Positions 1-64,000 of a DNA stretch of 64,000 nucleotides are shown in pieces. A model generated the notes under the pieces. That model made no database searches and was not told the DNA's origin. It saw only the letters and a list, made by a program, of their open reading frames with translations. Both the position numbers and the translations under genes were made by a program. Origin of the DNA: an uncultured Clostridia bacterium (lineage in GTDB: Bacteria > Bacillota > Clostridia > Christensenellales > DTU072); assembly GCA_944372095.1 (NCBI GenBank), contig CALVYG010000003.1, positions 21,347 through 85,346 on the forward strand, in the 5' to 3' direction. The number at the start of each line of letters is the position of its first letter. Position 1 is the first letter of the stretch.

Positions 1-1600
1 ACAAATTCATATCTTCCCTGTTCATAAGAAATACCCTTTCCTCGTTCGTCGAACGGTATATACTGTCAAGTTCGCACTCGGTAAAAGCCGTCTGTGTAAA
101 AGTTTCGTCCAGCCAGTTCGTCAAAAAAATTGGAAACTCGTCGTGGATTCCGAACTCCATCGGCATACTGTCCAATGCCGAATCTGCCGCCAGTTGATAA
201 GCGTAATCGTTCTTTTTTAGTATTTTCCAATCTATCGGTTCGAACTTATAGCAAGTAATCATGCGCGCACCGAGTCCCGCTTCACGCTGAGGCACGACGG
301 AACCTCTGACAGCAGTACCGCCCTGTTCGCGGAATTTTGTAAAGTATACCCCACGATACTTTTCTCCGTCTATATATTCATCCCTTATCCATGTATACGG
401 CCTATCCGACGAATCTTTGAATAATACACTCCACCCTTTATTATCCGTTGCGTCGGGACAACCGAATGCTCTGAAAACCCCCAAGATTGCGGGATTATTT
501 ATTCGTATTTGAGGATAGACACCAAAGCGCACAAAATCTGCTCCGATAACGGCAACGACATTGTTTTCATCGCGCAACTCCATTGTGATCTTGGCAGAAA
601 CTTGCGATTCATGTTCTCCGTCGGATACCATATTTGCCTCGTCATCTTCTGTATCGCCCGCCAAGATGCCCACAGCGCCGCACAGAAAATTTATGCAGGC
701 CGTATAATCGTCAAACACGCCGCGGAACTCAAACACATGAGAAGCGTAGTTCTGATTCGGCAACATTACCCCCATATTGTTTCCAAGAGCAAAGCAAAGC
801 GCCCTGTCACTTTCTCCTTTTTTTCTGAAAAAGCCCGTATACAGCGTTGTGAGGCGCGTGGAGAGCACATCACTGTCCGAAACTACCACCATACCACGGG
901 AGTGATCTCTTGCATATAGGTTCTTTGCTACTTTCTCAATATATGCTCCAATTCCTCCGTCCTCCCCGCTCGCGACGACTGTATTGATTGAATCAACTCC
1001 CGCCATATATATCCTTTCATTCGGAATATGATCGAGAAGCTTGTTTTTTATCTCAATAGCGCGGCTTACACCAGTATTATCGTAGGCAATACAGATATCG
1101 TATGAGGCATTATTCTGATGCTCGTATTTTTCCTGTACGCCTACAATAAAGCCTACATAATATCTTAACTTCGCTTCTGCATTGTAATCCATTGTTTCGG
1201 CAATCTTTTGCATGGCGCGCCTATATAGAGCGTTACTTCCCACGGGAGCGGAATTGTACTCGCATAATACAAGTTTAGGATAGCGCGAACGTATTTCGTC
1301 ATCACTTTCAAATATTGTCTGTACCTGATATGCTGCAAGAAGCGCACCAAGATATGCCTCGGTGAGCGTTCTCGATCCGGGAGCACTTTCGATGGCTATT
1401 CCGAAAAGCCTGTGTGCCTCAGCAAAATTCGCACGGGTAAGGCAGTCATAAGCTTGTGATATAAGCGTGGGACGCGCCTGATCTATAACCGTTACGTTTG
1501 CGCAAAATCCACACCGAACGGCATGAGAAACAGAGTTTACCGCCTGCTCTATTTCTCTTTCGTTAAACGACGCACCGCAATGCTCACATATGTAAATCAT
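1..1600 (-). CDS. Partial CDS (C-terminus off the left edge): N-terminal zinc ribbon plus helical TPR-like segment, central TIR-like segment, C-terminal DUF6273-like module
   Basis: Absent from the ORF track because no stop lies in the window. My translation from ATG 1600-1598 (GGAGGG upstream) stays open to position 1 (~533 codons). Motifs: MIYICEHCGASFNE...VRCGFCANV (CxxC..CxxC); NNASYDICIAYDNTGVSRAIEIKNKLL...GMVVVSDSDVLS (TIR-like pattern, tentative); FVRFGVYPQ...YKFEPIDWKILKK (DUF6273-like pattern). Confidence 0.6.
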   Translation of the reverse strand, partial: MIYICEHCGASFNEREIEQAVNSVSHAVRCGFCANVTVIDQARPTLISQAYDCLTRANFAEAHRLFGIAIESAPGSRTLTEAYLGALLAAYQVQTIFESDDEIRSRYPKLVLCEYNSAPVGSNALYRRAMQKIAETMDYNAEAKLRYYVGFIVGVQEKYEHQNNASYDICIAYDNTGVSRAIEIKNKLLDHIPNERIYMAGVDSINTVVASGEDGGIGAYIEKVAKNLYARDHSRGMVVVSDSDVLSTRLTTLYTGFFRKKGESDRALCFALGNNMGVMLPNQNYASHVFEFRGVFDDYTACINFLCGAVGILAGDTEDDEANMVSDGEHESQVSAKITMELRDENNVVAVIGADFVRFGVYPQIRINNPAILGVFRAFGCPDATDNKGWSVLFKDSSDRPYTWIRDEYIDGEKYRGVYFTKFREQGGTAVRGSVVPQREAGLGARMITCYKFEPIDWKILKKNDYAYQLAADSALDSMPMEFGIHDEFPIFLTNWLDETFTQTAFTECELDSIYRSTNEERVFLMNREDMNL

Positions 1601-1633
1601 TTTTAACTATTTCCCTCCGTACAACTTATAGTC

Positions 1634-4600
1634 TTAGTCGTAATATACTATCTCAACGAGATTTTCATCAAAAAGTTCTCTAAATTCCGATTGCTTTACG
1701 GACATATATACCCGGCGAAGGTTGTCGCAACCGCTAAATGCTCCCACGCCTATTTTTTCTATACCTTCGTTGAGATATATTTCGATAATATCGGTATTTT
1801 TGAAAGCGCGTCGTGCAAGTTTTTTGGCATCGGAAATTTGTACCTCGCTCACGCAGGAAGAATTGCCCACCAAAAACTTGAATTTGAAAGCAAATCCGCG
1901 AGACCATCCCACAAACGGAACACTCAACATCGTAAGTTCGTCGCATTCCGCAAACGCATTTCGGCCTATTTTCTCCACGCTGTCGGGTATGATGAGCGAC
2001 TGCAGAGAATCACAATTTCTGAACGCGTTCGCACCTATCTTTTCGAGTTCGTTGCCAAATATAACCGCAGCAAGTTCGTAACATTCCGTGAAAGCGTTCT
2101 TGCCGATGCTCTTTGCCGAAGATATGTCGATTTGAGTGAGCGAAGCAGAACCCTCGAACGCCTGTTTCCCGATCTCCGAAATGTTACCGAGATTTATACT
2201 TTCCAAGCTGTCACAATTAAAGAAAGCGCGCTTCCCTATCGTTTCTACGCTTGACGGCAATCTCACTTCAGTAAGCTCGTAACAGTTTTTAAACGTTTCG
2301 GATGCAATATTTTCAAGTCCTGTCGAGGACAAATCGATAATTTTCAAACTGCCACAACCTTTGAACGCACCTTTCTCTATCTCGGTGACGGCAGACGGAA
2401 TGACTATTGTCTCGAGACTCGAACAATTCTCAAACGCATATTTGTCTATGGTGTGCGTATAGGGCGATAGAACAATTTCGGTAAACCCCGAATCTTTGAA
2501 CATTCCGCGCGTGATATGATTGATACTGTCGGGAAGTTTTATGGTTTCAAGTCCGTCGCATCCGACAAACACTCCGCTTCCCATTTCTTCCAACTCATCA
2601 AACTCGCTGATTTCCGTAAGCGAATTACAATTTTTGAACGCGCAGGATTTGATGACCTTAACGCCGTTTATGTCCAGCGTAGTAAGCGAAGTGCTGCCCT
2701 CAAAAGCCCTTTTCCCTATAATCTCGACGTCGGCGTTTATTTTTATACTCACAAGCGAATCGATTCCCCTGAATGCTCGCGAAGGTATTTTCTTCATATA
2801 AGTTATCTCGAGATGCTTTACTCCCGAGTCTTTGAAAGCGTAATTAAATGTTTTCGGCGTGTCGCGATCGGGTCCGATAAAGGGCATATATACCGACGTA
2901 AGCTTTATGCAACCTCTGCAAACATCGCGCCCTATACTGTCCGCCACCCTGAGATCCAGCGTTTCAAGCGAAAAGCAATCCCTAAATGCACGCGCTTCCA
3001 CGACGTCGATGTTATAACCGATATTCACTGTACTAAGCGAAACACATCCCTCGAATAAACCACGCGGTATCGTCATTATTCCGCTTGCGGATAAATCGAC
3101 ACTTTCAAGCGAACCACAGTTCCTGAACGCGTAGTCGCCAATGCTTGTCAATGCCTCGTTAAACACTATCTCCGTAAGCGCAGTACAGCCCCTAAACGCA
3201 TTTTTACCAATGCTTTTAAGGCTTGACGGAAACTCGTCGATTATCAGCGCGCTGCAATTTCGGAACGCATTATTCCCTATCTCCGTTACGCCTTCAAGGT
3301 CAATACTGGAAAGTTTTTCACAATCACGAAAAGCATCTTTTTCTATACGGGAAACCTGCTCGCCGAAACTAACGGATACGAGTCTGTCCATGTTATTAAA
3401 CATTTTACTGTATATTTCGTCGATCTCCTCAATGTGTAGCGTTTGGATATTATTACCTTTCCCGAACAGAAAATTTACGGGCTTCAACGAATCCCGATCG
3501 ACACCCGAGAATGGGATGGTGACGGAAGTAAGATTATCACAATCATTAAAGATTCGGCGACCAAGTGCTTTGATATCGGAACTTATAATGATGTTTTCAA
3601 GTGAATCACAGTTCCTAAAAGAATCATCGCCGATGCTCGTTACGAAATCTGTAATATTGGTATAGACCAGCGAGGTGCAATCCCTAAACAAGTCATCCGG
3701 GATTTCGTCAACCGTCATTTCGGAATTAAACTCGAAAACCGTACATTTATCCATGCTGCGAAATGCACCCTCTCCAAGCTTCGTGAGTGCTCCGCGAACG
3801 GCAAGTGAGTTTATCGCGTCGCAATTACGGAAAGCGTTTTCCTCTATAACTTCAACACTTTCGGGCAATTCGTCAAGAACCAAAGAAGTGCAGTCGTCGA
3901 ACGCATAACTTCCTATTTCCGTTACGCCTTCGAGGTCAATATAGACGAGATTTTTGCACCCACTGAAAGCGTAAGATTCTATCTTATTTACAGGTTTAAC
4001 GAAAGTGACACTTTCAAGTTTATCCATATCTTTGAACATATTTTTATAGACTATGTCACATTCGGTCAATATGATATCGGCAATTTGACACTTTTTCCCG
4101 AAAATATAAGTTGCGTTCCTTAGGTCGTCTTGGTTTTCCCCTATAAATGGAATCTGTACCGTTTCAAGATTATCACATTCGGCAAATACATTCTTCCCCA
4201 TGTTTTCGATTTCGGACAAAACTATGTCCGTCAAAGCAGTATTTACGAATGCCTCTTTGCCGATATTTACGGCATTGTTCAAAAATGATACGTTACCGAG
4301 TGAGGAACAGTTTTTAAATGCCTCTTTGCCTACCGTTATCCTTACATCGGGGTTCGAATGTACTATTTCCGTGAGAGCCTCGCAACCTTTGAACGCTTTC
4401 GCTTCGATTATCTCCACTTCGGCGGGCAGCAAAATATTTTCGAGGTCCACGCAGTCTTTGAAAGCGTTTTTACCTATTTTGTTCAAAGTCGAATTGCCAA
4501 AATCGAACGTTGTCAAATTATCGCATTTAAGGAATGCTCCGTAAGCTATTTCTGATAGTTCCGCATCCACTTTAACGGAATAAAAATCGTCTTTATAGAA

Positions 4601-5800
4601 TGCGTAAAGGTCTATACCGACAACTTGTTTGCCGTCGATGTCACTCGGAATTTCGAGCACATCGATATCCTCGTCCACAAGTCCCGCGATATAGATTTCA
4701 CTTTCCGATACGTTCCTGTAATATAGGGTTTCGTTATAGCCGTCGTATCTTTCATAAAAAACTGTAACCGATAACAGCGCAAACAACGACAATGCGCCGA
4801 ACACGGCGGCGGTCACTGCCACGCGTTTAGTGAAATACCGATATTCCGGACGTTTCTTTTTACGCCTGAAAACGGCGCGTACGGCGCTGAACGCAATAAA
4901 AAGCACGGAGGACGCCCATATCGACAGCAATACGACATTTGCGGTAGTCGCACCGAAGTTTTTAAGGAGTGTATATTTATACTGATAAACTATCGCTATC
5001 AGCATCACAAGCATTATAAACCCTAACAAGAACGGAAACACTCGATAACGGAAATCTCGCCGCCGAGCGCGATCCTCGCGATAGGCGCGATTTATCTGTT
5101 CCGGAAAATTATTGAAATCGTGTTCAGGCACAAGTAGTTTCATTCTAAATATATTTTGCGAACGTATGGCGTTAATGCTTCTTATGCCTGCATTAGAAAG
5201 TTCATTCGAATCGCTGTCCGAAAAAATTCCGCCCGCGCTCAAAGCCGTCTTTACGCGGTGGGGATATCTGCGGCGAATATTGCCCCATAAAATATTGACG
5301 TTTCGTGTTTCTATAATATCCTCGAAAACGGAAAATCTCATAAGGTCCACGACCTCGTTTGCGCGGCGGACACCGAGTTCTATAAAATCAAGTTCGCATA
5401 GTTGCCATACGTCCTGAACAAACACTGTTTTTCCAAAGTCGTCGTCATTTCCTCTTATCGCCGTTTCGAATTTCTCGCGCGCTTCTTCCCACACTTCTAA
5501 GTCCACGGGCAACTCTCTTTTTTTAGATTTTAAGTATCGGGTTGCCTTCCTCCATACCGTCGAAAGCGCGACCTTAGGCAAATCTCCATATGCTCGTCCC
5601 GTCTTAGCATCCCTTACAAAATACGCGCCTTCCTTGCGGCTTTTGAAAAGAATAAATCCAAACCTCGTTTCAAGTATCGTACGGTTTTCAATAGTCTGTT
5701 TGCGGTCAAAATCAAATTTTGTAAAAAGAACGTCGTCGTCCGTCATTGCGTTACCGTTCGTATTCAGTTCCGTTTCCGTATAGGATATGTATTCCTGCAT
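1634..5800 (-). CDS. Membrane-anchored BspA-type leucine-rich-repeat protein with a ~260-aa cytoplasmic N-terminal domain
   Basis: The track ORF 1634..5815 starts at TTG. ATG at 5800 (MQEYISY) has GAGGAAA 6 nt upstream. Three hydrophobic helices (FPFLLGFIMLVMLIAIVY, VVLLSIWASSVLFIAFSAV, VAVTAAVFGALSLFALLSV) with an RRKKKR loop, then >1000 aa of repeats of the form AFxxCxsLxsIxiPxsVxxIgxxAF. Confidence 0.85.
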   Translation of the reverse strand: MQEYISYTETELNTNGNAMTDDDVLFTKFDFDRKQTIENRTILETRFGFILFKSRKEGAYFVRDAKTGRAYGDLPKVALSTVWRKATRYLKSKKRELPVDLEVWEEAREKFETAIRGNDDDFGKTVFVQDVWQLCELDFIELGVRRANEVVDLMRFSVFEDIIETRNVNILWGNIRRRYPHRVKTALSAGGIFSDSDSNELSNAGIRSINAIRSQNIFRMKLLVPEHDFNNFPEQINRAYREDRARRRDFRYRVFPFLLGFIMLVMLIAIVYQYKYTLLKNFGATTANVVLLSIWASSVLFIAFSAVRAVFRRKKKRPEYRYFTKRVAVTAAVFGALSLFALLSVTVFYERYDGYNETLYYRNVSESEIYIAGLVDEDIDVLEIPSDIDGKQVVGIDLYAFYKDDFYSVKVDAELSEIAYGAFLKCDNLTTFDFGNSTLNKIGKNAFKDCVDLENILLPAEVEIIEAKAFKGCEALTEIVHSNPDVRITVGKEAFKNCSSLGNVSFLNNAVNIGKEAFVNTALTDIVLSEIENMGKNVFAECDNLETVQIPFIGENQDDLRNATYIFGKKCQIADIILTECDIVYKNMFKDMDKLESVTFVKPVNKIESYAFSGCKNLVYIDLEGVTEIGSYAFDDCTSLVLDELPESVEVIEENAFRNCDAINSLAVRGALTKLGEGAFRSMDKCTVFEFNSEMTVDEIPDDLFRDCTSLVYTNITDFVTSIGDDSFRNCDSLENIIISSDIKALGRRIFNDCDNLTSVTIPFSGVDRDSLKPVNFLFGKGNNIQTLHIEEIDEIYSKMFNNMDRLVSVSFGEQVSRIEKDAFRDCEKLSSIDLEGVTEIGNNAFRNCSALIIDEFPSSLKSIGKNAFRGCTALTEIVFNEALTSIGDYAFRNCGSLESVDLSASGIMTIPRGLFEGCVSLSTVNIGYNIDVVEARAFRDCFSLETLDLRVADSIGRDVCRGCIKLTSVYMPFIGPDRDTPKTFNYAFKDSGVKHLEITYMKKIPSRAFRGIDSLVSIKINADVEIIGKRAFEGSTSLTTLDINGVKVIKSCAFKNCNSLTEISEFDELEEMGSGVFVGCDGLETIKLPDSINHITRGMFKDSGFTEIVLSPYTHTIDKYAFENCSSLETIVIPSAVTEIEKGAFKGCGSLKIIDLSSTGLENIASETFKNCYELTEVRLPSSVETIGKRAFFNCDSLESINLGNISEIGKQAFEGSASLTQIDISSAKSIGKNAFTECYELAAVIFGNELEKIGANAFRNCDSLQSLIIPDSVEKIGRNAFAECDELTMLSVPFVGWSRGFAFKFKFLVGNSSCVSEVQISDAKKLARRAFKNTDIIEIYLNEGIEKIGVGAFSGCDNLRRVYMSVKQSEFRELFDENLVEIVYYD

Positions 5801-5817
5801 TTTTAATTTCCTCAATT

Positions 5818-6582
5818 TCAGTTTCTTTCCGCCCTATAACAGCTGTTTAATGCATCGTATATTATGGCGTAAGCATATTTTATTCTGCTTTTTCCGTCTA
5901 TGCACTCAAATCTTTCCGTAGCATAAACGCCCGTACAGCACCCATTGTTATCCAAGACGGGAGATACGCAAATTAAATCCTCGTCGTTTGACACTGCGTT
6001 TGAGAGGCGTACTTCGAGCTTTACTTTATCTCCATCATATGTTACAACGTCGAACTCCCTTGAATCAAATACTTTTCCAAGCATACAGGCGTTACACGCG
6101 TTCAGCAATGCATATCCCAAAGGATTTTCGGCACAATCGTTTTTTGTCGGTTTTATTTTACAGCTTAAAACAGTATTTTTGGGCTGTTTAGCGTCCGTGC
6201 TTTCCAATCCTATCCTTAGTCCGGTCATGGCTATTTCCGAGAAATTCCCTGTAAATCTTCCACGCACAAAATCACGCTCAACGATATCGAAAACCTTTCC
6301 CTCAGTGCTTCTTAAAACATATACGGGTTTGGCTCGTCCCGCTCCGTCCTTGTAATATACGGAATCAACGCGTTCCGTATTCCTTATTATTTCCAAAACA
6401 GTCTCATAACGAAACGTTCCGTTTTTCGGAAGCCCCGTAATGATATAACGAAACTCGTTTTTTGCACCGCCCGCCTTGTAGACTATAACCGCACTATCGG
6501 GATTTGCCCCCGTGAAGCAGACCGCGAGGGCGATCTGCTCGGCAACCAACTCTTCGGGCATTTTATGTTTATTCACAAGCAT
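5818..6582 (-). CDS. Hypothetical protein (254 aa), no recognisable motif
   Basis: ATG at 6582 with AAGAGGT upstream. Its stop lies about 15 nt from the start of the next gene, and it sits inside the co-directional array. Confidence 0.6.
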   Translation of the reverse strand: MLVNKHKMPEELVAEQIALAVCFTGANPDSAVIVYKAGGAKNEFRYIITGLPKNGTFRYETVLEIIRNTERVDSVYYKDGAGRAKPVYVLRSTEGKVFDIVERDFVRGRFTGNFSEIAMTGLRIGLESTDAKQPKNTVLSCKIKPTKNDCAENPLGYALLNACNACMLGKVFDSREFDVVTYDGDKVKLEVRLSNAVSNDEDLICVSPVLDNNGCCTGVYATERFECIDGKSRIKYAYAIIYDALNSCYRAERN

Positions 6583-6607
6583 TTTTGTTTACCTCTTAAA
6601 AGTAAAT

Positions 6608-9600
6608 TTATTCTTCATCGGTAACCTCGCTCTCTGCGGACGTTATGAGCGTAAGCATGACAGTGGCGTTTGAAAGATTGTAATTGTGAGCATAATTGTC
6701 GTTAAGTTCGATTTTTAACTCATAAACTCCCGCTTCGGAAAGCGCGTTGCCGTCCACGAGTTCAAGGAACTGTTCTTCTCCCTCTTTCTTATACAGAACT
6801 GTGTATGCCGAAAGATCGAGATTCCCTACTTCCACTGCCACCTCATAACCATTGTCGGTTATATTACCCGTAAACGAACTGCTCTCTGCATCATTCCACC
6901 ATACGGCGGCGACGGAACAACGGCTAATATTCAGCGTACATTTTGTGTTGCCGGTTGCACCCGTAAGTGTATAATTGGAATTATCTCCGAGAGTAAGCTC
7001 AAATTCGTAACTTCCTGCATTTATTGCTTCCGGTCCCGTTACTGTATATTCATCGGTACCTATCATAACCGAGTCCGTTCCCTTAACGGTAACCGTCGGC
7101 TTATGCGCCTTGCCGTCATATTCCGCTTCGGTATTCGTCCATTCGATACTGACGGGACGAGGAACAATCGTGAGCGTACATTTTGTGTTGCCGGTTGCAT
7201 CCGTAAGTGTATAATTGGAATTATCTCCGAGAGTAAGCTCAAATTCGTAACTTCCTGCATTTATTGCTTCCGGTCCCGTTACTGTATATTCATCGGTACC
7301 TATCATAACCGAGTCCGTTCCCTTAACGGTAACCGTCGGCTTATGCGCCTTGCCGTCATATTCCGCTTCGGTATTCGTCCATTCGATACTGACGGGACGA
7401 GGAACAATCTTGATGGTTTCGGAACGTCCGATCGCGTTATCCAATTCGTAATTATTTGCATCAGAAGAATCGGAGAACGTCACGTTCGCTATACTTACCG
7501 TATATGTCCCTACGGCGGTGAAGCTGTTCTCTCCGTTATAAGTTATAGATGAAACCGCATCCCCGTCCGCTAAATTACTTGCGGTCGCGCTCAATGTATA
7601 TCCCGAAACAACATATTCCTTGTCTCCGGAATTTTCCCATTTGAATTCTAAAATGCGCTTTCGGATTTCGAAGTTTAAAGTAATATTCTCTCCTCCGTCC
7701 GTTGTGTAGTTGTCGTTACCGAGCGCCGTGAGTTTTATACTATAACTACCCGCGTTGGTTACGTTGGTAACACCTTCATAAGTGAATGAGAATACGTCCG
7801 TACCGATAACGTTTTTCACTTCGGCGCTGATTGTCGCCGCCTTGCCGTCATAATCAGTCAAATTATCGATTGACGCCTTATTCCCACCGTCTTTTATATA
7901 ATACCATTCAATTTTTACCGCCAACGGCGTGATTTCATAGGTATATTCGGTTTTTGCCTCATCTGAAAGCGTATAATTTGCTGCGTCCTCCCCGCCTATA
8001 CCCGTAACTCTAATTTTCTTTTCTCCCACGTCGACTGCATTGCTTGAAATATATTCGTAAGCCACCGTCACATCGACGTCCCCATGAATATTAAATTTCG
8101 CCGTCGGATAAAGACTTGTTCCGTTATATGTAAACGTCTTTTTATCCCAAACAGGCGCGCCGAGCTCACACACGCTTATACTCCAATTATGACTTGTCGT
8201 GTCGGTGTTTAACGTATAGTTACCGCTTGGGTCGTCGACGGAGGCATTCGCGGTATATTCCCCTGCATTTCTGTAACTATTACCACTATATTTCAGCGAC
8301 ACCCCGTCGTCATACGTTCGTCCGTCCTTATCGGATTCGGCTCCCGTGAAACATGAGGCTTCTACGGATATGGTTTCTGCGTTAAACGTAAATTGGTTTC
8401 CTCCCGTCCATTTAACGTCGATAACTTTGGGGATAATCTTCCACTCTTTGGTGAGCCCTTCGTCAGGCAATTTGAAGTTATCGGCATCGTCTCCCGAAAG
8501 TCCTGTGATTTTGGCCGTATAATCTCCGACATTTGTCTTCTCGTTTTCTTCGTAATTCAGTATGACATCTTTCGACTTACCCAAATCGTCGGATATTTCA
8601 TTTTGAAGTTTGTATGTAGAATAGCGATAAACAAGGCTTTCAAATCCCTCTTTTGTATTGTCGCCTGTAAAATCCTTTTCATTGCTCCATGTCCAGCCGG
8701 AAAGCGTAAGCTCAGCTTTTTGAATCTCATAGCTTATCTCAAGATTGTCCTGTGGTAGAGAATAATTCCCCGAATCGACGGAGTCCACCTTGAGGGAGTA
8801 ACTGCCGGCATTAGAGAATGGCGCTATTGTGCGCTTGTTATCCTCTTTTTTTACTCTTATCTCGGTTGAATAACTACCTGTGCCGACAACTTTCAAACCG
8901 ACCTCGTCGTCTCCTAAGATACCTTCTACCGTGAGACTCTGTCCATTGTTGTTTCCGTCATATACATAAGGCTGAACGGCATTCCATTTAAGCGTGAGTT
9001 GTTTATGGATTATTTTCCATTCATATTCAGCATTATTATCAAGCTTATAGTTGTCGTTACCAAGAGAACTAATACTTGTTGTGTATTTGCCGACGTTGGT
9101 TTTTGCTTCATTACCGCTATACTCTATGGTAATTGTATCTCCGTCACAAATCTGATTGCCAAACGAAGCCGTAGGCGCGGCAATTTCATCTCCGGTATAC
9201 ACAAACTCATTATCTGCGTTTCCTGTGTAAACGGCTTCAAAATTCCAGGACGGAGTCACACTCTTAGGTTCTATGGTAAAACTATATGTTTGTCCTGCGA
9301 ACTTATAGTTCGATATATTTTCTCCGAGTTGAGTTTGAAGCAGGTTGAGCGTTAAAGATAGACTGTATGTCCCGGCATTCTTGATTTCGCCATTCTCATT
9401 GTCAAACTCTATTCTGATATTTTTCTCCGATGCGTCGGCTGCTGCAACGTTTCCAAATACGGCATAAGCTTTTGCTGCTACTCCGTTATATGTGAAATAT
9501 GTCTGTTTAGATAGAGATATACTGTTGTATCCGTAATCGTTAAGAACCAATTGGCGCTCTTCAATCGTAAACTCTGCGTCATAGTCCGATATTGAATAAT

Positions 9601-12600
9601 TTTTGCTCTCAAAGTTCGCGGCCATTACGCTAAGTGTATACTTTCCGGCATTTTTCCCCGTTGTAGTAAGCGTAAATTTTTTGCCGTCGTCGGAAAACGT
9701 ACCGCTCATTCCCTTGAAGGACACATTCTTGGCGTCACTGTTATAGAATCCGGAATAAACGAGTTCAAGCGTCTGCAATGTGCCGTCATACACATATTCC
9801 TTTTCTTCTATTTGAGGTTCGGACAAAGGCTTTTTAGCTATGCTCACCACCTGAGAAATACCGCTAAATTCATAGTTGTTGAGCGTTTCGTTGATGTTTA
9901 TCAAGCCTTCACCCACGGAAAGCGTATAAATGCCCGCGTCCGTTATGTCGAAACGGATATTGAAATTTCCGTACATGTCCTTTGAAATGCTTATCTCATC
10001 TGCACCCGAAGGATTATTGAAGCTCGTTTTATCGAAATGCTCATAATCGGTCCCCGCAATATTGGTAATGTTTAGGCTTACTCTTTGAGATTCGCCGTTA
10101 TATATAAGACCATCGGTACCGCTAAATGAGGCCGACAACCCTCTTTTCTTAATATTCCATTTGAATATTCGATCGTTATCCTCTGAATTAAGTTTATAGT
10201 TGTCGCTATTGACGCCGGTTATCGATGCCTCATATGAACCTGCGTTTCTTGCCTCACCGTCGCCACTGTAAGTAAAAACAATTTTGCCCGTATCCTCAGA
10301 CACTACTCCGGTAACCGTCGCCGAAACTTTGTGTTTCGCGGAGTCATAAGTTACAGAATCTTTATCGTCTCCGTCCAGCGTCCACGACTCAACGTCTAAC
10401 GTCTTCGGTACAATTTTCCACTCGTGCGACAACCTGGTACATTCGTCTATCGAATAGTTGGTGTTACCGATACCTGTTAGCGTTGTGGTGTATGTGCCTG
10501 CGTTTTTGCATACGCTATTGTCGCTTCCGGTGGTTTTGTACATCGGTTTAATCTCATCGTCCGACACAACACCGTCATATGTCATAAATACATAATGCGC
10601 TTTGCCTGTATACTCGACCTCTGAATTTGTTTCGCTGCCCTCTGTCTGCCAGCTTCCCCGCCAATTAAAGCTTGTCAGATATTTGGGGATTATTATAAAT
10701 TCGGCTTCTTCGGTAACGGTTTCATAGTTTTTTACGTCTTTGACAGACTTTTTCTTGTATTCAGCGGTAAGCTTATATTCCCCAGCGAATATAACACCAA
10801 CCCCTTGCGCGCCCATCGCCCCCTCGGAGAGTACCTCTCCGTCTTCTTTCTTGAAAACGAGATTGACAACAATATCATCTGGAATATCAAGCGCGTCTAT
10901 GCTCTGTCTTGAACCGTTATACTCCCGATTGTATTTTTCCGAAACGGAAGAATTTCCTTTTTCCAAAGCCTTCTTGCTTATTTCCACTTTAAGTAGGTCT
11001 GTCGCCTCCGAACGCTCTCCCGTGGGCGCAACGGCGATTACGGTAAGCGTGTACAACCCTGCCTCCGGAACATTTTGCACCTTTATTGACCCGGTCTCAG
11101 CCTCAAGCTCTCCATCGCGCTCCCACCTGTATAAAAAATTTACGGATGCATCGTGAGCCGGGATCGCCTTGAGCGTAAGAATTCGTTCTTCATCATATGT
11201 GAAACGTATCCCTTGGTCTCCCGAATCATAATTGTCGTCTGTGAATTCGGTAGCTATGCTCGCTTCGGGAAGGTTCAACTGCCACTTCGCAGTCAGCGAA
11301 AGATCCTCGCTGATGTCTTCCGTAGTCGCTATCTCCTCATCATCGTCAAACCACTTTACACCCGCATCGAAACCATATCTTATCGATTCAGCTTTGGGAA
11401 GTTCTATCGTTTCACCATCCGCCCAATACAGACGCTCGGCAGCAGACTCGGGAACATATGTTCCCCAATCGAGTTCTACGGTATATTCTTCAGCCCATTT
11501 TGCATAAAGTGAAGTAGACCGAGTGAATGTAAGTTTTTCGCTTTCCGAAAACTTGCACTCTCTAAGGAAATCGGAATCGTAATACCATCCGCGAAAAGCA
11601 TATCCGTCTTTTGCTCCGTCGGTCGCCACTTCGCGGTTATTCTTGATATACGCAAGAGTGTCTACGGAAATCGGCGTGCCTGTATTGTTTTCCCCGACGA
11701 GATCTTCGTACCCAAGAGTTACCTCAGTGCCTGTTTTTGCAATGATGCTCTCAATATAATAATCACTGTCGGTAAAGAAATCGATACAGAATTCACTTTC
11801 TTCGAGAATGGGACTGAAATTTTTGGCGTATTCCGGATTCTCCTTGCGGTATTTGTTGTATATATTCTTATCTACCTGAACGGAAACATCGGTATTCAGC
11901 CCTTCCAAAGAGTCTATTCGTCCCACGTTTTCTCCACTAAGAATGATCGTCTCTAGGGAAGCGGCGTCAAAACAATTTGCCGAAAACGCCGCCTTGCTGG
12001 AATACTTTATTGTTGTCAGCGCACTTCCGGAAACGGCACCCTTTCCTATGGACTCCACACTTTCAGGAAGTTCCAATGCCGTAATTTGATTGTTTACTAT
12101 GGCACCGCTTTCAATATAACGCAGTTCGCTGACTATCTTTTCCGTGCCGTCATCCGATTTTTTTTGTATGCCGAATGTAATGCTGTCTATCTTATTTATA
12201 GTGAATATCTCATCGTCCGTAAACGCCCCTGACGCTATGCCTATAACGGGTTTATTGTTATATTCGGACGGAATGTTCACTTGGGTGGAGGTGCCATTAT
12301 AAACGCCCGTTACGATATATGCACTGCCATCTTCGTTAAGTTCGTATTTGAGCGCACGCGTATCGGAAAAAATATCGTATACTTTGGGCGGTGCTTTATA
12401 CGCAAGCAACGCCAGAACTTGGCACGCAATTATGCACACGGCCATTATAGCATACGCCCTGATATATGCTTGTGAGGTGCTTTTTCGCTTCTCCGGACTT
12501 ATCCTGACCTCCTGCCTGACGAACGCATTAAGCGATTTGCGTTCGAGAACGGGAATTATTATGTATACTATCAACGAAACTATAAGCTGTATCACAGCTA

Positions 12601-12967
12601 TTATCATAAGATCCGTTCTCAAAAATCCCTCGTCCACATAACATAGCGCCATTGCAACAAGTATGGCAATTACCCATCCCGCTCCCGCTACATATGCCAG
12701 AATACTCATCACTCTCGCGTAGATTCCCGCAAATATGCGCAGCATAAAGTCCAATACACATACGCATATCTGTAATGCGTTAATTCCGATTATCACATAC
12801 ACCGCTATAAGAAAATAATCGGGACTACCTTTTCTCTGTATCAAAAACAGCGTCGTGAGCGATCCCGCTAAAATCACAATGAACCCAAGTAAAGTCAACA
12901 GATATCTCGCAAATACGATGTTCTTGTGTTCTTTAAGTATTATCGACGTTTTATTTGCTTCACTCAT
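6608..12967 (-). CDS. Giant (2119 aa) surface protein: 5-TM N-terminal anchor, BspA-type LRRs, Listeria-Bacteroides (Flg_new-like) repeats, and about 17 or more MBG/YDG-type repeats
   Basis: ATG 12967 with GGAGAAG upstream. Five N-terminal hydrophobic helices. YAFRGWYYDSDF...LYAKW matches the Flg_new pattern. Many ~80-aa units of the form 'Y(D/N)G..h...v......y....n.naG.Y......gn.NY.l' match the MBG-type pattern. Confidence 0.9.
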   Translation of the reverse strand: MSEANKTSIILKEHKNIVFARYLLTLLGFIVILAGSLTTLFLIQRKGSPDYFLIAVYVIIGINALQICVCVLDFMLRIFAGIYARVMSILAYVAGAGWVIAILVAMALCYVDEGFLRTDLMIIAVIQLIVSLIVYIIIPVLERKSLNAFVRQEVRISPEKRKSTSQAYIRAYAIMAVCIIACQVLALLAYKAPPKVYDIFSDTRALKYELNEDGSAYIVTGVYNGTSTQVNIPSEYNNKPVIGIASGAFTDDEIFTINKIDSITFGIQKKSDDGTEKIVSELRYIESGAIVNNQITALELPESVESIGKGAVSGSALTTIKYSSKAAFSANCFDAASLETIILSGENVGRIDSLEGLNTDVSVQVDKNIYNKYRKENPEYAKNFSPILEESEFCIDFFTDSDYYIESIIAKTGTEVTLGYEDLVGENNTGTPISVDTLAYIKNNREVATDGAKDGYAFRGWYYDSDFLRECKFSESEKLTFTRSTSLYAKWAEEYTVELDWGTYVPESAAERLYWADGETIELPKAESIRYGFDAGVKWFDDDEEIATTEDISEDLSLTAKWQLNLPEASIATEFTDDNYDSGDQGIRFTYDEERILTLKAIPAHDASVNFLYRWERDGELEAETGSIKVQNVPEAGLYTLTVIAVAPTGERSEATDLLKVEISKKALEKGNSSVSEKYNREYNGSRQSIDALDIPDDIVVNLVFKKEDGEVLSEGAMGAQGVGVIFAGEYKLTAEYKKKSVKDVKNYETVTEEAEFIIIPKYLTSFNWRGSWQTEGSETNSEVEYTGKAHYVFMTYDGVVSDDEIKPMYKTTGSDNSVCKNAGTYTTTLTGIGNTNYSIDECTRLSHEWKIVPKTLDVESWTLDGDDKDSVTYDSAKHKVSATVTGVVSEDTGKIVFTYSGDGEARNAGSYEASITGVNSDNYKLNSEDNDRIFKWNIKKRGLSASFSGTDGLIYNGESQRVSLNITNIAGTDYEHFDKTSFNNPSGADEISISKDMYGNFNIRFDITDAGIYTLSVGEGLININETLNNYEFSGISQVVSIAKKPLSEPQIEEKEYVYDGTLQTLELVYSGFYNSDAKNVSFKGMSGTFSDDGKKFTLTTTGKNAGKYTLSVMAANFESKNYSISDYDAEFTIEERQLVLNDYGYNSISLSKQTYFTYNGVAAKAYAVFGNVAAADASEKNIRIEFDNENGEIKNAGTYSLSLTLNLLQTQLGENISNYKFAGQTYSFTIEPKSVTPSWNFEAVYTGNADNEFVYTGDEIAAPTASFGNQICDGDTITIEYSGNEAKTNVGKYTTSISSLGNDNYKLDNNAEYEWKIIHKQLTLKWNAVQPYVYDGNNNGQSLTVEGILGDDEVGLKVVGTGSYSTEIRVKKEDNKRTIAPFSNAGSYSLKVDSVDSGNYSLPQDNLEISYEIQKAELTLSGWTWSNEKDFTGDNTKEGFESLVYRYSTYKLQNEISDDLGKSKDVILNYEENEKTNVGDYTAKITGLSGDDADNFKLPDEGLTKEWKIIPKVIDVKWTGGNQFTFNAETISVEASCFTGAESDKDGRTYDDGVSLKYSGNSYRNAGEYTANASVDDPSGNYTLNTDTTSHNWSISVCELGAPVWDKKTFTYNGTSLYPTAKFNIHGDVDVTVAYEYISSNAVDVGEKKIRVTGIGGEDAANYTLSDEAKTEYTYEITPLAVKIEWYYIKDGGNKASIDNLTDYDGKAATISAEVKNVIGTDVFSFTYEGVTNVTNAGSYSIKLTALGNDNYTTDGGENITLNFEIRKRILEFKWENSGDKEYVVSGYTLSATASNLADGDAVSSITYNGENSFTAVGTYTVSIANVTFSDSSDANNYELDNAIGRSETIKIVPRPVSIEWTNTEAEYDGKAHKPTVTVKGTDSVMIGTDEYTVTGPEAINAGSYEFELTLGDNSNYTLTDATGNTKCTLTIVPRPVSIEWTNTEAEYDGKAHKPTVTVKGTDSVMIGTDEYTVTGPEAINAGSYEFELTLGDNSNYTLTGATGNTKCTLNISRCSVAAVWWNDAESSSFTGNITDNGYEVAVEVGNLDLSAYTVLYKKEGEEQFLELVDGNALSEAGVYELKIELNDNYAHNYNLSNATVMLTLITSAESEVTDEE
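6933..7409 (-). repeat. Near-perfect 240-bp-period tandem duplication inside the 2119-aa gene (one 80-aa MBG-type unit duplicated)
   Basis: 6933-7169 and 7173-7409 are identical apart from one base (6960 c vs 7200 t), which gives TLTGATGN vs TLTDATGN in the protein. Both copies encode IVPRPVSIEWTNTEAEYDGKAHKPTVTVKGTDSVMIGTDEYTVTGPEAINAGSYEFELTLGDNSNYTL. Confidence 0.97.
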
Positions 12968-12997
12968 ATCACTTACTTCTCCTGTCCCCTTATGCTA

Positions 12998-14743
12998 TTA
13001 CTTTTCCAAAGTTTCTTCAGTCATAATATCACGCGACTGCATCTTTTTGAGATTCCCGAGTGCCGTGACTCTGTATTGGGTAATCCTGTGTCCCTTCCCC
13101 TTTCTCTGCCGCAAAAAAACCGTGCCGTCTATTCTCGTGACCATATGTCGCTTGCCACTGTCTATTTCGTGACAGGTCGCACACACGAATCCGAGATCGG
13201 TATCCGTCCCCGCGTCGCCGCTACCGCGATAGTACTCTCCGCCGCATATACTGCATTTGACGCATTTGTCTGCGTTGGCTATCAGCAGGTCGTCTCCGGA
13301 TAAACTGTATTTTGCTGCAACGTTTCTTTTGAACTTGGCAAGTATTGTTTTGGCTTCGGCGGTAGTCAATTCTTCTTCGCTCTTCCCGAGTGTGTCGTGA
13401 CAATATTTTCCGCGGAAACCCTCAAATTCCTCATAACCTGCTATCTTTTCGTACGCATAATTGACTATTGCCATCTGCTTCAGCGGAATGACGCTCCTGC
13501 AAACACCTTCCGAATCCACTCTGCCCATGTCGTATACCCATTCGATGGCTTCGCGACAACGGCAATAGTTAATCCCCCCCTCCAAAGAAGCGTTCGTCAA
13601 AGTTCTGATAAACTCTCTGCCGGGCGCAAGTTTTACGTTGCGGTAAGGATCCATCAGCACCCCTACTTTGTCGGCTAACACTTTTTTATAATTGTAATGC
13701 CACTCTCCGCATACCGGACAACATTCAAGACACTCAGCACACCCGGTAAGATGCACAAGACGCCCCTTATCACTCATAGTTTCGTACAATGCATCCTTAT
13801 TGATATGTATTTTGTTGACGGCTCCGCCAATGGATACTAACGCGCTGTCACATGTATTACATTCAAACGCGCTTCTGCTGAGATTGTCGCTGCCACGGCT
13901 CATGCCGGCAAAATATTGAGTCCGGAAAATACCCTCCGACTTGCCGTTGCCTACCCTCACAAGAATGTCCTGTGCGCGTAGGCGAATTTCGAAAATCGAT
14001 TTGATGGATATTCTCTGTATATCCGTTTCCGATTCGTGATATGCGTTAAACACGGCTTTTCTGATTAGATCGGAATTCAGTTTGAGGTTTTCTCGCGCTT
14101 CACCCGTAAGCAGGCTTATCGTACCTCCTTCCAATCCGTCCACTATCTCGTTCGGAACAACTTTTACAGCCCCGTCCGTCAACATAAAACTGAATGTCTC
14201 AGAAGTCGCAGATACTCCCGTATCCTTTATAAGATAGCATTTGAATACGCTGACTCGCTTCATATTGTCGGGCGTAGACTCGAAACTTATATCCTCTTCA
14301 ATGGGAAGATTTTCTCCGGCAACAGGACGATTGTACTTGTATCCTATGATGTCATCAATATTATCTACAATTTTCTTTCTGTCTATCTGTATAGCCTCGT
14401 CGTCGGACCGAAGCAGATATGTTACATGCTCATAAACTTTGTTTATTAGCGTTGCAGAAGACCTTGGGTCGATTACGGCATACTGTTTGTTTATGCTTTC
14501 GTAAAACAAGGGACTAATCCCGGATCCTATCCCAATATCCACTCCGCTTTCGTCCGATTCATAGTTATCACCAGACGAACCGGGATCGTACGGTTCGTTA
14601 ATGACTATATAGTTGTCGCCGTCAATACAAATGCTCTCAGCGTCCCCGTATCTTTTTTTGAACTCGACAACTTCGTTTTTCAGCGTGGACTCAAAATCAC
14701 CGCCAAATGTAAATTTTAATTGTCTTGCTATATCTGTCAGCAC
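12998..14743 (-). CDS. Cys-rich (multi zinc-ribbon-like) hypothetical protein
   Basis: The track ORF starts at TTG 14749, only 2 nt after GGAGGA. GTG 14743 has better spacing. CxxC-type clusters: CNTCDS, CAECLECCPVCGEWH, CRCRE, CVKCSICGGEYY...CATCHE. Confidence 0.7.
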   Translation of the reverse strand: MLTDIARQLKFTFGGDFESTLKNEVVEFKKRYGDAESICIDGDNYIVINEPYDPGSSGDNYESDESGVDIGIGSGISPLFYESINKQYAVIDPRSSATLINKVYEHVTYLLRSDDEAIQIDRKKIVDNIDDIIGYKYNRPVAGENLPIEEDISFESTPDNMKRVSVFKCYLIKDTGVSATSETFSFMLTDGAVKVVPNEIVDGLEGGTISLLTGEARENLKLNSDLIRKAVFNAYHESETDIQRISIKSIFEIRLRAQDILVRVGNGKSEGIFRTQYFAGMSRGSDNLSRSAFECNTCDSALVSIGGAVNKIHINKDALYETMSDKGRLVHLTGCAECLECCPVCGEWHYNYKKVLADKVGVLMDPYRNVKLAPGREFIRTLTNASLEGGINYCRCREAIEWVYDMGRVDSEGVCRSVIPLKQMAIVNYAYEKIAGYEEFEGFRGKYCHDTLGKSEEELTTAEAKTILAKFKRNVAAKYSLSGDDLLIANADKCVKCSICGGEYYRGSGDAGTDTDLGFVCATCHEIDSGKRHMVTRIDGTVFLRQRKGKGHRITQYRVTALGNLKKMQSRDIMTEETLEK

Positions 14744-14767
14744 AACCAATTCCTCCGTTGAGATACT

Positions 14768-17368
14768 TTATTCATTTATACTTCCGAATCCGACGTCATC
14801 GGCAGACATCATATTTTCCGTTACGTTGAAGAAATCCCCGAACGCCTTGATGAAAACGTCATACATTGCACACCTGATTCCCTCGATTTTGTCGTATTCT
14901 ACGCGAAACATCTCCTTTGCTGCAACCGCTTCCTCGCTTTTTATCGATGCAATAATCGATTTTGCTGCGCGTTCGCTTTTGTTTATCGTCGCTTTTGTCT
15001 CCAACATACTCTTTTCAAAAACCTCATCCGCACTCGCAGAGTGAATACTCCTGCCCGCAGATCGGTTTTCAACAAGTTTTCGATATTCCTCGACGTATTC
15101 ATTTATTGCAGAATAAAAATTGTTAACACCCCTGAAAAACTGCCTTGGATTATTGACTTTGAGCTTTTCATACTTCGGACAATCCGCACAGTTAGCCGGC
15201 GGCGGACACATCCCGCGCAAGTATTTTATGCACGCTCCGAAAAATACATATCGGCTATCCCCGGAACGCGCGCCTACAGGTATAACTTTCCTGAATCCCG
15301 ATTTCCCTATCGGCGGCGGATCTATATTCTCCACAGAATCGCCACCCTCCTCTATGGTAACACTGCTCCCAATCACCATCCCGAAGCATTTTCCGATATG
15401 TTTCATCTGCGAAAGCCTGAATTTTGCTTCGGGAGAGAAAAAGACATTTTGCGTGTTGATTCCGGATAACTCGTTCGTGAAAGCAGCGGCAACATCTTCC
15501 TCCGACAGAGAGTTCTCCACTGCCATGCGCGTCGCTATATACACCGCTTCGAGTTTTTTGACGCGCGAAGCATATTCCCCGCTCATATTCTCGCTTTTGT
15601 CCGTAACCTCGCTTAAGTCACAGCTTTTATTGATATACTTTTCGGAAATATTGCCACTAAGATCGTCTCGCATCGCCATAAGTATTATTCTCGGAGCGAA
15701 ACGCATACTCTTGGCTTTATCCATAAGCCCCGCAAAAAATCTGTCCGCAGGGTGCAGATCCGCAAAATATATCGCGCGTACAGCGTAATCGTAAGGCGTT
15801 GCCGCAAAATGAGGTATATCTGTTACGGCTACTACCGCGCCGTCGGATAATGAATCGCCCATAATCTCGTCCACACTGTCCATATATCGATAGCCGAATT
15901 TCTCCGAAAGTTTTCTGATCGACGTCACGGCCTCATCCATCGCCTCACGTGAAACGACTATAATAAACGGTTTTCTTCCCCCTTTCTCCGCAGAAATCGC
16001 TTTGAACACCGCGAGATATTTATTAAACCTGCAATCGTTTTGCTCTACGGACGTAAATACGGTTTCGTTATCCCTTTTCGGAACGGAGCCATGACGCTTA
16101 TCGAGAATGTATCCGAAAAAAGAGTCGAGCCTCTTCACCCTCACAACTTCAAAGTCCGTTGCAGATAGCGGATACGCTATACCGCCGAACGATTCCACAA
16201 GCTCCGCTATCTCTTCCGCTTTATGCGCCTCAACGGCGCGCACTTCCGTTTTATCGGATAAAAGCACATTATACACTAAACGCGCAAAATTTCTTCCTCC
16301 GTCCGTAATAAAGTCAAGCATATTGTCGAACCAGTAATCCTCCGACAATGCCGTACCGCGCATTTTGACATATGCTCTTACCGTTTGAAGAAACAACTCT
16401 CGCTGCGTCATAAACCCGAACATATCCGAAATGCGCTTAGCCAAAGCACCGACGTCGCTGAAGCGTGAACCCGCAAAACTCATTACGTAATCCGCAATGC
16501 CTTCGTTTTCGAGTGCGGTATTTAAAGTGTATTGCAGAACATCGGAATTCTGCGCTGTGAGAATATCCGCTATTTTCTTTGCTAACTTGTTTAATCCCAA
16601 ATTGTCCGTCAGTTTCTTTGCCACATATAAATTAACGCCCGCACCCGCCGTAAGACAATCGCTGTATACCACTACTCTACCCGCAGAATCGGCTATTTTT
16701 GCCAGTCGCTTATAGGACCTAATCCGCGGTGTATAGTATACTTCACTGTTAAAAAACATGACGTCATACTCAAACGGATCTATTGTGTCGACGGAGTGCT
16801 TTCCGGTATTTTTGCATTTTTTGAGTTCAAATAATCCATATACTTCGTCCATATACACGAAATCGTATTCGGCGTCCGCCATCAAATCGGCTAACGCATA
16901 TTGAAGCCTTCTATCTGAATATCTCCTTATACTTCCGTCGAGGCTGACGTCCGCAAAAAATTCCTTGTTCAAAATCGGCGTCCCCGAATAATCCTCCAAC
17001 GCGATTATAAGATACGGATAATTCTTTTTTATAATCTTAGCAATAAAATTTTTGTCAATGCCCGCACAGTCGTTTATGTTTACTATACCCGCGCCTTCAA
17101 ATAAACTGTCCATCTTTTGTACGGTATCCACGACAAAAATTTTTCCGAAACAATGTTCCAAACACGTAGCAAGCTCCGCTGCGGTAACAGTCTCGGGCGT
17201 AATGGCAAGAAACGACTCCGTCTTGTTTTCGGTAAAATATGATATTAGCGCCGAAACCACCCTGTGCTTTGCAGAATCGGCAATAAACAATCTCTCGGAG
17301 TCGGCCAGCTTTTCAATGTATTTGCCGACTTTTTCCCCCTCTGCCGCCATACCGTTTACCATCATCAT
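14768..17368 (-). CDS. Large (866 aa) hypothetical partner of the SNF2 helicase; C-terminal Cys-knuckle plus helical module paralogous to the SNF2 C-terminus
   Basis: ATGATGATG follows GGAGGA and overlaps the SNF2 stop (ATGA, 17365-17368); the exact start (17368, 17365 or 17362) is ambiguous. I saw no GxxGxGK(T/S). CPPPANCADCPKYEK...NNFYSAINEY resembles the SNF2 tail DCSDARDCNKCPNYSQ...NSYSEFTKAA. Confidence 0.7.
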   Translation of the reverse strand: MMMVNGMAAEGEKVGKYIEKLADSERLFIADSAKHRVVSALISYFTENKTESFLAITPETVTAAELATCLEHCFGKIFVVDTVQKMDSLFEGAGIVNINDCAGIDKNFIAKIIKKNYPYLIIALEDYSGTPILNKEFFADVSLDGSIRRYSDRRLQYALADLMADAEYDFVYMDEVYGLFELKKCKNTGKHSVDTIDPFEYDVMFFNSEVYYTPRIRSYKRLAKIADSAGRVVVYSDCLTAGAGVNLYVAKKLTDNLGLNKLAKKIADILTAQNSDVLQYTLNTALENEGIADYVMSFAGSRFSDVGALAKRISDMFGFMTQRELFLQTVRAYVKMRGTALSEDYWFDNMLDFITDGGRNFARLVYNVLLSDKTEVRAVEAHKAEEIAELVESFGGIAYPLSATDFEVVRVKRLDSFFGYILDKRHGSVPKRDNETVFTSVEQNDCRFNKYLAVFKAISAEKGGRKPFIIVVSREAMDEAVTSIRKLSEKFGYRYMDSVDEIMGDSLSDGAVVAVTDIPHFAATPYDYAVRAIYFADLHPADRFFAGLMDKAKSMRFAPRIILMAMRDDLSGNISEKYINKSCDLSEVTDKSENMSGEYASRVKKLEAVYIATRMAVENSLSEEDVAAAFTNELSGINTQNVFFSPEAKFRLSQMKHIGKCFGMVIGSSVTIEEGGDSVENIDPPPIGKSGFRKVIPVGARSGDSRYVFFGACIKYLRGMCPPPANCADCPKYEKLKVNNPRQFFRGVNNFYSAINEYVEEYRKLVENRSAGRSIHSASADEVFEKSMLETKATINKSERAAKSIIASIKSEEAVAAKEMFRVEYDKIEGIRCAMYDVFIKAFGDFFNVTENMMSADDVGFGSINE

Positions 17369-20300
17369 TCCTCCGTAATGATTTCGTCGTCGAATTCGAC
17401 ATTCTCGTCCATATTGCTCATAAATTCGGCAATGGAGAGCGTTTTGATAAACTTTTCAAACATTGCCGCGCTCTCAAGCACGCTGTCGCACTGTTTATAA
17501 AACTGTTTAAGCACTCTGTCGATATAACGTTTCACCACGTCGTCCCAATAGAGTTTCTTGATTGGATTCATTATAGCGTCAAACTCTTTTATTGTCATGA
17601 CGAAAGGCTTCATGGGATCGGATTTAAGATTGGTTTTCAGCTTGCTCTTAAGTTCTTCAAATTCCTTCCTGCGGGAGCGAAAAAACGCATCTTGTCTGCT
17701 CATTTTGTTATCCTGCCCCTGTACGAGCGTTCCCCTTGCGCTGAGCGTTGAGAGCATGTTTTCGTAAAACTTTATACTTTCTCCTGCAAATTTTTCGGCG
17801 GCTTTGGTAAATTCAGAATAACTGTTTACGACGCCTTCTCCGCCTTCGGATTTACATTGCGAATAATTCGGGCATTTATTGCAATCGCGTGCGTCACTGC
17901 AATCGAGAAATACGTTACGCCTGCTGTTAAAACGAACAACTTTATCCTTGTCGGAATCATCGCGCCTGCCTTTATATATGGAATTGACGAACATTTTCTC
18001 ATATACTTTTCTCATCGCGTTGATATACACAAAATCTGCCTTGGTAAAATCTTTGTCCGTTCCGAATTCCGCGCTGAACTCATCCGCTGCATGGTCAATA
18101 TCCGTCCTGTCAACCTCCTCGGTGCATAATCTGTAGAGAATTAAATAGAATTTTTCAAGCTTATTGACATTGCCTTCAAACGAAATATCTTCTTTTGCCT
18201 CGGAAGTCTGTACGTTCTCGCGGCTTTCCTCAGGTACGGAAACTATACCCGTCGTCTCCCCCATCCACTGCGTGAACATAAGCATTTCGTTGGCGAAAAA
18301 GTTGATTACAAATCCACTCATATCGTTTAACGGAACGAATGATATTATATTGATGGACTGCTCCTGGCTTGCAGGTCTGATACGGTCAATACGCCCTATC
18401 CTCTGCTCCATTTTGAGAGGGTCGTAATTGATGTCGAAATTGATTATTGTATTGGCTTTCTGTAAATCGACGCCTTTTTCATAACGCTTAGGGTCTATTA
18501 TAACAAGAAGATTGCCTCTGTATCGGTTTATATCGTCGGTCTGCTCGGAAACTCTCCAGCTCTGCTTTACACTGCTTATACCGTAACGCTCGAAAGCCTT
18601 ATCGAATTTTTTCTTCGTAGATTCATTTATCGCACCGAGTTTTTCCGTCAACGGACTGCATCCCTGATAAGCAAACCACTTCGTGATAATATCGCGGTAT
18701 CTCCCGTCAGCAAACAACAGCACCATGTTGTTTATATTGCCCAAAGAAGCATCGGTGCCTTCCATGAGCTTATTTACCAACGCGAGTTTATACTCTATCA
18801 TATTTTCGTCCCCTATCTGCACCGATTCGTAATAGCTGTGCTGCGGCAAATGATGTTCGTCTCCTCCACTCATGGAGTCGTTTATGTATGCGAAAAGTTG
18901 CTTTGCGGCAGCAAAACGCTTTTGCTTTGAAGCTTCCGTACCTTTCAATGTTCCGTAGTTTGGCAATGATTCGATATCCACCTCGCCGCTATGCAATGCA
19001 GATATATCCTTATTCCTCGTCGTAAGATAGGAATCGAAAAACCTGTCTATACGTTGCAGATATATTACGTTTCCGTTGCGCTTTGGCCATATGGGCAGAT
19101 TGCGATATCTTTCCATCTTTCCGCTCTTGAGCATATCCGTAACGCTCGCATCGGGAAAGTTCCCGAGATTGTAAGTCTGATGACGCGTGTGGCGGATACC
19201 GTATTTTCTGTATGTGTTATACCATCTGCGCGGACCATCTTTGAGAACAAGCATATCCCTTATCCTCTTTATTGGCTCATTATTTTCTCCAATGAAATCC
19301 TCTTCAAATCTCAGCCTTATAGGGTTATCTAGAAGTGCGCGGAACACTACTCGGGTGCGCATATCCGACGTAGGTTCTATACCCTTCATTAGTTCCAAGA
19401 TTCCGTCGTTTAACAACAACGAATTCACGTCATCCAGGCGTTGGTCTATCGCTCCGTCCTCATGCTTGGTTTCAAGTTTATATGCAGAAAGAAGGTTCAT
19501 TACCACCTCGTTTATCGACATATACGAGAAATGACTCAGAAGATAATTTTTAATGTTTTCGGCATCAGAAGCGTTCTTTTCGATATATTGCGTGTGCATG
19601 TACGGGAAAGCATATTTGTTCCCCGCGCTGTTTTTGGGTGCTTCGCGCAAATATTCGGAATGATGATCCGTAAAAAACTCGGCGGCAATTTCGGTAATGC
19701 ATTTATAAACGCTTTGCCTTATGTCGTCGATCGATTTCGGATCTGCCGTATCAAGATCTCGCGAGAGAACTTCGTAAGTTTCCGCATCCTTGTTGCACGC
19801 AAGTAAAGTCAGGAGATAAAAATCTACCATATCCGACTTTATCGGAGTCGCCGTGAGAAATATTTTACGTTTGGCTTTGTCCGCCAAGTCCTTGAGTTTT
19901 TTATATAGACTTGTTTTTTCTATGAAATAATAATCATCGAATAGTTCGTATCTGTTAAATTGCTTCGCGGGATATTTTTCTACGAATTCGGCTTGCCTTA
20001 AATGGAAATCGTCCGTGTTTACCTTCGCTCGTACGTCGATATAGTCATGGACTTCATCCACAATCACGGTTTGATATGCTGCGTCAATAAAAAAATCGAT
20101 GACTTTGTACGATTCGTAATAAGGAATTATTCCTTCGCCATCCTGAGTGGAATATTCGTGTCTATAATTTTTTATCTCCGGCGCAAGTTCATGATTCAAA
20201 AACGGCGTCGTGGCTCCGGTTTGGGAATCCGTTGAAGATATCGGCACCACGAGAATGGGATATTTCTTGCTTAATCCACCCGAAATACGGGCGCTTTCTT

Positions 20301-21258
20301 CGGGATGCATAGTAAGGAATTTCCCGAGAAGCGCGTAAAGCGACGCCAGCTCCGCCTCCAACAAAGCAATGTATTTTCTGTTAAAATTCTCTACTCTCCT
20401 GAATACGGATTCTAGCTGGCGCTCACCATTAGGCACGGACCTCATATAATCCGCTACGGCTTTACTTGAACCGAATTTTAGCGTGAGTTCGGCGTTAAAC
20501 TTCTCACTTGCCAAAACTATCTTCTCTGCCGTCGCGTCATACCTCAATCCGTCGATATCCAAACCCACATCACTGAAAGAATTTTTTAACGCGTCTATGA
20601 CGCAATATATATCCTTTTTGAAATAATTTATAAGTACTTCCGCAATATCTCTGCCCGAAGAATCATCTTGACTGTGCGTTATCGTAAGAACAGGAGCGGC
20701 TTCGTTCTCGGCTAAACGCGCTCCTTTCGTCGTTATTCCGAAACCGATTTCGCTTCTGAACGCCTCGAAAACGCTGATGTAAAAATCGCTAATACATGAA
20801 AGGCTCTTTACTTCGGGAAACGTCACGCCGTTTTGGGTATATTTCTTTATCCCGAATTTCTCTTCCAACTCGTATTCCCACTTGCGAGACATTATTTCAT
20901 TAGGCACGATTATGAGCAGTGACCTTAATTCGTTACGGCTTGCGAGTTCCGATATAATCATGCCCGCTTCTATCGTCTTTCCCATACCCACCTGATCGGA
21001 TAATATACCGCTCTTGTTCAAGTTGAATACAAAATCGTATACCGCTTCTTCCTGATAGGAATAGTAACTGTGATCGCTTTTCTGCCCGAACCAGTTAAAA
21101 CGGTTATAATAATCCTCTTTCAAACGCAATTCCTGCCTGCTTTCGACTTTGCTTACTTCTTTGAGCAGTTCAGTAATTCTATGAATTTGTTCTTCGCTCG
21201 AATCCTCTACCGCCGCCTTTTCGTGTTTCGGCATTTCAACATCGTATTCGCTTAACAT
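17365..21258 (-). CDS. SNF2/RAD54-family (superfamily 2) helicase-like ATPase, 1297 aa, with large insertions and a Cys-rich C-terminal module
   Basis: ATG 21258 with GGAGAAAA upstream. Motif I LSDQVGMGKTIEAG; Ia LLIIVPNEI; II VIVDEVHDY; III IFLTATPIKSDMVDFY; V-VI GVDLQKANTIINFDINYDPLKMEQRIGRIDRI. Confidence 0.9.
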   Translation of the reverse strand: MLSEYDVEMPKHEKAAVEDSSEEQIHRITELLKEVSKVESRQELRLKEDYYNRFNWFGQKSDHSYYSYQEEAVYDFVFNLNKSGILSDQVGMGKTIEAGMIISELASRNELRSLLIIVPNEIMSRKWEYELEEKFGIKKYTQNGVTFPEVKSLSCISDFYISVFEAFRSEIGFGITTKGARLAENEAAPVLTITHSQDDSSGRDIAEVLINYFKKDIYCVIDALKNSFSDVGLDIDGLRYDATAEKIVLASEKFNAELTLKFGSSKAVADYMRSVPNGERQLESVFRRVENFNRKYIALLEAELASLYALLGKFLTMHPEESARISGGLSKKYPILVVPISSTDSQTGATTPFLNHELAPEIKNYRHEYSTQDGEGIIPYYESYKVIDFFIDAAYQTVIVDEVHDYIDVRAKVNTDDFHLRQAEFVEKYPAKQFNRYELFDDYYFIEKTSLYKKLKDLADKAKRKIFLTATPIKSDMVDFYLLTLLACNKDAETYEVLSRDLDTADPKSIDDIRQSVYKCITEIAAEFFTDHHSEYLREAPKNSAGNKYAFPYMHTQYIEKNASDAENIKNYLLSHFSYMSINEVVMNLLSAYKLETKHEDGAIDQRLDDVNSLLLNDGILELMKGIEPTSDMRTRVVFRALLDNPIRLRFEEDFIGENNEPIKRIRDMLVLKDGPRRWYNTYRKYGIRHTRHQTYNLGNFPDASVTDMLKSGKMERYRNLPIWPKRNGNVIYLQRIDRFFDSYLTTRNKDISALHSGEVDIESLPNYGTLKGTEASKQKRFAAAKQLFAYINDSMSGGDEHHLPQHSYYESVQIGDENMIEYKLALVNKLMEGTDASLGNINNMVLLFADGRYRDIITKWFAYQGCSPLTEKLGAINESTKKKFDKAFERYGISSVKQSWRVSEQTDDINRYRGNLLVIIDPKRYEKGVDLQKANTIINFDINYDPLKMEQRIGRIDRIRPASQEQSINIISFVPLNDMSGFVINFFANEMLMFTQWMGETTGIVSVPEESRENVQTSEAKEDISFEGNVNKLEKFYLILYRLCTEEVDRTDIDHAADEFSAEFGTDKDFTKADFVYINAMRKVYEKMFVNSIYKGRRDDSDKDKVVRFNSRRNVFLDCSDARDCNKCPNYSQCKSEGGEGVVNSYSEFTKAAEKFAGESIKFYENMLSTLSARGTLVQGQDNKMSRQDAFFRSRRKEFEELKSKLKTNLKSDPMKPFVMTIKEFDAIMNPIKKLYWDDVVKRYIDRVLKQFYKQCDSVLESAAMFEKFIKTLSIAEFMSNMDENVEFDDEIITEE

Positions 21259-21280
21259 GATTTTCTCCGTTTTTGTTTTT

Positions 21281-22429
21281 TTATCGTGTTTTATTTTTTA
21301 TGAAGCCCGCACGCAAACTGCCTACATACAATTCGCCATTAAAGAGACTCACCTTATTGCTGGTCATTTCAAGGACGAAACTGCGTTCAGTAACCTCGCG
21401 CATCCTGTCTTTGTAGCGCCTTATAATTTCCGCTCTCGCATCGGTGATCTTGACGTAACGCAACTGTCTTTCGTTATCCTCCAATATAAGGTTAAAGTGT
21501 GCGTTTTCGTTAAACAGTTCGCCGTCCGACTGAGACTTAATCTCGGAAACGGGATAGGTATAGCACACCTTTTCCGAACCCGTATGCGATTTATAATATA
21601 CGTACAATACGTTATTAAAAGACTGTATCGTCGTTATATCGAAACCAACCTTAAAGCCAAATCGACACACACTCCCGGGATTCCCTAAACGCAATTTACA
21701 AACCCGGTTTTCGGATACCCAAAGTATATCGCCGCCGTCTGAAACTATAAGCGGTTCTCTGACAAACTCTCCGTTTTCGATATTAAATTCACCATTTCCT
21801 ATCATAACCGTTTCTATGCGGCGTTTGTCGGGTACAAAACGATAATACCCGAGTTTCTCGTCATGAATAACAAATATATTTGAACCTATACATGATACGA
21901 AACTGCTTGTCGCATACGTAGACGGGAGTTCGACGGCGGCCATGGGTTTAAGCTTTATCTTCCCCGCAATGTCTATTAAATAAACGGTAAGGTTGCACTT
22001 GTCTTTCTCCGAGGCGATTGCCACAAGATAGTACCCGACGCCTGTCTCCTGCGGAAGACATATGATACCCCATGCCCTAACGGTTTCTCCGGGATACAAC
22101 ACGCGATTGGCGTCATAGATAATATATCCGTTCGCATCCAACGCGAACACGGCACCGTTTAACCAAAGTTCGGGCAGACCTTCTTCGGACATGCGACGAC
22201 TGTAAACGTACCTGACGTCTCCGGGTCCTATGACGCAGTTATTCCCTATGTCGCCGTTTGTAAGCAGCCGGAACTTGCAATCAACAAGGGTATTTTTCCG
22301 ATCCACATATTGCTTCCAATCGTTAAACTCACCCACTATCTCCTGTCCGTATGCAGAAGAACGCACGCTAAGTTTCGACGTATAGAACAGCTTTTCTTTT
22401 TTAGTTGCTTTATAAAAGCATTTCAGCAT
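21281..22429 (-). CDS. Hypothetical beta-rich protein (382 aa), possibly propeller-like
   Basis: ATG 22429 with GGAGAGAGGA upstream. Gaps of 14 and 22 bp to its neighbours. I recognised no catalytic motif. Confidence 0.6.
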   Translation of the reverse strand: MLKCFYKATKKEKLFYTSKLSVRSSAYGQEIVGEFNDWKQYVDRKNTLVDCKFRLLTNGDIGNNCVIGPGDVRYVYSRRMSEEGLPELWLNGAVFALDANGYIIYDANRVLYPGETVRAWGIICLPQETGVGYYLVAIASEKDKCNLTVYLIDIAGKIKLKPMAAVELPSTYATSSFVSCIGSNIFVIHDEKLGYYRFVPDKRRIETVMIGNGEFNIENGEFVREPLIVSDGGDILWVSENRVCKLRLGNPGSVCRFGFKVGFDITTIQSFNNVLYVYYKSHTGSEKVCYTYPVSEIKSQSDGELFNENAHFNLILEDNERQLRYVKITDARAEIIRRYKDRMREVTERSFVLEMTSNKVSLFNGELYVGSLRAGFIKNKTR

Positions 22430-22443
22430 TGTCCTCTCTCCGC

Positions 22444-24978
22444 TCAGCCCCTCGTAATCATGATGTTTTCTCCGTAACGATCTTCATTTCTGAGTCCCCT
22501 GTTGTTTAGAAGAATTGTATATATATCCTGCTCGCTCCCCTCGGCAAATCTGCGCTTATAGTCGCACAGATCTTCTTTTGTAAAATAACTTGCCAACGGC
22601 GATTCCTTGCCGTTCAAGTCGAGCCTTTCTATTATAAACTGTTCCAATCGCCTGTTTATCGGTGCGTCTTTAAGCATTTCCAATGACATATATCCTTTAC
22701 TGTCAGTGGGTTTCATGATCTCGGCATAGCCGTAGCGATGCTCAATACAATATCTTTTCAATTCATCGTATTTATCTATGTTTAGATGATAAGCCGCAGT
22801 ACGGAAGTTTTTCATCTCTATTATGACAATTCTTCCTTTGTAGTCTTTCACAACAAAATCGGGATAATACTTGTGGTTTGCAAGCCTAGCAGAGACGTAT
22901 TCGAGCTCTGCGCTCTGTGCCTTAATGTCCGACAAAAATCCCGTTTTCGCCATAAGAGACGCAAACCTGCTCTCAAGAAAAGAGTCGCATTCAAGGGTTC
23001 TTATTTTGCCCGCGATGTCTACCTCGAGCGTGCAACGATGCTTTGTTGTCTCATCGTATTCTTTTTCTATGTCCGGAAACAGTTCGTCAAGATCCGCTTC
23101 GGGAACAATCTTTACGTTCTCGGGATATGTAATGAGCGACTCAATAAGACGGCACTTTTCCGAATCGGGAATCCGTGAAGCCACAATGCTGCGTTTTTCC
23201 CATCTTTGGTTGTTTTCTCCGCGAAGTCCTGCTTCCTCGGCGTTTTTTCCGTTAAGTTCGGCGTCCTCAAAATATTCACCCAAATTCTCTTCGAAATCAT
23301 CGTTATCGTACTCCGCATTGCCTAAGTCATTTAAGGTGTCTCCGGCGTCCTGTATATTCGTGTAATTTGTGCTTTCGGCATCTTTTTGTTGCATCGGCAA
23401 AGCATCGCTCGGGTCGGAGCTCTCAATTCCTCCTTCGTTGATAAAGTAATTATTTTTTTTTCCTGTCGAAATATTCGGATTGTCGCCGTCGCATGAAACG
23501 GGCGAATTTTTATCATCTTTAGCTGAATCTCCTAAGTCCTTTTTCTTGGCGGGGGGCGTCAATCCAAGCACTTCATATGCCTTTGGCATGGCTATGCGAC
23601 CCTGTGCCTGAATCATTAACAAGCCTTTTTTAATGAGATAAGCTTCATACTTTTGTTTGAGTACGTTATTGCTCTCGTTCATTGCTCTGGCGAGCGTATC
23701 GATACTGACGGGACCGCCGCCATACCTCTTGACGATAATGCCGAGCAATTGTCTGTCTCCCTCTTCAAGTCCGTACTTGTCTATACGGCTGCTCTTGAAG
23801 TATTCCTCAATAATGTCCGACGTAATTCTTATGTTACACTTGCGAATTTGTTCAACACTGTTGAAATGCCCCTGTAAGCGGATACCGTTTCTTTCGGCAT
23901 ACCTCACAAGCGCGTTACTGGATATCATGTTCACCATGTTGTTGGCAATCCTGGGATTATTTCTGCAACGCTTGGCTATACTCAAAGCGTCGGTGTCGTA
24001 TATACTCATGCCGCCGCGGTAAAATGATTTGGCGATAATTTGCGCAATCACATTGTCGTTGTATTCTTTAAGGCGCACAAGTATAGTGCGTTGAGTCAAC
24101 GGACCCGCAAGTTCTCCAAGCTCCGTTGTCGCACCGATGAGCGTAAAGGGCGGCAATTCTATCGTTTCTGTCCTTGCGAGTTTTCCTTTGCCCTCAGTAT
24201 ATGTAATGCAATGATCCTGCAACGCCGAATACAATAGCGACTCCGCAATTTCTTTGGGTAGCGTATGTATCTCGTCAATAAAAACTATATCTTTCGCTTT
24301 GAGAGATTTCAGCATGGCAAGCATACTGTTCATGTTTATGCCGTTTACATTGATTTCTTTGAGGCTCATCCCCATTTCATTGGCGATGATTCTCGCAAAC
24401 GTCGTTTTTCCTAAACCGTGCGACCCGTATAAAATCAAATGCGGCAATACCGTGTCCTTTAATTTGGCGGCGTTTATCAGCGTAGAAACACAGTTTACGG
24501 CATCGGATTGCCCGACATATTCCGATAACCATTGCGGCGCCATAGCGTTAAGTCTGCGGTTTTTCGGTCCATGCGATTGTTCCTTCTTTAACGGGTCTAC
24601 AATATCTATGGGTCTAAGCGACTTTCCGGTATCTTTTTGTGGCGTTTCTCTTCCATCTGCGTTGAACGATTTGTCAGATTTTTGAAAAAGCTCGTCAACC
24701 GTTTGATATTGCTTATCGGGTGCGCTATCCGCATCTCCTTTTTTTTCTTTTGCCGAATCGGCTTTAATTTTAGACTGAGCTTCATCGGCAAGCGACAGAC
24801 ACGAATTGTAGTAGCGCATATACTTTGCTCTGACTTCCCCGCCGGACAGGCTCGCTATGACCAACGCTATCTCGCATGCTTTTAGAAAGCATTTTCGCGC
24901 CCCGGCGTAATCGCCGTCGCGCATTTTTTCCTCCGCCTCGGTAAGAGATGATACTATTTGGCGTTCTTTATCCTGCAT
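22444..24978 (-). CDS. Fusion protein: N-terminal MIT-like domain + RuvB-like AAA+ ATPase with winged helix + C-terminal PD-(D/E)xK (TnsA-N/restriction-endonuclease-like) nuclease domain
   Basis: MIT-like: EAEEKMRDGDYAGARKCFLKACEIALVIASLSGGEVRAKYMRYYNSCLSLADEAQSKI. RuvB-like: HLILYGSHGLGKTTFARIIANEMG, IVFIDEIHTL, LPPFTLIGATTELGELAGPL, NPRIANNMVNMI, GLEEGDRQLLGIIVKRYGGGPVSIDTLARAM...YEAYLIKKGLL. Nuclease: YYPDFVVKDYKGRIVIIEMK (nt 22810-22869). Confidence 0.85.
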   Translation of the reverse strand: MQDKERQIVSSLTEAEEKMRDGDYAGARKCFLKACEIALVIASLSGGEVRAKYMRYYNSCLSLADEAQSKIKADSAKEKKGDADSAPDKQYQTVDELFQKSDKSFNADGRETPQKDTGKSLRPIDIVDPLKKEQSHGPKNRRLNAMAPQWLSEYVGQSDAVNCVSTLINAAKLKDTVLPHLILYGSHGLGKTTFARIIANEMGMSLKEINVNGINMNSMLAMLKSLKAKDIVFIDEIHTLPKEIAESLLYSALQDHCITYTEGKGKLARTETIELPPFTLIGATTELGELAGPLTQRTILVRLKEYNDNVIAQIIAKSFYRGGMSIYDTDALSIAKRCRNNPRIANNMVNMISSNALVRYAERNGIRLQGHFNSVEQIRKCNIRITSDIIEEYFKSSRIDKYGLEEGDRQLLGIIVKRYGGGPVSIDTLARAMNESNNVLKQKYEAYLIKKGLLMIQAQGRIAMPKAYEVLGLTPPAKKKDLGDSAKDDKNSPVSCDGDNPNISTGKKNNYFINEGGIESSDPSDALPMQQKDAESTNYTNIQDAGDTLNDLGNAEYDNDDFEENLGEYFEDAELNGKNAEEAGLRGENNQRWEKRSIVASRIPDSEKCRLIESLITYPENVKIVPEADLDELFPDIEKEYDETTKHRCTLEVDIAGKIRTLECDSFLESRFASLMAKTGFLSDIKAQSAELEYVSARLANHKYYPDFVVKDYKGRIVIIEMKNFRTAAYHLNIDKYDELKRYCIEHRYGYAEIMKPTDSKGYMSLEMLKDAPINRRLEQFIIERLDLNGKESPLASYFTKEDLCDYKRRFAEGSEQDIYTILLNNRGLRNEDRYGENIMITRG

Positions 24979-25014
24979 AATCTGTCCTTTATAAAACGCA
25001 CAACCGTCCGTGAA

Positions 25015-25599
25015 TTATTTATTTATTTCCTCACGGAGGCTTGCAAGTTTTTTCTCTATCTCGTCGTTGCTCATACCTGACTGACTTTTACCATATATTT
25101 TATTGTCAATCTCGGTATCGTCCACGTTGCTGATTTTATCCGCAAATACGCCGACCTCGTTTTGGTTAGATTCTAAAACTTCGATAACTTCCTCTGTTTG
25201 CGCGGTAACCTTTTCCATTGCTTCCTGAATTTCGTTCACAAACTTGCTCATATCCTCTGTGGTGTTTGCAGCAATACTTTTACCTATATCTCCAAGCGCA
25301 TGCACAAAATCTGTCGTCATTGCAGACATTTCTTTCATCTGCGATACAATTCTGAGATTGACCAGCATCGCAAACGTACGCTTCTTTTCCCCTATCGTCA
25401 ATTTGAGCGCTTTTTTAGCCAACTCAATCTGTTCCGGCAACGCTTCGCGCATGGCTACTTTGGCGGCATTGATATAAACTTGTTCCTGATCCTCGAGCTT
25501 TTTGATGCGCCTTTCAAGCTGGTTCATAGCCTTATTGACTGCCATTCTGCGCTCGCGCTCTTTTTCGGCCTTACTCTTAAACAAATTAGGTTTTTTCAT
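25015..25599 (-). CDS. Snf7/ESCRT-III-like (PspA/Snf7 superfamily) coiled-coil protein, 194 aa, with MIM1-like C-terminal helix
   Basis: AAGGAG SD. The helical pattern LERRIKKLEDQEQVYINAAKVAMRE..ELAKKALKLTIGEKKRTFAMLVNLRIVSQMKEMSAMTTDFVHALGDIGKSI..MSKFVNEIQEAMEKV aligns by eye with the CHMP/Snf7 core. The tail NDEIEKKLASLR fits (D/E)xxLxxRLxxL(K/R). Confidence 0.7.
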   Translation of the reverse strand: MKKPNLFKSKAEKERERRMAVNKAMNQLERRIKKLEDQEQVYINAAKVAMREALPEQIELAKKALKLTIGEKKRTFAMLVNLRIVSQMKEMSAMTTDFVHALGDIGKSIAANTTEDMSKFVNEIQEAMEKVTAQTEEVIEVLESNQNEVGVFADKISNVDDTEIDNKIYGKSQSGMSNDEIEKKLASLREEINK

Positions 25600-25655
25600 G
25601 TTTGCTCCTTAATAAATATTCAATATATACTTGTTGTTTTCGTTCGAACGAGCCT

Positions 25656-26825
25656 TTATGACTGATTGTCGGTTAAGCTTTGAACAAGCTCTTCCACAGT
25701 CGGCAGATCACATATTTTGAGCGTGGATAAAACGTTTTTATCGTTCAATTCTCTTACGGAAAGTTGTCCAAGCCTGATGTTCTGCCTTGCCATCATTTTC
25801 TCGAAAAGCATTCTGACATCCCTCGCGTTACCAAAGTATTTTCCCCTTGCGCTCTTAAGTTCCGCAAGACGATCGGTAATTGCCGTTCGGACAACCTCGG
25901 GGTCTTCCTCGAAAACAAATTTCTGTTTTTTGCAGAGTTTTATCAGAATGTTGTACATTTCTTTCGGGGCGTAATCTTCAAATTCAATCGTCCAATTAAA
26001 GCGGGAAGCAAAACCTACATTCGACTTCATGGCGGCATCCATTTCATCTGAATAACCTGCAAGTATCACCACAAAATCAGCACGGTTGTTTTCGACCGCG
26101 GTAAGCAAAACGTCTATTGCCTCCTTTCCGAAATCGCTTCCCGAATCAGCTTTATAAAGAGTATAAAACTCGTCGACAAACAATACTCCGCCTAAGGCCG
26201 AATCCACAACTTCCTGCGTCTGCTGAGCCGTATGCCCCACATACTTCCCTACTAGACCGACCCTTGCGTTTACTTCCACAAGGTGGCCTTTGCTAAGTAA
26301 CCCGAGCGCACTGAAAATATCACCCATAATTCTTGCAACGGTAGTTTTTCCTGTCCCGGGATTGCCCTTAAAAATCATGTGATTGGAAGAAGCATATATC
26401 GGAAGTCCCTGTTCTTCTCTAAACTTGTTTATGCGGATTTGCTGTATAATCTGCATAACCCTGTTTTTCACGTTATGAAGACCCTCGAGCGAATTAAGCT
26501 CTTCCAGCGCGCTTTCCAGCGAAGGCGCGGGTTTTGAGGACGAATCATCTGCTTTGGCATTGTTTTGTCCGCCTGTTTTCGCGCCGGCACAAGGGGTGGA
26601 CTTAACCACTTTACCGCCGACTTTATCTATCATATTCTTGATAGACATGGCTTGCTCGACATATGCCTGTCGCTCGCTTCCCGAAGACTGTTCCGCCAAA
26701 ACAACGGCGCTTTTCAGAGCGCGTTGCAAAAAAATCATTGCTTGATTATAATTATTTTGTTCAAGATATTTCAGCGCAGTCTCACGATTGGTGCGATATT
26801 CCTTCTTCAATTCTTCATTCGGCAT
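25656..26825 (-). CDS. MIT-like domain + AAA+ ATPase (SpoVK/CbbX/EccA-type core); Vps4-like architecture
   Basis: GGAGGG SD. N-terminus ALKYLEQNNYNQAMIFLQRALKSAVVLAEQSSGSERQAYVEQAMSIKNMIDKV has the MIT pattern, followed by a low-complexity linker. Then MIFKGNPGTGKTTVARIMG (Walker A), GGVLFVDEFYTL (Walker B), VVILAGY and GFASRF. Confidence 0.8.
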   Translation of the reverse strand: MPNEELKKEYRTNRETALKYLEQNNYNQAMIFLQRALKSAVVLAEQSSGSERQAYVEQAMSIKNMIDKVGGKVVKSTPCAGAKTGGQNNAKADDSSSKPAPSLESALEELNSLEGLHNVKNRVMQIIQQIRINKFREEQGLPIYASSNHMIFKGNPGTGKTTVARIMGDIFSALGLLSKGHLVEVNARVGLVGKYVGHTAQQTQEVVDSALGGVLFVDEFYTLYKADSGSDFGKEAIDVLLTAVENNRADFVVILAGYSDEMDAAMKSNVGFASRFNWTIEFEDYAPKEMYNILIKLCKKQKFVFEEDPEVVRTAITDRLAELKSARGKYFGNARDVRMLFEKMMARQNIRLGQLSVRELNDKNVLSTLKICDLPTVEELVQSLTDNQS

Positions 26826-26843
26826 TACGATTCCCTCCGAAAA

Positions 26844-27458
26844 CTAATTGAGTCCGTTCATCTTCTTCAATTCCGACAGTTCATTATCGAAAGATTTGTT
26901 CTCGTCGCGAACATTTTCAACAGAAATTTCTTCGGCGGACGACGTTGCGTCTTTGATTAAAGCTTCGACTTCGGGATCGACTTCAAACTGCATAGACATC
27001 GCATCCATTCCGTCGTAAGCAGCCTCCTGATTTGCCGTGCTTTCTTCTAGTCGATGCCATATATCATCTACTTTCCCCATTCCCGCAAATATATTGATAT
27101 CTTTAAAAAGATTTTGCATGCGCTTACTCACGTTATCAATAACAGACGGAAGCGAATCGTCTTGCTGTTGCTCGTAAATCATAAGCATCATTTCCGCCTG
27201 AGGTATGAATTGCTGCGCACGCATAATGGCATTGACCGTAATTTTAAGCGATTTTGCGGCAATGTTATAAATTATAGGATCCTTTTTTTGCTTTGCCTGA
27301 CGGCAAATCTCAATCATTTTATCCCTAACGCTTTCAAGCTTTCCGATTTGATTGGAAACTTTTCTGATTTCCAACCTTGTCGAGGCTTTGACTTGCAAAA
27401 CACCGGACAAATCGTCGGTGGGTCCGATATCCTTTTTATCCTTATTAAAAAAAGCCAT
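26844..27458 (-). CDS. Snf7/ESCRT-III-like coiled-coil protein, 204 aa, with acidic region and MIM1-like tail
   Basis: AGGAGA SD. Core: EIRKVSNQIGKLESVRDKMIEICRQAKQKKDPIIYNIAAKSLKITVNAIMRAQQF...VIDNVSKRMQNLFKDI. Acidic stretch: DPEVEALIKDATSSAEE. The tail NKSFDNELSELK has hydrophobics at positions 4/8/11 and K at 12. Confidence 0.65.
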   Translation of the reverse strand: MAFFNKDKKDIGPTDDLSGVLQVKASTRLEIRKVSNQIGKLESVRDKMIEICRQAKQKKDPIIYNIAAKSLKITVNAIMRAQQFIPQAEMMLMIYEQQQDDSLPSVIDNVSKRMQNLFKDINIFAGMGKVDDIWHRLEESTANQEAAYDGMDAMSMQFEVDPEVEALIKDATSSAEEISVENVRDENKSFDNELSELKKMNGLN

Positions 27459-27476
27459 ATTTCTCCTAAAATAATA

Positions 27477-28127
27477 TTATTGTTTATTCATTTTGTTCAA
27501 ACGGTCTATAGTATCCTGCAAATCCTTATCGTAAAATTCTTTTGAACTTCCCGCTGAGTTTGAGATGCCGGAACTACCGTATTTTGCGTTAATTAACCCA
27601 TCGACAAGCGGGTCCGATTCAAAATTGTCGAAAGTTTCCGAAGAAAATTCGGGCATCATCGCGTCAATTTGCATCTGCCACTCTTCAATATACTGTTGTT
27701 GCATCTCCATATCGGCGTTCATTTTCATAACATTGTTCTCGAATTCGCGCTGAGCGGACGGGTCGTACAGGAATTTCCCAGCACCGTTAATTATAGTGCT
27801 CATCGACTTATTAATCTCTTTGCAGGACGCACTCATTTCCCCCATCGCCATAACGATATCGATCTGCCCCAACACGCGCTCAAGCATCTTTTTTCTTCTC
27901 AGCGCAACTTTGACAACCGATGCGTATTGCTTATACATCATACCGTTTGAGGCACGCTTTGCTTCCGCAGCTTTATCAACGCACTCTTCGAGTTTTTTTT
28001 CAGCTTTGCCGAGTTCTGCCACAACTTTTGCGCGTTCGGTTTTAGCCGCAGTCCTGTCACGGATTTCGGCTTGGGCCTTAGCTTGCTCTTCTTCTGCACG
28101 CTTTTTCTTACTCTTAACCCAAATCAT
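27477..28127 (-). CDS. Snf7/ESCRT-III-like coiled-coil protein, 216 aa (CHMP1-like pattern), with MIM1-like tail
   Basis: AAGGAGA SD. Core: KKLEECVDKAAEAKRASNGMMYKQYASVVKVALRRKKMLERVLGQIDIVMAMGEMSASCKEINKSMSTII...REFENNVMKMNADMEMQQQYIEE. Tail: DKDLQDTIDRLNKMNKQ. Confidence 0.7.
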   Translation of the reverse strand: MIWVKSKKKRAEEEQAKAQAEIRDRTAAKTERAKVVAELGKAEKKLEECVDKAAEAKRASNGMMYKQYASVVKVALRRKKMLERVLGQIDIVMAMGEMSASCKEINKSMSTIINGAGKFLYDPSAQREFENNVMKMNADMEMQQQYIEEWQMQIDAMMPEFSSETFDNFESDPLVDGLINAKYGSSGISNSAGSSKEFYDKDLQDTIDRLNKMNKQ

Positions 28128-28172
28128 ATTGTCTCCTTGTTTGATTCTCCGTTTAGTCTTTGCATAACCTGA

Positions 28173-29075
28173 CTAATTGTCGTTCCTTATCGCCTGTTTG
28201 AAAGAAGAACGGGATTCCTCTTTTTCTTCGACTTCGAAATTTCTGAACGCCTTATTTAGTTCATTGTCTTTTTCCGCATTTATAGCATTCTTGAACGAAG
28301 ACTGTGTCTCCGAACGATTCCTGGAATCGGACGCAGAATATATATTCTTTTCATTATCATCAATAAGCTCCGTTTTTTCGATAAATGTAGCTTTTTTGAT
28401 ATTGAGTTCTTCCACACGCTTAGCAAAAACCTCCGGACTTGTTACCATTGAGCCATCTATTCTTTCCAAAGCATCCATCTGCCCGTCCAAAGAAATTGCC
28501 GCAAGGTTAGCGTTGTACGCTTTTACGGAAAGTAAAACGATTTCTTTTAAATTTTTAACTTGTTTGTCATATTTGTTATATTGCGTTTCGATTCTTACAA
28601 ATTCTGCACTACCTTCGGCCAAATCTTTACCTTTGAGCATTAACTCTCGCATTAAAGCTTCGAGTTCGGCTTGTTTGTTGAGATTGTCATCGATTTCTCC
28701 GACAAGAGTGGCTTGCTTGCGCTTTATTTGAATCTGCTCGTCCGTGTACAGCTCGGAGCCATGCTTGCGCGAATCATAGACAGCCTCCTTTAGCATCTCG
28801 GCACATTGGGCAAACTCTGCATCTTTCCCCGCCCTACAAAGATTGCTCATATCTCCAATAAGTTCGGAAATGCGCTTATCAATAGCTGCTTGCTTTTTGG
28901 GATTGGCATTTTTGGGACAATTCACTTTGTCCAAAAGACGAAGTATGACATTAAGATACTTTATCGTCCCATAGTTATGTTTTTCGTGCATTTCTGCAAT
29001 AAAATCGTTAACGCTTGCTTTGAATTCTATCGTATTTTTTTTGAATTTTTTTTCATAACCGAAAAGTGGTAACAT
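28173..29075 (-). CDS. Coiled-coil protein (300 aa), possibly a fourth, divergent PspA/ESCRT-III-like subunit or adaptor
   Basis: AGGAGAAA SD. Long heptad-like central region (aa ~100-230). The C-terminal tail carries a duplicated motif, SSFKNAINAEKDN / SSFKQAIRNDN. Confidence 0.6.
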   Translation of the reverse strand: MLPLFGYEKKFKKNTIEFKASVNDFIAEMHEKHNYGTIKYLNVILRLLDKVNCPKNANPKKQAAIDKRISELIGDMSNLCRAGKDAEFAQCAEMLKEAVYDSRKHGSELYTDEQIQIKRKQATLVGEIDDNLNKQAELEALMRELMLKGKDLAEGSAEFVRIETQYNKYDKQVKNLKEIVLLSVKAYNANLAAISLDGQMDALERIDGSMVTSPEVFAKRVEELNIKKATFIEKTELIDDNEKNIYSASDSRNRSETQSSFKNAINAEKDNELNKAFRNFEVEEKEESRSSFKQAIRNDN

Positions 29076-29096
29076 TTTTATTTCTCCTATATTCTA

Positions 29097-30071
29097 TTAT
29101 TTAGAAAGCTTTGCGCCGCATTTGGAGCAAAAATTGGTGCCTTTTTTGTACTTTGTACCGCACTCAGAACAATAAACAACATAATTGTCCGCATTGCCGC
29201 GTCTTTTATCGTCACAATCATTGTCGCGTTCGTCCGTACTGAATGTCTTTCCGTTCGTTTTATAAACAATTTTACTTTCGGAGTTCTGTGCGAGATAAAA
29301 CGGCATCATCGCGTCGACGTTTTTTTTCAAAACATCGGCATCGGAGAAGCGTCCTCTATTTTCGTTGATAGTTATCTCCGTCGACATCTTCGCACTATTC
29401 AAACGCGCACGATTTCTCGTATGCTCCGGAGAGTAGTCGAAACAGTCGATTACAAAATCCATAATGGTCAGTCCGTTAGCAACGAAACGCTTATTGAGGT
29501 CGCTTTTAATTTCTTCGGCGCATGCAAGCATTTTGGTCTGAGCCTCGATCATATCGCAGGAAGCCGCAAGAGCGGCGATCCTTGAAAGTATTACCGCGCT
29601 TGCCTCTGTACGTAAATAATCTCTCACCGACGATTTGGTTATGACGCCGTTGTCGGCATATGGCATGGAACTGACAAAACTGTAATAGTTGTCGATGACA
29701 AACTTATACTTGCCGCGAGCAATAGCGGTACAATCCACGCCGAAATCAGGATCAAAACACTTTACGGCATTAGGCCCGGCAAGTCCCCATTCCGCGTCAA
29801 AGAAAGAATTTTGATCTACTGCGTCTATGGAAATACTTTCGGATGGATAAGGCTTATTTCCGCCTATAATTTTTTTATCATTCTTATTAAACAAACCGTA
29901 AATTGTAGAAACCTTCCCGCCCATAAGCGTCTGAACTCCGCCTTCTGCTTTGACTATAAGGGTAATTCCGACATCGGGTTTAAGCACCGTATTGGGAGAT
30001 GCCCCTACTGCGGACACTTTCCAGCAAACAATTTCATCACGGAATCTTTTTTCAACTTTGATTTCAGTCAC
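29097..30071 (-). CDS. SPFH (Band-7_1 / B. subtilis YdjI-like) domain protein with C-terminal zinc ribbon
   Basis: The track ORF extends to ATG 30104, but GTG 30071-30069 lies 8 nt after GGGAGG (30080-30085). Colinear from memory with YdjI: ARGKYKFVIDNYYSFVSSM, VRDYLRTEASAVILSRIAAL, AEEIKSDLNKRFVANGLTIMDFVIDCFDYSPE. C-terminus: YCSECGTKYKKGTNFCSKCGAKL. Confidence 0.75.
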   Translation of the reverse strand: MTEIKVEKRFRDEIVCWKVSAVGASPNTVLKPDVGITLIVKAEGGVQTLMGGKVSTIYGLFNKNDKKIIGGNKPYPSESISIDAVDQNSFFDAEWGLAGPNAVKCFDPDFGVDCTAIARGKYKFVIDNYYSFVSSMPYADNGVITKSSVRDYLRTEASAVILSRIAALAASCDMIEAQTKMLACAEEIKSDLNKRFVANGLTIMDFVIDCFDYSPEHTRNRARLNSAKMSTEITINENRGRFSDADVLKKNVDAMMPFYLAQNSESKIVYKTNGKTFSTDERDNDCDDKRRGNADNYVVYCSECGTKYKKGTNFCSKCGAKLSK

Positions 30072-30165
30072 AATAAATACCTCCCGAATTGATTGTACAT
30101 GCAAACAAGGGCGGCACTAAAGAAAAAACAAAACCCCCTCATCCGTGTCTTGCAAAACTTTTTTT

Positions 30166-30194
30166 ATTATATCAACACGCGCGTTTTTTGTCAA
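30166..30194 (-). promoter_or_regulatory. Consensus sigma-A-type promoter in front of the 15-gene array
   Basis: Minus strand reads TTGACA (30194-30189), then 17 nt, then TATAAT (30171-30166). It lies about 95 nt upstream of the GTG at 30071. Confidence 0.65.
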
Positions 30195-30626
30195 TAAAAG
30201 TCGACGACGTTTATCAAATTTTATACCATAATGAATAGAAATACTTATAAATTATGATTATGTTGATATTATTGCGTTTAGAACTTCTCGTGCATGCATG
30301 CGCACGAAAAGACTTAGCTTTATACAAACGGTGGGTCTTATAATGGAAATATATCTACAATTCAAAAATTTGAAAAAAGTAAGTATATATAAAAAAATAT
30401 GCAAATTCAAAGACAAACGCTGACGATAGGGTTATAAGTGTTCTCGTTCATATCAACCACTTCTTTGATCTCTTCCGAAATGGAGATGGATTGGTTGATC
30501 TTATCCATACCCAATTCGTCGATCATGGTAAAGATGTGATGCTCCTTTTCCATGCGTATCGCTTCGGCGGTCTCTTTCCGCGATTACAGTTTATTCGAGT
30601 TATCCCCTTGTCTCCACCACAAACAG

Positions 30627-30657
30627 AAAACACCGCAAATTAAGCGGTGTTTTTTTA
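30627..30657 (+). terminator. Orphan intrinsic-terminator-like hairpin
   Basis: aaaACACCGC-aaattaa-GCGGTGTttttttt. The T-tract is on the plus strand, and a weaker TTTTCTGTTT tract is on the minus strand. No convincing gene lies upstream on either strand. Confidence 0.5.
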
Positions 30658-30830
30658 TGACAAAGGGATGAGAACCCCTGATAAAATTCGCAAGTTTACT
30701 CATTGCGCAATTTTGACAATGGTTATTAAATACTGGTTAAATTCGTTTGTCCTAAAATAAGAAATTCGCTCAGACTTTCAATAAAATGTAACTTTTTCCT
30801 CTTCTCTTTATGCTTTTTCTTCTTTTTGCG

Positions 30831-30859
30831 TTGCAAAATCTTCTCTTTTTTTCTATAAT
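30831..30859 (+). promoter_or_regulatory. Sigma-A-type promoter of the Na+ transporter gene
   Basis: TTGCAA (30831-30836), then 17 nt, then TATAAT (30854-30859). It lies inside the 5' extension of track ORF 30810..32246, which argues for the ATG at 30894. Confidence 0.6.
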
Positions 30860-30893
30860 ACCTTTGTATCAGCTTTTTTACAAAGGATTTTTT

Positions 30894-32246
30894 ATGAAAC
30901 ACGTTCGCTCCGCTAAAAATAATTGGTCCGGTAGATTCGGGTTCCTTATGGCTGCCGTCGGCTCCGCCGTCGGTATCGGAAATATCTGGCGCTTCCCTTA
31001 TGTCGCCGGTCAGCAAGGCGGCGCCGTTTTCTTGATTGTTTATGTCGCTATGATTGTTTTTATCGGCTTCTCCGCTATGATTGCAGAATTCGCTATCGGC
31101 AGAAATGCCGCCAGTAACGTTATCGACGCTTTCTCTTCTCAGAAAAAAGCCTGGGGAATTGTCGGTATTTTAAGCTGTATCGTTTCTTTTATTATCGTTT
31201 CTTACTATTCCGTTATCGGCGGTTGGGTCATTCGCTACGCCGTCGGTTATATCGCAGGCGGTAACTTCGTCGCCGACGCAGATTATTCCATCGCTTTCTC
31301 TTCCTTCGTTTCCAACCCCTATTTGCCGATTATTTTTACTTTCGTTTTTATGGCTCTCTGTTTCCTTATTCTTATGTTCGGCGTTCAGAAAGGTATCGAA
31401 AGAGTTAATAAGATTCTTATGCCGATGCTTTTTATTATGTTGGTCTTTGTTATGATTGTTTCTTTGACTATGGACGGCGCAAAACAGGGGGTTGAATTCT
31501 TTATCGTTCCCGATATTAACAGAATCGAAGCTTCCGGCGGTATTGTCGGTATTCTCCTCGCAGCTTTGGGACAGTCTTTTTATTCTCTTTCTATCGGTAT
31601 CGGTATCGGCACTACTTACGGTTCCTATGCCCGTAAAGATGTCAGCCTTACTCAGAACACAGCTATAATTTGCATTTCCGATACGCTTGTTGCAGTTGTG
31701 GCGGGGTTTGCCATTCTTCCCGCAGTTTTTGCCGCAGGTCAGGAACCCACTGCCGGCGCAGGCCTTATTTTCGTCACTTTGCCGGCTGTTTTCGCTTCTC
31801 TTCCTCACGTCCTAGGTATGATTGTCGGCGCTGTTTTCTTCCTTCTCGTTTTCTTTGCCGCTCTCACTTCCGCCATCGCTCTTATCGAAGTCAACGTCGC
31901 AGTCCTCTCGGAAAAACTTAAACTTAACCGAAAACTCGCCGTTGCCATTGTCGTTCTTGCCGCTTTTTTCCTGGCAATTTTCGTTTCTCTTTCTCAGGGC
32001 GCTGTCGAAATGTTCGACCTTCTTAATATCCTTGACGTTTTCTCAAACACCTTTATGCTTCCCTTAATAGGAATACTTACTTGTATCTATGTGGGTTTCG
32101 TCTGGAAAACTCAGAATGCCGTTAAAGAAATTTCTCTTTCCGGTCCGTTCAAATTGGCAAAAATATGGGCTTTCAACATTAAGTTTATTTGCCCCGTCTT
32201 TATCGGCGCTCTCTTTGTTTACGGAATAGTTTCCTTATTTATCTGA
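30894..32246 (+). CDS. Sodium-dependent transporter, neurotransmitter:sodium symporter (SNF/NSS) family
   Basis: MKHVRSAKNNWSGRFGFLMAAVGSAVGIGNIWRFPYVAGQQGGAVFL is the NSS signature. About 11-12 hydrophobic helices. AAAGGA SD 6 nt before ATG 30894. Confidence 0.9.
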   Translation: MKHVRSAKNNWSGRFGFLMAAVGSAVGIGNIWRFPYVAGQQGGAVFLIVYVAMIVFIGFSAMIAEFAIGRNAASNVIDAFSSQKKAWGIVGILSCIVSFIIVSYYSVIGGWVIRYAVGYIAGGNFVADADYSIAFSSFVSNPYLPIIFTFVFMALCFLILMFGVQKGIERVNKILMPMLFIMLVFVMIVSLTMDGAKQGVEFFIVPDINRIEASGGIVGILLAALGQSFYSLSIGIGIGTTYGSYARKDVSLTQNTAIICISDTLVAVVAGFAILPAVFAAGQEPTAGAGLIFVTLPAVFASLPHVLGMIVGAVFFLLVFFAALTSAIALIEVNVAVLSEKLKLNRKLAVAIVVLAAFFLAIFVSLSQGAVEMFDLLNILDVFSNTFMLPLIGILTCIYVGFVWKTQNAVKEISLSGPFKLAKIWAFNIKFICPVFIGALFVYGIVSLFI

Positions 32247-32302
32247 CAATAATTTTATTGCCTTTACAAATATTACCCGTTTACAAATATTTTCCTTTTC
32301 TT

Positions 32303-33541
<1,239 letters not shown>

Positions 33542-33559
33542 TTATGCTTTATCTATATT

Positions 33560-35137
33560 TTAAATTCCGCTTTGCCCGTAGTTTGAAAGTACTCGTGCCG
33601 ACGGGTCGTTTACATTACATCCTTCCCATTCTTTATTCGGCATCCAGAAATCTTTAATCATTTCGCCGTTATCGGGATAGTATTTTTCAAACAGTTCCCT
33701 ATATAAAAGCGATTCTTTTGTAAATGGCGTTGCGTGCGTATATTTCTTTCTCTTTTCTTCAAATTCTTTGTTCGTGTAAAGTTTTTCCGCATGGTCCTTG
33801 ATATGGTTTACCAACGAATGTCCGACCGCATCGCTGAATGCGGCTTTTTCTCTGAATAATATGTTCTCGGGTAAATAATCTCCCTCAAAAGCTTTTCTCA
33901 ATAAATATTTTCCTTTTCCGTACACGTTCATTTTCTTTTCCGGATTTATGCTGAGCACATACGAAACAAAATCCAAATCTCCGAAAGGTACGCGCGCTTC
34001 CATTGAATTTACGCTTATGCATCTGTCTGCACGCAGAACGTCGTACATATAAAGTTCTTTTACCCTTTTTACGGATTCTTTTTGGAATTCTTCTGCGTCA
34101 GGAGCAAAATCAGTGTATTTATACCCGAATAGTTCGTCGCTTATCTCACCGGTAAGTAAAACTCTTATATCGGTTTTTTCCCTTATTGCCTTACATAACA
34201 AGTACATTCCGACGCTGGCTCTAACGGTTGTTATGTCGTATGTTCCCAGCATATACACCACTTCTTCCAACGACCCGATTACGTCTTCTTTTGTTATAAT
34301 AACTTCGGTATGCTCGCTTTTTATGTAATCTGCGACTTCTTTTGCATACTTCAAATCAATTGCATCCTCTTTCATTCCGATTGCAAAAGTCCTTATAGGT
34401 TTTTTTAACAGCTTCGACGCCACCGCACATACAAGCGAACTGTCCAGCCCCCCCGAAAGCAAAAATCCTATCGGAGCATCTGCGTCAAGTCTTTTTTCTA
34501 TTCCTTTTATAAGCTTGTCTTTTATTTTTCCGCATATTTCTTCAAGCGTTCCGTCTTGATACTTTTTTACTTCCGTTATATTGCGGTATTGTATAAACTT
34601 TCCTTCGCTGTAATAGTATCCCGGAGGAAAAGGATATATTTTTTTACATATACCCGTAAGATTCTTTGCTTCGCTTGCAAAGATTATTCCTGCCGGCGTA
34701 TAACCGTAAAATAAAGGCCGTATCCCTATCGGGTCTCTCGCTGCTAAAAAACTCCTTTTTTCGCCGTCGTATATTATAAGAGCATATTCGGCATCGAGCA
34801 TACCGAACATTTCCGTTCCGTATTTCTCATACATCGGCAATAATATTTCCGAATCGCTCTCACTTTCAAACACAACGCCTTCATCTTCGAGTCCTTGTTT
34901 TATCTTTCTGAACCCGTAAACTTCTCCGTTACAGACAATATAATTTTTTCCTCGTCTGAACGGTTGCATTCCTTTCTCGTCAAGCCCCATTATAGACAGT
35001 CTGTGAAATGCCAATATGCCTTCTCCTACATCAATTATTCTTGACATATCAGGTCCGCGGGACACGGTTTTCATAAACCCTTCTTCAAATATCTCCGCAG
35101 GTACTCCGTACCCTTCCATTCCCATTATCGAACACAT
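33560..35137 (-). CDS. asnB: Asparagine synthase (glutamine-hydrolysing)
   Basis: N-terminal MCS... (Cys2 Ntn nucleophile). PP-loop motif FLLSGGLDSSLVCAVA. Length 525 aa. AAAGGAGAG SD. Confidence 0.9.
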   Translation of the reverse strand: MCSIMGMEGYGVPAEIFEEGFMKTVSRGPDMSRIIDVGEGILAFHRLSIMGLDEKGMQPFRRGKNYIVCNGEVYGFRKIKQGLEDEGVVFESESDSEILLPMYEKYGTEMFGMLDAEYALIIYDGEKRSFLAARDPIGIRPLFYGYTPAGIIFASEAKNLTGICKKIYPFPPGYYYSEGKFIQYRNITEVKKYQDGTLEEICGKIKDKLIKGIEKRLDADAPIGFLLSGGLDSSLVCAVASKLLKKPIRTFAIGMKEDAIDLKYAKEVADYIKSEHTEVIITKEDVIGSLEEVVYMLGTYDITTVRASVGMYLLCKAIREKTDIRVLLTGEISDELFGYKYTDFAPDAEEFQKESVKRVKELYMYDVLRADRCISVNSMEARVPFGDLDFVSYVLSINPEKKMNVYGKGKYLLRKAFEGDYLPENILFREKAAFSDAVGHSLVNHIKDHAEKLYTNKEFEEKRKKYTHATPFTKESLLYRELFEKYYPDNGEMIKDFWMPNKEWEGCNVNDPSARVLSNYGQSGI

Positions 35138-35216
35138 TCCGCAATGCTCTCCTTTTTGCGTTTTACTTTCGAAACTCCGTTGTCAAAACCTTTTTGTTTC
35201 TTTCCCCAATCATTTC

Positions 35217-35250
35217 GTCCGCCTGTTTGGTATTGTCAAAACAGGCGGAC
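35217..35250. other. Strong intergenic stem-loop between amt-PII and asnB (possible terminator or processing site)
   Basis: GTCCGCCTGTTT-10 nt-AAACAGGCGGAC (12-bp stem). The T-rich tract (CGTTTTCGTTTT) is on the plus strand only, so its role for the minus-strand operon is unclear. Confidence 0.35.
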
Positions 35251-35274
35251 CGTTTTCGTTTTAATATATTCTTC

Positions 35275-37038
35275 TCACTCTACATCCTGCAAAGCAGCAT
35301 ATCCCTCTTCTCCCGTACGCACCTTAACCACATTTTCAACGTCGTAAACAAATATTTTTCCGTCTCCTATATGTCCGGTGTAAAGAACTTTTTTCGCAGT
35401 CTCTATTACCTCTCTCACAGGCACTTTGCTTACTACGATATCAACTTGTATTTTAGGAAGCAAAGTAGGTTCGACCTTGACTCCTCTGTAATATTCAGGT
35501 TGTCCTTTTTGGGCTCCGCAACCCATAACATGAGATACCGTCATTCCCGTAATACCGATTTTCATCATAGCGTCTTTCAGACTTTCGAGCATACGCTCCC
35601 TGCACACTATTTCCACTTTTGTAAATTTCGGTCCGTTGCTTCCACTTTCGGCAAAGACCGGCTCTCTTCTCACTTCCACCGCTTCGGATACGGGTACGTC
35701 TCCGCTTACCGTAATAGCTTCCGGATATGCTACGTTTTCAACCGCAGGAACGAAATCCGCATATGCGCTCGGCAATCCGTGTTCGGTTATATCCAGCCCT
35801 CTGAGTTCTTCTTCTTCGCTGACTCTGAGCCCTATTGTTTTCTTTATTACAAAAAATATAAGCGTCATTGTTCCTATCGTCCATGCGAGTATACAGATTA
35901 TACCTAATAGCTGAATTCCGAAAACTTTCATCCCTTCCGCAAAACTCGTTCCGTGGATAAGCGCGTATATAGGTCCGTCTATTCCTGCCGCTGACGTTGA
36001 CGTAGCGAACAATCCGGCTGCCAGCGTTCCCCATACTCCGTTGACAAGATGCACCGCCACAGCACCGACAGGGTCGTCAATATGCAGCTTTACGTCAACA
36101 ACTATTACGGCTACGACGACAAGTATCCCGGATACGATTCCTATAATAAGCGAGCCGACCATGTCGATTGCATTGCACCCTGCGGTAACGGCAACCAATC
36201 CGGCAAGAGACGCGTTAAGACACATTGATACATCGGGTTTTTTGTTTTTAATCCAGGTATATATCATGCAAACTACCGTTGACGTTGCAGGCGCTATTGT
36301 AGTCGTTGCAAATATCTGAGCAAGTTCCGTTCCGCTTTTTGCCGCAGCTCCGTTGAATCCGTACCAGCCAAACCACAGAATAAATACTCCCAACGCTCCC
36401 AGCGGTATGGAATGTCCCGGAAATGCGTTTACTTTTGTTACTTTGCCTTCGGAATTTCTAATGTACTTTCCTATTCTCGGTCCGACCATTATTGCTCCTA
36501 TAAGCGCTGTCACGCCGCCTACGCTGTGTATCGCGGCAGAGCCGGCAAAATCTATGAATCCCATTTGGGCCAGCCAGCCTCCGCCCCATACCCAGTGCGC
36601 TTCTATCGGATATACGACCAAGCTTATCATAAACGAATAAATGCAATACGAAAGAAATTTTGTTCTTTCGGCCATTGCTCCCGAAACTATCGTTGCGGCT
36701 GTTGCACAGAATACAAGGTTAAACACAAAAGTTGACCAATCGTAATTTTCAAAATCCGTCAGCATCCCGGCTGTCGGCGCTCCCAAAAATCCTCCGAGCG
36801 CGTCTGCCCCAAACAACAATCCCGCTCCGAGAACTATAAACGCTATTGTTCCTATGCAGAAATCCATCAGGTTTTTCATTATTATGTTACCGGCGTTTTT
36901 TGCGCGGGTGAATCCGGTTTCCACCATTGCAAACCCTGCCTGCATAAAGAACACCAATGCCGCGCCTATTAAAAACCATATCCCGAACGCTGTGTCCGTA
37001 ACTTGTTTCTCTATAAATTCCACAATATCGTTTGACAT
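35275..37038 (-). CDS. amt: Ammonium transporter (Amt family) fused to a C-terminal P-II (GlnB/GlnK-like) domain
   Basis: Amt core: FAMVETGFTRAKNA, AIHSVGGVTALIGAIMVGPR, AVHLVNGVWGTL. The last ~115 aa read FTKVEIVCRERMLESLKDAMMKIGITGMTVSHVMGCGAQKGQPEYYRGVKV...GDGKIFVYDVENVVKVRTGE, which is a P-II fold signature including the T-loop. Confidence 0.9.
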   Translation of the reverse strand: MSNDIVEFIEKQVTDTAFGIWFLIGAALVFFMQAGFAMVETGFTRAKNAGNIIMKNLMDFCIGTIAFIVLGAGLLFGADALGGFLGAPTAGMLTDFENYDWSTFVFNLVFCATAATIVSGAMAERTKFLSYCIYSFMISLVVYPIEAHWVWGGGWLAQMGFIDFAGSAAIHSVGGVTALIGAIMVGPRIGKYIRNSEGKVTKVNAFPGHSIPLGALGVFILWFGWYGFNGAAAKSGTELAQIFATTTIAPATSTVVCMIYTWIKNKKPDVSMCLNASLAGLVAVTAGCNAIDMVGSLIIGIVSGILVVVAVIVVDVKLHIDDPVGAVAVHLVNGVWGTLAAGLFATSTSAAGIDGPIYALIHGTSFAEGMKVFGIQLLGIICILAWTIGTMTLIFFVIKKTIGLRVSEEEELRGLDITEHGLPSAYADFVPAVENVAYPEAITVSGDVPVSEAVEVRREPVFAESGSNGPKFTKVEIVCRERMLESLKDAMMKIGITGMTVSHVMGCGAQKGQPEYYRGVKVEPTLLPKIQVDIVVSKVPVREVIETAKKVLYTGHIGDGKIFVYDVENVVKVRTGEEGYAALQDVE

Positions 37039-37077
37039 TTTTTTAATCCTCCTTTTATTTCTTAACGTTGGTTCATT

Positions 37078-39165
37078 TTATACCGAAAATAACAATTCCC
37101 CGTACGAAGGCATCGGCCAGTATTCTTTTGCGGTTATCGTTTCAAGTTCGTCGCCGTACGAACGTATTTTTTCCATTGTCGGAATTATGCTGTCCTTGCA
37201 AAATCTTGACAGCTCTTCATAACCCATATCTTTTGCCGTTGCTATCAATCCTTTCAATACGCCTGTTTCATCGTATAGTTTCCCGCTCAACGCGGCAATC
37301 TTTGAAACGATACTCTTTTCGTATCCGCAATCTGCGTCGGCAATGAGTTGTTTTTTCGCAATCGCCGCAGATGACAATTCTTTCGAATAAGCGGTAACCG
37401 CAGGTAAAATATCTTTTGACGCAATATCAAGCATTGTAAGCGCTTCGATATTGATTACTTTGCAATAGTTTTCCAACGCAATTTCGTACCTTGCGCGCGC
37501 CTCGTTCGGGGTAAACACTCCGTGCGTCGAGAACAGTTTCAGATTTTTTTCGGAAACGTAGTACGGTAATGCGTCGGGAGTCGTTTTCAGGTTAAGTAAA
37601 TCCCTTCTTTCAGCCTCTGCTATCCACTCTTCGTCATAGCCGTTTCCGTTGAATATAATTCTCTTATGTTCTTTGATTACCCTCTTTATCAGCGAGTCCA
37701 ACGCAATGCGGAAATCTGTTGCGCTTTCCAGTTCATCGGCAAACTGCCTCAGTTCCTCCGCTACCGCCGTATTCAGAATTATATTTGCACATGATATTGA
37801 CGCGGCGGACCCCAGCATACGGAATTCAAACTTGTTTCCGGTAAACGCAAACGGTGAAGTCCTGTTTCTGTCTGTTGCGTCTTTCGGGAATTTCGGCAAG
37901 ACGTCAACTCCTATTTTCATCTGCACTTTTCCCTTGGACTTATAATCCTTTCCCGATTCGATTGCATTAAGTATTCCTTCCAGTTCGTCGCCGAGGAAAA
38001 TAGATACTATCGCAGGGGGAGCCTCGTTTGCTCCCAATCTGTGGTCGTTTCCTGCCGATGCCACCGATATTCTCAACAAATCCTGATATTCGTCAACGGC
38101 TTTTATTACCGCACATAAAAATATTAAAAATTGTGCGTTTTCATACGGCGTATCCCCGGGTTCGAGTAAGTTTATTCCCGTATCGGTGGATATCGACCAG
38201 TTATTATGTTTTCCGCTTCCGTTTACTCCTTCAAACGGCTTTTCGTGCAACAGACATACCAGTCCGTGTTTTTTTGCCGTTTTCTGCATTATTTCCATTG
38301 TAAGCTGATTATGGTCTGTTGCTATATTCGTCGTTGCGAATATCGGCGCCAATTCGTGCTGTGCGGGAGATACTTCGTTATGTTCCGTTTTAGCAAGTAT
38401 TCCGAGTTTCCACAGTTCTACGTTAAGTTCGTTCATGAACGCCTGTACTCTCGGCTTAATCGTTCCGAAATAGTGGTCTTCAAGCTCCTGTCCCTTCGGC
38501 GCCATCGCTCCGAACAATGTCCTTCCGGTAAATATCAAGTCTTTCCTTTTTTCGTATAACGCTCTGTCTATCAAAAAATATTCCTGTTCGGGACCGACCG
38601 TAGTCTTTACGCTCGTTACGTTGCTGTTTCCGAAAAGTTTAAGTACCCGTAATGCCTGTTTGTTGATTGCTTCCATTGACCTTAAAAGCGGAGTCTTCTT
38701 ATCCAGAGCTTCTCCTCCGTAAGCGCAGAACGCCGTAGGAATACATAAACATTTGTCTTTTATAAACGCATAGCTTGTCGGGTCCCAGGCAGTATACCCT
38801 CTCGCTTCAAATGTTGCCCTCAATCCTCCGGACGGAAAACTCGATGCGTCGGGCTCGCCCTTTACAAGTTCTTTCCCGCTGAATTCCATTATTACTCCGC
38901 CCTCTTTTGTGGGCGATATGAAACTGTCGTGTTTTTCGGCGGTTATTCCGGTCATCGGCTGGAACCAATGCGTATAATGCGTCGCACCCTTTTCCGTTGC
39001 CCAATCCTTCATTGCGTTCGCAACCACGTTTGCCACCGATATGTCAAGCGGTTTCCCTTCTTTTATTGTTTTCTGCATTGCTTTGTAAGTGTCTTTGGGG
39101 AGTCTCTCTTTCATCACGGAATCCCCGAATACCATCGAACCGAATAATTCCGAAATCTGTGCCAT
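37078..39165 (-). CDS. glnN: Glutamine synthetase, type III
   Basis: 695 aa. The N-terminus [34 protein letters not shown] is typical of GS-III, as are [16 protein letters not shown] and [29 protein letters not shown]. Confidence 0.9.
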
Positions 39166-39202
39166 TTTTCTTTTCTCCTTTCATTGCTTTTATTTTGCAA
39201 AC

Positions 39203-39243
39203 AAAAAAAGCGCCACGGACTCTCCGTCCGCAGCGCCTTTGCT
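39203..39243 (-). terminator. Leader (attenuator) terminator between the glnN promoter and the glnN start, with an overlapping small AAAGGC-loop hairpin
   Basis: Minus strand reads AGC-AAAGGC-GCU (39243-39232), overlapping AGGCGCUGCGGAC-GGAGA-GUCCGUGGCGCUU followed by U7. It lies about 35 nt upstream of the SD. Confidence 0.65.
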
Positions 39244-39256
39244 GTTATTTGCCCAC

Positions 39257-39285
39257 AGTATAGCACCCTCATTTTTCGTTGTCAA
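39257..39285 (-). promoter_or_regulatory. Sigma-A-type promoter of the glnN / amt-PII / asnB operon
   Basis: Minus strand reads TTGACA (39285-39280), then 17 nt, then TATACT (39262-39257). Confidence 0.6.
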
Positions 39286-39527
39286 GCATTTTTATCGATT
39301 TTTTTTGCTCGCTTTTTGCTGTTTTCTCCACTTTTACTTGTTGAATATACTTATTTTTATTTTAATTCATATTTTCAATGATACTTATTATATTATTTTA
39401 TTAAACTAGTTGATTAAGCTTTTTTGAAAATTTTTTTTCTTTTTTTTATCCGTATTCGTCTTTCAGTCCGGTCCGTCTTTGCAAAAAAATTATGAATACC
39501 GTTATGGAAAAATTTTTTCTCAAACAC

Positions 39528-39556
39528 TTGACAACGCTTTTTACGAGTGTTATATT
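39528..39556 (+). promoter_or_regulatory. Sigma-A-type promoter of the glutamate-synthase operon
   Basis: TTGACA (39528-39533), then 17 nt, then TATATT (39551-39556). Confidence 0.6.
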
Positions 39557-39562
39557 AAACGG

Positions 39563-39619
39563 GAACAAAGACGTTCGCATGATAAGCGGTAGTGTCCGCT
39601 TGGTGCGGACGTTTTTTTT
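39563..39619 (+). promoter_or_regulatory. Leader attenuator: two short hairpins followed by an overlapping intrinsic terminator (candidate ANTAR target)
   Basis: P1 is GAAC-AAAGAC-GUUC (39563-39576). P2 is AAGCGG-UAGUGU-CCGCUU (39584-39601). The terminator is GUCCGC-UUGGU-GCGGAC followed by U8 (39594-39619). The P2 3' arm shares bases with the terminator 5' arm. Confidence 0.6.
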
Positions 39620-39639
39620 ATTTTGTTGGAGATACGCTT

Positions 39640-40725
39640 ATGTTGGAAGGTCAATTCAGAAATCCGTCGGGATGCGCTATAAGCGCCATATTCGATAAAT
39701 CGGGGAAAAGATTCAGCGGCGACGCTATTATATCTTCTATTTCCGTTATGCACGAACGCAGCAACGGGCTCGGCGGAGGGTTCGCTTGTTACGGAATTTA
39801 TCCCGAATATAAAGATTATTATGCGTTTCATATTTTTTACGATTCCGTTCAGTCCAAGCGCGATTGCGAAGACTACCTTGAAGATTTGTACGATATTGTA
39901 AATCTCAGCAAAATCCCCACAAGAAAAATAAAAGAAATTACCGACGAACCTCTTATTATGCGGTATTTCGTCGCTCCTTTGAAAACAAAACTCGACAGCT
40001 TTCAACTGGGTGAAGAAGAATATGTTTCGCGCAGCGTGTTCCATATAAACACTCATATAAAAGGAGCGTATATTTTTTCTTCCGGTAAAAATATGGGAAT
40101 ATTCAAAGCGGTCGGGTACCCCGAAGACGTAGGCAGATTTTACATGCTTGAAAATTACGAAGGATATTGTTTTACCGCGCACGGCAGGTATCCGACAAAT
40201 ACCCCCGGTTGGTGGGGCGGCGCACATCCGTTCGGATTACTGTCCCTTTCCGTTGTTCATAACGGCGAAATTTCTTCCTATGACGCAAACAGAAGCGCAA
40301 TGGAAACTTACGGCTATAAATGCACTCTCCTGACGGATACGGAAGTTATTACCTATATTATTGACTATCTCACGCGTAAAAAGGGCCTCACGTTTTCGGA
40401 AGCGGCAACGGTTATGGCTGCTCCGTTCTGGCAAACCATCGAGCGCGCAGAAAAAAAGGAAAGAGAACGCCTTACATATCTGAGAAATATTTTCGCCTCG
40501 CAACTTGTAACCGGACCGTTCTCAATTCTTGTCGGATTTGACGGCGGAATAATGGCGCTTAACGACCGGCTTAAACTCCGTTCGCTTGTCGCCGCGGAAA
40601 AGGGTTCGCGCGTTTATATCGCAAGCGAAGAATGCGCTATCAGAAAAGTCGAGCCTTCCCCGGATAAAATAATTTATCCGAAAGGCGGCGAACCTGTTAT
40701 CTATACTTTGGAGGCGCAACAATGA
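39640..40725 (+). CDS. Class-II glutamine amidotransferase subunit of split (archaeal-type) glutamate synthase
   Basis: ATG 39640 follows GGAGAT; the track start 39592 would overlap the leader terminator. Motifs: PSGCAISAIF...HERSNGLGGGFA, FTAHGRYPTNTPGWWGGAHPF, VVHNGEISSY. Confidence 0.85.
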   Translation: MLEGQFRNPSGCAISAIFDKSGKRFSGDAIISSISVMHERSNGLGGGFACYGIYPEYKDYYAFHIFYDSVQSKRDCEDYLEDLYDIVNLSKIPTRKIKEITDEPLIMRYFVAPLKTKLDSFQLGEEEYVSRSVFHINTHIKGAYIFSSGKNMGIFKAVGYPEDVGRFYMLENYEGYCFTAHGRYPTNTPGWWGGAHPFGLLSLSVVHNGEISSYDANRSAMETYGYKCTLLTDTEVITYIIDYLTRKKGLTFSEAATVMAAPFWQTIERAEKKERERLTYLRNIFASQLVTGPFSILVGFDGGIMALNDRLKLRSLVAAEKGSRVYIASEECAIRKVEPSPDKIIYPKGGEPVIYTLEAQQ

Positions 40726-42236
40726 TTAATTACGGCGTAAATTTATTTGAAGTAGTAAGAAATTATGACAAGTGCATAAATTGCAGAGTCTGTGAAAGAC
40801 AATGCGCCAATCACGTTCACCGCTTGGGGACAAGTTACGACGGCAAAAATCAGAAAATGTTTTCCGACAGTTCTTTATGCGTAAATTGCCAAAGGTGCGT
40901 TTGTCTGTGCCCTGTCGGCGCCCTTAAAATTACGGAAAACGAAAACAAGTTCCGTTCCAATTCAAACTGGCAAATGCGATATCTTACGGAAATATACAAG
41001 CAAGCCGAAACAGGCGGAGTTTTACTTTCGTCTATGGGCAACCCCGAACCTTTTCCCGTATACTTTGATAAAATTCTGCTCAACGCGTCCCAGGTAACCA
41101 ATCCGTCAATCGACCCGCTCAGAGAACCTATGGAAACAAGAGTTTTCTTAGGTTCACGTCCGCAGGAAATACGGCGCGGCGACGACGGAAAAATTATTCC
41201 GGTAAAACCGTTGCAATTATCCCTTTCCATGCCGATGATGTTCTCAGCAATGAGCTACGGCTCGATAAGCTATAACGCCCACGCATCCCTTGCCCGCGCG
41301 GCGGAAAAACTCGGAATTTACTACAATACGGGCGAAGGCGGACTGCACGAAGATTTTTATAAGTACGGAAAAAATACGATTGTTCAGGTTGCCTCGGGCA
41401 GATTCGGTGTTCATAAGGATTATCTCAGTAGCGGCGCAGCGATAGAAATTAAAATCGGTCAAGGCGCAAAACCGGGTATAGGCGGACACCTTCCCGGCGC
41501 AAAGATAGTCGGAGACGTTTCGCGAACGCGTATGATTCCGGAAGGCTCCGACGCCGTATCTCCCGCTCCGCATCACGACATATATTCAATAGAAGACTTA
41601 CGTCAGCTCGTTTATTCTATCAAAGAAGCAACAGGATATACTAAACCCGTAATAGTAAAAATAGCCGCCGTTCACAATGTTGCGGCAATCGCAAGCGGAA
41701 TAGCGAGAAGCGGAGCCGATATAATCGCAATCGACGGATTCCGAGGCGGTACCGGCGCCGCTCCGACGAGAATCAGAGATAACGTCGGTATCCCTATCGA
41801 ACTTGCTCTTGCAAGCGTTGACGCACGTCTGAGAGAAGAGAAAATCCGCGACAACGTCTCCATCGTCTGTGCCGGCAGTATCCGATGCAGCGCAGATATC
41901 GTTAAAGCCGTCTGTTTAGGCGCGGACGCCGTATACCTCGGAACCGCCGCGCTCGTCGCTATGGGATGCCATTTATGCAGAACTTGCAATTTGGGTAACT
42001 GTAACTGGGGTATTGCTACCCAAAAACCTGATTTGGTTAAACGTCTTAACCCCGATATCGCTTCGGAAAGATTGGTCAATCTGCTTACGGGATGGAACCA
42101 CGAGATTCAGGAGATGATGGGCGGTATGGGTATAAACTCAATTGAAAGTCTGCGCGGTAACCGTCTTATGCTGCGCGGCGTCGGACTTAACGAAAAAGAA
42201 TTATCCGTTCTCGGTATTAAACACGCCGGTGAATAA
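40722..42236 (+). CDS. Glutamate synthase FMN-binding (GltB domain 2-like) subunit with N-terminal 2x[4Fe-4S] ferredoxin domain
   Basis: CINCRVCERQC and CVNCQRCVCLCP; MMFSAMSYGSISYNAHASLARAAEKLGIYYNTGEGGL; IKIGQGAKPGIGGHLPG. ATGA overlap with the upstream gene. Confidence 0.85.
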   Translation: MINYGVNLFEVVRNYDKCINCRVCERQCANHVHRLGTSYDGKNQKMFSDSSLCVNCQRCVCLCPVGALKITENENKFRSNSNWQMRYLTEIYKQAETGGVLLSSMGNPEPFPVYFDKILLNASQVTNPSIDPLREPMETRVFLGSRPQEIRRGDDGKIIPVKPLQLSLSMPMMFSAMSYGSISYNAHASLARAAEKLGIYYNTGEGGLHEDFYKYGKNTIVQVASGRFGVHKDYLSSGAAIEIKIGQGAKPGIGGHLPGAKIVGDVSRTRMIPEGSDAVSPAPHHDIYSIEDLRQLVYSIKEATGYTKPVIVKIAAVHNVAAIASGIARSGADIIAIDGFRGGTGAAPTRIRDNVGIPIELALASVDARLREEKIRDNVSIVCAGSIRCSADIVKAVCLGADAVYLGTAALVAMGCHLCRTCNLGNCNWGIATQKPDLVKRLNPDIASERLVNLLTGWNHEIQEMMGGMGINSIESLRGNRLMLRGVGLNEKELSVLGIKHAGE

Positions 42237-42679
42237 TGGAGGTCGTTATGAAAAGGATTTATGTCAATGAAAAATGGTGTCTCGGCTGTCACCTGTGCGA
42301 ATATTTCTGCGTATACGCCAACAGCGGTATTTCGGATATGACGGAAGCCATAAAAAATAAACCTTTTGTGCCTCGTGTCAATGTTGAGTGTGCGGAAAAT
42401 TCGACATTCGCGGTAAATTGCCGTCAATGTGAAAATCCGATTTGCGTATCCGCCTGCATCTCGGGCGCACTGTCAAAAAACGATGACGGGATTATTACCG
42501 TAGACAAATCCAAATGCGTCGGGTGCGGAAGCTGCGTTATGGTTTGTCCTTTCGGCGCGATTTCCGTCGACGGAAACGGCGTTGCAAATAAATGCGAGCT
42601 TTGTTTTTCCAATTCGTTCGGGTCCCCGCTTTGCGTAACTCACTGCCCGAATAATGCTATTGTTTTTGAGGAGAGATAA
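42236..42679 (+). CDS. 4Fe-4S dicluster ferredoxin-domain protein
   Basis: CLGCHLCEYFC, CRQCENPICVSAC, CVGCGSCVMVCP and CELC...C clusters. TAATG overlap with the upstream gene. Confidence 0.8.
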   Translation: MEVVMKRIYVNEKWCLGCHLCEYFCVYANSGISDMTEAIKNKPFVPRVNVECAENSTFAVNCRQCENPICVSACISGALSKNDDGIITVDKSKCVGCGSCVMVCPFGAISVDGNGVANKCELCFSNSFGSPLCVTHCPNNAIVFEER

Positions 42680-42680
42680 T

Positions 42681-43907
42681 ATGAAATACGTTCTTATCGG
42701 AGGCTCTATCGCTTGCTACGGCGCTATAATCGGTATTAAAAGTCTGGATAAAAACGCCGACATTACCGTTTTCGGCGATGAAAATTCACCGCTTTATTCT
42801 CGTCCGCTTATATCGTATTTCCTCGAAGGTAAGACTTCGAAAGAAAATCTTGCTTTTCGCGGTGCCGATTTTTATTGCAAAAACGGCGTTAATAATTTAT
42901 CATATAAGATAACGGCAATAAATCCCGAATTGAAGACGGTAAAGGCGGAAAACGGTAAAAATTATCCGTACGATAAACTGTTTTTCGGAACAGGCTCCCG
43001 TCCGTTCGTTCCGCCGATACAGGGACTTGAAAAAGTTAAAAACAAAACTTGTTTTTACACTGCCGACGACGCTTTCAGATTAAAAAAGACGCTGAATGCC
43101 GACTCGCGTCTGCTGATTGTCGGAGCGGGACTCATCGGACTTAAATGCGCGGAAGGTTGTTACCATATAACAAAAAATATAACCGTTATAGACCTGCAAA
43201 CAAGGGTTCTTCCCACCGCCACTACCCCGAAGGTCGCACGGATACTTGAAAACGTTTTAACGGAAAAAGGGATTACTCAACGTCTTGGCGTAAGCGTAAA
43301 TTCTTTTGAAGAAAACTCCGCTGTTCTGTCAACGGGAGAAAAAATTCCGTTTGATGTCGTAGTTCTCGCAATGGGCGTCCGTCCCGTTACAGAACCTCTT
43401 GCGTCAGCCGGCGCTCTGACTTCACGGGGGATAATCGTTGACGAGTATATGCGAACTTCTGTTCCCGACGTTTTTTCCGCAGGCGATTGCGCCGAATCTT
43501 ATGACGCGGTAAGCGGTGAAAAAAGACTTTTGCAACTTTTTCCCAGCGCATATAACGGCGGCTTGATTGCAGGTAAAAACATGGCAGGCGCAAACGAATC
43601 TTTTCTCACCGACGTTGCCTTGAACTCCACGTCTTTCTTCGGTCTCAGGTTCACGTCATGCGGCTCTTACGACGGCGAACTTATCGAAACCGAAAACGGA
43701 ACGGATTATAAGGCTTTATATATTAAAAACGGACTCCTTAACGGATATATTCTCGTAGGAAATACAGATTGCGCAGGAATATACACGAACATTATTTCAC
43801 ACCGTATTCCGCTTAAAGATACGGATAATAAACTTTTATTCGGTTCGCCGTCTCTTGCCGTATACGACGTTGCGACGCGGAATAAACTTCTTTCGGAAAA
43901 AGTGTAG
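42681..43907 (+). CDS. FAD/NAD(P)-dependent pyridine-nucleotide-disulfide-type oxidoreductase (electron-input subunit)
   Basis: ATG 42681 follows GAGGAGAG. MKYVLIGGSIACYGAI (dinucleotide fold 1), LLIVGAGLIGLKCAE (fold 2), VFSAGDCAE. Confidence 0.8.
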   Translation: MKYVLIGGSIACYGAIIGIKSLDKNADITVFGDENSPLYSRPLISYFLEGKTSKENLAFRGADFYCKNGVNNLSYKITAINPELKTVKAENGKNYPYDKLFFGTGSRPFVPPIQGLEKVKNKTCFYTADDAFRLKKTLNADSRLLIVGAGLIGLKCAEGCYHITKNITVIDLQTRVLPTATTPKVARILENVLTEKGITQRLGVSVNSFEENSAVLSTGEKIPFDVVVLAMGVRPVTEPLASAGALTSRGIIVDEYMRTSVPDVFSAGDCAESYDAVSGEKRLLQLFPSAYNGGLIAGKNMAGANESFLTDVALNSTSFFGLRFTSCGSYDGELIETENGTDYKALYIKNGLLNGYILVGNTDCAGIYTNIISHRIPLKDTDNKLLFGSPSLAVYDVATRNKLLSEKV

Positions 43908-43917
43908 GAGGCAATAA

Positions 43918-44631
43918 ATGGAAATCAGTGCAAAAAATATAACCGCAACCGACATAAACGAATTTCTGAAAACCTCAAACGAAACGGTAACACTTACCGA
44001 CGTGCTCGGAGAAAGATTTATTGCCTGCGGACTGAAAGAAAAAACCGTAAAAATTTACGGCACGCCCGGCAATGCTCTCGGAGCATATCTTGACGGAGCA
44101 ACCGTAGACGTCTTCGGAAACGGTCAGGACGCCGTAGGCGATACAATGAACGCCGGGGCAATTATTATCCGCGGAAGCGCAGGCGACGCACTCGGATACG
44201 CCATGCGCGGAGGAGAAATTTTCGTTCGCGGCGACGCCGGATACAGAATCGGCGTTCATATGAAAGAATATCATCGGAAAAAGCCGGTTATAATTATCGG
44301 CGGAACGGCGGGAAGTTTCCTCGGAGAATATATGGCGGGTGGAATTATCATAATCTTGAACCTCAATAATTCTCCTTCGCCGGTCGGAAACTTTACCGGC
44401 GTCGGTATGCACGGAGGAAAAATCTTTATCCGCGGCGCCTTAAACGCGACTCTTCCTCCGCAGGTTAAATGCGAAAAAGCTTCAACGGATGACCTTGATT
44501 CAATCAAAGGATACCTTAAATCCTTTTCAGACATATTCGGATTGGATATAAACAGTTTAACGGACGACAGCTTTTCCGTTCTTTCGCCGGATTCTACCAA
44601 TCCGTATAAACGCTTATATACAAACAATTAA
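43918..44631 (+). CDS. Glutamate synthase GXGXG-motif (GltB domain 3-like) subunit
   Basis: VDVFGNGQDAVGDTMNAGAIIIRGSAGDALGYAMRGGEIFVRGDAGYRIG...IIGGTAGSFLGEYMAGGIIII. AGGAGG SD. Confidence 0.85.
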   Translation: MEISAKNITATDINEFLKTSNETVTLTDVLGERFIACGLKEKTVKIYGTPGNALGAYLDGATVDVFGNGQDAVGDTMNAGAIIIRGSAGDALGYAMRGGEIFVRGDAGYRIGVHMKEYHRKKPVIIIGGTAGSFLGEYMAGGIIIILNLNNSPSPVGNFTGVGMHGGKIFIRGALNATLPPQVKCEKASTDDLDSIKGYLKSFSDIFGLDINSLTDDSFSVLSPDSTNPYKRLYTNN

Positions 44632-44663
44632 TTATACATACAACTTTTTTTGGAGGTTGAACA

Positions 44664-45911
44664 ATGACTACCGCTTCTGAGTTGTCGCAATTTATCAAAG
44701 AAAACGACGTAAAATTCGTAAGGCTTTCTTTTATCGACCTTGACGGAAGGCAGAAGAATCTTTCGGTAATGGCGGAAGAACTCCCCCGCGTACTGAACAC
44801 GGGAGTTCCGTTCTCTGCCGCCGCGGCAGGATTTAACGGGGATTCCGGTGACGACCTGTTTCTTTTCCCCGACGTATCCACTCTGCATATTCTCCCTTGG
44901 CGGCCTCAACACGGACGTGTAGCGCGTTTTTTGAGTTTTATCAAACACTCAGACGGCAGAAAGGCTTATTTCGATTCACGCGCATTGCTTGCCGATGCTG
45001 TTTCCGAAATTCGCTCCGCGGGAATTTCCTGTGACCTCGGAACAGACTGCGAGTTTTATCTTTTCAAAACCGACGACGAGGGATTTCCCACCAAAAACAC
45101 TCACGATAACGCCGGCTATTTCGATATCGCACCTCTTGACAAAGGTGAAAATGTCCGTAGAGAAATCTGTTTGTGTCTTGAAGAAATGGGTATACGTCCG
45201 CTTTCTTCCCATCACGAACGAGGTCCGGGACAAAATGAAATAAATTTTGCCTCGACTCACGCTCTCGAAGCCTGCGACAATTATACCATTTTTCAGTCTG
45301 TGGTTAAAGCTATCGCCTCCCGTAACGGATTATTCGCTTCTTTTATGCCTAAACCCCTCGAAAACCGAAGCGGGAACGGCTTGGCACTGAACATTACTCC
45401 TTACAAAAATAAAACTCCTCTCTTTAATTCCGACAAACTTTCCCCGCTCGCGGAAAGTTTCGTTGCCGGTATACTGAACAGAGCGAAGGACACGGGACTG
45501 ATTTTTAATTCCTTCCCGAATTCTTACGAACGACTCGGAAAATTCGGCGCTCCCGATACGGCAGAATTCGGCGCTAAGCGCGGCGCGTTTATGCGACTCA
45601 CTTCAAAATACGGCGAACCTTGCCTTGAACTGCGCTCACCGGATAACGCCTGTAATTTATATATAGTGCTCACGCTCATTCTCAAAGCCGGATTTGAAGG
45701 TATAAAAAACGGTGAAAAATTGCCTTCTGCAAAAATTCTTTTACCTTCGTCTCTTTATCAGGCTATCGGTTTTGCAAAAAACAGCGAATTTCTTTATAAC
45801 GCACTCGGTAAAAATTATGTAGAGGATATTATTAACAGGAAAACCGTTCTTGCCGAAGAATACGAGTCGGACAAGGAACAATCAAATCAATCTGCTTTCG
45901 AAAGGATATAA
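44664..45911 (+). CDS. Glutamine synthetase family protein (GlnA/type I-like, short form, 415 aa)
   Basis: N-terminal beta-grasp VKFVRLSFIDLDGRQKNLSV; catalytic-domain pattern SSHHERGPGQNEINF, ASFMPKP...SGNGLALN. Confidence 0.75.
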   Translation: MTTASELSQFIKENDVKFVRLSFIDLDGRQKNLSVMAEELPRVLNTGVPFSAAAAGFNGDSGDDLFLFPDVSTLHILPWRPQHGRVARFLSFIKHSDGRKAYFDSRALLADAVSEIRSAGISCDLGTDCEFYLFKTDDEGFPTKNTHDNAGYFDIAPLDKGENVRREICLCLEEMGIRPLSSHHERGPGQNEINFASTHALEACDNYTIFQSVVKAIASRNGLFASFMPKPLENRSGNGLALNITPYKNKTPLFNSDKLSPLAESFVAGILNRAKDTGLIFNSFPNSYERLGKFGAPDTAEFGAKRGAFMRLTSKYGEPCLELRSPDNACNLYIVLTLILKAGFEGIKNGEKLPSAKILLPSSLYQAIGFAKNSEFLYNALGKNYVEDIINRKTVLAEEYESDKEQSNQSAFERI

Positions 45912-45919
45912 GGAACTTT

Positions 45920-46489
45920 ATGCTCAGCGCACTTATTGTTTCCGCAAGTAAATCGATGACGGATTTTTTTATAGGTATGCTTGCGAGAATAACCTACGAA
46001 GAACCTGTAACGGTTAAAACCTGCGGAGAAGCACGCAGAATTCTCGTCGAACGCCCTTTTGATTTGTGCATAATAAATTCCCCTCTTCCCGACGAAACGG
46101 GATATAAGCTTTCTACCGACATAATAGGAGCAAAAGCCAATCAGGTTATTCTTGTTTTGAAACAGGACGTATCGTACGAAATATCCGCAAAGGTTGAAGA
46201 TTACGGCGTATTTACCGTAGAAAAACCTGTTTCGTCCGTCACATTCTGGACCGCTCTGAAAATGGCTGCCGCTTCTTACAGAAGACTTAACGCCGTTGAA
46301 AACGAAAACGAAAATTTAAAGCGTAAACTTAACGAACTTAAACTTATTAACCGCGCAAAATGCCTGCTTATTGAAAAAGAAAATCTTACGGAAGAAGAGG
46401 CACATAAAAAAATCGAACGCGACGCCATGCGGTACCGCCTTTCAAAAGTCCGTATCGCTGACGAAATTATAAACCAATACGAAGATTAA
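45920..46489 (+). CDS. Response-regulator receiver + ANTAR RNA-binding antiterminator
   Basis: REC-like N-terminal half (FDLCIINSPLPDETG). The C-terminus LKLINRAKCLLIEKENLTEEEAHKKIERDAMRYRLSKVRIADEII is the ANTAR signature. Confidence 0.85.
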   Translation: MLSALIVSASKSMTDFFIGMLARITYEEPVTVKTCGEARRILVERPFDLCIINSPLPDETGYKLSTDIIGAKANQVILVLKQDVSYEISAKVEDYGVFTVEKPVSSVTFWTALKMAAASYRRLNAVENENENLKRKLNELKLINRAKCLLIEKENLTEEEAHKKIERDAMRYRLSKVRIADEIINQYED

Positions 46490-46510
46490 ATTATACGGAA
46501 GGAAAAAAAG

Positions 46511-48130
46511 ATGACTAAATTCATATTTGTTACAGGCGGAGTTGTATCGGGCCTCGGTAAAGGTATTACCGCCGCATCGCTGGGACGTTTACTTAAACAA
46601 CGCGGATTGAAAGTTGCCGCTCAGAAACTCGACCCGTATATGAACGTTGACCCGGGAACAATGAGCCCTTATCAGCACGGTGAAGTTTTTGTTACCGACG
46701 ACGGCGCGGAAACAGACCTTGATTTAGGACATTACGAGAGGTTTATCGATGAGAACCTGAACCGGTACAGTAACCTCACTTCGGGCAAAGTATACTGGAC
46801 CGTTCTTAACAAAGAACGACGGGGTGAATATCTGGGCGAAACCGTTCAGATTATTCCTCATGTCACAAACGAAATAAAATCCTTTATTCTTAAAAACGCA
46901 GAAGTAACAAAAGCCGATGTTATGATAACCGAAATCGGCGGAACAATCGGAGATATCGAATCGCAGCCGTTCATTGAAGCCATACGTCAGCTTTCCATAG
47001 AAACAGGTCGGCGTAATTGTCTGTTCATACACGTCTGCCTTGTTCCTTATATATCGGGTTCCGACGAATTCAAATCCAAACCGACTCAACATTCCGTTAA
47101 AGAATTACAGGCTATGGGAATTCATCCCGACATAATCGTAACCCGCTCCGACAAAGACGTAGGAGAAGATATAAGAAAGAAAATTTCTTTATTCTGCAAC
47201 GTGGAAAAAGATTGCGTTATTTCCAATACAACTCTTGATTGCCTGTACGAAGTACCTCTCATGCTCCACAACGAAAAAATGGACGAAGTCGTATGCCGCG
47301 AGCTCGGAATAGACGCCCCCGAAGCCGACCTTACCCAATGGAAAGCCATGGTTGATTCCGTTCACTCCCGTAAAGGGCAGGTCGTTATTGCTCTTGTCGG
47401 GAAATACGTAAAACTTCACGATTCCTATCTGTCGGTAATCGAAGCTCTTAACCACGCAAGCTTTGCATGCGGAAAGGTTCTGAAAATCAGATGGGTTGAC
47501 AGCGACTCCGTCACGGACGTTACCGCGAAAGACGTTTTTGCCGGTTGCGACGGAATTATAGTCCCCGGCGGATTCGGCGACCGCGGCATAGAAGGAATGA
47601 TTTGGTCATGCCGCTATGCACGCGAAAATAACATTCCTTATTTCGGTATTTGTTTAGGTATGCAAATTGCCGTTATGGAGTATTCAAGACACGTTTTAGG
47701 ATACCTTGACGCCACCAGTACGGAATTTGATAAAAACACGGCGCATCCCGTTATAGACCTCATGCCCGACCAGAAAGGAGTCATAAAAGGCGGAACTATG
47801 CGCCTTGGCGCATACCTGTGTTTGATTTCCGACGGCTCGGTTATGATGAAATGTTACGGCGAAAATCTTATTTCCGAAAGACACCGTCACCGTTTCGAAT
47901 ATAATAACGTTTACCGCAACGAACTTATCTCAGCCGGACTTTCGGTATGCGGAACTTCACCTGACGGCAAACTTGTCGAAGCCGTTGAAATCTCTGACAG
48001 GGATTTCTTCATCGGCGTTCAGTTCCACCCTGAATTCAAAAGCAGACCCAATAAACCTCATCCGCTTTTTGTCGGATTCGTTAAAGCTTCCGATAAATTC
48101 GGTTGCAATAACTCGCTTAAACATCAATAA
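46511..48130 (+). CDS. pyrG: CTP synthase
   Basis: [51 protein letters not shown], and the GATase part GICLGMQ...HRHRFE. Confidence 0.97.
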
Positions 48131-49001
48131 TTCTGCGTCCGCAAATAAAATACGAATCGCGCGTTTGGCTTATTTTTTCTATTACCGCATGGTCGGAAGC
48201 CGTATGTAATATGTATCCGTCACCGAGATACAACGCTACGTGCCCTATCCGTTCCGTTCCCGTCTTATAGTACCTCGACGCATTCGTAAAAAACATCAGG
48301 TCGCCTCTTTTCAGGTCGGCTTTTTCAACTTCCTTTCCCTGGTATACCTGCGTACGCGTGTTTATCTGTAAAACTTCGTCCGCGCCGTAATAGAAAATAT
48401 ATTGCATCAGCGAAGAACAGTCAAACTCGGTTATGTCGAAACTTTTAATTAAATTACCGTACCCGTCGTGCAGTCTTACAGCGCCGTAAACATACTCCGT
48501 TCCGAGTAATTCGCAGCCTGTTTCTATTACCTTTTCAATCCTGTCGTCGGTTTTATCCGTTTCGTAAAGCTCGGTATAGATTTCGGATGCGGAAATATAT
48601 GCGTCTACTCCTTTATAAACAGTTTTATACCACCCGTCCTCTTTTCCCGTATACATCACCATATCGCCTTTATCGAGCATTCCGAGCGTACCGTACCCTG
48701 TTCCGGCTCCTTTCCTGACGTTCAATCCGTTACATTTTGAACGGATATAAACCGCTTTACCGATATTTGACGGTAAACTGTCATCTACCGTTGTTTCTCC
48801 GCCTGTCGGTATTTCTGTTCCGCTATCTTCGTTTTTACCGTCTTCCGTTTCATCTGCCGTCGCTCCGTTTTCTGCCGGTTTTTCGTTCTCATATCTGCCT
48901 TTCACATCGGTATCGGTTTCTTCCGCACGGGTGCAGCCGAACAGAGACAATCCCGAAAAAACGAATAAAAAAATAAGACTTAACGTTAAAATCTTCTTCA
49001 T
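48117..49001 (-). CDS. Lipoprotein with SH3-like domain and C-terminal NlpC/P60 (C40) peptidoglycan endopeptidase domain
   Basis: ATG 49001 ([23 protein letters not shown], a lipobox) follows GGAGAAAA; the track start 49037 would overlap a terminator hairpin. NlpC/P60 motifs: [32 protein letters not shown]. Confidence 0.85.
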
Positions 49002-49021
49002 GCGTTTTTCTCCTTTATCGC

Positions 49022-49069
49022 AAAAAAATAATACCACACAAAAAGGGAACTTTTTGGTGGTATTTTTTT
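49022..49069. terminator. Bidirectional intrinsic terminator (ends rmuC on the minus strand)
   Basis: AAAAAAAT-ATACCACACAAAAAG-GGAAC-TTTTTGGTGGTAT-TTTTTTT, with an A-tract and a T-tract flanking a ~13-bp stem. Confidence 0.7.
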
Positions 49070-49093
49070 ACATTAAGCTGAAATTAAGACTTT

Positions 49094-50272
49094 TTATTCG
49101 ATTTCCGAAACAGATTCGGGAAGCGCTATACGTTCCGCTTTATCCAATGTATTCATTATTTTTACGGTTTTTTGGTTCAAATCGTCAAGCGTTCTTCCCA
49201 CTGTTCCGATTTGTCTCTGCGCATTTTCTATTACTCCCGAATATTTAATGAAATCCGCTCTGAATTTTATCAGCAAGTCAAAAACTTCTCTGCTTGATTT
49301 CTGCACCGCAAGCGTTCTGAATCCCAATTGCAGGCTGTTTAAGAGCGCGGTTACGGTCGTAGGCCCTACCGGAATTACTTTGTATTTTCTGCTGAGTTCT
49401 TCCAATAATCCGGGATTTCTCGCTACTTCCGCGTACAATCCCTCTATCGGAAGATACATTAACGCAAAATCTACCGTTTTTGGCGGTAAAATATAATTTT
49501 CTCTGATACTCCTTGCCTGAATTTTAATGGCGTTTTCCAACGCTTTTACCGCTTCCGCCACCGCCGCCTGGTTGCCCGACTCTGACGCCGACACCAATCT
49601 CTGATAGTCTTCTAACGGGAATTTCGCGTCTATCGGAAGATATACCTTTTCCTCTTCTTTCTTTCCGGGCATCACCACCGCGAAATCCACTACACGGCGG
49701 CTTTCTCCCGTTCTCCCTAAATTAAGCTGTGATTTATATTGCTCCGTAGTGAAAATGTTGTCCAGTATATTTAATAAACTTGTTTCTCCGTATACGCCTC
49801 TTGTTTTTACGTTGCCGAGAATTCTTCTTAAATCCGTTACGCCGCTTGTTAGACTCTGCATCTCACCTAGTCCTTTATTGACTGCGTCCAGTCTTTCGTT
49901 AATCGCTTTTACCGTCTCCCCCAGCCTTTCGCTTAACGCACTTGTCAGTTTTTCTTCGACAACCTGACGCATTTCTCCGAGCCTTTTTTCGTTATCCTCT
50001 CTGATTTCTCCGAGATTTTTGTCAAGCGAAACGCGCATCTCTCCGATGCGCTTTTCATTGTTTTCCAAAACCGTATTTATATTCTGCGTAACGGCTTCCA
50101 GCGTCGTTTTTACTCCGCCTATCAGCGCGTTGTTCGATACGGTTGTTGCCGTATTTACGGTTTCTTTTATCGATTTATCCATTTGCCGCATTTCTTCGGC
50201 AAGTCTGTCCACCTTTTCACTGAGTTCTTTCTGTTTTGCAAGTATCTTCTTTTTCCCGAATATAAAACACAT
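49094..50272 (-). CDS. rmuC: DNA recombination protein RmuC
   Basis: Long N-terminal coiled coil, then VDFAVVMPGK...YLPIDAKFPLEDY...VDFALMYLPIEGLY...KVIPVGPTTVTALL, the RmuC nuclease-like signature. Confidence 0.85.
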   Translation of the reverse strand: MCFIFGKKKILAKQKELSEKVDRLAEEMRQMDKSIKETVNTATTVSNNALIGGVKTTLEAVTQNINTVLENNEKRIGEMRVSLDKNLGEIREDNEKRLGEMRQVVEEKLTSALSERLGETVKAINERLDAVNKGLGEMQSLTSGVTDLRRILGNVKTRGVYGETSLLNILDNIFTTEQYKSQLNLGRTGESRRVVDFAVVMPGKKEEEKVYLPIDAKFPLEDYQRLVSASESGNQAAVAEAVKALENAIKIQARSIRENYILPPKTVDFALMYLPIEGLYAEVARNPGLLEELSRKYKVIPVGPTTVTALLNSLQLGFRTLAVQKSSREVFDLLIKFRADFIKYSGVIENAQRQIGTVGRTLDDLNQKTVKIMNTLDKAERIALPESVSEIE

Positions 50273-50291
50273 CTTCTTTCGTTTCGCTCTT

Positions 50292-53200
50292 TTATTTGAT
50301 TTTATTCCCTTTCGGTATACCCTTGACTCCCTTTCTGTAAATCGAATTGCGGTATGCCTTATTATAACTGTTCAGGAATTTTCTGTGACGGATTCCCGCT
50401 ATTATTACAACAAGTATCACTATTCCGAACAGAGCCGCCCCGATATATATAAGATATCTCAACATCTTTGTGTCAAGTTCCAATCCGAGAATGGTTCCGT
50501 AAGTTCCTTCCGTTGTGGCGGATTGCTGCATTTCCGCTTTTACGCACAACACATATGTCGAAAGTTCTTCCGTATCGAATTTTACCGTTCTTCCGTCGGG
50601 TTGAATTTCCGTTCCGTTTATAAGTTTAACGCTTCCGTCGTCGGATAGTTCGTACACCGAGAAATATATGTAATTCCTGTAATCTTCCGCTATCGGCAGC
50701 GTTACGGTTATATCGCTTGCGCTGGTCTGAGAATATGCGCCGTCAAGCGCTATTCTGTATATCGACACAACCGTTCTCGGCTGAGTTTCCGAAACCGTCT
50801 TTGCCAGCATTGCCTGCGCGTTCGTATACGTGTCGGTGGTCGAACCGTACTCCGTTACGTTTATCGTCGCTCCGGGCGCGAAATCTCCGTCTATCGATAC
50901 TCCGAGGTCTTCGTCTATCAATAACAATACTTCGCACGATTCTTTCAAATCCATCAGCTTGTTATACAGGTTTGACGTAAAACATGCTCGTTGGTCAAGC
51001 GTAAGATTCTTATATTCGTCGTACACCCTTAATATATCCTCGTAATCCTCACGCTCTACCATATTTATTGCCGGCAAAGCTATTACGTTGTCTTCCGTCT
51101 TTTCCACTTCGTCCATAAGCGCCTGTAACTTCCCGAACTGCGTCAGGAAATTCTGATAATACGCATAATATTTGCTTGTGGAATCTCCCGTTATCGCATC
51201 CTGTATCCAACCTTTTCCGTATATCTCGTAATCGTTGAACGTTTGCATATAATCATACATTTCGGCATAATCGCTTCTGAGCTCGAAACTCGTCCTGTTA
51301 TACAGTCTTTCAAGATAATCCTGATATCCTTGTATTTCCTTTCTGAGCGTATTTTCTCTGTCGTTAAGACGTGAAATAAGGTTTTCAAAATACCCTATTC
51401 TGCTTGAATCCATATAAATACGGGCTTTATCGAGTGCGGCTTCATATGCGTCCACCTGCGCAAGGTCTTCGTCAGTAAGCGTCAGATTGTTTACCGTAAG
51501 CCTGAACGGCAGCACGTAAAAATCTATGCTCGCTTCGTTTCCGGCATAATCTTTCACATATACCCTTACATACCCTCTGTACTCTTCTCCGGTGTTCTTA
51601 TCGTACCTTGTGGAATTGTCTACGCTGCTCGTGCTGAGGATATATCCTTTCGGTGAAAACGCAAAACCTCTCGTTTCCTCTTTTATTGTGATATATTCGC
51701 AGATTTCTATGTTCGCTTCTTCCACATATACCCTTAAATCGATATAATATTCTTCTCCCTGAATTACGTTCATTCCGCCGTCAAAACGTATTATCGGCGG
51801 CGTGGTATCGATATTGATAACGAATTCGGATACATACGTCAATCCCGATTTTGACGTCGCCGTAACCGTTATTACGCAAGATTCCGACCTTTCGATTGAC
51901 CCGACGGAATCGCTCCACCTTGTCGGTTCGCTCTCGGCGGCCGTGCTGTCTTTATTCTTTACGGTATACCAATATTCCACTTCCGATACGTTTTGCGCTA
52001 TCGTGCTCTTTGAAACGCTAACGGTGTCTTTATTCGTCCATTGTCCGCTCGATATAAGTTCCGTTACGCTCGATTGCTGCCTGAACGCCTGCCCTGTTAG
52101 CGCAAATTCCGGCACTACCTGGTCTACAGCTATTCTTACTTTCTCTTGCGTATGTAGCTGCGACGTGCTGTTTCCGATTGCGGTTATCGTCAGTACCGCG
52201 TCTCTGTTCAGATTGAATCCGTCCAGCGTATCCGTGCTGAACAACGTATAGTTTGTAAGTTTCTTTCCGTAAGAACCTTCTTCCGCAGTCGAAATTATGG
52301 ACGAACCGTCGTTGTATTCAAGGTAGTACATATACGTGATTCCGCTTGCGGGCATTTTTATCGTATTTATCTGTATCGTTATCGGTCCGCTTGACCATTT
52401 TACGGGGTCTTTCGTCAAATCCGCTTCCCCGCCGTAATACGATAAATTGTCTTTGTCCAGAAGTATTACTTCAAATTCGGGCTCCGTGTTTTCCATTGCG
52501 ATATATACGTTTCCGTAAACTTTCGTCGCTCCGGCTTTATTCCTTGCCCTGAACATAAACACTCCGTTTACGCCGTTATCAAACGGCAGGCTCCCGTCCG
52601 CATCGACGTATTCTCTCAATATGTCGGGACTGAACGACAGCGTGACGTCTTCTCCCGAACTGAACCATCTTTCAACTCCGTAATCCAGATAGTTATACCA
52701 GCTTAACCCGTTATCCAGACTGAATTGGAACATAATATAGTCGGATTCGCCGGTAGGCGCTACGCTTCCCGTTCCCGACGCAAATATGTATACGTTATCT
52801 TTCCAAAGATATGTGAACATTCCCGTCTGTTCGCTGTATATACCGTTTTGCTCGTCATACCTTAGCGACCCCTCTATTTCGCTCGGGTCGCACACAAATT
52901 TATATACCCGGGACAGCTTGACCGCTCCGCTTGACAATTCTTCCGCTCCGAGCGCTTCCGTTCCGACCTCGTTTATGGCGTACAGTCCGTAATACACCGT
53001 CGAATATGTGTTGTCGGAAATCGTTATTCCGGCAGATTCGAACATCCCTGCCGAATTGCTTCCCAATAAGTTAAAATCGGTTTTGTTGTAGTTAAGTTCC
53101 GTTACTTCCGCGCCGAGAGGCAGATAATAGAAACTTATCTTCGAGCGGGAATCGTCCGTAACACTTCTCAAACTTATTTCTTCGGTACTGTAATAAGTCA

Positions 53201-56200
53201 GTACGGTAATTTCTTCTCCGCCGACATTCATAGTACTCATATCCCCTCTTACGCCTTCGGCAAAATCCGCCGACGGCGTACGCGAATATGTTATTGCCTC
53301 GTCGATGTCGGGCGTGGTATTGTCTATTTTGATTCCCATTACCGACGCCGCTTCCTGCTTGCTCCGATATCCCGCTCCGTTGCATACCGATACGGCGATA
53401 TATCCTGAATATCCTTCGTCGGAAAACGGCAGCGTGAATTCGTAACTGTATGAATCTTCATATTCGACAAGCAGTCCGTTGTCGACCTGTATCCACCCGA
53501 CCGACGGAATTCCGCCGCTCAAAGTTGACAGTCTCATATAGTAAAACGTATATGAGGAATCTATTTTTAATCCGCCGACTTCGTCGGTCTTAATTTCCAT
53601 TGTAACGAGAAGTCTTCCTTTTACCCACTGTCCCGCCTGCATCTGCTCGGTAACGTCGGTTCCGTTGTCGTCAGCTTCGAGTTCGTACGTTATTACAAGA
53701 TTTTTTGTGTCGTAATGCAGTTTTATTACATAGGGCCCCGCTTTTATCGCGCTCCCTTTAAAATCTCTCGCCGTACTTTCAATGAATATTGCGATATATA
53801 TATCTCCGATGCTGTCCGCGGGAATGGCTATCGGCATTGTTTCGCCTGCCGCTATCGTCACAAAATATGCTTCGGTAAGGTTTTGCGCATAATCGAGCAG
53901 CTGGTCTCCGTTCATTCCTTCGCCGTCAAAAAGCTGATATTTTATTATATAATGGTCTTCCGTATTTTCCCTGTCTATACTGCTTGCGAAAACAAAATTA
54001 GTATCTTCGCACACCGAGAACCCGTAATCGCTCATATCTATGTATCTCTGTCCGCTTGCTCCGCTTATTTCAACCTTTTCGTCTTTATCTCCGCTTACGG
54101 CATTGAATTCGCTTACCGCTATTACGTCGGATGTGTCGATATTCGCGGTAAAATCGGCGTCCGTATATTTCCCGCTGTTTGTATAAATTCGATATTTATA
54201 TTCCTTGCTTCCGATATATATTTTCTCCCCGGCGCCGATTTCTTCGTTAAGATTCAGCGTTATACGGTAAATATACCATTGCCATTCAACGCCGTTTTCA
54301 TCCTTTTCAAGCACCGTTTCCGTAACCGTCATCTGTTGATTTCTCGGCTGCCAGACTATCTCTCCCGTCTGTTCGTCTTTTAAAATCTCTCCGTTTTCGG
54401 TTGCATAAATCATTTCCTTAACGTAAATTCCGCTTACGCTTTCCCTGACTTTCAGCACAAGAACAATCTGTCCGTTCACCCACCCGGGGTTTTCCACGTC
54501 GAGATATATGTAATCTTCCTGCGGAATATTTTCCGTAGGATGAATGTATGCCGACAGATTATAAACGGGTTGCAGAACGTCAATACGGATTTTATCGTCG
54601 GTGGTTTCCGTATTTGCGCTGCGCTTTCCCGCAGCATTCTTCGCATAAATGGAAAACGTACTGTCCGCGCTTGCAACAAGGTCGAACTCGTACCACCACC
54701 TGACTTCGCTTTCTTTTTCTTCGTGGAACTCAACCGCGCGGCCGCGCGCCGACATTTCTCCGCCCACGGCATTGGTCGCCTGGTAATAGAAATCGTATAT
54801 CGTGGTCGGTATGCTGTACGTCCCGTCCGTGCCTCTTTTGCTGTCCGTAGGCACGCTCACCCTTATAACGGCTTTGTCCGCTATCCAGCCCGATGAATTT
54901 ATTTCCGCGGTTACTTCCCCCAGTTCTATCAGATACGCGCTTTTTATAAGCGTAAACGTAGCTTCCGCTTCGTCGCTTATCAGCCCCGCATTGCTCATTA
55001 TACGGAATTTGAACGTTCTGGTAACGCTTATCAGCTCTTTTGTGCTTGCGGTTAAAACATATCCCTTTTCTCCCGTCGGAGACTGTACCTGCGTGGTCAT
55101 ATTCCGCCAGTTCCCGGAATATATTCCGTCTATTTTTTCCTGATACTGGAATACCGTTCCGCTTGCGTTGTTGATTGCCGCGCCAGATGCGTTTCTGTTA
55201 TATACATAGACTTCTATATCCCCGTTCGCATATCCGAAAGATATCGTTCCGAACGCGTCTTTCGTCGCGGTAAGCGTTTTCTTTTTGGTATCGTCGTCCG
55301 GGTCCGTCGTTGCCGCGCTCAGGTCTACGTTGGGCTTTGCAGCGTCGATGTTTACGTTAAACGCGGTTCCGTATTCGTACACAAGCCCCGCTTCGTTCGT
55401 TGCTCGGAATTTTATCGAACCCGTCGTCGTCGTAAACGTATTGCTTTCTATCGCGTCGATGTAGTCTCCTCCTCCCACCGATACCGTATACGTTACGTTA
55501 CTGCAACATTTACTCACGTTCTGTAACGAAAACGTCACCTGCTTGCTCGTCCAGGAATTGTTTACGTATTCAATACGGTTCCCCGATAAATCCACAGTTT
55601 CCGCCGTTACGTTGAATTCGGGAAGATACGGGTCCATTTTTACGGGATATTCTCCCTCGGCTTCGCCGTATTTCCATATGTCTTCCTTCGTATTCGACAC
55701 GTTTGTTACGCGGAACCATATTACCTGACTTACCAACGCTCTGTTTTTTATTTCGATAATGTTGGTATTCGTCACGGGTATATAGTTTTTGCCGTTGTCG
55801 ACGGAATAAGAAAGAAGTTCTTTCTTGGGGTCAAACGCCTGTCCGCCGCCCTCTTCCATAAGTCCTGTCGTTATTTCGAACGTTATTGACGACGAAAGCC
55901 ATCTTCCGTCATACGGATTTCCTCCCGGCATTCTTGCCTTTACTCCCGCAATCGTCGGGACGTAATCGGACGCGCTTACGGTATATTTAAGTTCGAATTC
56001 CGTCGGATAATATTCAATCACGTTGGAAACGGTTCCGCTTCCCGTCGCAACCGTATATTCTCTGCGGAAATACACATATCCGTAAAAACTTACGTTCGCG
56101 TCAGTTTCCGCCCATATATACGTAACTTCCGCTCCGTCTTCGGTTACATCGACTTTATTTTCGTTTTTATTTATCGTTATCCAGGTTGCGCCGAGTTTAT

Positions 56201-56546
56201 CCGCTTCGGTTGTAAGTCTTGTTTCCGATTTGCAATACTTAAACGTGCTTCCGCTGAAAACGTTCCCGTCGGATATTTTCACAAAGAAATCGATTTCGGT
56301 ATCTGCCGAAACGTCGAGAGGCTGACTGACTATCTCGAAATTATCGGCGGGGCTCTGCCCTTCGCTTATTCTTGTTCTGACGGACGGAGTCCATTTATAA
56401 TCCTCCGCAGCTTCCGCCGCGCCCGCGCTTACGTCCGTACGCGCGTACGAAAAAAGCGTTACCGCTCCGATTATTGCGATAATCACGGCAATCATTGCCG
56501 TCAACAGGTTCTTTCTCGCCTTCAAAACCATAATTCTACCTTCCAT
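50292..56546 (-). CDS. Giant (2084 aa) beta-rich surface protein with N-terminal signal/anchor and C-terminal TM helix plus basic tail
   Basis: N-terminus LLTAMIAVIIAIIGAVTLFSYA; C-terminus LIYIGAALFGIVILVVIIAGIRHRKF. I recognised no enzymatic motifs. The start could be ATG 56546 or ATG 56531. Confidence 0.85.
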   Translation of the reverse strand: MEGRIMVLKARKNLLTAMIAVIIAIIGAVTLFSYARTDVSAGAAEAAEDYKWTPSVRTRISEGQSPADNFEIVSQPLDVSADTEIDFFVKISDGNVFSGSTFKYCKSETRLTTEADKLGATWITINKNENKVDVTEDGAEVTYIWAETDANVSFYGYVYFRREYTVATGSGTVSNVIEYYPTEFELKYTVSASDYVPTIAGVKARMPGGNPYDGRWLSSSITFEITTGLMEEGGGQAFDPKKELLSYSVDNGKNYIPVTNTNIIEIKNRALVSQVIWFRVTNVSNTKEDIWKYGEAEGEYPVKMDPYLPEFNVTAETVDLSGNRIEYVNNSWTSKQVTFSLQNVSKCCSNVTYTVSVGGGDYIDAIESNTFTTTTGSIKFRATNEAGLVYEYGTAFNVNIDAAKPNVDLSAATTDPDDDTKKKTLTATKDAFGTISFGYANGDIEVYVYNRNASGAAINNASGTVFQYQEKIDGIYSGNWRNMTTQVQSPTGEKGYVLTASTKELISVTRTFKFRIMSNAGLISDEAEATFTLIKSAYLIELGEVTAEINSSGWIADKAVIRVSVPTDSKRGTDGTYSIPTTIYDFYYQATNAVGGEMSARGRAVEFHEEKESEVRWWYEFDLVASADSTFSIYAKNAAGKRSANTETTDDKIRIDVLQPVYNLSAYIHPTENIPQEDYIYLDVENPGWVNGQIVLVLKVRESVSGIYVKEMIYATENGEILKDEQTGEIVWQPRNQQMTVTETVLEKDENGVEWQWYIYRITLNLNEEIGAGEKIYIGSKEYKYRIYTNSGKYTDADFTANIDTSDVIAVSEFNAVSGDKDEKVEISGASGQRYIDMSDYGFSVCEDTNFVFASSIDRENTEDHYIIKYQLFDGEGMNGDQLLDYAQNLTEAYFVTIAAGETMPIAIPADSIGDIYIAIFIESTARDFKGSAIKAGPYVIKLHYDTKNLVITYELEADDNGTDVTEQMQAGQWVKGRLLVTMEIKTDEVGGLKIDSSYTFYYMRLSTLSGGIPSVGWIQVDNGLLVEYEDSYSYEFTLPFSDEGYSGYIAVSVCNGAGYRSKQEAASVMGIKIDNTTPDIDEAITYSRTPSADFAEGVRGDMSTMNVGGEEITVLTYYSTEEISLRSVTDDSRSKISFYYLPLGAEVTELNYNKTDFNLLGSNSAGMFESAGITISDNTYSTVYYGLYAINEVGTEALGAEELSSGAVKLSRVYKFVCDPSEIEGSLRYDEQNGIYSEQTGMFTYLWKDNVYIFASGTGSVAPTGESDYIMFQFSLDNGLSWYNYLDYGVERWFSSGEDVTLSFSPDILREYVDADGSLPFDNGVNGVFMFRARNKAGATKVYGNVYIAMENTEPEFEVILLDKDNLSYYGGEADLTKDPVKWSSGPITIQINTIKMPASGITYMYYLEYNDGSSIISTAEEGSYGKKLTNYTLFSTDTLDGFNLNRDAVLTITAIGNSTSQLHTQEKVRIAVDQVVPEFALTGQAFRQQSSVTELISSGQWTNKDTVSVSKSTIAQNVSEVEYWYTVKNKDSTAAESEPTRWSDSVGSIERSESCVITVTATSKSGLTYVSEFVINIDTTPPIIRFDGGMNVIQGEEYYIDLRVYVEEANIEICEYITIKEETRGFAFSPKGYILSTSSVDNSTRYDKNTGEEYRGYVRVYVKDYAGNEASIDFYVLPFRLTVNNLTLTDEDLAQVDAYEAALDKARIYMDSSRIGYFENLISRLNDRENTLRKEIQGYQDYLERLYNRTSFELRSDYAEMYDYMQTFNDYEIYGKGWIQDAITGDSTSKYYAYYQNFLTQFGKLQALMDEVEKTEDNVIALPAINMVEREDYEDILRVYDEYKNLTLDQRACFTSNLYNKLMDLKESCEVLLLIDEDLGVSIDGDFAPGATINVTEYGSTTDTYTNAQAMLAKTVSETQPRTVVSIYRIALDGAYSQTSASDITVTLPIAEDYRNYIYFSVYELSDDGSVKLINGTEIQPDGRTVKFDTEELSTYVLCVKAEMQQSATTEGTYGTILGLELDTKMLRYLIYIGAALFGIVILVVIIAGIRHRKFLNSYNKAYRNSIYRKGVKGIPKGNKIK

Positions 56547-56763
56547 TCTTTTACCTTTTCAGCCTCTGCAAACCAAAATTCCGTCATCAGAATTCTCACC
56601 GCAGACAATTAGTCAAATATATATTACCATAAATAATATTTTATATCAATACTTTTATAGAATTTTTAAGCCGGTTTCGTGCTGACGCCTTACCTGTTTT
56701 CTTTCGGTTTTCCGCGAGGAATAAAAATTTTTGAAAAAAATTCGCTTTTTATGCAAAAAGTAG

Positions 56764-56792
56764 TTTACAAATGCCACGTTAGTAAATATAAT
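56764..56792 (+). promoter_or_regulatory. Sigma-A-type promoter of the acidic zinc-ribbon gene
   Basis: TTTACA (56764-56769), then 17 nt, then TATAAT (56787-56792). Confidence 0.55.
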
Positions 56793-56848
56793 ATATCCAC
56801 GATTGCGGCACGCAAAATAACGCTTTCTTAAAATTTAAGGAGATAATT

Positions 56849-57349
56849 ATGGCCAAGTATAAAAAATGTCCGCGTTGCGAAATCAATTATATTCTTGAAG
56901 AAGAGGATTACTGCGAAATCTGTAAACAGGAATTGAGCGGCGCCAAACATAACGACGAAGTCGATATCGACGAAGAAGACGATGACGTGGGACTCTGCCC
57001 CGTCTGCCACAAGAATTATCTGAACGACGGTGAAACCGTTTGCGAAATGTGCGCAAGCAGAACCGATTTAGACAAATCTTCTCTTACCGACGATATCGAT
57101 GAGGAAGAACCGGAAGAAAACGAAGATATGTTCAATTCTTCCGAAGACGACGAATGGGAACTCTCTCTCGAAGAGATGCAGGACGAAGAATTCGCGGAAG
57201 ACGAATTCGAAGAAGAAAACGAGGAAGACGAATTCGAAGAAAGCGAAGAAGACGTTGACGATTTTCAAGGCGACCTCGACGTTTCTCTCGACGAGCTTGA
57301 CGAACTCGACGACGATACGGAAGAAGAATCCGAAGAAGAAGACGAATAA
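56849..57349 (+). CDS. Small protein with two N-terminal zinc-ribbon-like CxxC pairs and a ~95-aa poly-acidic tail
   Basis: AAGGAGA SD. CPRC..17 aa..CEIC and CPVC..13 aa..CEMC. The tail is dominated by D/E (EEPEENEDMFNSSEDDEWE...DDTEEESEEEDE). Confidence 0.75.
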   Translation: MAKYKKCPRCEINYILEEEDYCEICKQELSGAKHNDEVDIDEEDDDVGLCPVCHKNYLNDGETVCEMCASRTDLDKSSLTDDIDEEEPEENEDMFNSSEDDEWELSLEEMQDEEFAEDEFEEENEEDEFEESEEDVDDFQGDLDVSLDELDELDDDTEEESEEEDE

Positions 57350-57452
57350 ACCTTTCGACGGAACAGCAATCTCTCTGTAAATTCGGGTTTAGGATACCCG
57401 TTTGTCGTGTTCGGTATCGCCGAAGCGGTTATTTGACTGAAATTTTATAATA

Positions 57453-57490
57453 AAAACGCCCCGCGGCAAATCAGTGCCGCGGGGCGTTTT
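57453..57490. terminator. Bidirectional intrinsic terminator between the convergent 56849..57349 and 57505..60543 genes
   Basis: AAAACGCCCCGCGGC-aaatcagt-GCCGCGGGGCGTTTT, a GC-rich 11-bp core flanked by A- and T-tracts. Confidence 0.8.
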
Positions 57491-57504
57491 GTAATCTTTT
57501 TTCG

Positions 57505-60500
57505 TCAGTTTATTTTCTTGAACTCAAAGAACGACCCGTTATCGGATGCCGAAACGCTTCCCGTTCCGTCATAATAATTCAGTCCGCTGCCGTTTCCGCC
57601 GTTGGATGCGTCAAACGCATAATAGAACTGATGTTTCGATACTTCGCTTGCTCCGCTTTCCGTCGCCGCAAGCACTACCGTGCCGCCGGCAAACGTCAGC
57701 GTGTAGTCCGCTCCGTCAAGATTGAATACGGGAATATAATAGTTTCCGTCTTCCGCAAGAAACGCGGCGTCGGTTTCGGGATTTACGTTCACCGTTATGC
57801 TCCCGCCGAGAATTATCGTAAGATATTCCTGCACGGTACGCGAAGCAAAATTCTCTCCTTGGTATGCCGCGACAAATTCCGCGATGCTGTTATACGTTCC
57901 TCCGGCAAGAGTTACCGTCGGGTCCGCAATAAGCGCGTAATTTGCTTTCGGCACTCCTTCTTCTATCACTATCGGCTCGTCCACAAATCCGATTATCCCC
58001 TCTATCATTCCGTTTAGATTGCTGTTCCATATAAATGCGCGCTGTTCTTTCGGCGTTTTTGTCATATCGAATTTTTCTCCCGAAGCGTCGATTACCCCTA
58101 TCCCTGCAAGTTTTGCAAGCGACGAATCCTTTATCTTGGTTGCCATTTCTCCGCTTATTTCTTTTATGCTCGTATCAGCCGAAAGCAGACTCAGCACGCC
58201 CTCAGACATTTCCTCTTCGGTGAATATGTCTCCGAGCGCAAGCGTATCGAGTCTGGTATTGAGTCCGATTATCGGACGGTCGTATCCGTCGTAATATTTT
58301 GTTTCGTATACCTCGTAATATTCTTCCCCTTCTATCGTTATCGTTACGGGAATTCCGTTTTCCGTTATGCAAACATAAGGAATCGGCGTTCCGTCGCTAT
58401 CGGTTACATATACATACAGATATCCGTCAAGCTGTCTTGCAATATATTCCTCCCCGGGTACGGTTCCGTCGGCTTCCGCTTTGTTTACGGCGGTTTTTCT
58501 GTCTCTTAACGCCGCATATTCTATCGATTGAAGAACAGGAGCGCTGCTTTCGGTTATATCTATCATTTCGTCCATAAACAGCTTGTTTACCGTTTCGTCC
58601 ATCTCCTCCACGCGCGTATTTTTAAGGCTGCGCATAAGCGGAGTCGTGTTCGGGTCGTTTTCGTCTATTTCCACGACTTCTCCGAACGTTATGGTCTTCA
58701 TTTTGTCGTCAAGACCGATTAACGGGATGTATTTTCCGTTATAAAGTCTTGTTTCGTATAATTTGTACTTTCCGCCTTCCGTAACGGCGCTACCCTTTTC
58801 GTCTTCCACGCATACGTAAGCCAGTCCGAGCGCGGAATATTTATAGATATATCCTTCTTTTTCGTAAGAAACATAATCGGGATTGTTCATCCGGTATATT
58901 TCCGTCGATTCGTCCAATGCGGCAATGTCAATGTACGCAATCGCGCTTTCGAGCGACGATTCGCTGAGCGACTTCATCGTCTGCGTCGCCGTTTCTCCTA
59001 TAAGTTCTCCGACAAAAAGCTCTTTTACTCTGTCGTCCACGCTCGACAACGGCCGATAAAAACCGTCGTATTCCTTTGTCGCGATAAGTACGTAGTTCCC
59101 GTCGGGCGTTGTTTCTATTGTTCCGTTTTCACCGATTTTCGCCACGTACGGAACATATCCGCCTTTTCCGTCCGACAAATATCTGTACACGTATCCTTCA
59201 AGTTCTTTCTCGGGTTCGCCGTAATCAATAAATTCCGCTCCGCTTGCGGTGACGGTTATCGTTTCCAGCGACGCATATTTCAATGCCACAAGCGTTTTAC
59301 TCGATTCTTCCGTGATATTCATTACTTCGTCAAGGAACAATTTTTTAACGTCTTCCGAAATACTGCCGAGAGTGCTGTCTTTCAGACTCCACATCAGTTT
59401 ATCGTCTTCCGTAACTTCGATTATGTCTCCTATTTTTGAAGTTTTAACAGTATCGTTTATTCCTATAAGCGGATAATTCTTCCGTTCCGCTCCTTCTCCC
59501 GAAAGTTTGGTTTCGTAGCAAAGATAAGTTCCCGTTTCGGCGTCGAAAACTTTTTCGCCGTTCTCGATAACGTGGACATACGCCGTTCCGTCGGAAGCGT
59601 ATATGTATTCATAGCCTTCTTTTTCGAGACCGGCAGCGTCCGCATACGCCGCGCTCAGCCGGAACTCTTCGTTCTGTAAATCGTACGACGCTTTATCGAG
59701 CTTCACCGTCACGCTTTCTATCGACGCATATTTCATCGACTGCAATATTTTTTCCGAATTTTCGTCGATATTCATTATTTCGCCTATAAACAGCGCGTTT
59801 ATTATTCCGTCCGCTTCTTCTCCGCCGAGTTCGCCAATTTTGGTGTCTTTAAGCGCAATCAGAACGGAATTGCTTTCGTTCTCGTCGATTTCGATTACGT
59901 CCGACAGTTTCAGACCGTTGATTTTATCGGTAAGCGCTTCACCGCCGAGTTCGTCTATCGTCAAATCCTGTATCGCCACAAGAACCGCATTGCTTTCGTT
60001 TTCGTCGATTACGACAAACTGGTTGAGCTGCCTTTGAGAAAGATTTTCAAAAGCGTCCGCAAGCGGCGTGGAAAGAAATTCGCGGTCGGTGAAAAGAGGC
60101 ATATCCGGAAATGCCACGTCGAATTTTTCACCGACTTTTTCAACCGTAAGAGAATTGCTTATAGTCGCGCCCAAATCGCTGAAAGTACTGTCTTTAACGG
60201 CAGAGGCCTCCACTCCGACCGTCTCGTATAAAGCGTTGCTTATTACGGGATAGCCTACAAGTCCTTCAAGCTGCCCGACAGTAGTAACGCTCATATCGGA
60301 AATGGCTGCAAGGAATTCCTTTCCCCATTCCAAAACGGTTTTATTCTTTATTTCGTCGGAAAAATCCAGTTCGACGCCTTCGGGCAGCATTCCGCCTACA
60401 CTTTCTTCAATCTGCCCGACAGTCGCTTTTGTCAGAACAAAATATAATCCTCCGACAATTCCGCCCAGCGCGATAACCATTCCGAGAATTATGCATAACA

Positions 60501-60543
60501 ATACTAGAAAAATTTTGCCTATAACACTTCCGGTAAACTTCAT
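57505..60543 (-). CDS. Membrane-anchored 1012-aa protein built of repeated modules
   Basis: GAGGAGAAAA SD. N-terminal hydrophobic segment IGKIFLVLLCIILGMVIALGGIVGGLYFVL. Short repeats IDENESNxVLxAxxDxxIxELGGE, and four larger modules of the form 'LF.DE.M.I.E.S...L.S..YA....' followed by 'EGY.Y.Y......Y.....E.G.......Y.LYETK.Y.G.Y.PLIG'. Confidence 0.8.
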   Translation of the reverse strand: MKFTGSVIGKIFLVLLCIILGMVIALGGIVGGLYFVLTKATVGQIEESVGGMLPEGVELDFSDEIKNKTVLEWGKEFLAAISDMSVTTVGQLEGLVGYPVISNALYETVGVEASAVKDSTFSDLGATISNSLTVEKVGEKFDVAFPDMPLFTDREFLSTPLADAFENLSQRQLNQFVVIDENESNAVLVAIQDLTIDELGGEALTDKINGLKLSDVIEIDENESNSVLIALKDTKIGELGGEEADGIINALFIGEIMNIDENSEKILQSMKYASIESVTVKLDKASYDLQNEEFRLSAAYADAAGLEKEGYEYIYASDGTAYVHVIENGEKVFDAETGTYLCYETKLSGEGAERKNYPLIGINDTVKTSKIGDIIEVTEDDKLMWSLKDSTLGSISEDVKKLFLDEVMNITEESSKTLVALKYASLETITVTASGAEFIDYGEPEKELEGYVYRYLSDGKGGYVPYVAKIGENGTIETTPDGNYVLIATKEYDGFYRPLSSVDDRVKELFVGELIGETATQTMKSLSESSLESAIAYIDIAALDESTEIYRMNNPDYVSYEKEGYIYKYSALGLAYVCVEDEKGSAVTEGGKYKLYETRLYNGKYIPLIGLDDKMKTITFGEVVEIDENDPNTTPLMRSLKNTRVEEMDETVNKLFMDEMIDITESSAPVLQSIEYAALRDRKTAVNKAEADGTVPGEEYIARQLDGYLYVYVTDSDGTPIPYVCITENGIPVTITIEGEEYYEVYETKYYDGYDRPIIGLNTRLDTLALGDIFTEEEMSEGVLSLLSADTSIKEISGEMATKIKDSSLAKLAGIGVIDASGEKFDMTKTPKEQRAFIWNSNLNGMIEGIIGFVDEPIVIEEGVPKANYALIADPTVTLAGGTYNSIAEFVAAYQGENFASRTVQEYLTIILGGSITVNVNPETDAAFLAEDGNYYIPVFNLDGADYTLTFAGGTVVLAATESGASEVSKHQFYYAFDASNGGNGSGLNYYDGTGSVSASDNGSFFEFKKIN

Positions 60544-60591
60544 ATTTTCTCCTCGGCGTACACGTTCCCCCTTATGACGCCTTAATTATAT

Positions 60592-61512
60592 TCAAAACGG
60601 TTTTCCCGTAAAAACTCTCGCCGTACCGGTTATAAACCGCGCCGCCGTTTCCGCTTCCTCTTCTCCTGCCGTGGTCGTTCCGAATCTGCCTATCAGACCG
60701 GCTATCGCCTCCTGCATATTGGTAGACTGTACGAGGAAATTGTATAAGAAGTTGTTTTCGTAAAGCAGTTTTGTAAGCGTAGAAGAATTTATAACTTCGT
60801 TTACGGGGATAATCCAGGTATAAGTTCCGAGCAGTCTGATAACCGCAAGCACGCCCCATATAAGAACCATAGCAAGCGCCGCGCCCACAATAAATCCCAG
60901 TACCTTGTCCACAAAATGTCCGATGTACGTTCCGTGAACGAGTTTTTTAACGAAATACATCAGAATTCTGACGATGATATAACAAAGTATCCACAGGATT
61001 ATAAATACGACCGCCAACATAATATAAACGATAGCCGCCGTTGACAACGCCTGAGCAAGCGTAACGGTTTTCGCCGCCGCGCCTTCTTCCCCTGCCTCGG
61101 GATAAAGTATCGAAAGAGTGTTGTCGTTCGTGATAACCGAATCCAATATTCCGCCCAACATCGAATACTGCGTTGTTTTCAGATATTCGGTAATGCTTTC
61201 GTAAATGTCCGCTCCGTGTGTTATCGCCACCGTTCCGTCGGGATTGAACGTAATTTCCACGTTTGACGCGTCGAGTTCGGCGGGAATGACGTTTTGTATC
61301 GGCTCGTCGAGAGCATTGTATACATAATCGTCGATGTTTGTCTTGTCTATCAACAACGACGTTACGGTAGACGCCAGTACGATTGCCAGCACCAATGCCG
61401 CTATTCCGGAAACCAACCCGAATATAAGTTTATACATTCCGCGCCATAATCCGAAAATTATCAGCAGTACGGCAACCACTACGACTATCACGTCAAGTAT
61501 TAACCCGTTCAT
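60592..61512 (-). CDS. cvpA: CvpA-family membrane protein with an enlarged extracytoplasmic loop
   Basis: GAGGAGGA SD. MNGLILDVIVVVVAVLLIIFGLWRGMYKLIFGLVSGIAALVLAIVLAS is the typical CvpA N-terminus. Further TM helices follow. Confidence 0.7.
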   Translation of the reverse strand: MNGLILDVIVVVVAVLLIIFGLWRGMYKLIFGLVSGIAALVLAIVLASTVTSLLIDKTNIDDYVYNALDEPIQNVIPAELDASNVEITFNPDGTVAITHGADIYESITEYLKTTQYSMLGGILDSVITNDNTLSILYPEAGEEGAAAKTVTLAQALSTAAIVYIMLAVVFIILWILCYIIVRILMYFVKKLVHGTYIGHFVDKVLGFIVGAALAMVLIWGVLAVIRLLGTYTWIIPVNEVINSSTLTKLLYENNFLYNFLVQSTNMQEAIAGLIGRFGTTTAGEEEAETAARFITGTARVFTGKPF

Positions 61513-61859
61513 TTATCCTCCTCACGTCGCTTCCCCTGAAACCGAGGAAACACTTACAACTTTTAACTTGTATATCAAATATTATACCTTTACGCGCGTT
61601 TCTAGTCAAGAGAAAATTTCGCGCACGCGTACCGCAACCCGCGCGAGCTACTTTTTTTAACGGAAAATTTACCCGCCGCTCCGTTTTCGACGTTTTTGTT
61701 TTCTGTTCGATTATTGCCTGTAAAGGTACTTAATTATTGCGAACGGGGATTCCTTATCCGTAAATTAAGTTATAAATATTTTATTTTGACATTTCCGCAA
61801 TATACAAAATTTACCTTTTAATCGGAATAAAAAAAAACAAATCGGCAATCATCACGGTT

Positions 61860-62336
61860 ATGAGAATCACAGTCCCGAAACCGGTAGTAATCTGTATAGG
61901 CACGCCCAAAGTGCGCGGAGACAGTCTCGGCCCTCGCGTCGGAGACATCCTGATAGAAGAATATAAACTCGACGCGTATGTATACGGTCGGACGCGTTCG
62001 CCCGTAACGGGTCTGAACTGCAACAAGTATTTCGAACATATCCGCACCCACCATGCGCAAAGTCTCATAGTAGCGGTAGACGCGTGCCTGGGGAAAAGTT
62101 CGGATGTCGGTAAAATCAAATATTCCCTCGAAGGCTTGCGTGCGGGAAGCGCGCTCGGGAAAATTCTCGGCAAATTCGGCGACGTCGGATTTCTCGGCGT
62201 CGTCGCGCCGAAATCCGAAGATAACCTCGGCTCCCTTCAAAACGCCGATGACCTCGCCGTAGATATTCTTTCAAGAAAAATCGCAAAAAAAATTCAAAAT
62301 CTGATAGAAAATTTAAGGTTGAGTTATAATTTCTGA
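61860..62336 (+). CDS. yyaC: Sporulation protein YyaC (putative spore protease, DUF1256)
   Basis: VVICIGTPKVRGDSLGPRVG...LIVAVDACLGKSSDVGKI matches, from memory, the B. subtilis YyaC core (VIVCIGTDRSTGDSLGPLVG...VIAVDACLGR). Confidence 0.85.
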   Translation: MRITVPKPVVICIGTPKVRGDSLGPRVGDILIEEYKLDAYVYGRTRSPVTGLNCNKYFEHIRTHHAQSLIVAVDACLGKSSDVGKIKYSLEGLRAGSALGKILGKFGDVGFLGVVAPKSEDNLGSLQNADDLAVDILSRKIAKKIQNLIENLRLSYNF

Positions 62337-62442
62337 CGTACACTCCACTTAAAGTGTCGTAATAAAGATTAAACCGTTTGCTTTATCGGAATATTTTTGT
62401 TATACTGATTTATAATATTTTATACGGAAAAGAGGACATCAA

Positions 62443-64000
62443 GTGGATACAAAACCCAATAACAACAAAAGAACGATATTTATCATAATCGCCTTGATAA
62501 TCTGCGTGGTGATAGTGGCATTGCTGATATCCAATCTCAACCGCACGGCAACAAAATCATACAGCGAAATGTGGAACGATATACAGAGCGGAAACGTAAC
62601 GGAAATTGCGTTTACCGATTCGTATTCCGTAACCGTAACGCTGAAAGTCGGAACGGGCGATAACGGAAAACCCGTTACGGAAAAATATAACGTAATAGTC
62701 GTTTCGAGAACGCTTGCCGACGAAGTAAAAGCATATTGCGAAGCAAATAACCTCACCGTGCCGAAAATAACGTTGACCAATCCCAACAGCGGAACGTCGT
62801 GGTCAACGATAATTTCCATACTGAGTTTCGTGATAATAGCTGTGCTTGCGATTATTCTCATAATGGGAATGCGCGGAAAAGGCGGCAACGGCGCGCTCAC
62901 GTTCGGAAAAACCAAACCGAGAATAGCGTCAAACGTAAAAATAAGATTTTCCGACGTAGCAGGAGCGGAAGAAGAAAAGACCGAACTCTGCGAAATCGTC
63001 GATTTTCTTAAAAATCCGAAAAAATTCATCGATATCGGAGCAAAAATACCTCGCGGAGTATTGCTTGTAGGTCCTCCGGGAACAGGTAAAACGCTATTTG
63101 CAAAAGCGGTTGCCGGCGAAGCCAACGTACCGTTTTTCAGCATATCGGGAAGCGATTTCGTTGAAATGTTCGTAGGCGTGGGAGCAAGCAGAGTACGCGA
63201 TTTGTTCGCACAGGCGAAGAAAAATATGCCCTGTATAATATTTATCGACGAAATCGACGCCGTGGGCCGCCAGAGAGGCGCGGGACTCGGCGGAGGTAAC
63301 GACGAAAGAGAGCAAACCCTTAACCAGCTTCTCGTACAGATGGACGGATTTGAAACCAACGACGGAATAATCGTAATGGCTGCGACAAACAGAGCGGATA
63401 TTCTTGACCCCGCCCTGCTCCGTCCCGGCAGATTCGACCGCCAGATATACGTCAATATCCCCGACGTCAAAGGCAGAGAAGCCATATTCAAAGTTCACGC
63501 ACGCAACAAGCCTATAAGTCCCGACGTGGACTTCCGTACCCTCGCCCGTATGACAAGCGGGTTCAGCGGCGCGGATATAGCGAATCTTCTTAACGAAGCG
63601 GCCATTCTCGCCGCGCGCAACAACAGAAAAATCATTATAATGCACGATATCCTCGAAGGCATAAACAAAGTTATTGCCGGACCGCAGAAAAAATCGAGAG
63701 TAATAACCGAAAGCGATAAACGTATAACGGCATATCACGAAGCGGGACACGCAATAGTAGGCAGACTAATGAAATATTGCGACGCGGTTCAGGAAGTCAG
63801 TATCATTCCGAGAGGAATGGCGGCAGGATATACGTTAAGCCGTCCCAAGAACGACAACAGCCACGTCACCAAAAACAAACTCAACGACCAGATAGCAATG
63901 ATGCTCGGCGGCAGAGCAAGCGAAGCGATAGTTATATGCGATATATCGACAGGCGCGAGCAACGATATAAAGCGCGCGTCGGAAATTGCGCGGAAAATGG
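62443..64000 (+). CDS. ftsH: ATP-dependent zinc metalloprotease FtsH (3' end beyond the window)
   Basis: Not in the track because it is edge-truncated. GTG 62443 follows AAGAGGA. Two TM helices, [66 protein letters not shown], and the zinc site HEAGHAIVG. Confidence 0.97.

What the first reader, a model, noticed from the sequence alone, without database searches (positions are those of the whole stretch)
12998..21258. SNF2 helicase with two translationally coupled Cys-rich partners sharing a paralogous C-terminal module
A 1297-aa SNF2-family ATPase has all core motifs but large insertions. Its stop overlaps the start of an 866-aa protein (ATGA), which is followed 18 bp later by a 583-aa protein with four or more CxxC clusters. 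The helicase tail (nt ~17368-17900: VFLDCSDARDCNKCPNYSQC...VNSYSEFTKAAEKF) and the tail of the 866-aa protein (nt ~14771-15230: VFFGACIKYLRGMCPPPANCADCPKYEK...VNNFYSAINEYVEEY) share a Cys-knuckle plus helical module. That suggests paralogy or a common docking surface. SNF2 ATPases are core parts of several anti-phage systems, for example DISARM and Zorya. Here the trio sits directly downstream of the MIT-RuvB-nuclease and the ESCRT-like genes. It could be a separate defence cassette or the DNA-sensing arm of a larger system.
Basis: partly seen in the sequence, partly recalled or inferred. Interest (0 to 1): 0.6.

Follow-up and report, generated by a model that had tools for sequence, protein, structure and literature searches.

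The report
SNF2 ATPase, dead paralogue, zinc partner
An active SNF2 motor protein, a catalytically dead copy of itself and a novel multi-zinc protein form the cytoplasmic part of a previously undescribed 14-gene operon in uncultured gut and rumen Clostridia; the SNF2 and zinc-protein genes are always followed by a giant membrane-anchored surface protein gene, and the operon may be a new envelope-linked system acting on foreign DNA.

Summary
The 1297-aa protein is an intact RapA-like SNF2 ATPase. The 866-aa protein shares more than a tail with it. It is a near-full-length paralogue (hhalign E 9e-40 over 740 columns; AF2 model best matches RapA) that has lost the P-loop, the DExH glutamate, and motifs III and VI. 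Tail-only profile comparison gives E 7e-14. The 583-aa protein belongs to a family with 12 invariant cysteines (about three Zn sites) and has no sequence or fold relative.

The genes co-occur in every locus inspected, about 15 in all. However, the invariant core is SNF2 + zinc protein + a collinear orthologous giant protein (2000-3100 aa, about 5 TM helices, then a surface ectodomain). The dead paralogue and the Cys4 knuckle occur only in one subclade.

Upstream modules vary between a Psp/SPFH-like set with a CbbX/EccA-type AAA+ and a RuvB-nuclease, a ZnR-TIR-TPR protein, and lipoproteins. In the window, one perfect sigma-70 promoter precedes all 14 genes.

No PADLOC system, phage, plasmid or paper matches. 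Best reading (about 0.45): the trio is the DNA-translocase arm of an envelope-coupled conflict system, Zorya-like in logic only. Function is untested.

The parts
17365..21258 (-). Active RapA-like SNF2 ATPase (1297 aa), with large insertions in lobe 1 and between the lobes
   Evidence: Pfam SNF2-rel_dom, Helicase_C and ResIII score above cut-off. Motifs I, II, III and VI are invariant in 31 homologues. RapA is the only PDB sequence hit of the family profile. About 100 full-length homologues exist in Clostridia MAGs.
20974..20982 (-). Walker A G93-K94-T95 of the SNF2
   Evidence: Invariant in alignment A2.
20047..20058 (-). Motif II D401-E402-V403-H404 of the SNF2
   Evidence: D401, E402 and H404 are invariant in A2.
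17491..17949 (-). SNF2 C-terminal tail module (aa about 1104-1256): Cys4 knuckle (nt 17854-17901) followed by long helices
   Evidence: Tail-only hhalign against the 866-family tail gives E 7e-14. The Cys4 knuckle is present in 19/19 class A SNF2s and absent in 12/12 class B and C SNF2s.
14768..17368 (-). Catalytically degenerate paralogue of the SNF2 (866 aa by first ATG; probable start 17362, 864 aa)
   Evidence: hhalign of A3 against A2 gives probability 100%, E 9e-40, 740 columns. The N-terminal segment aligns to the motif Ia region (E 2e-5). The P-loop is gone and motif II reads D[DNE]VY, with Glu in 4/41 members. The AF2 model has pLDDT 83. Its best PDB matches are RapA (E 1e-9) and then other SNF2/SF2 enzymes. 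No Pfam or PADLOC hit in any member. Only 53 representative clusters exist among 1.8 billion proteins.
14798..15259 (-). Tail module of the 866-aa protein (aa about 704-857), with the Cys4 knuckle C713/C721/C727/C730 (nt 15179-15232)
   Evidence: These four Cys and N739 are among the few invariant columns of the family. Tail hhalign.
12998..14749 (-). Multi-zinc-ribbon protein (583 aa; probable start GTG 14743, 581 aa), invariant partner of the SNF2
   Evidence: 71 homologues. 12 Cys are invariant across all three locus classes. The AF2 model has pLDDT 83, with no Foldseek hit at E<1e-3 in PDB or BFVD. No Pfam, PADLOC or PHROG hit. It lies directly after the SNF2, or after the SNF2 paralogue, in every locus inspected.
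6608..12967 (-). Giant protein (2119 aa): about 5 N-terminal TM helices, a basic cytoplasmic loop, then an LRR_5/Flg_new/MBG ectodomain. Third invariant core component.
   Evidence: TM and Pfam results. It is a collinear orthologue in all loci; for example, against the L005 giant it is 26% identical over 2209 aa (E 3e-125), and against L006 E is 4e-49. tblastn.
21281..22429 (-). 382-aa Cys-containing protein of unknown function, found in most class A loci
   Evidence: Orthologues are present in L001, L004 and L087 and absent in L094 and in classes B and C.
22444..24978 (-). RuvB-like AAA+ with an N-terminal helical extension and a C-terminal nuclease-like domain (844 aa). This is the variable 'effector' position.
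   Evidence: RuvB_N and RuvB_C in Pfam. Full-length RuvB match in PDB, E 4e-58. Tn7_TnsA-like_N hits (weak in L004, faint in L094) in the orthologues. PHROG endonuclease hit at 660-725. Replaced by a ZnR-TIR-TPR protein in L088, L005 and L089.
25015..30104 (-). Upstream membrane-associated module: SPFH/Band_7_1 + Zn ribbon (335 aa), a 300-aa protein, three small helical Snf7/PspA-like proteins (216, 204, 194 aa) and a CbbX/EccA-type AAA+ (389 aa)
   Evidence: Pfam. CbbX E 1e-55 and EccA1 E 3e-44. The same module is present in L004, L094 and, in reduced form, L088. It resembles the B. subtilis pspA-ydj operon type described in PMC11237479.
30166..30194 (-). Consensus sigma-70 promoter (12/12 match, TG-extended -10) upstream of the first gene
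   Evidence: All intergenic gaps from 30104 down to 1634 are 56 nt or less, so the genes most likely form one transcription unit of about 28.5 kb.
1634..6582 (-). Distal genes of the operon: a 254-aa protein and a 1393-aa BspA-type LRR protein with a cytoplasmic N-terminus and 3 TM helices
   Evidence: Pfam LRR_5 E 3e-193. TM helices. A 254-like gene follows the giant gene in L001 and L091.

Best explanation
The trio is the cytoplasmic motor arm of a larger conserved operon, not a cassette of its own.

Shown:
- (1) The 1297-aa protein is an intact RapA-like SNF2 ATPase.
- (2) The 866-aa protein is its duplicated, catalytically dead paralogue. It keeps the two-lobe SF2 fold and the C-terminal Cys4-knuckle/helical tail.
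- (3) The 583-aa protein is a novel protein with about three zinc sites. It follows the SNF2 gene in every relative, directly or after the paralogue.
- (4) The invariant core across all relatives is SNF2 + zinc protein + an orthologous giant protein, membrane-anchored by about 5 TM helices and carrying a surface ectodomain. The genes are translationally coupled or tightly spaced.
- (5) The genes upstream are swapped between lineages: a RuvB-nuclease with a Psp/SPFH/AAA+ module, a ZnR-TIR-TPR protein, or lipoproteins.

Inferred:
- The SNF2 and its dead paralogue form a heterodimer in which only one subunit hydrolyses ATP. The paralogue would act as a regulatory or DNA-holding subunit, paired through the shared tail.
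- The zinc protein bridges the motor to DNA and/or to the short cytoplasmic loops of the giant membrane protein.
- The assembly works at the membrane on incoming foreign DNA. The giant ectodomain would report an envelope or adsorption event. The SNF2 complex would load on and translocate along the entering DNA. The lineage-specific effector (RuvB-nuclease here, TIR elsewhere) would execute the response. The Psp/SPFH/AAA+ module would scaffold the assembly or protect the membrane.

This resembles Zorya in logic only (envelope sensor plus SNF2 effector). It is not a member of that system.
For: Paralogy:
- hhalign E 9e-40 over 740 columns.
- Tail-only comparison E 7e-14.
- N-terminal segment E 2e-5.
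- BLAST within L004, E 1.5e-7.
- The Foldseek top hits of the 866-aa model are RapA and other SNF2 enzymes.

Loss of catalysis: P-loop and motif II statistics, and no helicase Pfam hit in 41 members.

Coupling: the ATGA/TGATG junction in the window. One-nucleotide overlaps at SNF2/paralogue in L004 and L087, an 8-nt overlap at SNF2/zinc protein in L005, L088 and L089, and a 1-nt overlap in L095.

Co-occurrence: the same gene order appears in about 15 loci. A further 17 SNF2/zinc-protein cluster pairs have the same longest-contig length.

Giant protein: collinear orthologues down to 28% SNF2 identity, with a shared TM domain.

The Cys4 knuckle occurs only where the paralogue exists.

Conflict-system flavour:
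- A true TIR_2 domain (50 bits, cut-off 28) fused to a DUF6273 binding domain sits directly upstream of the SNF2 in L088.
- A weaker TIR sits at the same position in L005 and L089.
- A RuvB plus TnsA-like nuclease sits there in class A.
- The modules are shuffled around a fixed core.
- The SNF2 is most similar to DrmD, DpdE and BrxH models among defence proteins.
Against: - No experimental or ecological evidence for defence was obtained.
- The loci are not in recognisable defence islands. They are flanked by nitrogen metabolism, TrkAH and histidine kinase genes.
- There are no hits in phage, plasmid or IMG/VR collections, and presence/absence among close strains could not be assessed.
- Class C loci show only lipoproteins upstream and no obvious effector.
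- The giant protein evolves at about the same rate as its cytoplasmic partners, not hypervariably.
- Its cytoplasmic surface is small (N-terminal about 18 aa plus one loop of about 25 aa), which gives little to dock on.
- Heterodimerisation and the contact between the zinc protein and the giant protein are not modelled.
- The PADLOC SNF2 hits cover only the helicase motifs.
Confidence: 0.45

Rival explanations
1. Dedicated expression helper for a giant gene. The RapA-like SNF2, with its paralogue and a zinc-ribbon RNAP-binding factor, would keep RNA polymerase processive or recycled on the 6-9 kb giant gene that always follows it. The DNA motor would then serve transcription, not immunity.
For: - RapA is the only solved structure hit by the family profile and the best fold match of the paralogue.
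- The SNF2 and zinc protein genes are always immediately upstream of, and apparently co-transcribed with, the giant gene.
- Class C loci contain only surface proteins besides the SNF2 and the zinc protein.
Against: - All prokaryotic SNF2s, including the defence proteins DrmD, DpdE and BrxH, are RapA-like, and the PADLOC DrmD scores are stronger.
- The RapA matches cover only helicase motifs.
- This reading does not explain the TIR, RuvB-nuclease, AAA+ and SPFH genes in the same operon.
- The helper would be encoded on the very transcript it is meant to help.
Confidence: 0.17
2. Envelope-spanning DNA transaction machine that is not immunity. Examples are DNA export or uptake, or vesicle- or contact-mediated DNA transfer. 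SNF2 and RuvB would be DNA pumps, the Snf7/SPFH/AAA+ module would remodel membrane, and the giant and LRR proteins would act as targeting adhesins.
For: Two DNA motors plus a nuclease are co-operonic with weak Snf7-like hits, an SPFH protein and TM-anchored adhesin-type proteins. The polar residues conserved inside the TM domain (NxxQ, RxD) could line a conduit.
Against: - TIR variants do not fit a transfer role.
- The Snf7 assignments are below the Pfam cut-off, and the AAA+ is CbbX/EccA-type, not Vps4.
- There are no relaxase, FtsK-like, ComEC-like or capsid genes.
- The membrane module is missing in several loci.
Confidence: 0.1
3. Stand-alone three-gene defence cassette (SNF2 + 866 + 583), independent of its neighbours.
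For: The three genes are tightly coupled and co-occur in class A loci. SNF2 proteins occur in several defence systems.
Against: - The cassette is never seen without the giant gene downstream.
- The 866-aa gene is missing in class B and C loci, while the SNF2, zinc protein and giant protein persist.
- There is no internal promoter or terminator evidence separating it from its neighbours.
Confidence: 0.06
4. Conserved synteny without functional linkage. The SNF2 pair and zinc protein would act in general DNA repair or recombination and merely sit next to surface-protein genes by descent.
For: All loci come from one group of uncultured Clostridia, so shared ancestry could preserve gene order. The flanking genes are housekeeping.
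Against: Gene order is kept down to 28% SNF2 identity while the upstream genes are replaced three times. Stops and starts overlap, the genes share one promoter, and the three core proteins diverge at parallel rates.
Confidence: 0.07

Closest known systems
RapA/HepA-type bacterial SNF2 ATPases (E. coli RapA; PDB 6BOG, 8SO8)
   Same: They are the closest solved relatives of both the active SNF2 (profile E 2e-13) and the dead paralogue's model (Foldseek E 1e-9). The two-lobe SNF2 core is shared.
   Different: The sequence match is limited to the helicase motifs. There is no evidence for RapA's RNAP-binding N-terminal domains. This family has large extra insertions, a Cys4/helical tail, a dead paralogue, and obligate zinc-protein and giant-membrane-protein neighbours.
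Zorya (ZorAB envelope-anchored motor + ZorC + SNF2-nuclease ZorD)
   Same: The logic is the same: an envelope-embedded component encoded with a cytoplasmic SNF2 ATPase and a nuclease activity. The weak PADLOC ZorD hit of the SNF2 (E 1.5e-7) covers the SNF2's N-terminal, motif I region only.
   Different: There are no MotA/MotB-like ZorAB proteins; the single ZorA hit (E 0.0019) falls on a 194-aa coiled-coil protein. The nuclease is not fused to the SNF2, and there is no ZorC. The membrane component is a 2000-3100-aa surface protein.
DISARM (DrmA, DrmB, DrmC with DrmD SNF2 and a methyltransferase) and Dpd (DpdE, DpdF, DpdJ helicases)
   Same: The best PADLOC models for the SNF2 are DrmD (E 4e-27) and DpdE (E 1e-23). 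Both are multi-helicase systems that include a Zn-binding partner (DrmB).
   Different: There are no DrmA, DrmB, DrmC, methyltransferase or DpdA-C homologues in the operon. The zinc protein has no DrmB or DUF1998 hit. Only 4 of 49 zinc-family members give a marginal DpdF hit (E 8e-4).
B. subtilis pspA-ydjGHI type Psp/Band-7/Zn-ribbon operons (PMC11237479)
   Same: The first genes of the operon encode Band_7_1 + C-terminal Zn ribbon and small PspA/Snf7-like helical proteins.
   Different: Those operons are not linked to an SNF2, a RuvB-nuclease, TIR or giant surface proteins. The Snf7 hits here are below cut-off.

Membership tests
SNF2/Swi2 ATPases (the 1297-aa protein) | SF2 motifs I, Ia, II (DExH), III, V and VI, and SNF2-type Pfam models above the gathering score | tested here: met
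   SNF2-rel_dom scores 37.5 bits (cut-off 24.9) and Helicase_C 36.2 bits (cut-off 23.5). GMGKT, DEVH, TATP and QRIGRIDR are invariant.
SNF2/Swi2 ATPases (the 866-aa protein) | Two-lobe RecA-like SF2 fold homologous to SNF2 | tested here: met
   hhalign E 9e-40 against the partner SNF2 family. Foldseek top hits are RapA, ISW1, Rad54 and INO80.
SNF2/Swi2 ATPases (the 866-aa protein) | Catalytic motifs: Walker A GxGKT, DExH glutamate, motif VI arginines | tested here: not met
   The P-loop is replaced by D-x-[SA]-K. Motif II reads D[DNE]VY, with Glu in 4/41 members. TATP becomes LSD. There is no Pfam helicase hit in 41 members. It is therefore a pseudo-ATPase.
DISARM | DrmA helicase + DrmB (DUF1998) + DrmC, with DrmD or DrmE and a methyltransferase | tested here: not met
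   PADLOC on 10 operon proteins hits only the SNF2 itself, through generic motifs. There is no DrmB, DrmC or methyltransferase, and Pfam finds none.
Zorya | ZorA/ZorB MotAB-like stator pair, plus ZorC/ZorD or ZorE | tested here: not met
   The only hits are a marginal ZorA hit (E 0.0019) on a 194-aa coiled-coil protein and a ZorD hit (E 1.5e-7) on the SNF2's N-terminal, motif I region. There is no MotB/OmpA-like protein.
Dpd (7-deazaguanine) restriction module | DpdA, DpdB and DpdC modification genes with DpdD-K | tested here: not met
   No TGT-like, ParB-like or DUF328 hits in the operon. The DpdE hits are generic. DpdF hits are marginal and found in 4/49 zinc-family members.
RapA (RNAP-associated SNF2) | N-terminal RNAP-binding domains and association with RNA polymerase | tested here: inconclusive
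   The profile matches RapA in two stretches, the best-scoring one at the motif I region (profile positions 90-144). Binding to RNA polymerase cannot be tested with these tools.
ESCRT-III/Vps4 system (neighbouring genes) | Snf7-family subunits plus a Vps4-type AAA+ with an MIT domain | tested here: not met
   The Snf7 hits score 18.3 and 17.4 bits, below the 27.3 cut-off. The AAA+ is CbbX/EccA1-type. MIT is not detected by Pfam, and the N-terminal similarity between the two ATPases has E 0.19.
TIR-domain effectors (locus variants L088, L005, L089) | TIR_2 Pfam model above the gathering score | tested here: met
   L088 620-aa protein: TIR_2 scores 50.1 bits (cut-off 28), and DUF6273 has E 2e-27. 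L005 and L089 are sub-threshold at 25 bits. There is no TIR protein in the window itself.

The most novel reading that the evidence does not exclude
The operon is a previously unrecognised class of envelope-coupled system. A giant surface protein with a conserved 5-TM base would signal across the membrane to an asymmetric SNF2/pseudo-SNF2 motor through a novel multi-zinc adaptor. Effectors (RuvB-nuclease or TIR) and a Psp/SPFH/AAA+ membrane module would be interchangeable. This would be either a new anti-phage or anti-MGE immune strategy of Gram-positive anaerobes, or a new route of DNA traffic at the cell surface.
Probability: 0.3. Interest if true: 0.85.

Novelty: new variant of a known kind. 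Interest (0 to 1): 0.62.

Why it matters
- If the inferred mechanism holds, it adds a new architecture to SNF2-based systems: an active/dead paralogue pair, comparable to the pseudo-enzyme partnerships known elsewhere in biology.
- It defines two protein families with no known relatives: the 866-aa pseudo-helicase, with only about 50 clusters in 1.8 billion representatives, and a zinc protein of about 580 aa with no fold match.
- It links a DNA motor genetically to a giant membrane-anchored surface protein, for which I found no precedent in PADLOC or in the searched literature.
- It would give an entry point to how Gram-positive gut anaerobes couple events at the cell surface to DNA-directed responses.
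- It would also give a clean natural example of homo-oligomer to hetero-oligomer evolution: the duplication and the Cys4 knuckle appear together in one subclade.

Tried and rejected
1. The genome-contig scan with the SNF2 alignment picked generic motif I peptides and returned mostly unrelated SNF2 genes. Only L007 and the L005 contig were true relatives, so no species-level presence/absence map was obtained.
2. The metagenome-contig scan with the zinc-protein alignment gave only 4 short loci. The IMG/VR scan gave none. tblastn against plasmids and phages gave none.
3. Foldseek of the zinc-protein model against PDB and BFVD returned only insignificant MHC-like hits and zinc-ribbon fragments of about 45 residues. 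The profile search of PDB sequences found nothing below E 0.046.
4. I tested whether the zinc protein is a third degenerate helicase, a lead from the marginal DpdF hits. This is rejected: hhalign against the SNF2 family gives probability 0.1%, and the model is dominated by antiparallel sheets.
5. The MIT domains claimed for the neighbouring ATPases were not detected by Pfam, and the pairwise N-terminal similarity has E 0.19.
6. Vps4 identity of the AAA+ is rejected; it is CbbX/EccA-type.
7. PHROG and PADLOC scans of the unknown proteins gave nothing.
8. Strain-level absence of the operon next to the same symporter gene could not be assessed, because both contigs found end too early.
9. Five literature searches found no description of this cluster.
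10. The other giant ORFs in the window (2084 aa and 1012 aa) are unrelated to the operon proteins.

Full report
**What is in the window.**

Fourteen minus-strand ORFs run from 30104 down to 1634 with gaps of 56 nt or less. They lie behind a 12/12 sigma-70 consensus promoter with a TG-extended -10 at 30194-30166. No convincing terminator falls between them.

The rest of the window encodes ordinary chromosomal functions:
- glutamine synthetases and GOGAT;
- AmtB-PII;
- asparagine synthase;
- CTP synthase.

Named relatives are all uncultured Clostridia/Oscillospiraceae MAGs. The finding covers genes 9-11 of this operon.

**Check of the observation.**

The 1297-aa ORF (17365-21258) is a bona fide SNF2 ATPase. 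SNF2-rel_dom, Helicase_C and ResIII all score above the Pfam cut-offs. GMGKT, DEVH, TATP and QRIGRIDR are invariant in an alignment of 31 homologues that go down to 25% identity. About 300 aa separate motifs I and II, and about 400 aa separate motif III from motif V.

The ATGA overlap with the next gene is present. The GGAGG is best placed for the third of three tandem ATGs (17362), which lies 2 nt after the stop. That start matches the 864-aa product called in public assemblies.

The 583-aa ORF follows after 18 nt. Its likelier start is GTG 14743, giving 581 aa as in P0123. Its CxxC pairs are real and conserved:
- C297/C300/C337/C340, C344/C347/C396/C398 and C499/C502/C523/C526 are invariant in 49 homologues.
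- Except for C523, they are also invariant in 11 proteins spanning all three locus classes.

**The shared tail is the visible end of a whole-protein paralogy.**

Within the window, BLASTP gives the tail only E 0.77. The best segment instead aligns SNF2 329-489 with 866-aa residues 113-256 around motif II (E 1e-5).

An exhaustive phmmer search of 1.84 billion representatives found just 53 relatives of the 866-aa protein, all about 850-930 aa. A 41-sequence alignment of them (A3) was compared with the SNF2 family alignment (A2):
- Full length: hhalign probability 100%, E 9e-40, 740 aligned columns. 866-family positions 97-880 align with SNF2 positions 343-1266.
- Tails alone: probability 98%, E 7e-14.
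- N-terminus: aligns to the motif Ia region, E 2e-5.

In locus L004, the orthologous pair's tails match by plain BLAST (E 1.5e-7). As a control, the zinc-protein family against the SNF2 family gives probability 0.1%.

The paralogue has lost the catalytic motifs:
- The glycine-rich P-loop is gone, although a Lys is kept in 37/41 members.
- Motif II reads D[DNE]VY, with the catalytic Glu present in only 4/41.
- TATP has become LSD.
- Motif VI is unrecognisable.

No member hits any Pfam helicase model. An AF2 model (pLDDT 83, pTM 0.83) nevertheless finds E. coli RapA first (E 1e-9), and then ISW1, Rad54, INO80, MDA5 and Hef. The 866-aa protein is therefore a pseudo-SNF2. It lacks the SNF2's N-terminal 60 aa and its lobe 1 insertion.

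**The zinc protein.**

Seventy-one homologues were found. None has a Pfam, PADLOC or PHROG hit, except a marginal DpdF hit in 4/49 members. The AF2 model is confident (pLDDT 83) but has no Foldseek match at E<1e-3 in PDB or BFVD. As a whole chain it is a new fold combination built around about three zinc sites.

**Conservation and the real unit.**

Neighbourhoods of diverse SNF2 homologues fall into three classes.

| Class | SNF2 identity to the window | Loci | Gene order |
|---|---|---|---|
| A | 40-74% | L001, L003, L004, L087, L093, L094 | SPFH-ZnR / 300 / Snf7-like / AAA+ / Snf7-like / RuvB-nuclease / (382) / SNF2 / pseudo-SNF2 / zinc protein / giant protein. L087 lacks the upstream module. 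|
| B | about 28-32% | L005, L088, L089 | ZnR-TIR-TPR / SNF2 / zinc protein / giant protein. In L088 this is preceded by ZnR / 304 / Snf7-like / the same AAA+ (46-54% identical). |
| C | about 28% | L006, L007, L095 | Large lipoproteins / SNF2 / zinc protein / giant protein |

In classes B and C the zinc-protein gene overlaps the SNF2 stop by 8 nt or 1 nt, or follows it after a 12-nt gap (L006).

The giant proteins are collinear orthologues from residue 1. The window protein is 26% identical to the L005 giant over 2209 aa (E 3e-125) and matches the L006 giant at E 4e-49. They share an N-terminal domain of about 5 TM helices with conserved intramembrane polar residues and one basic cytoplasmic loop. 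After it come LRR_5, Flg_new and MBG-type extracellular repeats, with no C-terminal anchor.

The invariant core is therefore SNF2 + zinc protein + giant membrane protein. The pseudo-SNF2 is a class A innovation. The Cys4 knuckle in the SNF2 tail is also present only in class A (19/19 against 0/12). This dates the duplication to that lineage and ties the knuckle to the presence of the paralogue.

A further 17 zinc-protein clusters share an exact longest-contig length with an SNF2 cluster. This is indirect support for linkage.

**Neighbours.**

- The AAA+ is CbbX/EccA1-type (E 1e-55 and 3e-44), not Vps4.
- The 844-aa protein contains a complete RuvB (E 4e-58). It also has a nuclease-like C-terminus, supported by a weak or faint TnsA_N hit in the orthologues and a PHROG endonuclease hit.
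- The Snf7 hits recur in diverged orthologues but are all below the Pfam cut-off.
- MIT domains were not confirmed.
- The first genes resemble the Band-7-ZnR/PspA operon type of Firmicutes described in PMC11237479.
- DUF6273, which is fused to the TIR protein of L088, appears in papers on DGR-diversified phage receptor-binding proteins. I did not read these papers. Taking it as a ligand-binding domain rests on their titles and abstracts and on my own knowledge.

**Interpretation.**

The following are firmly shown:
- an active RapA-like SNF2;
- its dead paralogue, with a shared Cys4/helical tail;
- a novel zinc protein that is the SNF2's universal, translationally coupled partner;
- obligatory linkage to an orthologous giant membrane-anchored surface protein;
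- module swapping upstream.

The following are inferred:
- an SNF2/pseudo-SNF2 heterodimer, evolved from a homo-oligomer;
- the zinc protein acting as an adaptor to DNA and/or to the giant protein's small cytoplasmic face;
- action on foreign DNA at the membrane, with lineage-specific effectors (RuvB-nuclease or TIR).

The swap between TIR and nuclease at the same position, the fixed core with shuffled accessories, and the similarity to DrmD, DpdE and BrxH favour a conflict system. I put this at about 0.45.

Several points count against it:
- There is no defence-island or mobile-element context.
- Class C loci have no visible effector.
- The giant protein is not hypervariable.

The main rival is a RapA-like helper for transcription of the giant gene (about 0.17). 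Others are:
- a non-immune DNA-traffic machine (about 0.1);
- a stand-alone trio (about 0.06);
- synteny without functional linkage (about 0.07).

**Comparison with known systems.**

This is not DISARM, Zorya, Dpd or BREX, because their defining partners are absent. It works like Zorya only in the abstract sense of an envelope component plus an SNF2. No paper in the searched library describes the cluster.

**Verdict.**

- The finding is a new variant of SNF2-based multi-gene systems. It contains two families without known relatives.
- Function is untested. Interest is 0.62.

Noticed in passing
window 30166-30194 (-): A perfect 12/12 sigma-70 promoter with a TG-extended -10 lies about 60 nt upstream of the first operon gene. 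A terminator-like hairpin at 30653-30627 precedes it. This suggests a single strong promoter for a 14-gene transcript of about 28.5 kb.
   Followed up: partly
L088 8125-9987; L005 1027-3816; L089 7175-9973: In distant relatives, the gene directly upstream of the SNF2 encodes a Zn-ribbon-TIR-TPR protein. In L088 it carries a C-terminal DUF6273, a domain reported in DGR-diversified phage receptor-binding proteins. This protein occupies the position that the RuvB-nuclease gene holds in the window.
   Followed up: partly
L006 3018-9982; L095 1-9988; L007 75-1481: A third locus type has very large predicted lipoproteins (signal peptide plus Cys; 627, about 1700 and more than 1200 aa, one with a weak phage Ig_J hit) upstream of the SNF2. 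No TIR or nuclease gene is visible there.
   Followed up: partly
It has an N-terminal helical extension of about 100 aa and is 46-54% identical across otherwise very different loci.
   Followed up: yes
window 6608-7180 (-), aa 1-190 of the giant protein: The 5-TM base of the giant protein carries polar residues conserved across all classes: N..Q in the second helix, and R-x-D at the start of the fourth. It also has one basic cytoplasmic loop (aa 141-165). This could be a signalling or conducting element.
   Followed up: no
window 1634-6582 (-): The operon ends with a 254-aa Cys-containing protein and a 1393-aa BspA-type LRR protein that has a cytoplasmic N-terminus of about 250 aa and 3 TM helices. 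A 254-like gene also follows the giant gene in L001 and L091. L089 has a 239-aa protein and an LRR_5 protein upstream; that LRR protein is homologous to the window's, but the 239-aa protein showed no similarity to the 254-aa protein.
   Followed up: partly
window 50292-56546 (-) and 57505-60543 (-): Two further very large ORFs (2084 aa, with N- and C-terminal hydrophobic segments; 1012 aa, with an N-terminal TM) have no Pfam hit and no similarity to the operon proteins.
   Followed up: partly
window 32303-33469 (-): A 388-aa protein with collagen-like GPT triplet repeats lies between the Na+ symporter and the asparagine synthase genes. One strain contig (L096) has a 173-aa gene at this position, so the site varies between strains.
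   Followed up: no
window 21281-22429 (-): The 382-aa protein between the RuvB-nuclease and the SNF2 has no detectable domains. It is conserved at 24-61% identity in most class A loci but is missing in L094, so it is an optional component.
   Followed up: partly
alignment A1 (zinc-protein family): Four of 49 members give marginal PADLOC DpdF hits (best E 8e-4), and the SNF2 hits DpdE. A remote DpdE/DpdF-like pairing cannot be excluded, but the fold and profile data do not support a helicase fold for the zinc protein.
   Followed up: partly

What the first reader, a model, noticed from the sequence alone, without database searches (positions are those of the whole stretch)
22444..24978. Unusual fusion: MIT domain + RuvB-like AAA+ motor + PD-(D/E)xK nuclease, without ruvA
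The central ~330 aa are colinear with the Holliday-junction motor RuvB, including Walker A/B, LIGATT, the PRIANNMV arginine region, and the winged helix GGGPVSIDTLA...YEAYLIKKGLL. The protein is 844 aa, however. It has a MIT-like N-terminus and a ~90-aa low-complexity linker before the motor, and a ~170-aa acidic low-complexity region after it. The C-terminal domain carries the E...PDF(V/I)V...IEMK nuclease signature typical of TnsA-N/restriction-endonuclease folds. No ruvA or ruvC is adjacent. The architecture suggests a DNA translocase-nuclease that docks onto the ESCRT-III-like polymer through its MIT domain, physically coupling membrane remodelling to DNA processing. I do not recognise this combination from described systems.
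Basis: partly seen in the sequence, partly recalled or inferred. Interest (0 to 1): 0.82.

Follow-up and report, generated by a model that had tools for sequence, protein, structure and literature searches.

The report
ESCRT-III-docked RuvB motor–nuclease in Clostridia
This gene encodes a DNA-pumping motor fused to a DNA-cutting enzyme and to a docking domain for ESCRT-III, and it sits in a conserved gut-Clostridia operon that looks like a bacterial version of the ESCRT-III/Vps4 membrane machinery, which recent reviews describe as lacking in bacteria.

Summary
ORF 22444-24978 (-) encodes an 844-aa protein with three modules joined by low-complexity linkers. Residues 1-79 form a MIT-fold three-helix bundle. 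Residues 139-476 form a catalytically intact RuvB-type AAA+ motor. Residues 598-844 form a TnsA-type PD-(D/E)xK endonuclease followed by a helical/strand subdomain.

It is not the housekeeping RuvB. It is 36% identical to canonical RuvBs, which are 60-64% identical to one another. It scores below NCBI's RuvB cut-offs, and no ruvA or ruvC lies nearby.

About 90 homologues exist, all in Clostridia metagenomes, within a conserved operon: SPFH/Zn-ribbon, ESCRT-III paralogues (three in this window; best PDB match CHMP2A, E=1.6e-8), a second ATPase (AAA+) with the same MIT domain, the fusion, an SNF2 helicase, unknown proteins and a membrane-anchored giant protein.

In related systems the MIT domain is replaced by a covalently fused ESCRT-III domain, RuvB is replaced by FtsK, or TnsA is replaced by NERD. 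This supports a DNA translocase-nuclease tethered to an ESCRT-III polymer.

The biological role is unresolved: local destruction of foreign DNA, or DNA handling at membrane necks. I found no published description.

The parts
22444..24978 (-). Whole gene: 844-aa MIT / RuvB-like AAA+ / TnsA-like nuclease fusion protein, including the stop codon
   Evidence: ORF; domains; about 90 full-length homologues
24742..24978 (-). MIT-like three-helix bundle (residues 1-79)
   Evidence: AF2 pLDDT 90 with helices 2-20, 24-44 and 47-79. Foldseek top hits are VPS4A/B, MITD1, NRBF2, Sulfolobus Vps4-like and katanin MIT domains, TM 0.7-0.8. Weak whole-domain profile hits to VPS4 and chitin synthase MIT domains
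24565..24741 (-). Low-complexity linker 1 (residues 80-138), variable in length and sequence across the family
   Evidence: Alignment A1
23551..24564 (-). RuvB-type AAA+ motor (residues 139-476): ATPase domain, lid and winged helix. K191, D235/E236, T284/T285, R297 and R343 are invariant
   Evidence: 36% identity to canonical RuvB
23188..23550 (-). Acidic low-complexity linker 2 (residues 477-597), largely absent or much shorter in most homologues
   Evidence: Alignment A1
22447..23187 (-). TnsA-like module (residues 598-844): PD-(D/E)xK nuclease core at about 649-755 with E669, D707, E721 and K723, then a helical/strand C-terminal subdomain at about 766-843
   Evidence: 26 of 29 family members hit PF08722; AF2 pLDDT 93; Foldseek TnsA 1f1z/1t0f E=1e-4, then Hjc resolvases; residue conservation
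25015..25599 (-). ESCRT-III (Snf7-superfamily) protein, 194 aa, with N-terminal LFKSK motif and C-terminal MIM1-like helix IEKKLASLR. It is always immediately upstream of the fusion
   Evidence: Family profile vs PDB: CHMP2A E=1.6e-8, CHMP3, CHMP1B, Vps24, Snf7, CdvB; synteny; tail motif
25656..26825 (-). MIT-AAA+ ATPase, 389 aa (SpoVK/CbbX/EccA class), the candidate Vps4 analogue
   Evidence: N-terminus homologous to the fusion's MIT domain (hhalign probability 97%, E=1.2e-10; local HMM E=3.4e-12); AAA + AAA_lid_6; NCBIfam
26844..27458 (-). ESCRT-III paralogue, 204 aa
   Evidence: hhalign vs A6 probability 96.1%, E=3.2e-9; local HMM E=3.1e-13
27477..28127 (-). ESCRT-III paralogue, 216 aa
   Evidence: hhalign vs A6 probability 95.6%, E=1.2e-8; local HMM E=2.2e-11
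28173..29075 (-). Conserved 300-aa protein of unknown fold. Orthologues start MGLFGYN and carry two F-x-x-hydrophobic-hydrophobic-x-x-x-K-N tail motifs. Relation to ESCRT-III is inconclusive
   Evidence: hhalign probability 22%
29097..30104 (-). SPFH/Band-7 protein with C-terminal zinc ribbon, first gene of the operon
   Evidence: Pfam Band_7_1 and Zn_Ribbon_1; syntenic in about 15 loci
30166..30194 (-). Perfect consensus sigma-70-type promoter (TTGACA, 17-nt spacer, TG-extended TATAAT; 12 of 12) upstream of the SPFH gene
   Evidence: A consensus match only, not evidence of function
21281..22429 (-). Conserved 382-aa protein of unknown function, 14 bp downstream of the fusion
   Evidence: Synteny; no Pfam, NCBIfam, PADLOC or PDB match
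17365..21258 (-). SNF2-family helicase, 1297 aa. Its closest families are the defence helicases DrmD, DpdE and BrxH, all far below their cut-offs
   Evidence: 44-47% identical orthologues (40% in L016) in the 14 loci that carry it
14768..17368 (-). Conserved 866-aa protein of unknown function
   Evidence: Synteny; no matches
12998..14749 (-). Conserved 583-aa protein with many invariant CxxC pairs (predicted multi-zinc protein), function unknown
   Evidence: Alignment A9; no matches
6608..12967 (-). Giant 2119-aa protein: about six predicted TM segments within the first ~185 residues, then surface-type repeats (MBG, Flg_new, LRR_5). The N-terminal ~6-27% that falls within the fetched loci is conserved in synteny

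Best explanation
The gene encodes the DNA-processing effector of a bacterial ESCRT-III/Vps4-like machine. Shown in silico: an N-terminal MIT-fold domain, a flexible linker, a RuvB-type AAA+ motor with all catalytic residues, a second linker, and a TnsA-type PD-(D/E)xK endonuclease with an intact E/D/ExK site. It lies in one tightly packed operon with an SPFH/zinc-ribbon protein, three Snf7-superfamily ESCRT-III paralogues that end in MIM1-like amphipathic helices, and a second ATPase (classical AAA+) that carries the same MIT domain. Inferred mechanism: the ESCRT-III subunits polymerise on the cytoplasmic face of the membrane, probably organised by the SPFH protein. Their exposed C-terminal helices recruit both MIT-bearing ATPases. 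The AAA+ remodels or recycles the polymer, as Vps4 does. The RuvB module, by analogy with RuvB, forms a ring around double-stranded DNA, pumps it while held at the membrane by its long linkers, and presents it to its own nuclease domains for cleavage. The SNF2 helicase and the other conserved proteins assist. The biological role I consider most likely, with low confidence, is destruction of incoming foreign DNA at the membrane site where envelope perturbation triggers ESCRT-III assembly. This would be analogous in logic to Zorya-type defence.
For: Domains. ESCRT-III identity of the neighbour and its two paralogues. Shared MIT module on two ATPases. MIM1-like tail in 35 of 69 members versus a mean of 2.6 in shuffles. 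Domain displacement: RuvB-TnsA proteins carry either MIT or a fused ESCRT-III domain, never both. Motor swapping: ESCRT-III-FtsK sits in an operon with Band-7, ESCRT-III, MIT-AAA+ and SNF2. Nuclease swapping: NERD replaces TnsA. Conserved synteny in about 13 loci from several Clostridia families. Operon structure. Consistent with a defence role: rare and patchy occurrence (19 of 185,579 species representatives); swappable effector domains; the SNF2's nearest families are DrmD, DpdE, BrxH and ZorD; trypsin-like protease and HTH genes in variant loci.
Against: Nothing here is biochemical. MIT-MIM binding, hexamer formation, DNA translocation and cleavage are all inferred. Pfam's MIT model does not hit the N-terminus, and the Foldseek E-values are modest (0.05-0.4), as is usual for 75-residue helical bundles. 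The tail motif often lacks the central arginine of the eukaryotic MIM1 consensus. The AAA+ in this window belongs to the SpoVK/CbbX class and is not a Vps4 orthologue. For the defence role specifically: no PADLOC model matches the signature genes; the locus is flanked by ordinary nitrogen-metabolism genes with no integrase; the system is very large; and a giant surface protein is hard to fit into a defence model.
Confidence: 0.65

Rival explanations
1. Same molecular machine, different purpose. The ESCRT-III polymer forms at a membrane neck (vesicle bud, division or engulfment septum, or cell-cell bridge). The tethered motor pumps DNA through or out of that neck and the nuclease trims trapped DNA. 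The outcome would be DNA-loaded vesicles or cell-to-cell DNA transfer, or DNA clearance before scission, as FtsK/SpoIIIE do at septa.
For: In related systems RuvB is replaced by FtsK/SpoIIIE, the classic septum and conjugation DNA pump, with the ESCRT-III domain in the position where (from textbook knowledge) FtsK normally has its membrane anchor. The nuclease is dispensable in some variants: P0197 and P0233 are ESCRT-III-RuvB only. A conserved giant membrane-anchored protein with adhesin-type repeats belongs to the operon. [quoted passage not shown] The locus sits among chromosomal housekeeping genes.
Against: No relaxase, transposase, competence or capsid genes lie in the operon. The very sparse distribution argues against a core cell-cycle role. 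The SNF2's best family matches are defence helicases.
Confidence: 0.25
2. It is simply the organism's housekeeping RuvB that has acquired extra domains. It acts with a RuvA encoded elsewhere in Holliday-junction branch migration, with the TnsA/Hjc-like domain serving as a built-in resolvase.
For: All three RuvB domains and all catalytic residues are intact. After TnsA, the next structural neighbours of the nuclease are archaeal Hjc resolvases. Whether the same genomes carry canonical ruvAB could not be checked.
Against: The core is 36% identical to canonical RuvBs of Bacilli, Clostridia and Gammaproteobacteria, which are 60-64% identical to one another. It scores below both NCBIfam RuvB equivalog cut-offs (275.2 vs 282; 241.2 vs 299.05). 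No ruvA is found in the window or in 24 related loci, whereas ruvA directly precedes ruvB in all three reference records examined (annotated in two, a tblastn match in the third). It occurs in only 19 of 185,579 species representatives. It is always embedded in the ESCRT-III operon. NCBI names its relatives 'AAA family ATPase'.
Confidence: 0.04
3. The RuvB-like ring acts on protein and not on DNA. It would be a second Vps4-like unfoldase for ESCRT-III subunits, with the nuclease domain as an unrelated passenger.
For: A MIT domain in front of an AAA+ ring is the Vps4 layout. From textbook knowledge, RuvB belongs to the AAA+ clade that also contains the protein unfoldases ClpX, HslU and Lon.
Against: The RuvB winged-helix domain is strongly conserved. 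The module is interchangeable with FtsK, another dsDNA pump. It is linked to nucleases of two different families, TnsA-like and NERD. The operon already has a classical MIT-AAA+ for the unfoldase role.
Confidence: 0.04
4. It is part of a Tn7-like mobile element, with the TnsA-like nuclease and an AAA+ regulator acting in transposition.
For: The best structural and Pfam match of the C-terminus is TnsA. From memory, Tn7 pairs TnsA with the AAA+ protein TnsC.
Against: No TnsB/DDE transposase, integrase or other recombinase domain matched any operon protein in the Pfam or NCBIfam scans. Terminal repeats and attachment sites were not searched for. The AAA+ is RuvB-class, not TnsC-class. No full-length match exists in 72,556 plasmids or 50,697 phage records. 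In one variant the nuclease is NERD instead.
Confidence: 0.02

Closest known systems
RuvB, the motor of the RuvAB(-RuvC) Holliday-junction branch-migration machine
   Same: Same three-domain AAA+ architecture (RuvB_N, lid, winged helix), with Walker A/B, sensor 1, arginine finger and sensor 2 all intact.
   Different: Only 36% identical to canonical RuvBs, against 60-64% among orthologues. Below the curated cut-offs. No ruvA or ruvC partner nearby. Flanked by MIT and nuclease domains. Embedded in an ESCRT-III operon.
Vps4/CdvC with ESCRT-III (eukaryotes and archaea)
   Same: A MIT three-helix bundle on a flexible linker in front of an AAA+ ring, encoded next to multiple ESCRT-III paralogues whose C-termini carry MIM-like helices.
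   Different: The ring here is a RuvB-class DNA motor with a nuclease, not a protein unfoldase. The system's separate MIT-AAA+ is SpoVK/CbbX class in this window. The host is a bacterium, whereas PMC7619361 states that a Vps4-like ATPase appears absent in bacteria and PMC10936438 states that ESCRT homologues are not identifiable in bacteria.
Eukaryotic MIT-domain enzymes recruited to ESCRT-III tails
   Same: The logic of using a MIT domain to bring a catalytic module to a polymerised ESCRT-III filament. PMC9477494's abstract says that MIT domains bind the C-terminal tails of polymerised ESCRT-III subunits to recruit cofactors. From memory, examples include spastin, MITD1, calpain-7, AMSH/USP8 and ULK3.
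   Different: As far as I know, and from the literature searches run here, none of the known MIT enzymes is a DNA translocase or a nuclease.
Tn7 TnsA endonuclease
   Same: Best Pfam and structural match. The E...D...ExK catalytic arrangement is the same, and the Foldseek alignment spans most of TnsA.
   Different: No TnsB, TnsC or TnsD and no transposon context. About 11-12% sequence identity in the structural alignment. Fused to a RuvB motor.
FtsK/SpoIIIE membrane-anchored dsDNA pumps
   Same: A ring-shaped dsDNA translocase held at the membrane. FtsK replaces RuvB in sister systems, fused directly to ESCRT-III.
   Different: A different ATPase superfamily. From textbook knowledge, the anchor in classical FtsK is a set of transmembrane helices, whereas here it is a peripheral ESCRT-III polymer or a MIT adaptor. 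This protein also has a nuclease.
PspA/LiaH with SPFH (YdjI) envelope-stress modules, and archaeal Meth_adaptin ESCRT loci
   Same: Genetic link between an ESCRT-III-superfamily protein and an SPFH protein. The archaeal loci have the same SPFH + coiled-coil + zinc-ribbon architecture (PMC10936438).
   Different: The ESCRT-III proteins here match the CHMP/Snf7 branch, and PspA or Vipp1 chains did not appear in the PDB profile search. The operon also adds MIT-ATPases, a DNA motor-nuclease and an SNF2 helicase.
Zorya-type anti-phage systems (membrane sensor plus SNF2/nuclease effector); comparison from my own knowledge
   Same: Possible shared logic: a membrane-associated complex that recruits helicase and nuclease effectors to DNA entering at the envelope. 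The SNF2 gene gives weak ZorD and DrmD hits.
   Different: No ZorA or ZorB homologues. No PADLOC system is matched. A defence function is untested.

Membership tests
RuvB (Holliday junction branch migration helicase; NCBIfam NF000868 / TIGR00635) | RuvB_N + AAA lid + C-terminal winged-helix architecture | tested here: met
   Pfam RuvB_N 1.9e-41, AAA_lid_4 7.3e-5, RuvB_C 1.8e-15
RuvB (Holliday junction branch migration helicase; NCBIfam NF000868 / TIGR00635) | Intact ATPase motifs (Walker A/B, sensor 1, arginine finger, sensor 2) | tested here: met
   K191, D235/E236, T284/T285, R297 and R343 are invariant in 34 sequences. Their assignment to named motifs is by my alignment to E. coli RuvB from memory
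RuvB (Holliday junction branch migration helicase; NCBIfam NF000868 / TIGR00635) | Score above the curated equivalog cut-off | tested here: not met
   275.2 bits vs cut-off 282 (NF000868); 241.2 vs 299.05 (TIGR00635)
RuvB (Holliday junction branch migration helicase; NCBIfam NF000868 / TIGR00635) | Orthologue-level similarity to canonical RuvB | tested here: not met
   36% identity to Brevibacillus, Salmonella and Subdoligranulum RuvB, which are 60-64% identical to each other
RuvB (Holliday junction branch migration helicase; NCBIfam NF000868 / TIGR00635) | Genetic linkage with ruvA (and often ruvC) | tested here: not met
   No RuvA or RuvC match in the window or in L001-L024. ruvA directly precedes ruvB in the reference records
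RuvB (Holliday junction branch migration helicase; NCBIfam NF000868 / TIGR00635) | RuvA-dependent branch migration activity; sole ruvB of the genome | not testable with these tools
TnsA-like / PD-(D/E)xK endonuclease (Pfam PF08722) | Profile match to Tn7_TnsA-like_N | tested here: met
   The window protein alone is sub-threshold (E=0.05, 14.6 bits vs 26.5). However, 26 of 29 family C-termini match at E<=0.01 (best 1.7e-9), and many relatives carry a precomputed PF08722 hit
TnsA-like / PD-(D/E)xK endonuclease (Pfam PF08722) | Restriction-endonuclease-like fold | tested here: met
   AF2 pLDDT 93. Foldseek: TnsA 1f1z/1t0f E=1.3e-4 to 4.2e-4, probability 1.0, then Hjc, Cas4 (SSO0001) and the restriction enzyme BstEII
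TnsA-like / PD-(D/E)xK endonuclease (Pfam PF08722) | Conserved catalytic acidic residues and lysine (E...D...ExK) | tested here: met
   E669, D707, E721 and K723 are at least 90% conserved. Only the divergent member P0091 has lost them
TnsA-like / PD-(D/E)xK endonuclease (Pfam PF08722) | Partnership with TnsB transposase and TnsC in a Tn7-like element | tested here: not met
   No transposase or integrase domain in any operon protein
TnsA-like / PD-(D/E)xK endonuclease (Pfam PF08722) | Metal-dependent DNA cleavage | not testable with these tools
   Needs an enzyme assay
MIT domain (Pfam PF04212) | Match to the Pfam MIT profile | tested here: not met
   No MIT hit at E<=1 for the window protein or for 30 family N-termini. 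Only short TPR-motif hits appear
MIT domain (Pfam PF04212) | Three-helix bundle of about 75 residues whose nearest structural neighbours are MIT domains | tested here: met
   AF2 pLDDT 90, three helices. Most of the top 30 Foldseek hits are MIT domains (VPS4A/B, MITD1, NRBF2, Sulfolobus Vps4-like, katanin p60), TM 0.5-0.8, probability about 1.0, E 0.05-0.4
MIT domain (Pfam PF04212) | Sequence-profile similarity to bona fide MIT domains | tested here: inconclusive
   Whole-domain hits to chitin synthase MIT (2mpk, E=0.027) and VPS4B/VPS4A MIT (E=0.17-0.6), all sub-significant
MIT domain (Pfam PF04212) | Functional partner: ESCRT-III protein with a C-terminal MIM helix | tested here: met
   Adjacent ESCRT-III genes. 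Tail motif enriched 35 of 69 vs a mean of 2.6 in shuffles. MIT is replaced by a fused ESCRT-III domain in sister proteins. Physical binding was not tested
ESCRT-III / Vps4 membrane-remodelling system | Snf7-superfamily ESCRT-III subunits, usually several paralogues | tested here: met
   Profile A6 vs PDB: CHMP2A 1.6e-8, CHMP3 8.7e-4, and weaker CHMP1B, Vps24, Snf7 and CdvB. Three paralogues in the window
ESCRT-III / Vps4 membrane-remodelling system | MIT-bearing AAA+ ATPase of the Vps4 lineage | tested here: inconclusive
   A MIT-AAA+ is present, but its ATPase domain scores best with SpoVK, CbbX and EccA. Its relation to Vps4 proper was not resolved
ESCRT-III / Vps4 membrane-remodelling system | Polymerisation on membranes and ATP-driven remodelling | not testable with these tools
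   Needs biochemistry or imaging
Known anti-phage defence systems (PADLOC-DB 2.0: DISARM, Zorya, BREX, Dpd and others) | Signature gene set of a described system | tested here: not met
   Only the SNF2 gene gives partial hits (DrmD 92 bits; NCBIfam DrmD 106.6 vs cut-off 610). The fusion gives only weak P-loop-region hits, and the ESCRT-III, SPFH and unknown proteins give none or only marginal hits

The most novel reading that the evidence does not exclude
Gut Clostridia carry a true Snf7-class ESCRT-III system with MIT-bearing ATPases, which current reviews say bacteria lack. This system uses the ESCRT-III polymer as a membrane-bound landing pad for interchangeable dsDNA motors (RuvB or FtsK) and nucleases (TnsA-like or NERD). 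That would be a previously unrecognised principle: DNA translocation and cleavage physically tethered to a membrane-remodelling filament. It could serve to shred DNA entering through a damaged envelope, or to load or clear DNA at membrane necks during vesicle formation or cell-cell transfer.
Probability: 0.5. Interest if true: 0.92.

Novelty: new variant of a known kind. Interest (0 to 1): 0.85.

Why it matters
Three fields are affected.

1. ESCRT evolution. Recent surveys state that ESCRT components beyond PspA/Vipp1, and in particular a Vps4-like ATPase, are absent from bacteria (PMC10936438, PMC7619361). This operon encodes CHMP-like ESCRT-III paralogues with MIM-like tails together with two MIT-bearing ATPases in Clostridia. 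It therefore either extends the ESCRT-III/MIT partnership to bacteria or records a transfer between domains in the gut.

2. Mechanism. It would be the first case, to my knowledge, of a MIT domain recruiting a DNA translocase-nuclease. The repeated, interchangeable fusions of ESCRT-III to RuvB or FtsK point to a general link between ESCRT-III filaments and DNA. The 2025 review flags that link as an open question.

3. Application and ecology. If it is a defence or DNA-transfer system of abundant gut anaerobes, it is a new, large and modular one. It has a clear experimental handle in point mutants of K191, E669, D707 and K723, and in MIT-peptide binding assays.

Tried and rejected
- **Single-sequence searches of the N- and C-termini against PDB sequences** gave nothing useful.
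- **Pfam's MIT model** does not hit the N-terminus.
- **A database-wide search with the 80-residue MIT profile** returned no significant hit among 5.8 billion proteins, so other MIT architectures could not be listed.
- **The 382-, 866-, 583- and 300-aa operon proteins** found no relatives in profile searches against PDB. Pfam, NCBIfam and PADLOC gave nothing for them either.
- **The 300-aa protein as a fourth ESCRT-III** remains inconclusive (hhalign probability 22%).
- **Shallow-alignment paralogy tests of the small proteins** failed until a 69-sequence profile was built.
- **Plasmid and phage collections** hold only canonical RuvB matches and no full-length architecture.
- **Housekeeping RuvB** was rejected on divergence, cut-offs, missing ruvA, rarity and context.
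- **Tn7-like transposon** was rejected because no transposase is present.
- **Assembly chimera** was rejected because about 90 clusters from independent assemblies share the architecture.
- **Literature searches** for RuvB, TnsA, MIT, ESCRT, SPFH, SNF2 and FtsK combinations found no description. Subscription-only papers are not covered.

Full report
**1. Observation**

The window carries an uninterrupted 844-aa ORF at 22444-24978 on the minus strand. Pfam places RuvB_N at residues 147-298 (E=1.9e-41), the RuvB lid at 306-356 and the RuvB winged helix at 401-471 (E=1.8e-15). A TnsA-like_N match at 684-748 is only marginal (E=0.05). NCBI's two RuvB equivalog models align over residues 139-475 but score just below their curated cut-offs: 275.2 vs 282 and 241.2 vs 299.05.

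A search of 5.8 billion proteins returned about 90 full-length relatives of 700-850 aa. Nearly all come from metagenomes, and the few that carry a name are called 'AAA family ATPase [Clostridia bacterium]'. Many have a precomputed PF08722 (TnsA-like) hit, so the architecture is real and recurrent and is not an assembly artefact.

In an alignment of 34 members three blocks are conserved and two low-complexity linkers vary freely. The conserved blocks are an N-terminal region of about 75 aa, the RuvB core, and a C-terminal block of about 245 aa.
- Invariant residues: K191 (Walker A), D235/E236 (Walker B), T284/T285 (sensor 1), R297 and R343. By my alignment with E. coli RuvB from memory, R297 and R343 are the arginine finger and sensor 2.
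- At least 90% conserved: E669, D707, E721 and K723, within CDSxLE...(Y/F)(F/Y)PDF...IEMKN.

**2. The three modules**

*C-terminus.* Of 29 isolated C-terminal domains, 26 match Pfam Tn7_TnsA-like_N (best E=1.7e-9). An AlphaFold model built on that alignment is confident (pLDDT 93, pTM 0.89). Its best PDB neighbours are Tn7 TnsA (1f1z and 1t0f, E=1.3e-4 to 4.2e-4, probability 1.0), aligned over 230-280 columns that span most of TnsA. Archaeal Hjc Holliday-junction resolvases, Cas4 and a restriction enzyme follow. The module is therefore a TnsA-type PD-(D/E)xK nuclease with an intact active site plus a C-terminal helical/strand subdomain.

*N-terminus.* Pfam's MIT model does not hit. A family profile matches TPR consensus proteins through a 21-residue motif. 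It also matches real MIT domains weakly across the whole domain: chitin synthase 2mpk at E=0.027 and VPS4B/VPS4A at E=0.17-0.6. The AlphaFold model is confident (pLDDT 90) with three helices at 2-20, 24-44 and 47-79. Most of its top 30 Foldseek hits are MIT domains: VPS4A/B, MITD1, NRBF2, the Sulfolobus Vps4-like ATPase and katanin p60. They score TM 0.5-0.8, rmsd 1.2-3.8 A, probability about 1.0 and E=0.05-0.4. I accept this as a MIT-fold domain, although it is not formally a Pfam MIT member.

*Motor.* Canonical RuvBs from Brevibacillus, Salmonella and the Clostridial genus Subdoligranulum are 60-64% identical to one another. The fusion's core is 36% identical to each of them. ruvA directly precedes ruvB in the reference records. 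No RuvA or RuvC match exists in the window or in 24 related loci. The plasmid and phage collections contain only canonical RuvB matches at 33-37% identity and never the full architecture. The motor is a deeply diverged RuvB paralogue.

**3. Context**

The gene sits in a same-strand array running from 30104 down to at least 6608, with intergenic gaps of -4 to 56 bp. A perfect consensus promoter lies upstream at 30194-30166. The gene order is:
- SPFH/Band-7 with a zinc ribbon (335 aa)
- an unknown protein (300 aa)
- three small proteins (216, 204 and 194 aa), with the AAA+ ATPase (389 aa) lying between the 204-aa and 194-aa genes
- the fusion
- an unknown protein (382 aa)
- an SNF2 helicase (1297 aa)
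- unknown proteins of 866 and 583 aa
- a 2119-aa protein with about six N-terminal TM segments and surface-type repeats

This order recurs in about 13 loci from Lachnospiraceae, Oscillospiraceae, Christensenellaceae, Eubacteriales and a Ruminococcus bicirculans MAG. Three loci keep only the SPFH-to-fusion half. The strict-pattern scan found the fusion in 19 of 185,579 species-representative genomes, all of them Clostridia or unclassified Firmicutes assemblies, most labelled as gut-derived MAGs.

**4. The neighbours form an ESCRT-III system**

The 194-aa protein gives only a weak Pfam Snf7 hit (E=0.0019). I built a profile from its relatives and searched 1.84 billion cluster representatives, which found 554 members. 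A 69-sequence profile of that family then matches human CHMP2A at E=1.6e-8 over almost the whole core. It also matches CHMP3 (8.7e-4) and, more weakly, CHMP1B, Vps24, Snf7, CdvB and an Asgard ESCRT-IIIB.

The 216- and 204-aa proteins are paralogues (hhalign probability 95.6% and 96.1%; local HMM E=2e-11 and 3e-13). The family tails end in an amphipathic hydrophobic-x3-hydrophobic-x2-hydrophobic-(K/R...) helix in 35 of 69 members, against a mean of 2.6 in shuffled tails. In my reading, from memory of the consensus, this resembles the eukaryotic MIM1 motif.

The 389-aa ATPase belongs to the SpoVK/CbbX/EccA class. Its N-terminus is homologous to the fusion's MIT domain (hhalign probability 97%, E=1.2e-10).

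**5. Domain displacement, the strongest evidence**

Some members of the ESCRT-III family are long proteins in which the ESCRT-III domain is fused N-terminally to a DNA enzyme:
- RuvB alone: P0197 and P0233
- RuvB + TnsA-like: P0286
- RuvB + NERD nuclease: P0189
- FtsK_alpha + FtsK/SpoIIIE: P0211, P0241 and others

These fused proteins have no MIT domain.

Local HMM searches of all fetched loci show a mutually exclusive pattern. RuvB-TnsA proteins carry either MIT (the window and 14 other distinct loci) or an ESCRT-III domain (L004, L018, L020-L023). The partner AAA+ keeps its MIT wherever that gene lies within the fetched locus. A free ESCRT-III gene is present in all of these loci except the short contig L023.

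The ESCRT-III-FtsK and ESCRT-III-RuvB-NERD genes lie in operons with the same chassis: Band-7, a 344-aa protein, small ESCRT-III proteins and a MIT-AAA+. One of them also has an SNF2 gene, and the other has a trypsin-like protease.

The system therefore attaches a dsDNA motor, with or without a nuclease, to ESCRT-III, either covalently or through MIT.

**6. Mechanism**

Shown: the domain identities, the conserved catalytic residues, the operon, and the displacement pattern.

Inferred:
- The ESCRT-III paralogues polymerise at the membrane, with help from the SPFH protein.
- Their tails recruit both MIT-ATPases.
- The AAA+ recycles the polymer.
- The RuvB ring pumps dsDNA at the membrane and the TnsA-like domains cut it.

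The purpose is open. I favour local destruction of incoming foreign DNA. The evidence is the patchy distribution, the swappable effectors, an SNF2 nearest to DrmD, DpdE, BrxH and ZorD, and protease and HTH genes in variant loci. Against that reading, no known defence system is matched, no mobile-element genes flank the locus, and the FtsK variants and the giant membrane protein fit equally well with DNA export or clearance at a membrane neck.

**7. Comparison and novelty**

The protein is RuvB-like but fails RuvB membership on cut-off, orthology and ruvA linkage. It is a member of the TnsA-like nuclease family but has no transposon partners. It has a MIT fold without a Pfam MIT match.

The system works like ESCRT-III/Vps4 with MIT-recruited enzymes, a logic known in eukaryotes (PMC9477494). 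The PSP partner survey (PMC11237479) mentions neither RuvB, SNF2 nor an endonuclease. The 2024 ESCRT survey says ESCRT homologues are not identifiable in bacteria, and it describes an SPFH + coiled-coil + zinc-ribbon protein in archaeal Meth_adaptin ESCRT loci (PMC10936438). The 2025 review says a Vps4-like ATPase appears absent in bacteria and flags ESCRT-III-DNA links as open (PMC7619361). Five further full-text searches found no description.

I rate it a new variant of a known kind, of high interest.

**8. Limits**

- There is no biochemistry.
- The presence of canonical ruvAB in the same genomes could not be checked.
- The MIT-tail complex could not be modelled.
- Four conserved operon proteins remain without any detectable relatives.

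Noticed in passing
window 25656-26825 (-): A 389-aa AAA+ ATPase of the SpoVK/CbbX/EccA class carries the same MIT-like N-terminal domain as the RuvB fusion. It is a candidate bacterial functional analogue of Vps4, which a 2025 review says appears absent in bacteria.
   Followed up: yes
window 25015-25599, 26844-27458, 27477-28127 (-): Three paralogous Snf7-superfamily ESCRT-III proteins (best PDB match CHMP2A). Two begin with a short basic hydrophobic motif (LFKSK, WVKSK). Each ends in a MIM1-like helix (IEKKLASLR, FDNELSELK, LQDTIDRLN).
   Followed up: yes
L028 10001-11863; proteins P0211, P0241, P0244, P0279, P0231: In other metagenomes the ESCRT-III domain is fused directly to an FtsK/SpoIIIE DNA pump. 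In the one locus examined (L028) the operon also has Band-7, further ESCRT-III genes, a MIT-AAA+ and an SNF2.
   Followed up: partly
L029 10001-12403 (P0189): An ESCRT-III-RuvB-NERD nuclease fusion lies next to a trypsin-like protease, Band-7, an ESCRT-III gene and a MIT-AAA+. The nuclease module of these systems is therefore interchangeable.
   Followed up: partly
window 12998-14749 (-): A 583-aa protein conserved in synteny (33-40% identity by BLAST) has many invariant cysteines arranged in CxxC pairs, which suggests several zinc sites. It has no Pfam, NCBIfam, PADLOC or PDB relatives.
   Followed up: partly
window 28173-29075 (-): Orthologues of the 300-aa protein start with MGLFGYN, which is similar to the start of ESCRT-III proteins. 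They carry two copies of an F-x-x-hydrophobic-hydrophobic-x-x-x-K-N tail motif that could be another MIT-binding motif. Homology to ESCRT-III is inconclusive (hhalign probability 22%).
   Followed up: partly
window 6608-12967 (-): A giant 2119-aa protein has about six predicted TM segments in its first ~185 residues, followed by MBG, Flg_new and LRR_5 surface repeats. Its N-terminal part is conserved at the end of the operon in 11 other loci, so it may belong to the system.
   Followed up: partly
window 17365-21258 (-): In the 1297-aa SNF2 helicase the Pfam-recognisable N-terminal motifs (residues about 65-140) and the Helicase_C lobe (883-960) are separated by about 740 residues with no Pfam match. 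This may be a large insertion or a divergent region.
   Followed up: no
window 29097-30104 (-): The SPFH/Band-7 protein with a C-terminal zinc ribbon resembles the SPFH + coiled-coil + zinc-ribbon protein reported in archaeal Meth_adaptin (Methanobacteriales) ESCRT loci. A coiled coil was not examined here. This raises the possibility of inter-domain gene transfer in the gut.
   Followed up: no
window 50292-56546 (-) and 57505-60543 (-): Two further very large ORFs (2084 and 1012 aa) have no Pfam match at E<=1e-5. An RmuC gene lies next to them at 49094-50272.
   Followed up: no
window 62932-63270 (+): A weak AAA+ similarity to RuvB (30% identity over 116 aa, E=3e-4) lies in a plus-strand reading frame near the window end. 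It is not in the ORF list, possibly because the ORF runs off the end. It is probably another AAA+ gene and not a canonical ruvB.
   Followed up: no
window 33560-48130: A dense nitrogen-assimilation neighbourhood: asparagine synthase, Amt-PII fusion, type III and type I glutamine synthetases, glutamate synthase subunits and CTP synthase. These are ordinary chromosomal genes, which shows that the operon is not inside an obvious mobile element.
   Followed up: partly

What the first reader, a model, noticed from the sequence alone, without database searches (positions are those of the whole stretch)
25015..30104. Complete ESCRT-III/Vps4-style module in a Firmicute: SPFH platform, four coiled-coil subunits and a MIT-domain AAA+ ATPase
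Six consecutive minus-strand genes sit directly behind a consensus promoter, each with a strong SD and gaps of 18-56 bp.
- A YdjI-like SPFH protein with a zinc ribbon.
- A 300-aa coiled-coil protein.
- Three 194-216-aa paralogues whose helix pattern aligns by eye with Snf7/CHMP core helices 1-4, followed by an acidic linker and an amphipathic C-terminal helix.
- A 389-aa protein with a MIT-like three-helix N-terminus fused to an AAA+ core.
In eukaryotes and archaea, ESCRT-III polymers are remodelled by the MIT-AAA ATPase Vps4/CdvC. The well-studied bacterial members of the superfamily (PspA, Vipp1) work without a MIT ATPase. B. subtilis PspA depends on the SPFH protein YdjI for membrane recruitment. 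This locus combines polymer subunits, a MIT ATPase and an SPFH platform in one operon. Multiple paralogous subunits are also reminiscent of sequential ESCRT-III assembly. Possible roles are speculative: membrane repair or abscission during sporulation or division, vesicle formation, or a membrane-acting arm of a phage-defence system. I cannot judge from the sequence alone how much of this is already catalogued.
Basis: partly seen in the sequence, partly recalled or inferred. Interest (0 to 1): 0.92.

Follow-up and report, generated by a model that had tools for sequence, protein, structure and literature searches.

The report
Bacterial ESCRT-III system with MIT-domain ATPases
A gut-type Clostridia genome carries eukaryote/archaea-style ESCRT-III membrane-remodelling proteins together with ATPases that bear the ESCRT-binding MIT domain, a pairing that recent reviews say is absent from bacteria, and it sits inside a 30-kb operon that also encodes DNA motors, a nuclease and giant membrane proteins.

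Summary
The six genes exist exactly as described, behind a perfect sigma-70 promoter.

**What held up**
- The three proteins of about 200 aa are homologous to each other. As a family they match CHMP3, CHMP2A and CHMP1B and Pfam Snf7, not PspA or Vipp1.
- The N-terminus of the ATPase folds as a MIT domain.
- The first gene encodes an SPFH (Band_7_1) protein with a zinc ribbon.

- The ATPase core is SpoVK/CbbX-type, not Vps4-type.
- The 300-aa protein could not be shown to be an ESCRT-III.
- The module is only the first third of a conserved array of at least 15 genes. The array also encodes:
  - a second MIT-bearing protein, made of a RuvB-like motor and a PD-(D/E)XK nuclease;
  - a DrmD-like SNF2 helicase;
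  - several proteins of unknown function;
  - two giant multi-pass membrane proteins with LRR and MBG repeats.

**Related loci**
- Thirty-three loci in Clostridia, Planctomycetota, Bacteroidaceae and other groups keep the ESCRT-III plus MIT-ATPase core. There the ATPase is a classical AAA, sometimes with a Vps4_C domain.
- The accessory genes differ between loci: TIR proteins, BrxL, a protein kinase or a trypsin-like protease.

**Best reading**
- This is a membrane-bound ESCRT-III scaffold that recruits MIT-tagged enzymes. It is probably a defence or conflict system, but that role is inferred, not shown.

The parts
30166..30194 (-). Promoter: TTGACA-17-TATAAT with a TG extension
   Evidence: 12/12 consensus match and the top site in the region; sequence read.
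29097..30104 (-). SPFH (Band_7_1, YdjI-like) protein with a C-terminal zinc ribbon. The true start is probably the GTG at 30071.
   Evidence: Pfam Band_7_1 at 26.6 bits (gathering score 24) and Zn_Ribbon_1 at 31 bits. The Shine-Dalgarno sequence AGGGAGG precedes the GTG at 30071. Orthologues are present in 20 of 33 loci, and 20 of 24 orthologues carry the zinc ribbon.
28173..29075 (-). 300-aa helical protein of unknown family. Its N-terminus (MLPLFGY; family consensus MGLFGY) resembles the ESCRT-III N-terminal motif.
   Evidence: No Pfam, NCBIfam, PADLOC or PDB match. hhalign against the ESCRT-III-like profile gives probability 12.5%. It is conserved at this position in type A loci. Consensus.
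27477..28127 (-). ESCRT-III-like paralogue 1 (216 aa)
   Evidence: hhalign of its orthologue group against the 194-aa group gives E 6.8e-10, and against the type B/C family E 6.8e-19. It is included in profile A3, which matches CHMP3, CHMP2A and CHMP1B.
26844..27458 (-). ESCRT-III-like paralogue 2 (204 aa). This is the most divergent copy and is absent from many type A loci.
   Evidence: hhalign against the 216-aa group gives E 5.3e-13, and against the type B/C family E 2.7e-9. Gene maps.
25656..26825 (-). MIT-domain AAA+ ATPase. The MIT domain is residues 3-76 (about 26598-26819); the core is SpoVK/CbbX/EccA-type with AAA_lid_6.
   Evidence: - Core: Pfam AAA and AAA_lid_6; NCBIfam spore_V_K E 2.4e-76, CbbX E 2.8e-69, EccA E 7e-69.
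- MIT domain: AlphaFold2 model of residues 1-84 with pLDDT 86.9.
- The Foldseek top hits are almost all MIT domains; the best, 2w2u, has TM 0.79/0.87 and rmsd 1.5 A.
25015..25599 (-). ESCRT-III-like paralogue 3 (194 aa). This is the copy conserved in all related loci.
   Evidence: - Pfam Snf7 at E 0.0019.
- The family profile matches CHMP3 at E 1.1e-5, and 19 of 47 members hit Snf7, best E 2.8e-8.
- The AlphaFold2 model has helices 10-51, 55-112, 118-144, 146-156, 161-169 and 178-193.
- The top three Foldseek hits are CdvB.
22444..24978 (-). Second MIT-bearing protein (844 aa): MIT-like N-terminal domain, RuvB-like AAA+ motor, RuvB winged helix, acidic linker and a C-terminal PD-(D/E)XK nuclease.
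   Evidence: - RuvB_N E 1.9e-41 and RuvB_C E 1.8e-15.
- N-terminus against the ATPase N-terminus: hhalign E 6.3e-13. Against the N-termini of the MIT-classical-AAA ATPases: E 7.1e-12.
- C-terminus: invariant E...PD...E-M-K in 10 orthologues, phrog_945 endonuclease E 5.7e-5, and a weak TnsA-like_N hit.
21281..22429 (-). 382-aa conserved protein of unknown function
   Evidence: No Pfam, PADLOC or PDB match. Conserved at this position.
17365..21258 (-). SNF2-family helicase (1297 aa)
   Evidence: Pfam SNF2-rel_dom, Helicase_C and ResIII. PADLOC DrmD E 4.3e-27, DpdE E 1e-23, BrxH E 7e-23.
14768..17368 (-). 866-aa conserved protein of unknown function, with an invariant C-terminal four-cysteine cluster
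   Evidence: No family or PDB match. Invariant cysteines C713, C721, C727 and C730. Its start overlaps the SNF2 stop codon by 4 bp.
12998..14749 (-). 583-aa conserved protein of unknown function
   Evidence: 71 homologue clusters, none with a Pfam domain. Always follows the 866-aa homologue.
6608..12967 (-). Giant membrane protein (2119 aa): five N-terminal TM helices, then LRR_5, Listeria-Bacteroides repeat and MBG domains
   Evidence: Pfam. TM scan. A protein of 2224-2989 aa occupies the same position in L039-L041.
5818..6582 (-). 254-aa conserved protein of unknown function
   Evidence: No Pfam or PADLOC match. A gene of 261-262 aa occupies the same position in L039-L041.
1634..5815 (-). 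Membrane LRR protein (1393 aa): cytoplasmic N-terminus, three TM helices (259-350), then BspA-type LRR array
   Evidence: LRR_5 E 3.2e-193. TM scan. A gene of 1358-1608 aa occupies the same position in L039-L041.
2..1600 (-). Zn-ribbon-TPR protein, cut by the window edge. It is related to the Zn-ribbon-TPR-TIR proteins of sister loci. Whether it belongs to the array is tentative.
   Evidence: hhalign against that family gives probability 91.8% and E 7.4e-7 over 175 columns. There is no Pfam TIR hit. The gap to the upstream gene is 33 bp, with a GGAGG Shine-Dalgarno sequence.

Best explanation
**What the locus is.** It is a bacterial, Snf7/CHMP-type ESCRT-III machine built into a much larger operon.

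**How it most likely works** (each step marked as shown or inferred)
1. The SPFH-zinc-ribbon protein forms an oligomeric platform on the cytoplasmic face of the membrane. This is inferred by analogy with YdjI and PspA.
2. The three ESCRT-III paralogues co-polymerise there, perhaps helped by the 300-aa protein. Homology is shown. Polymerisation is inferred. The anchor would be their N-terminal MxLFKSK-type motif.
3. Their C-terminal acidic linker and amphipathic helix act like MIT-interacting motifs and recruit two MIT-bearing enzymes. The MIT fold is shown; the binding is inferred.
   - The SpoVK/CbbX-type AAA+ would extract and recycle subunits, as Vps4 does.
   - The RuvB-like motor with its PD-(D/E)XK nuclease would be concentrated on the polymer to pump and cut DNA at the membrane, assisted by the SNF2 helicase.
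4. The two giant multi-pass membrane proteins with extracellular LRR and MBG repeats link the machine to events at the cell surface (inferred).

**Likely role.** Sister loci keep the ESCRT-III and MIT-ATPase core (most also SPFH) but carry TIR proteins, BrxL, a Ser/Thr kinase or a trypsin-like protease instead. For that reason the most likely role is a membrane-based defence or conflict system against phage or other invading DNA.

**Separate confidences.** Identity of the core module: about 0.85. A defence role: about 0.45.
For: **ESCRT-III identity**
- Iterated HMMs started from each of the three paralogues converge on the same 52 ORFs.
- Pairwise hhalign between the paralogue groups gives E 6.8e-10 to 5.3e-13.
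- The 47-sequence profile matches CHMP3 (E 1.1e-5 and 2.4e-4), CHMP2A (5.5e-4) and CHMP1B (7.5e-3) over nearly its full length. No PspA or Vipp1 entry appears among the 42 PDB sequences matched at E up to 10.
- Pfam Snf7 is hit by 19 of 47 members, best E 2.8e-8.
- The AlphaFold2 helix pattern fits the fold, and the top three Foldseek hits are CdvB.
- The conserved MGLFKSK N-terminus aligns with MGLFGK of CHMP3.

**MIT domain**
- AlphaFold2 model with pLDDT 86.9.
- The Foldseek top 21 hits are nearly all MIT domains of Vps4, CdvC, MITD1, katanin and spartin.
- The same N-terminal domain sits on three different ATPase cores: hhalign E 5.8e-9 to 6.3e-13.
- The sister-locus version matches MIT structures at E 2.9e-5 and 6.5e-4. 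Pfam MIT is hit by 6 of 41 members, best E 1.5e-6.

**Conserved linkage**
- 29 of 33 non-redundant loci have an AAA+ gene within two genes of the ESCRT-III gene. SPFH is present in 20 of 33, and many of those contigs are truncated.
- ESCRT-III-AAA+ fusion proteins exist elsewhere.
- Sister ATPases have AAA plus AAA_lid_3, and some have Vps4_C and MIT.

**Extent of the array**.

**Immune flavour**
- TIR proteins.
- BrxL at E 2.7e-205 and a PD-T4-6-like kinase at E 1e-71.
- A Sel1-trypsin protein.
- The window's SNF2 helicase resembles DrmD, DpdE and BrxH.
- An OLD-family nuclease and a DUF4011 helicase lie next to locus L001.
- An intact nuclease motif in the RuvB-like protein.

**Not phage- or plasmid-borne**.
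Against: - No experiment supports any step. Polymerisation, MIT-tail binding and ATP-dependent disassembly are all inferred.
- On their own, the window's proteins match Snf7 weakly: E 0.0019, below the gathering score. Significance comes only from family profiles built with my own ORF calls.
- No Foldseek E-value is significant: at least 0.04 for the MIT model and at least 0.12 for the ESCRT-III model.
- By sequence, the N-terminus of the window's ATPase matches only TPR consensus proteins directly. The MIT assignment rests on the fold and on transitive homology.
- The C-terminal helices have L-x-x-L-x-x-x-L spacing, not the canonical MIM1 spacing.
- No core component hits any PADLOC model, so the defence role is guilt by association.
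- The window's flanks are housekeeping genes: glutamine synthetase, Amt-PII and RmuC.
- Five array proteins have no detectable homology and could point to a different function.
Confidence: 0.55

Rival explanations
1. The array is a vesicle or DNA-export (or cell-to-cell transfer) apparatus. ESCRT-III on an SPFH microdomain buds membrane outward. The RuvB-like and SNF2 motors and the nuclease load and cut DNA. The giant LRR/MBG surface proteins decorate the vesicle or contact site and bind target cells.
For: - The type A array combines two DNA translocases and a nuclease with two multi-pass membrane proteins that carry adhesin-type extracellular repeats.
- This whole gene set is conserved as a block.
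- ESCRT-dependent vesicles carry DNA between Sulfolobus cells, according to the review PMC7619361.
Against: - Sister loci with the same core carry TIR, BrxL, kinase or protease genes instead of DNA motors. That pattern fits interchangeable immune modules better than a transfer device.
- None of the array proteins gave a relaxase, coupling-protein or integrase match in the Pfam or NCBIfam scans; the five unknowns matched nothing.
- The family is absent from the plasmid and phage collections.
Confidence: 0.2
2. The locus is a housekeeping envelope-stress and membrane-repair system. It would be a functional analogue of PspA-YdjI with an added recycling ATPase, and the downstream genes would be functionally unrelated neighbours.
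For: - An SPFH protein of the YdjI type sits next to ESCRT-III-superfamily proteins, as in the B. subtilis ydjFGHI operon (cited in PMC10936438).
- The locus is chromosomal and lies among metabolic genes.
Against: - The family is rare: 587 clusters at 50% identity among 1.84 billion representatives. Its distribution across phyla is patchy, which is unlike a housekeeping stress system.
- The downstream genes are conserved in order, with gaps of 2-36 bp (plus one 4-bp overlap) and no convincing internal terminator.
- The RuvB-nuclease protein carries the same MIT domain, which ties it physically to the module.
Confidence: 0.15
3. The locus serves sporulation or cell division in Clostridia, with a SpoVK-like ATPase and membrane-abscission proteins acting at the septum or during engulfment.
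For: - The best NCBIfam match of the ATPase is stage V sporulation protein K, E 2.4e-76, although below that model's cut-off.
- ESCRT-III drives division in some archaea.
Against: - The ATPase score of 256 is far below the SpoVK equivalog cut-off of 423.
- The family occurs in Planctomycetota, Bacteroidaceae and Hydrogenedentes, and Bacteroidaceae and Planctomycetota are not known to form endospores (general knowledge, not tested here).
- It is far too rare to be a core division function.
Confidence: 0.05
4. The resemblance is an artefact. The small proteins would be generic coiled coils, and the ATPase N-terminus a generic TPR-like helical hairpin, with no relation to ESCRT-III or MIT.
For: - Single-sequence matches are weak.
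- Foldseek E-values are not significant.
- Coiled-coil composition can inflate profile scores. Designed helical proteins and coronavirus spike proteins also appear in the hit list.
- The N-terminal profile hits consensus TPR proteins strongly.
Against: - Four independent lines (Pfam, the PDB profile search, Foldseek ranking and the shared N-terminal motif) all point to the same family, with full-length collinear alignments.
- The MIT model superposes on Vps4 MIT at 1.5 A with TM 0.8-0.87.
- In sister loci the same small protein sits next to ATPases with Pfam MIT and Vps4_C hits. Chance coiled coils would not predict that.
Confidence: 0.05

Closest known systems
Archaeal and eukaryotic ESCRT-III/Vps4 (CdvB/CdvC; CHMP/Snf7 with VPS4)
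   Same: - Several Snf7-type paralogues of about 200 aa, with an N-terminal MGLF-type motif, a helical hairpin core, an acidic linker and a C-terminal amphipathic helix.
- They are encoded next to an ATPase that carries an N-terminal MIT three-helix bundle.
- In sister bacterial loci the ATPase also has a classical AAA core, AAA_lid_3 and sometimes Vps4_C.
   Different: - In this window the MIT domain is fused to a SpoVK/CbbX-type AAA+ and, separately, to a RuvB-like motor with a nuclease. Neither is a Vps4 core.
- No ESCRT-I or ESCRT-II, CdvA or ubiquitin components were detected.
- The host is a bacterium, whereas Makarova et al. [quoted passage not shown]
Archaeal 'Meth_adaptin' ESCRT loci (Makarova et al. 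2024, PMC10936438)
   Same: [quoted passage not shown] That is the architecture of the first gene here.
   Different: - No adaptin-appendage, GOLD or ProX genes were found here.
- I had no archaeal sequences to compare, so a direct evolutionary link, such as transfer between gut methanogens and Clostridia, is untested.
Bacterial PspA/Vipp1 with YdjI (B. subtilis ydjFGHI)
   Same: - An ESCRT-III-superfamily polymer gene lies in an operon with a Band_7_1 SPFH protein.
- In B. subtilis the SPFH protein localises the polymer to the membrane (ref. 60 in PMC10936438).
   Different: - The polymer proteins here match Snf7/CHMP and not PspA/IM30.
- They come in three paralogues and are accompanied by MIT-domain ATPases, which PspA systems lack (review PMC7619361).
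Bacterial Snf7 or PspA neighbourhoods with AAA+ ATPases noted by Ravi et al. 2024 (PMC11237479)
   Same: That survey reports occasional bacterial Snf7 or PspA genes next to AAA+ ATPases, and Vps4-like ATPases transferred to bacteria. It proposes ATP-dependent membrane remodelling.
   Different: - The contexts described there are a two-AAA-domain protein, ABC transporter operons, and Vps4-like genes in which Snf7 is replaced by a TPR-6TM protein.
- The main text does not describe SPFH-ZnR, several Snf7 paralogues, MIT on SpoVK or RuvB cores, or TIR/BrxL/kinase/nuclease modules. I did not read its supplements.
SNF2- or BrxL-containing defence systems (DISARM, BREX, Dpd)
   Same: - The SNF2 helicase resembles DrmD, DpdE and BrxH.
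- Sister loci carry a full-length BrxL directly after the MIT-ATPase.
   Different: No methyltransferase, DrmA/B/C, PglZ, BrxA/B/C or Dpd synthesis genes were detected in the array. None of those systems contains ESCRT-III, MIT or SPFH proteins (this last point is my own knowledge, not tested here).

Membership tests
ESCRT-III, Snf7/CHMP branch (Pfam PF03357) | Significant sequence-profile match to Snf7/CHMP proteins | tested here: met
   - Family profile A3 matches CHMP3 at E 1.1e-5, CHMP2A at 5.5e-4 and CHMP1B at 7.5e-3.
- 19 of 47 members hit PF03357, best E 2.8e-8.
- The window's 194-aa protein alone gives only E 0.0019, or 18.3 bits against a gathering score of 27.3.
- The 216-aa and 204-aa proteins join through hhalign at E 6.8e-10 and 5.3e-13.
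ESCRT-III, Snf7/CHMP branch (Pfam PF03357) | Helical hairpin (alpha1, alpha2/3) followed by alpha4, alpha5 and a C-terminal helix | tested here: met
   The AlphaFold2 model (pLDDT 77) has helices 10-51, 55-112, 118-144, 146-156, 161-169 and 178-193. The top three Foldseek hits are S. islandicus CdvB (probability 0.77-0.97), but E is 0.12-0.22, so the ranking is supportive only.
ESCRT-III, Snf7/CHMP branch (Pfam PF03357) | N-terminal membrane-insertion motif | tested here: inconclusive
   M[GKP]LFKSK is conserved in most family members and aligns with MGLFGK of CHMP3. In the window it is PNLFKSK (194 aa), MIWVKSK (216 aa) and MAFFNKDK (204 aa). Membrane binding was not tested.
ESCRT-III, Snf7/CHMP branch (Pfam PF03357) | C-terminal MIT-interacting motif | tested here: inconclusive
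   A conserved acidic linker and a terminal amphipathic helix are present, for example IDxELxxLKxxL. The leucine spacing differs from canonical MIM1, and no binding test was possible.
ESCRT-III, Snf7/CHMP branch (Pfam PF03357) | Polymerises on membranes and remodels them | not testable with these tools
   Needs EM or liposome assays.
Vps4/CdvC (ESCRT-IV) | N-terminal MIT domain | tested here: met
   - AlphaFold2 model of residues 1-84 with pLDDT 86.9.
- Foldseek top hits include 2w2u, 2v6y, VPS4A and VPS4B, with TM 0.7-0.88 and rmsd 1.1-2.9 A.
- Homology to N-termini that hit Pfam MIT.
Vps4/CdvC (ESCRT-IV) | Single classical-clade AAA domain with AAA_lid_3 | tested here: not met
   - The window's ATPase has AAA_lid_6 and matches SpoVK, CbbX and EccA at E 1e-69 to 1e-76.
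- The feature is met only by ATPases of sister loci.
- The best PDB matches of one such sister ATPase are p97/Cdc48 D2.
Vps4/CdvC (ESCRT-IV) | Vps4_C oligomerisation domain | tested here: not met
   No PF09336 hit in the window's ATPase. It is present in sister-locus ATPases L014 (E 2.2e-5) and L028 (E 1.1e-5).
Vps4/CdvC (ESCRT-IV) | ATP-dependent disassembly of ESCRT-III polymers | not testable with these tools
   Biochemical assay needed.
PspA/IM30/Vipp1 (PF04012) | Sequence-profile match to PspA or Vipp1 | tested here: not met
   No PspA or Vipp1 chain appears among the 42 PDB sequences matched at E up to 10. PF04012 is not among the 25 families shown (of 69) that members matched.
SPFH / Band_7_1 (YdjI-like, PF13421) | Pfam match above the gathering score | tested here: met
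   26.6 bits against a gathering score of 24, over residues 94-221, plus Zn_Ribbon_1 at 31 bits. The match covers only about 60% of the model.
RuvB (Holliday-junction motor) | RuvB_N, lid and RuvB_C domains at equivalog score, in a roughly 330-aa stand-alone protein | tested here: not met
   - The domains are present (RuvB_N E 1.9e-41, RuvB_C E 1.8e-15).
- The NCBIfam score of 275.2 is below the cut-off of 282, and TIGR00635 scores 241 against 299.
- The protein is 844 aa, with added MIT-like and nuclease domains.
- It is a RuvB-like paralogue, not RuvB.
Known anti-phage systems (PADLOC-DB v2) | Component proteins match a catalogued system | tested here: not met
   - SPFH, the 300-aa protein and the 382-, 866-, 583- and 254-aa proteins have no PADLOC hit; the three ESCRT-III paralogues give only isolated marginal hits (E 0.0019-0.039).
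- The ATPase gives only weak IetA matches (E 1e-9).
- The SNF2 helicase matches DrmD, DpdE and BrxH through generic helicase motifs.

The most novel reading that the evidence does not exclude
Bacteria possess genuine Snf7-type ESCRT-III machines served by MIT-domain ATPases and an SPFH platform. In these machines the MIT domain acts as a portable 'dock onto the polymer' tag. It has been moved onto at least three unrelated motor cores: classical AAA, SpoVK-type AAA and RuvB-nuclease. The polymer would therefore be a membrane-bound hub that recruits interchangeable immune effectors (nuclease, TIR, BrxL, kinase or protease) to the site of envelope breach by phage or foreign DNA. If so, the ESCRT-III/MIT-ATPase partnership is either older than the archaea or has crossed domains and been re-used for immunity.
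Probability: 0.4. Interest if true: 0.92.

Novelty: new variant of a known kind. Interest (0 to 1): 0.85.

Why it matters

**What this family offers**
- About 590 clusters at 50% identity, spread over several bacterial phyla.
- A bacterial setting in which ESCRT-III/MIT-ATPase mechanics can be studied.
- A natural experiment in which the MIT domain is fused to three different motors.
- A direct test of whether ESCRT-III polymers can act as recruitment scaffolds for DNA-acting or immune enzymes.

**Wider relevance**
- It bears on the origin of the ESCRT machinery: vertical from LUCA or horizontal from archaea.
- It adds a candidate membrane-based class to the prokaryotic defence repertoire.

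Tried and rejected
1. **The 300-aa protein as a fourth ESCRT-III.** hhalign against the family gave probability 12.5%. The PDB profile search returned only designed proteins and coiled coils. I left it as unknown. It shares only the MGLFG-like N-terminus.
2. **Direct sequence evidence for MIT in the window's ATPase alone.** Profile A5 hit only consensus-TPR proteins over 25 residues. Profile A6 gave only marginal hits: MIT at E 0.025 and ERCC6L TPR at E 0.014. The MIT call therefore rests on the fold and on transitive homology.
4. **The homologue search with the full ATPase.** It was swamped by tandem SpoVK-type proteins and returned only 3 true orthologues.
5. **Function of the 382-, 866- and 583-aa proteins.** Nothing was found in Pfam, NCBIfam, PADLOC, PHROGs or PDB profile searches.
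6. **Phage, plasmid or viral-contig carriage.** No matches. Alignment A3 was too diverse for the viral scan.
7. **A TIR domain in the window's last, truncated ORF.** There is no Pfam hit. Only the Zn-ribbon-TPR part and the first TIR-like strand align.
8. **Naming the organism.** The cluster look-up returned no names, and the closest named genomes are only 46-53% identical.
9. **Whether the sister-locus ATPases are true Vps4.** The top PDB matches are two-domain p97/Cdc48 proteins. This is unresolved without a phylogeny.

Full report
**1. The observation**

The gaps between them are 18-56 bp.
- A perfect TTGACA-17-TATAAT promoter with a TG extension lies at 30194..30166 on the minus strand. 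It is the best of 52 promoter-like sites in 12-31 kb.
- Five genes have clear GGAG-type ribosome-binding sites.
- The annotated TTG start of the first gene has none. A GTG at 30071 preceded by AGGGAGG is the more likely start.
Co-directional genes continue downstream with gaps of 2-36 bp and one 4-bp overlap, all the way to the left edge of the window. I found no convincing minus-strand terminator within the array down to 12 kb, the limit of the scan.

**2. What the six proteins are**

*Gene 1* is a Band_7_1 SPFH protein (26.6 bits; gathering score 24) with a C-terminal zinc ribbon (31 bits).

*The three proteins of about 200 aa* are only 20-25% identical to each other, but several results tie them together and to ESCRT-III.
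- Iterated HMMs started from each of them converge on the same 52 ORFs in related loci.
- hhalign between their separate orthologue groups gives E 6.8e-10 (216 vs 194) and 5.3e-13 (204 vs 216) over nearly their full lengths.
- Alone, the 194-aa protein hits Pfam Snf7 at E 0.0019, which is below threshold.
- A 47-sequence family profile matches CHMP3 (E 1.1e-5 and 2.4e-4), CHMP2A (5.5e-4), CHMP1B (7.5e-3) and CHMP1A. No PspA or Vipp1 entry appears among the 42 PDB sequences matched at E up to 10.
- 19 of 47 members hit Pfam Snf7, best E 2.8e-8.
- The AlphaFold2 model (pLDDT 77) has the expected long hairpin, shorter helices and a detached C-terminal helix.
- Its three best Foldseek matches are S. 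islandicus CdvB. No Foldseek E-value is significant.
- Most family members start with M[GKP]LFKSK, which aligns with MGLFGK of CHMP3.
- They end with an acidic linker and an amphipathic helix of the form IDxELxxLKxxL. This resembles MIM1 but is not identical to it.

*The 300-aa protein* shares only an MGLFG-like start. It could not be linked to ESCRT-III.

*The ATPase.*
- Its core is not Vps4-like. It has AAA_lid_6 and matches SpoVK, CbbX and EccA models at E 1e-69 to 1e-76.
- Its first 80 residues do form a MIT domain. The AlphaFold2 model (pLDDT 86.9; helices 3-22, 26-46 and 49-76) returns an almost unbroken list of MIT domains from Foldseek.
- The list includes Sulfolobus Vps4 MIT bound to ESCRT-III (2w2u; TM 0.79/0.87; rmsd 1.5 A), VPS4A and VPS4B, MITD1, katanin p60, spartin and NRBF2.
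- The E-values are 0.04-0.3, as expected for a 75-residue bundle, so the argument rests on rank, TM-score and rmsd.

**3. Related loci**

*Rarity and spread.*
- The 194-aa protein has only 21 homologue clusters at 90% identity in 5.8 billion proteins.
- A profile search of 1.84 billion representatives finds 587 clusters at E up to 1e-3 and 318 at E up to 1e-10.
- A scan of one genome per species found 33 loci. The hosts are Clostridia (Lachnospiraceae, Oscillospiraceae, Christensenellaceae, Ruminococcus bicirculans), Planctomycetota, Bacteroidaceae, Brocadiaceae and Hydrogenedentes.

*Linkage, from my own ORF maps.*
- 29 of 33 non-redundant loci have an AAA+ gene within two genes of the ESCRT-III gene. 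A thirtieth has two TIR genes in between.
- SPFH is present in 20 of 33, and many contigs are truncated.
- 20 of 24 SPFH proteins carry the zinc ribbon.

*The ATPases in loci unlike the window.*
- They have PF00004 plus AAA_lid_3. In L014 and L028 they also have Vps4_C (E 2e-5 and 1e-5), and in L014 a MIT hit (E 2.8e-5).
- By sequence they are closest to p97/Cdc48 D2 in the PDB. Whether they are true Vps4 orthologues is open.

*The shared N-terminal domain.*
- The first 80 residues of three ATPase classes are homologous: these classical AAA proteins, the window's SpoVK-type ATPase, and the 844-aa RuvB-like protein downstream. hhalign gives E 5.8e-9, 7.1e-12 and 6.3e-13.
- The classical-AAA version matches MIT structures directly (E 2.9e-5 and 6.5e-4).
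- So one docking domain has been placed on three unrelated motors next to the same polymer genes.

*Further support.*
- ESCRT-III-AAA+ fusion proteins exist elsewhere.
- A further family of about 200 aa, upstream of the ESCRT-III gene in other loci, is probably also ESCRT-III-like (probability 92%, E 6e-7).

**4. The true extent of the locus**

- In every sufficiently long type A locus the six genes are followed by a fixed series:
  1. the RuvB-like protein of 700-850 aa;
  2. a protein of about 380 aa;
  3. an SNF2 helicase of about 1290 aa;
  4. a protein of about 870 aa;
  5. a protein of about 580 aa.
- In three further genomes, 38-48% identical, that series is followed by a giant protein of 2200-3000 aa, a protein of about 260 aa and an LRR protein of 1360-1600 aa. 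The window shows the same order.
- The 844-aa protein has RuvB_N and RuvB_C domains and a C-terminal domain with an invariant E...PD...E-M-K nuclease motif.
- The giant protein has five N-terminal TM helices, and the LRR protein has three. Both therefore probably expose their repeat arrays outside the cell.
- The last, truncated ORF (2-1600) resembles the Zn-ribbon-TPR-TIR proteins of sister loci, but a TIR domain was not confirmed.
- The array sits between ordinary chromosomal genes. The window has no tRNA genes, and the family gave no match in the phage, plasmid or IMG/VR collections.

**5. Function**

*Shown computationally.* Snf7-type paralogues, two MIT-bearing motors, an SPFH-ZnR protein, and their conserved linkage.

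*Inferred.*
- The SPFH oligomer provides a membrane platform, by analogy with YdjI and PspA.
- The paralogues co-polymerise on it.
- Their C-terminal helices recruit the MIT domains.
- The SpoVK-type AAA+ recycles subunits.
- The RuvB-nuclease and the SNF2 helicase act on DNA at the membrane.

*The biological role* is suggested by what varies between loci.
- Sister loci replace the DNA-motor block with one of the following:
  - Zn-ribbon-TPR-TIR proteins, in two loci inserted between the ESCRT-III and ATPase genes;
  - a full-length BrxL (E 2.7e-205);
  - a PD-T4-6-like Ser/Thr kinase with Sel1 repeats;
  - a Sel1-trypsin protease.
- One locus lies next to an OLD-family nuclease and a DUF4011 helicase.
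- A type A locus (L007) has a TIR-LRR protein just upstream of its SPFH gene.
- This pattern of a constant core with interchangeable immune-type modules is typical of defence or conflict systems. I therefore favour that role, at about 0.45.
- Rival roles are DNA or vesicle export (0.2), general membrane repair (0.15) and sporulation or division (0.05).
- No core component matches any PADLOC model. The defence role is association, not demonstration.

**6. Comparison with what is known**

- The closest system is the archaeal and eukaryotic ESCRT-III/Vps4 pair. [quoted passage not shown]
- Membership of the ESCRT-III Snf7 branch is met at family level.
- Membership of Vps4 is not met for the window's ATPase, which has a MIT domain but the wrong AAA clade and no Vps4_C.
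- The PspA/IM30 branch is not matched.
- Three recent papers state that the Snf7-type plus Vps4 combination is absent from bacteria. One comparative survey mentions occasional bacterial Snf7 or PspA genes beside AAA+ ATPases, but in different contexts.
- Seven full-text searches, of which five looked for prior descriptions, found none of this architecture. The library is incomplete, and I did not read supplements.

**7. Verdict**

- The corrections are the ATPase clade, the status of the 300-aa protein, and the fact that the module is part of a 30-kb array that couples ESCRT-III to DNA-acting enzymes and giant membrane proteins.
- I rate it a new variant of a known kind, with interest 0.85.

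**Caveats**

- All family-level statistics depend on my own ORF calls and alignments.
- hhalign E-values are for single pairwise comparisons.
- Foldseek E-values are not significant.
- No step of the mechanism has been tested experimentally.

Noticed in passing
window 50292-56546 (-) and 57505-60543 (-): Two very large ORFs (2084 aa and 1012 aa) have no Pfam match at E up to 0.001. They lie outside the array and were not examined further.
   Followed up: no
window 32303-33469 (-): A 388-aa protein has a collagen triple-helix (GxT/GPT) repeat block (Pfam Collagen E 1.1e-11) followed by a non-repeat C-terminal domain. It lies just upstream of the array's promoter region, beyond a transporter gene.
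   Followed up: no
window 33560-39165 (-): A nitrogen-assimilation cluster holds a type III glutamine synthetase (37078-39165) and an ammonium transporter fused to a P-II domain (35275-37038). By eye, an asparagine-synthase-like ORF lies at 33560-35137. This indicates an ordinary chromosomal context.
   Followed up: partly
window 30627-30653 (-): A terminator-like hairpin with a 10-bp stem and a weak, G-interrupted T-tract (CTGTTTGTGG) lies about 430 bp upstream of the array's promoter, on the same strand. No obvious minus-strand gene ends there; the only ORF is a 96-aa low-complexity one at 30726-31016.
   Followed up: no
L003 9115-9933 and L007 9210 onward: In some type A loci the position of the 204-aa ESCRT-III paralogue is taken by a second, short AAA_lid_6 ATPase of 199-272 aa. 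The paralogue content of the module therefore varies.
   Followed up: no
L010 5757-7913: One locus has three tandem copies of the 300-aa-type protein (296, 207 and 210 aa). That protein family also duplicates.
   Followed up: no
P0199, P0222, P0236, P0290 (and L028 8024-9835): Some proteins of 585-842 aa fuse an N-terminal ESCRT-III-like domain to an AAA+ ATPase. Others (P0219, P0220, P0233, P0247, P0254, P0256) fuse it to a region with a Walker A motif that my AAA HMM does not recognise.
   Followed up: partly
L001 4047-11745: A divergent variant reads: HTH_17 protein, a 216-aa ESCRT-III-like protein, three proteins of 420-465 aa (one with a weak DO-GTPase2 hit), ESCRT-III, MIT-classical-AAA ATPase. 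It lacks SPFH and lies beside an OLD-family nuclease and a DUF4011 helicase.
   Followed up: partly
window 49094-50272 (-) and 48117-49037 (-): An RmuC-family protein and an NlpC/P60 plus SH3 cell-wall hydrolase. They appear unrelated to the array.
   Followed up: no
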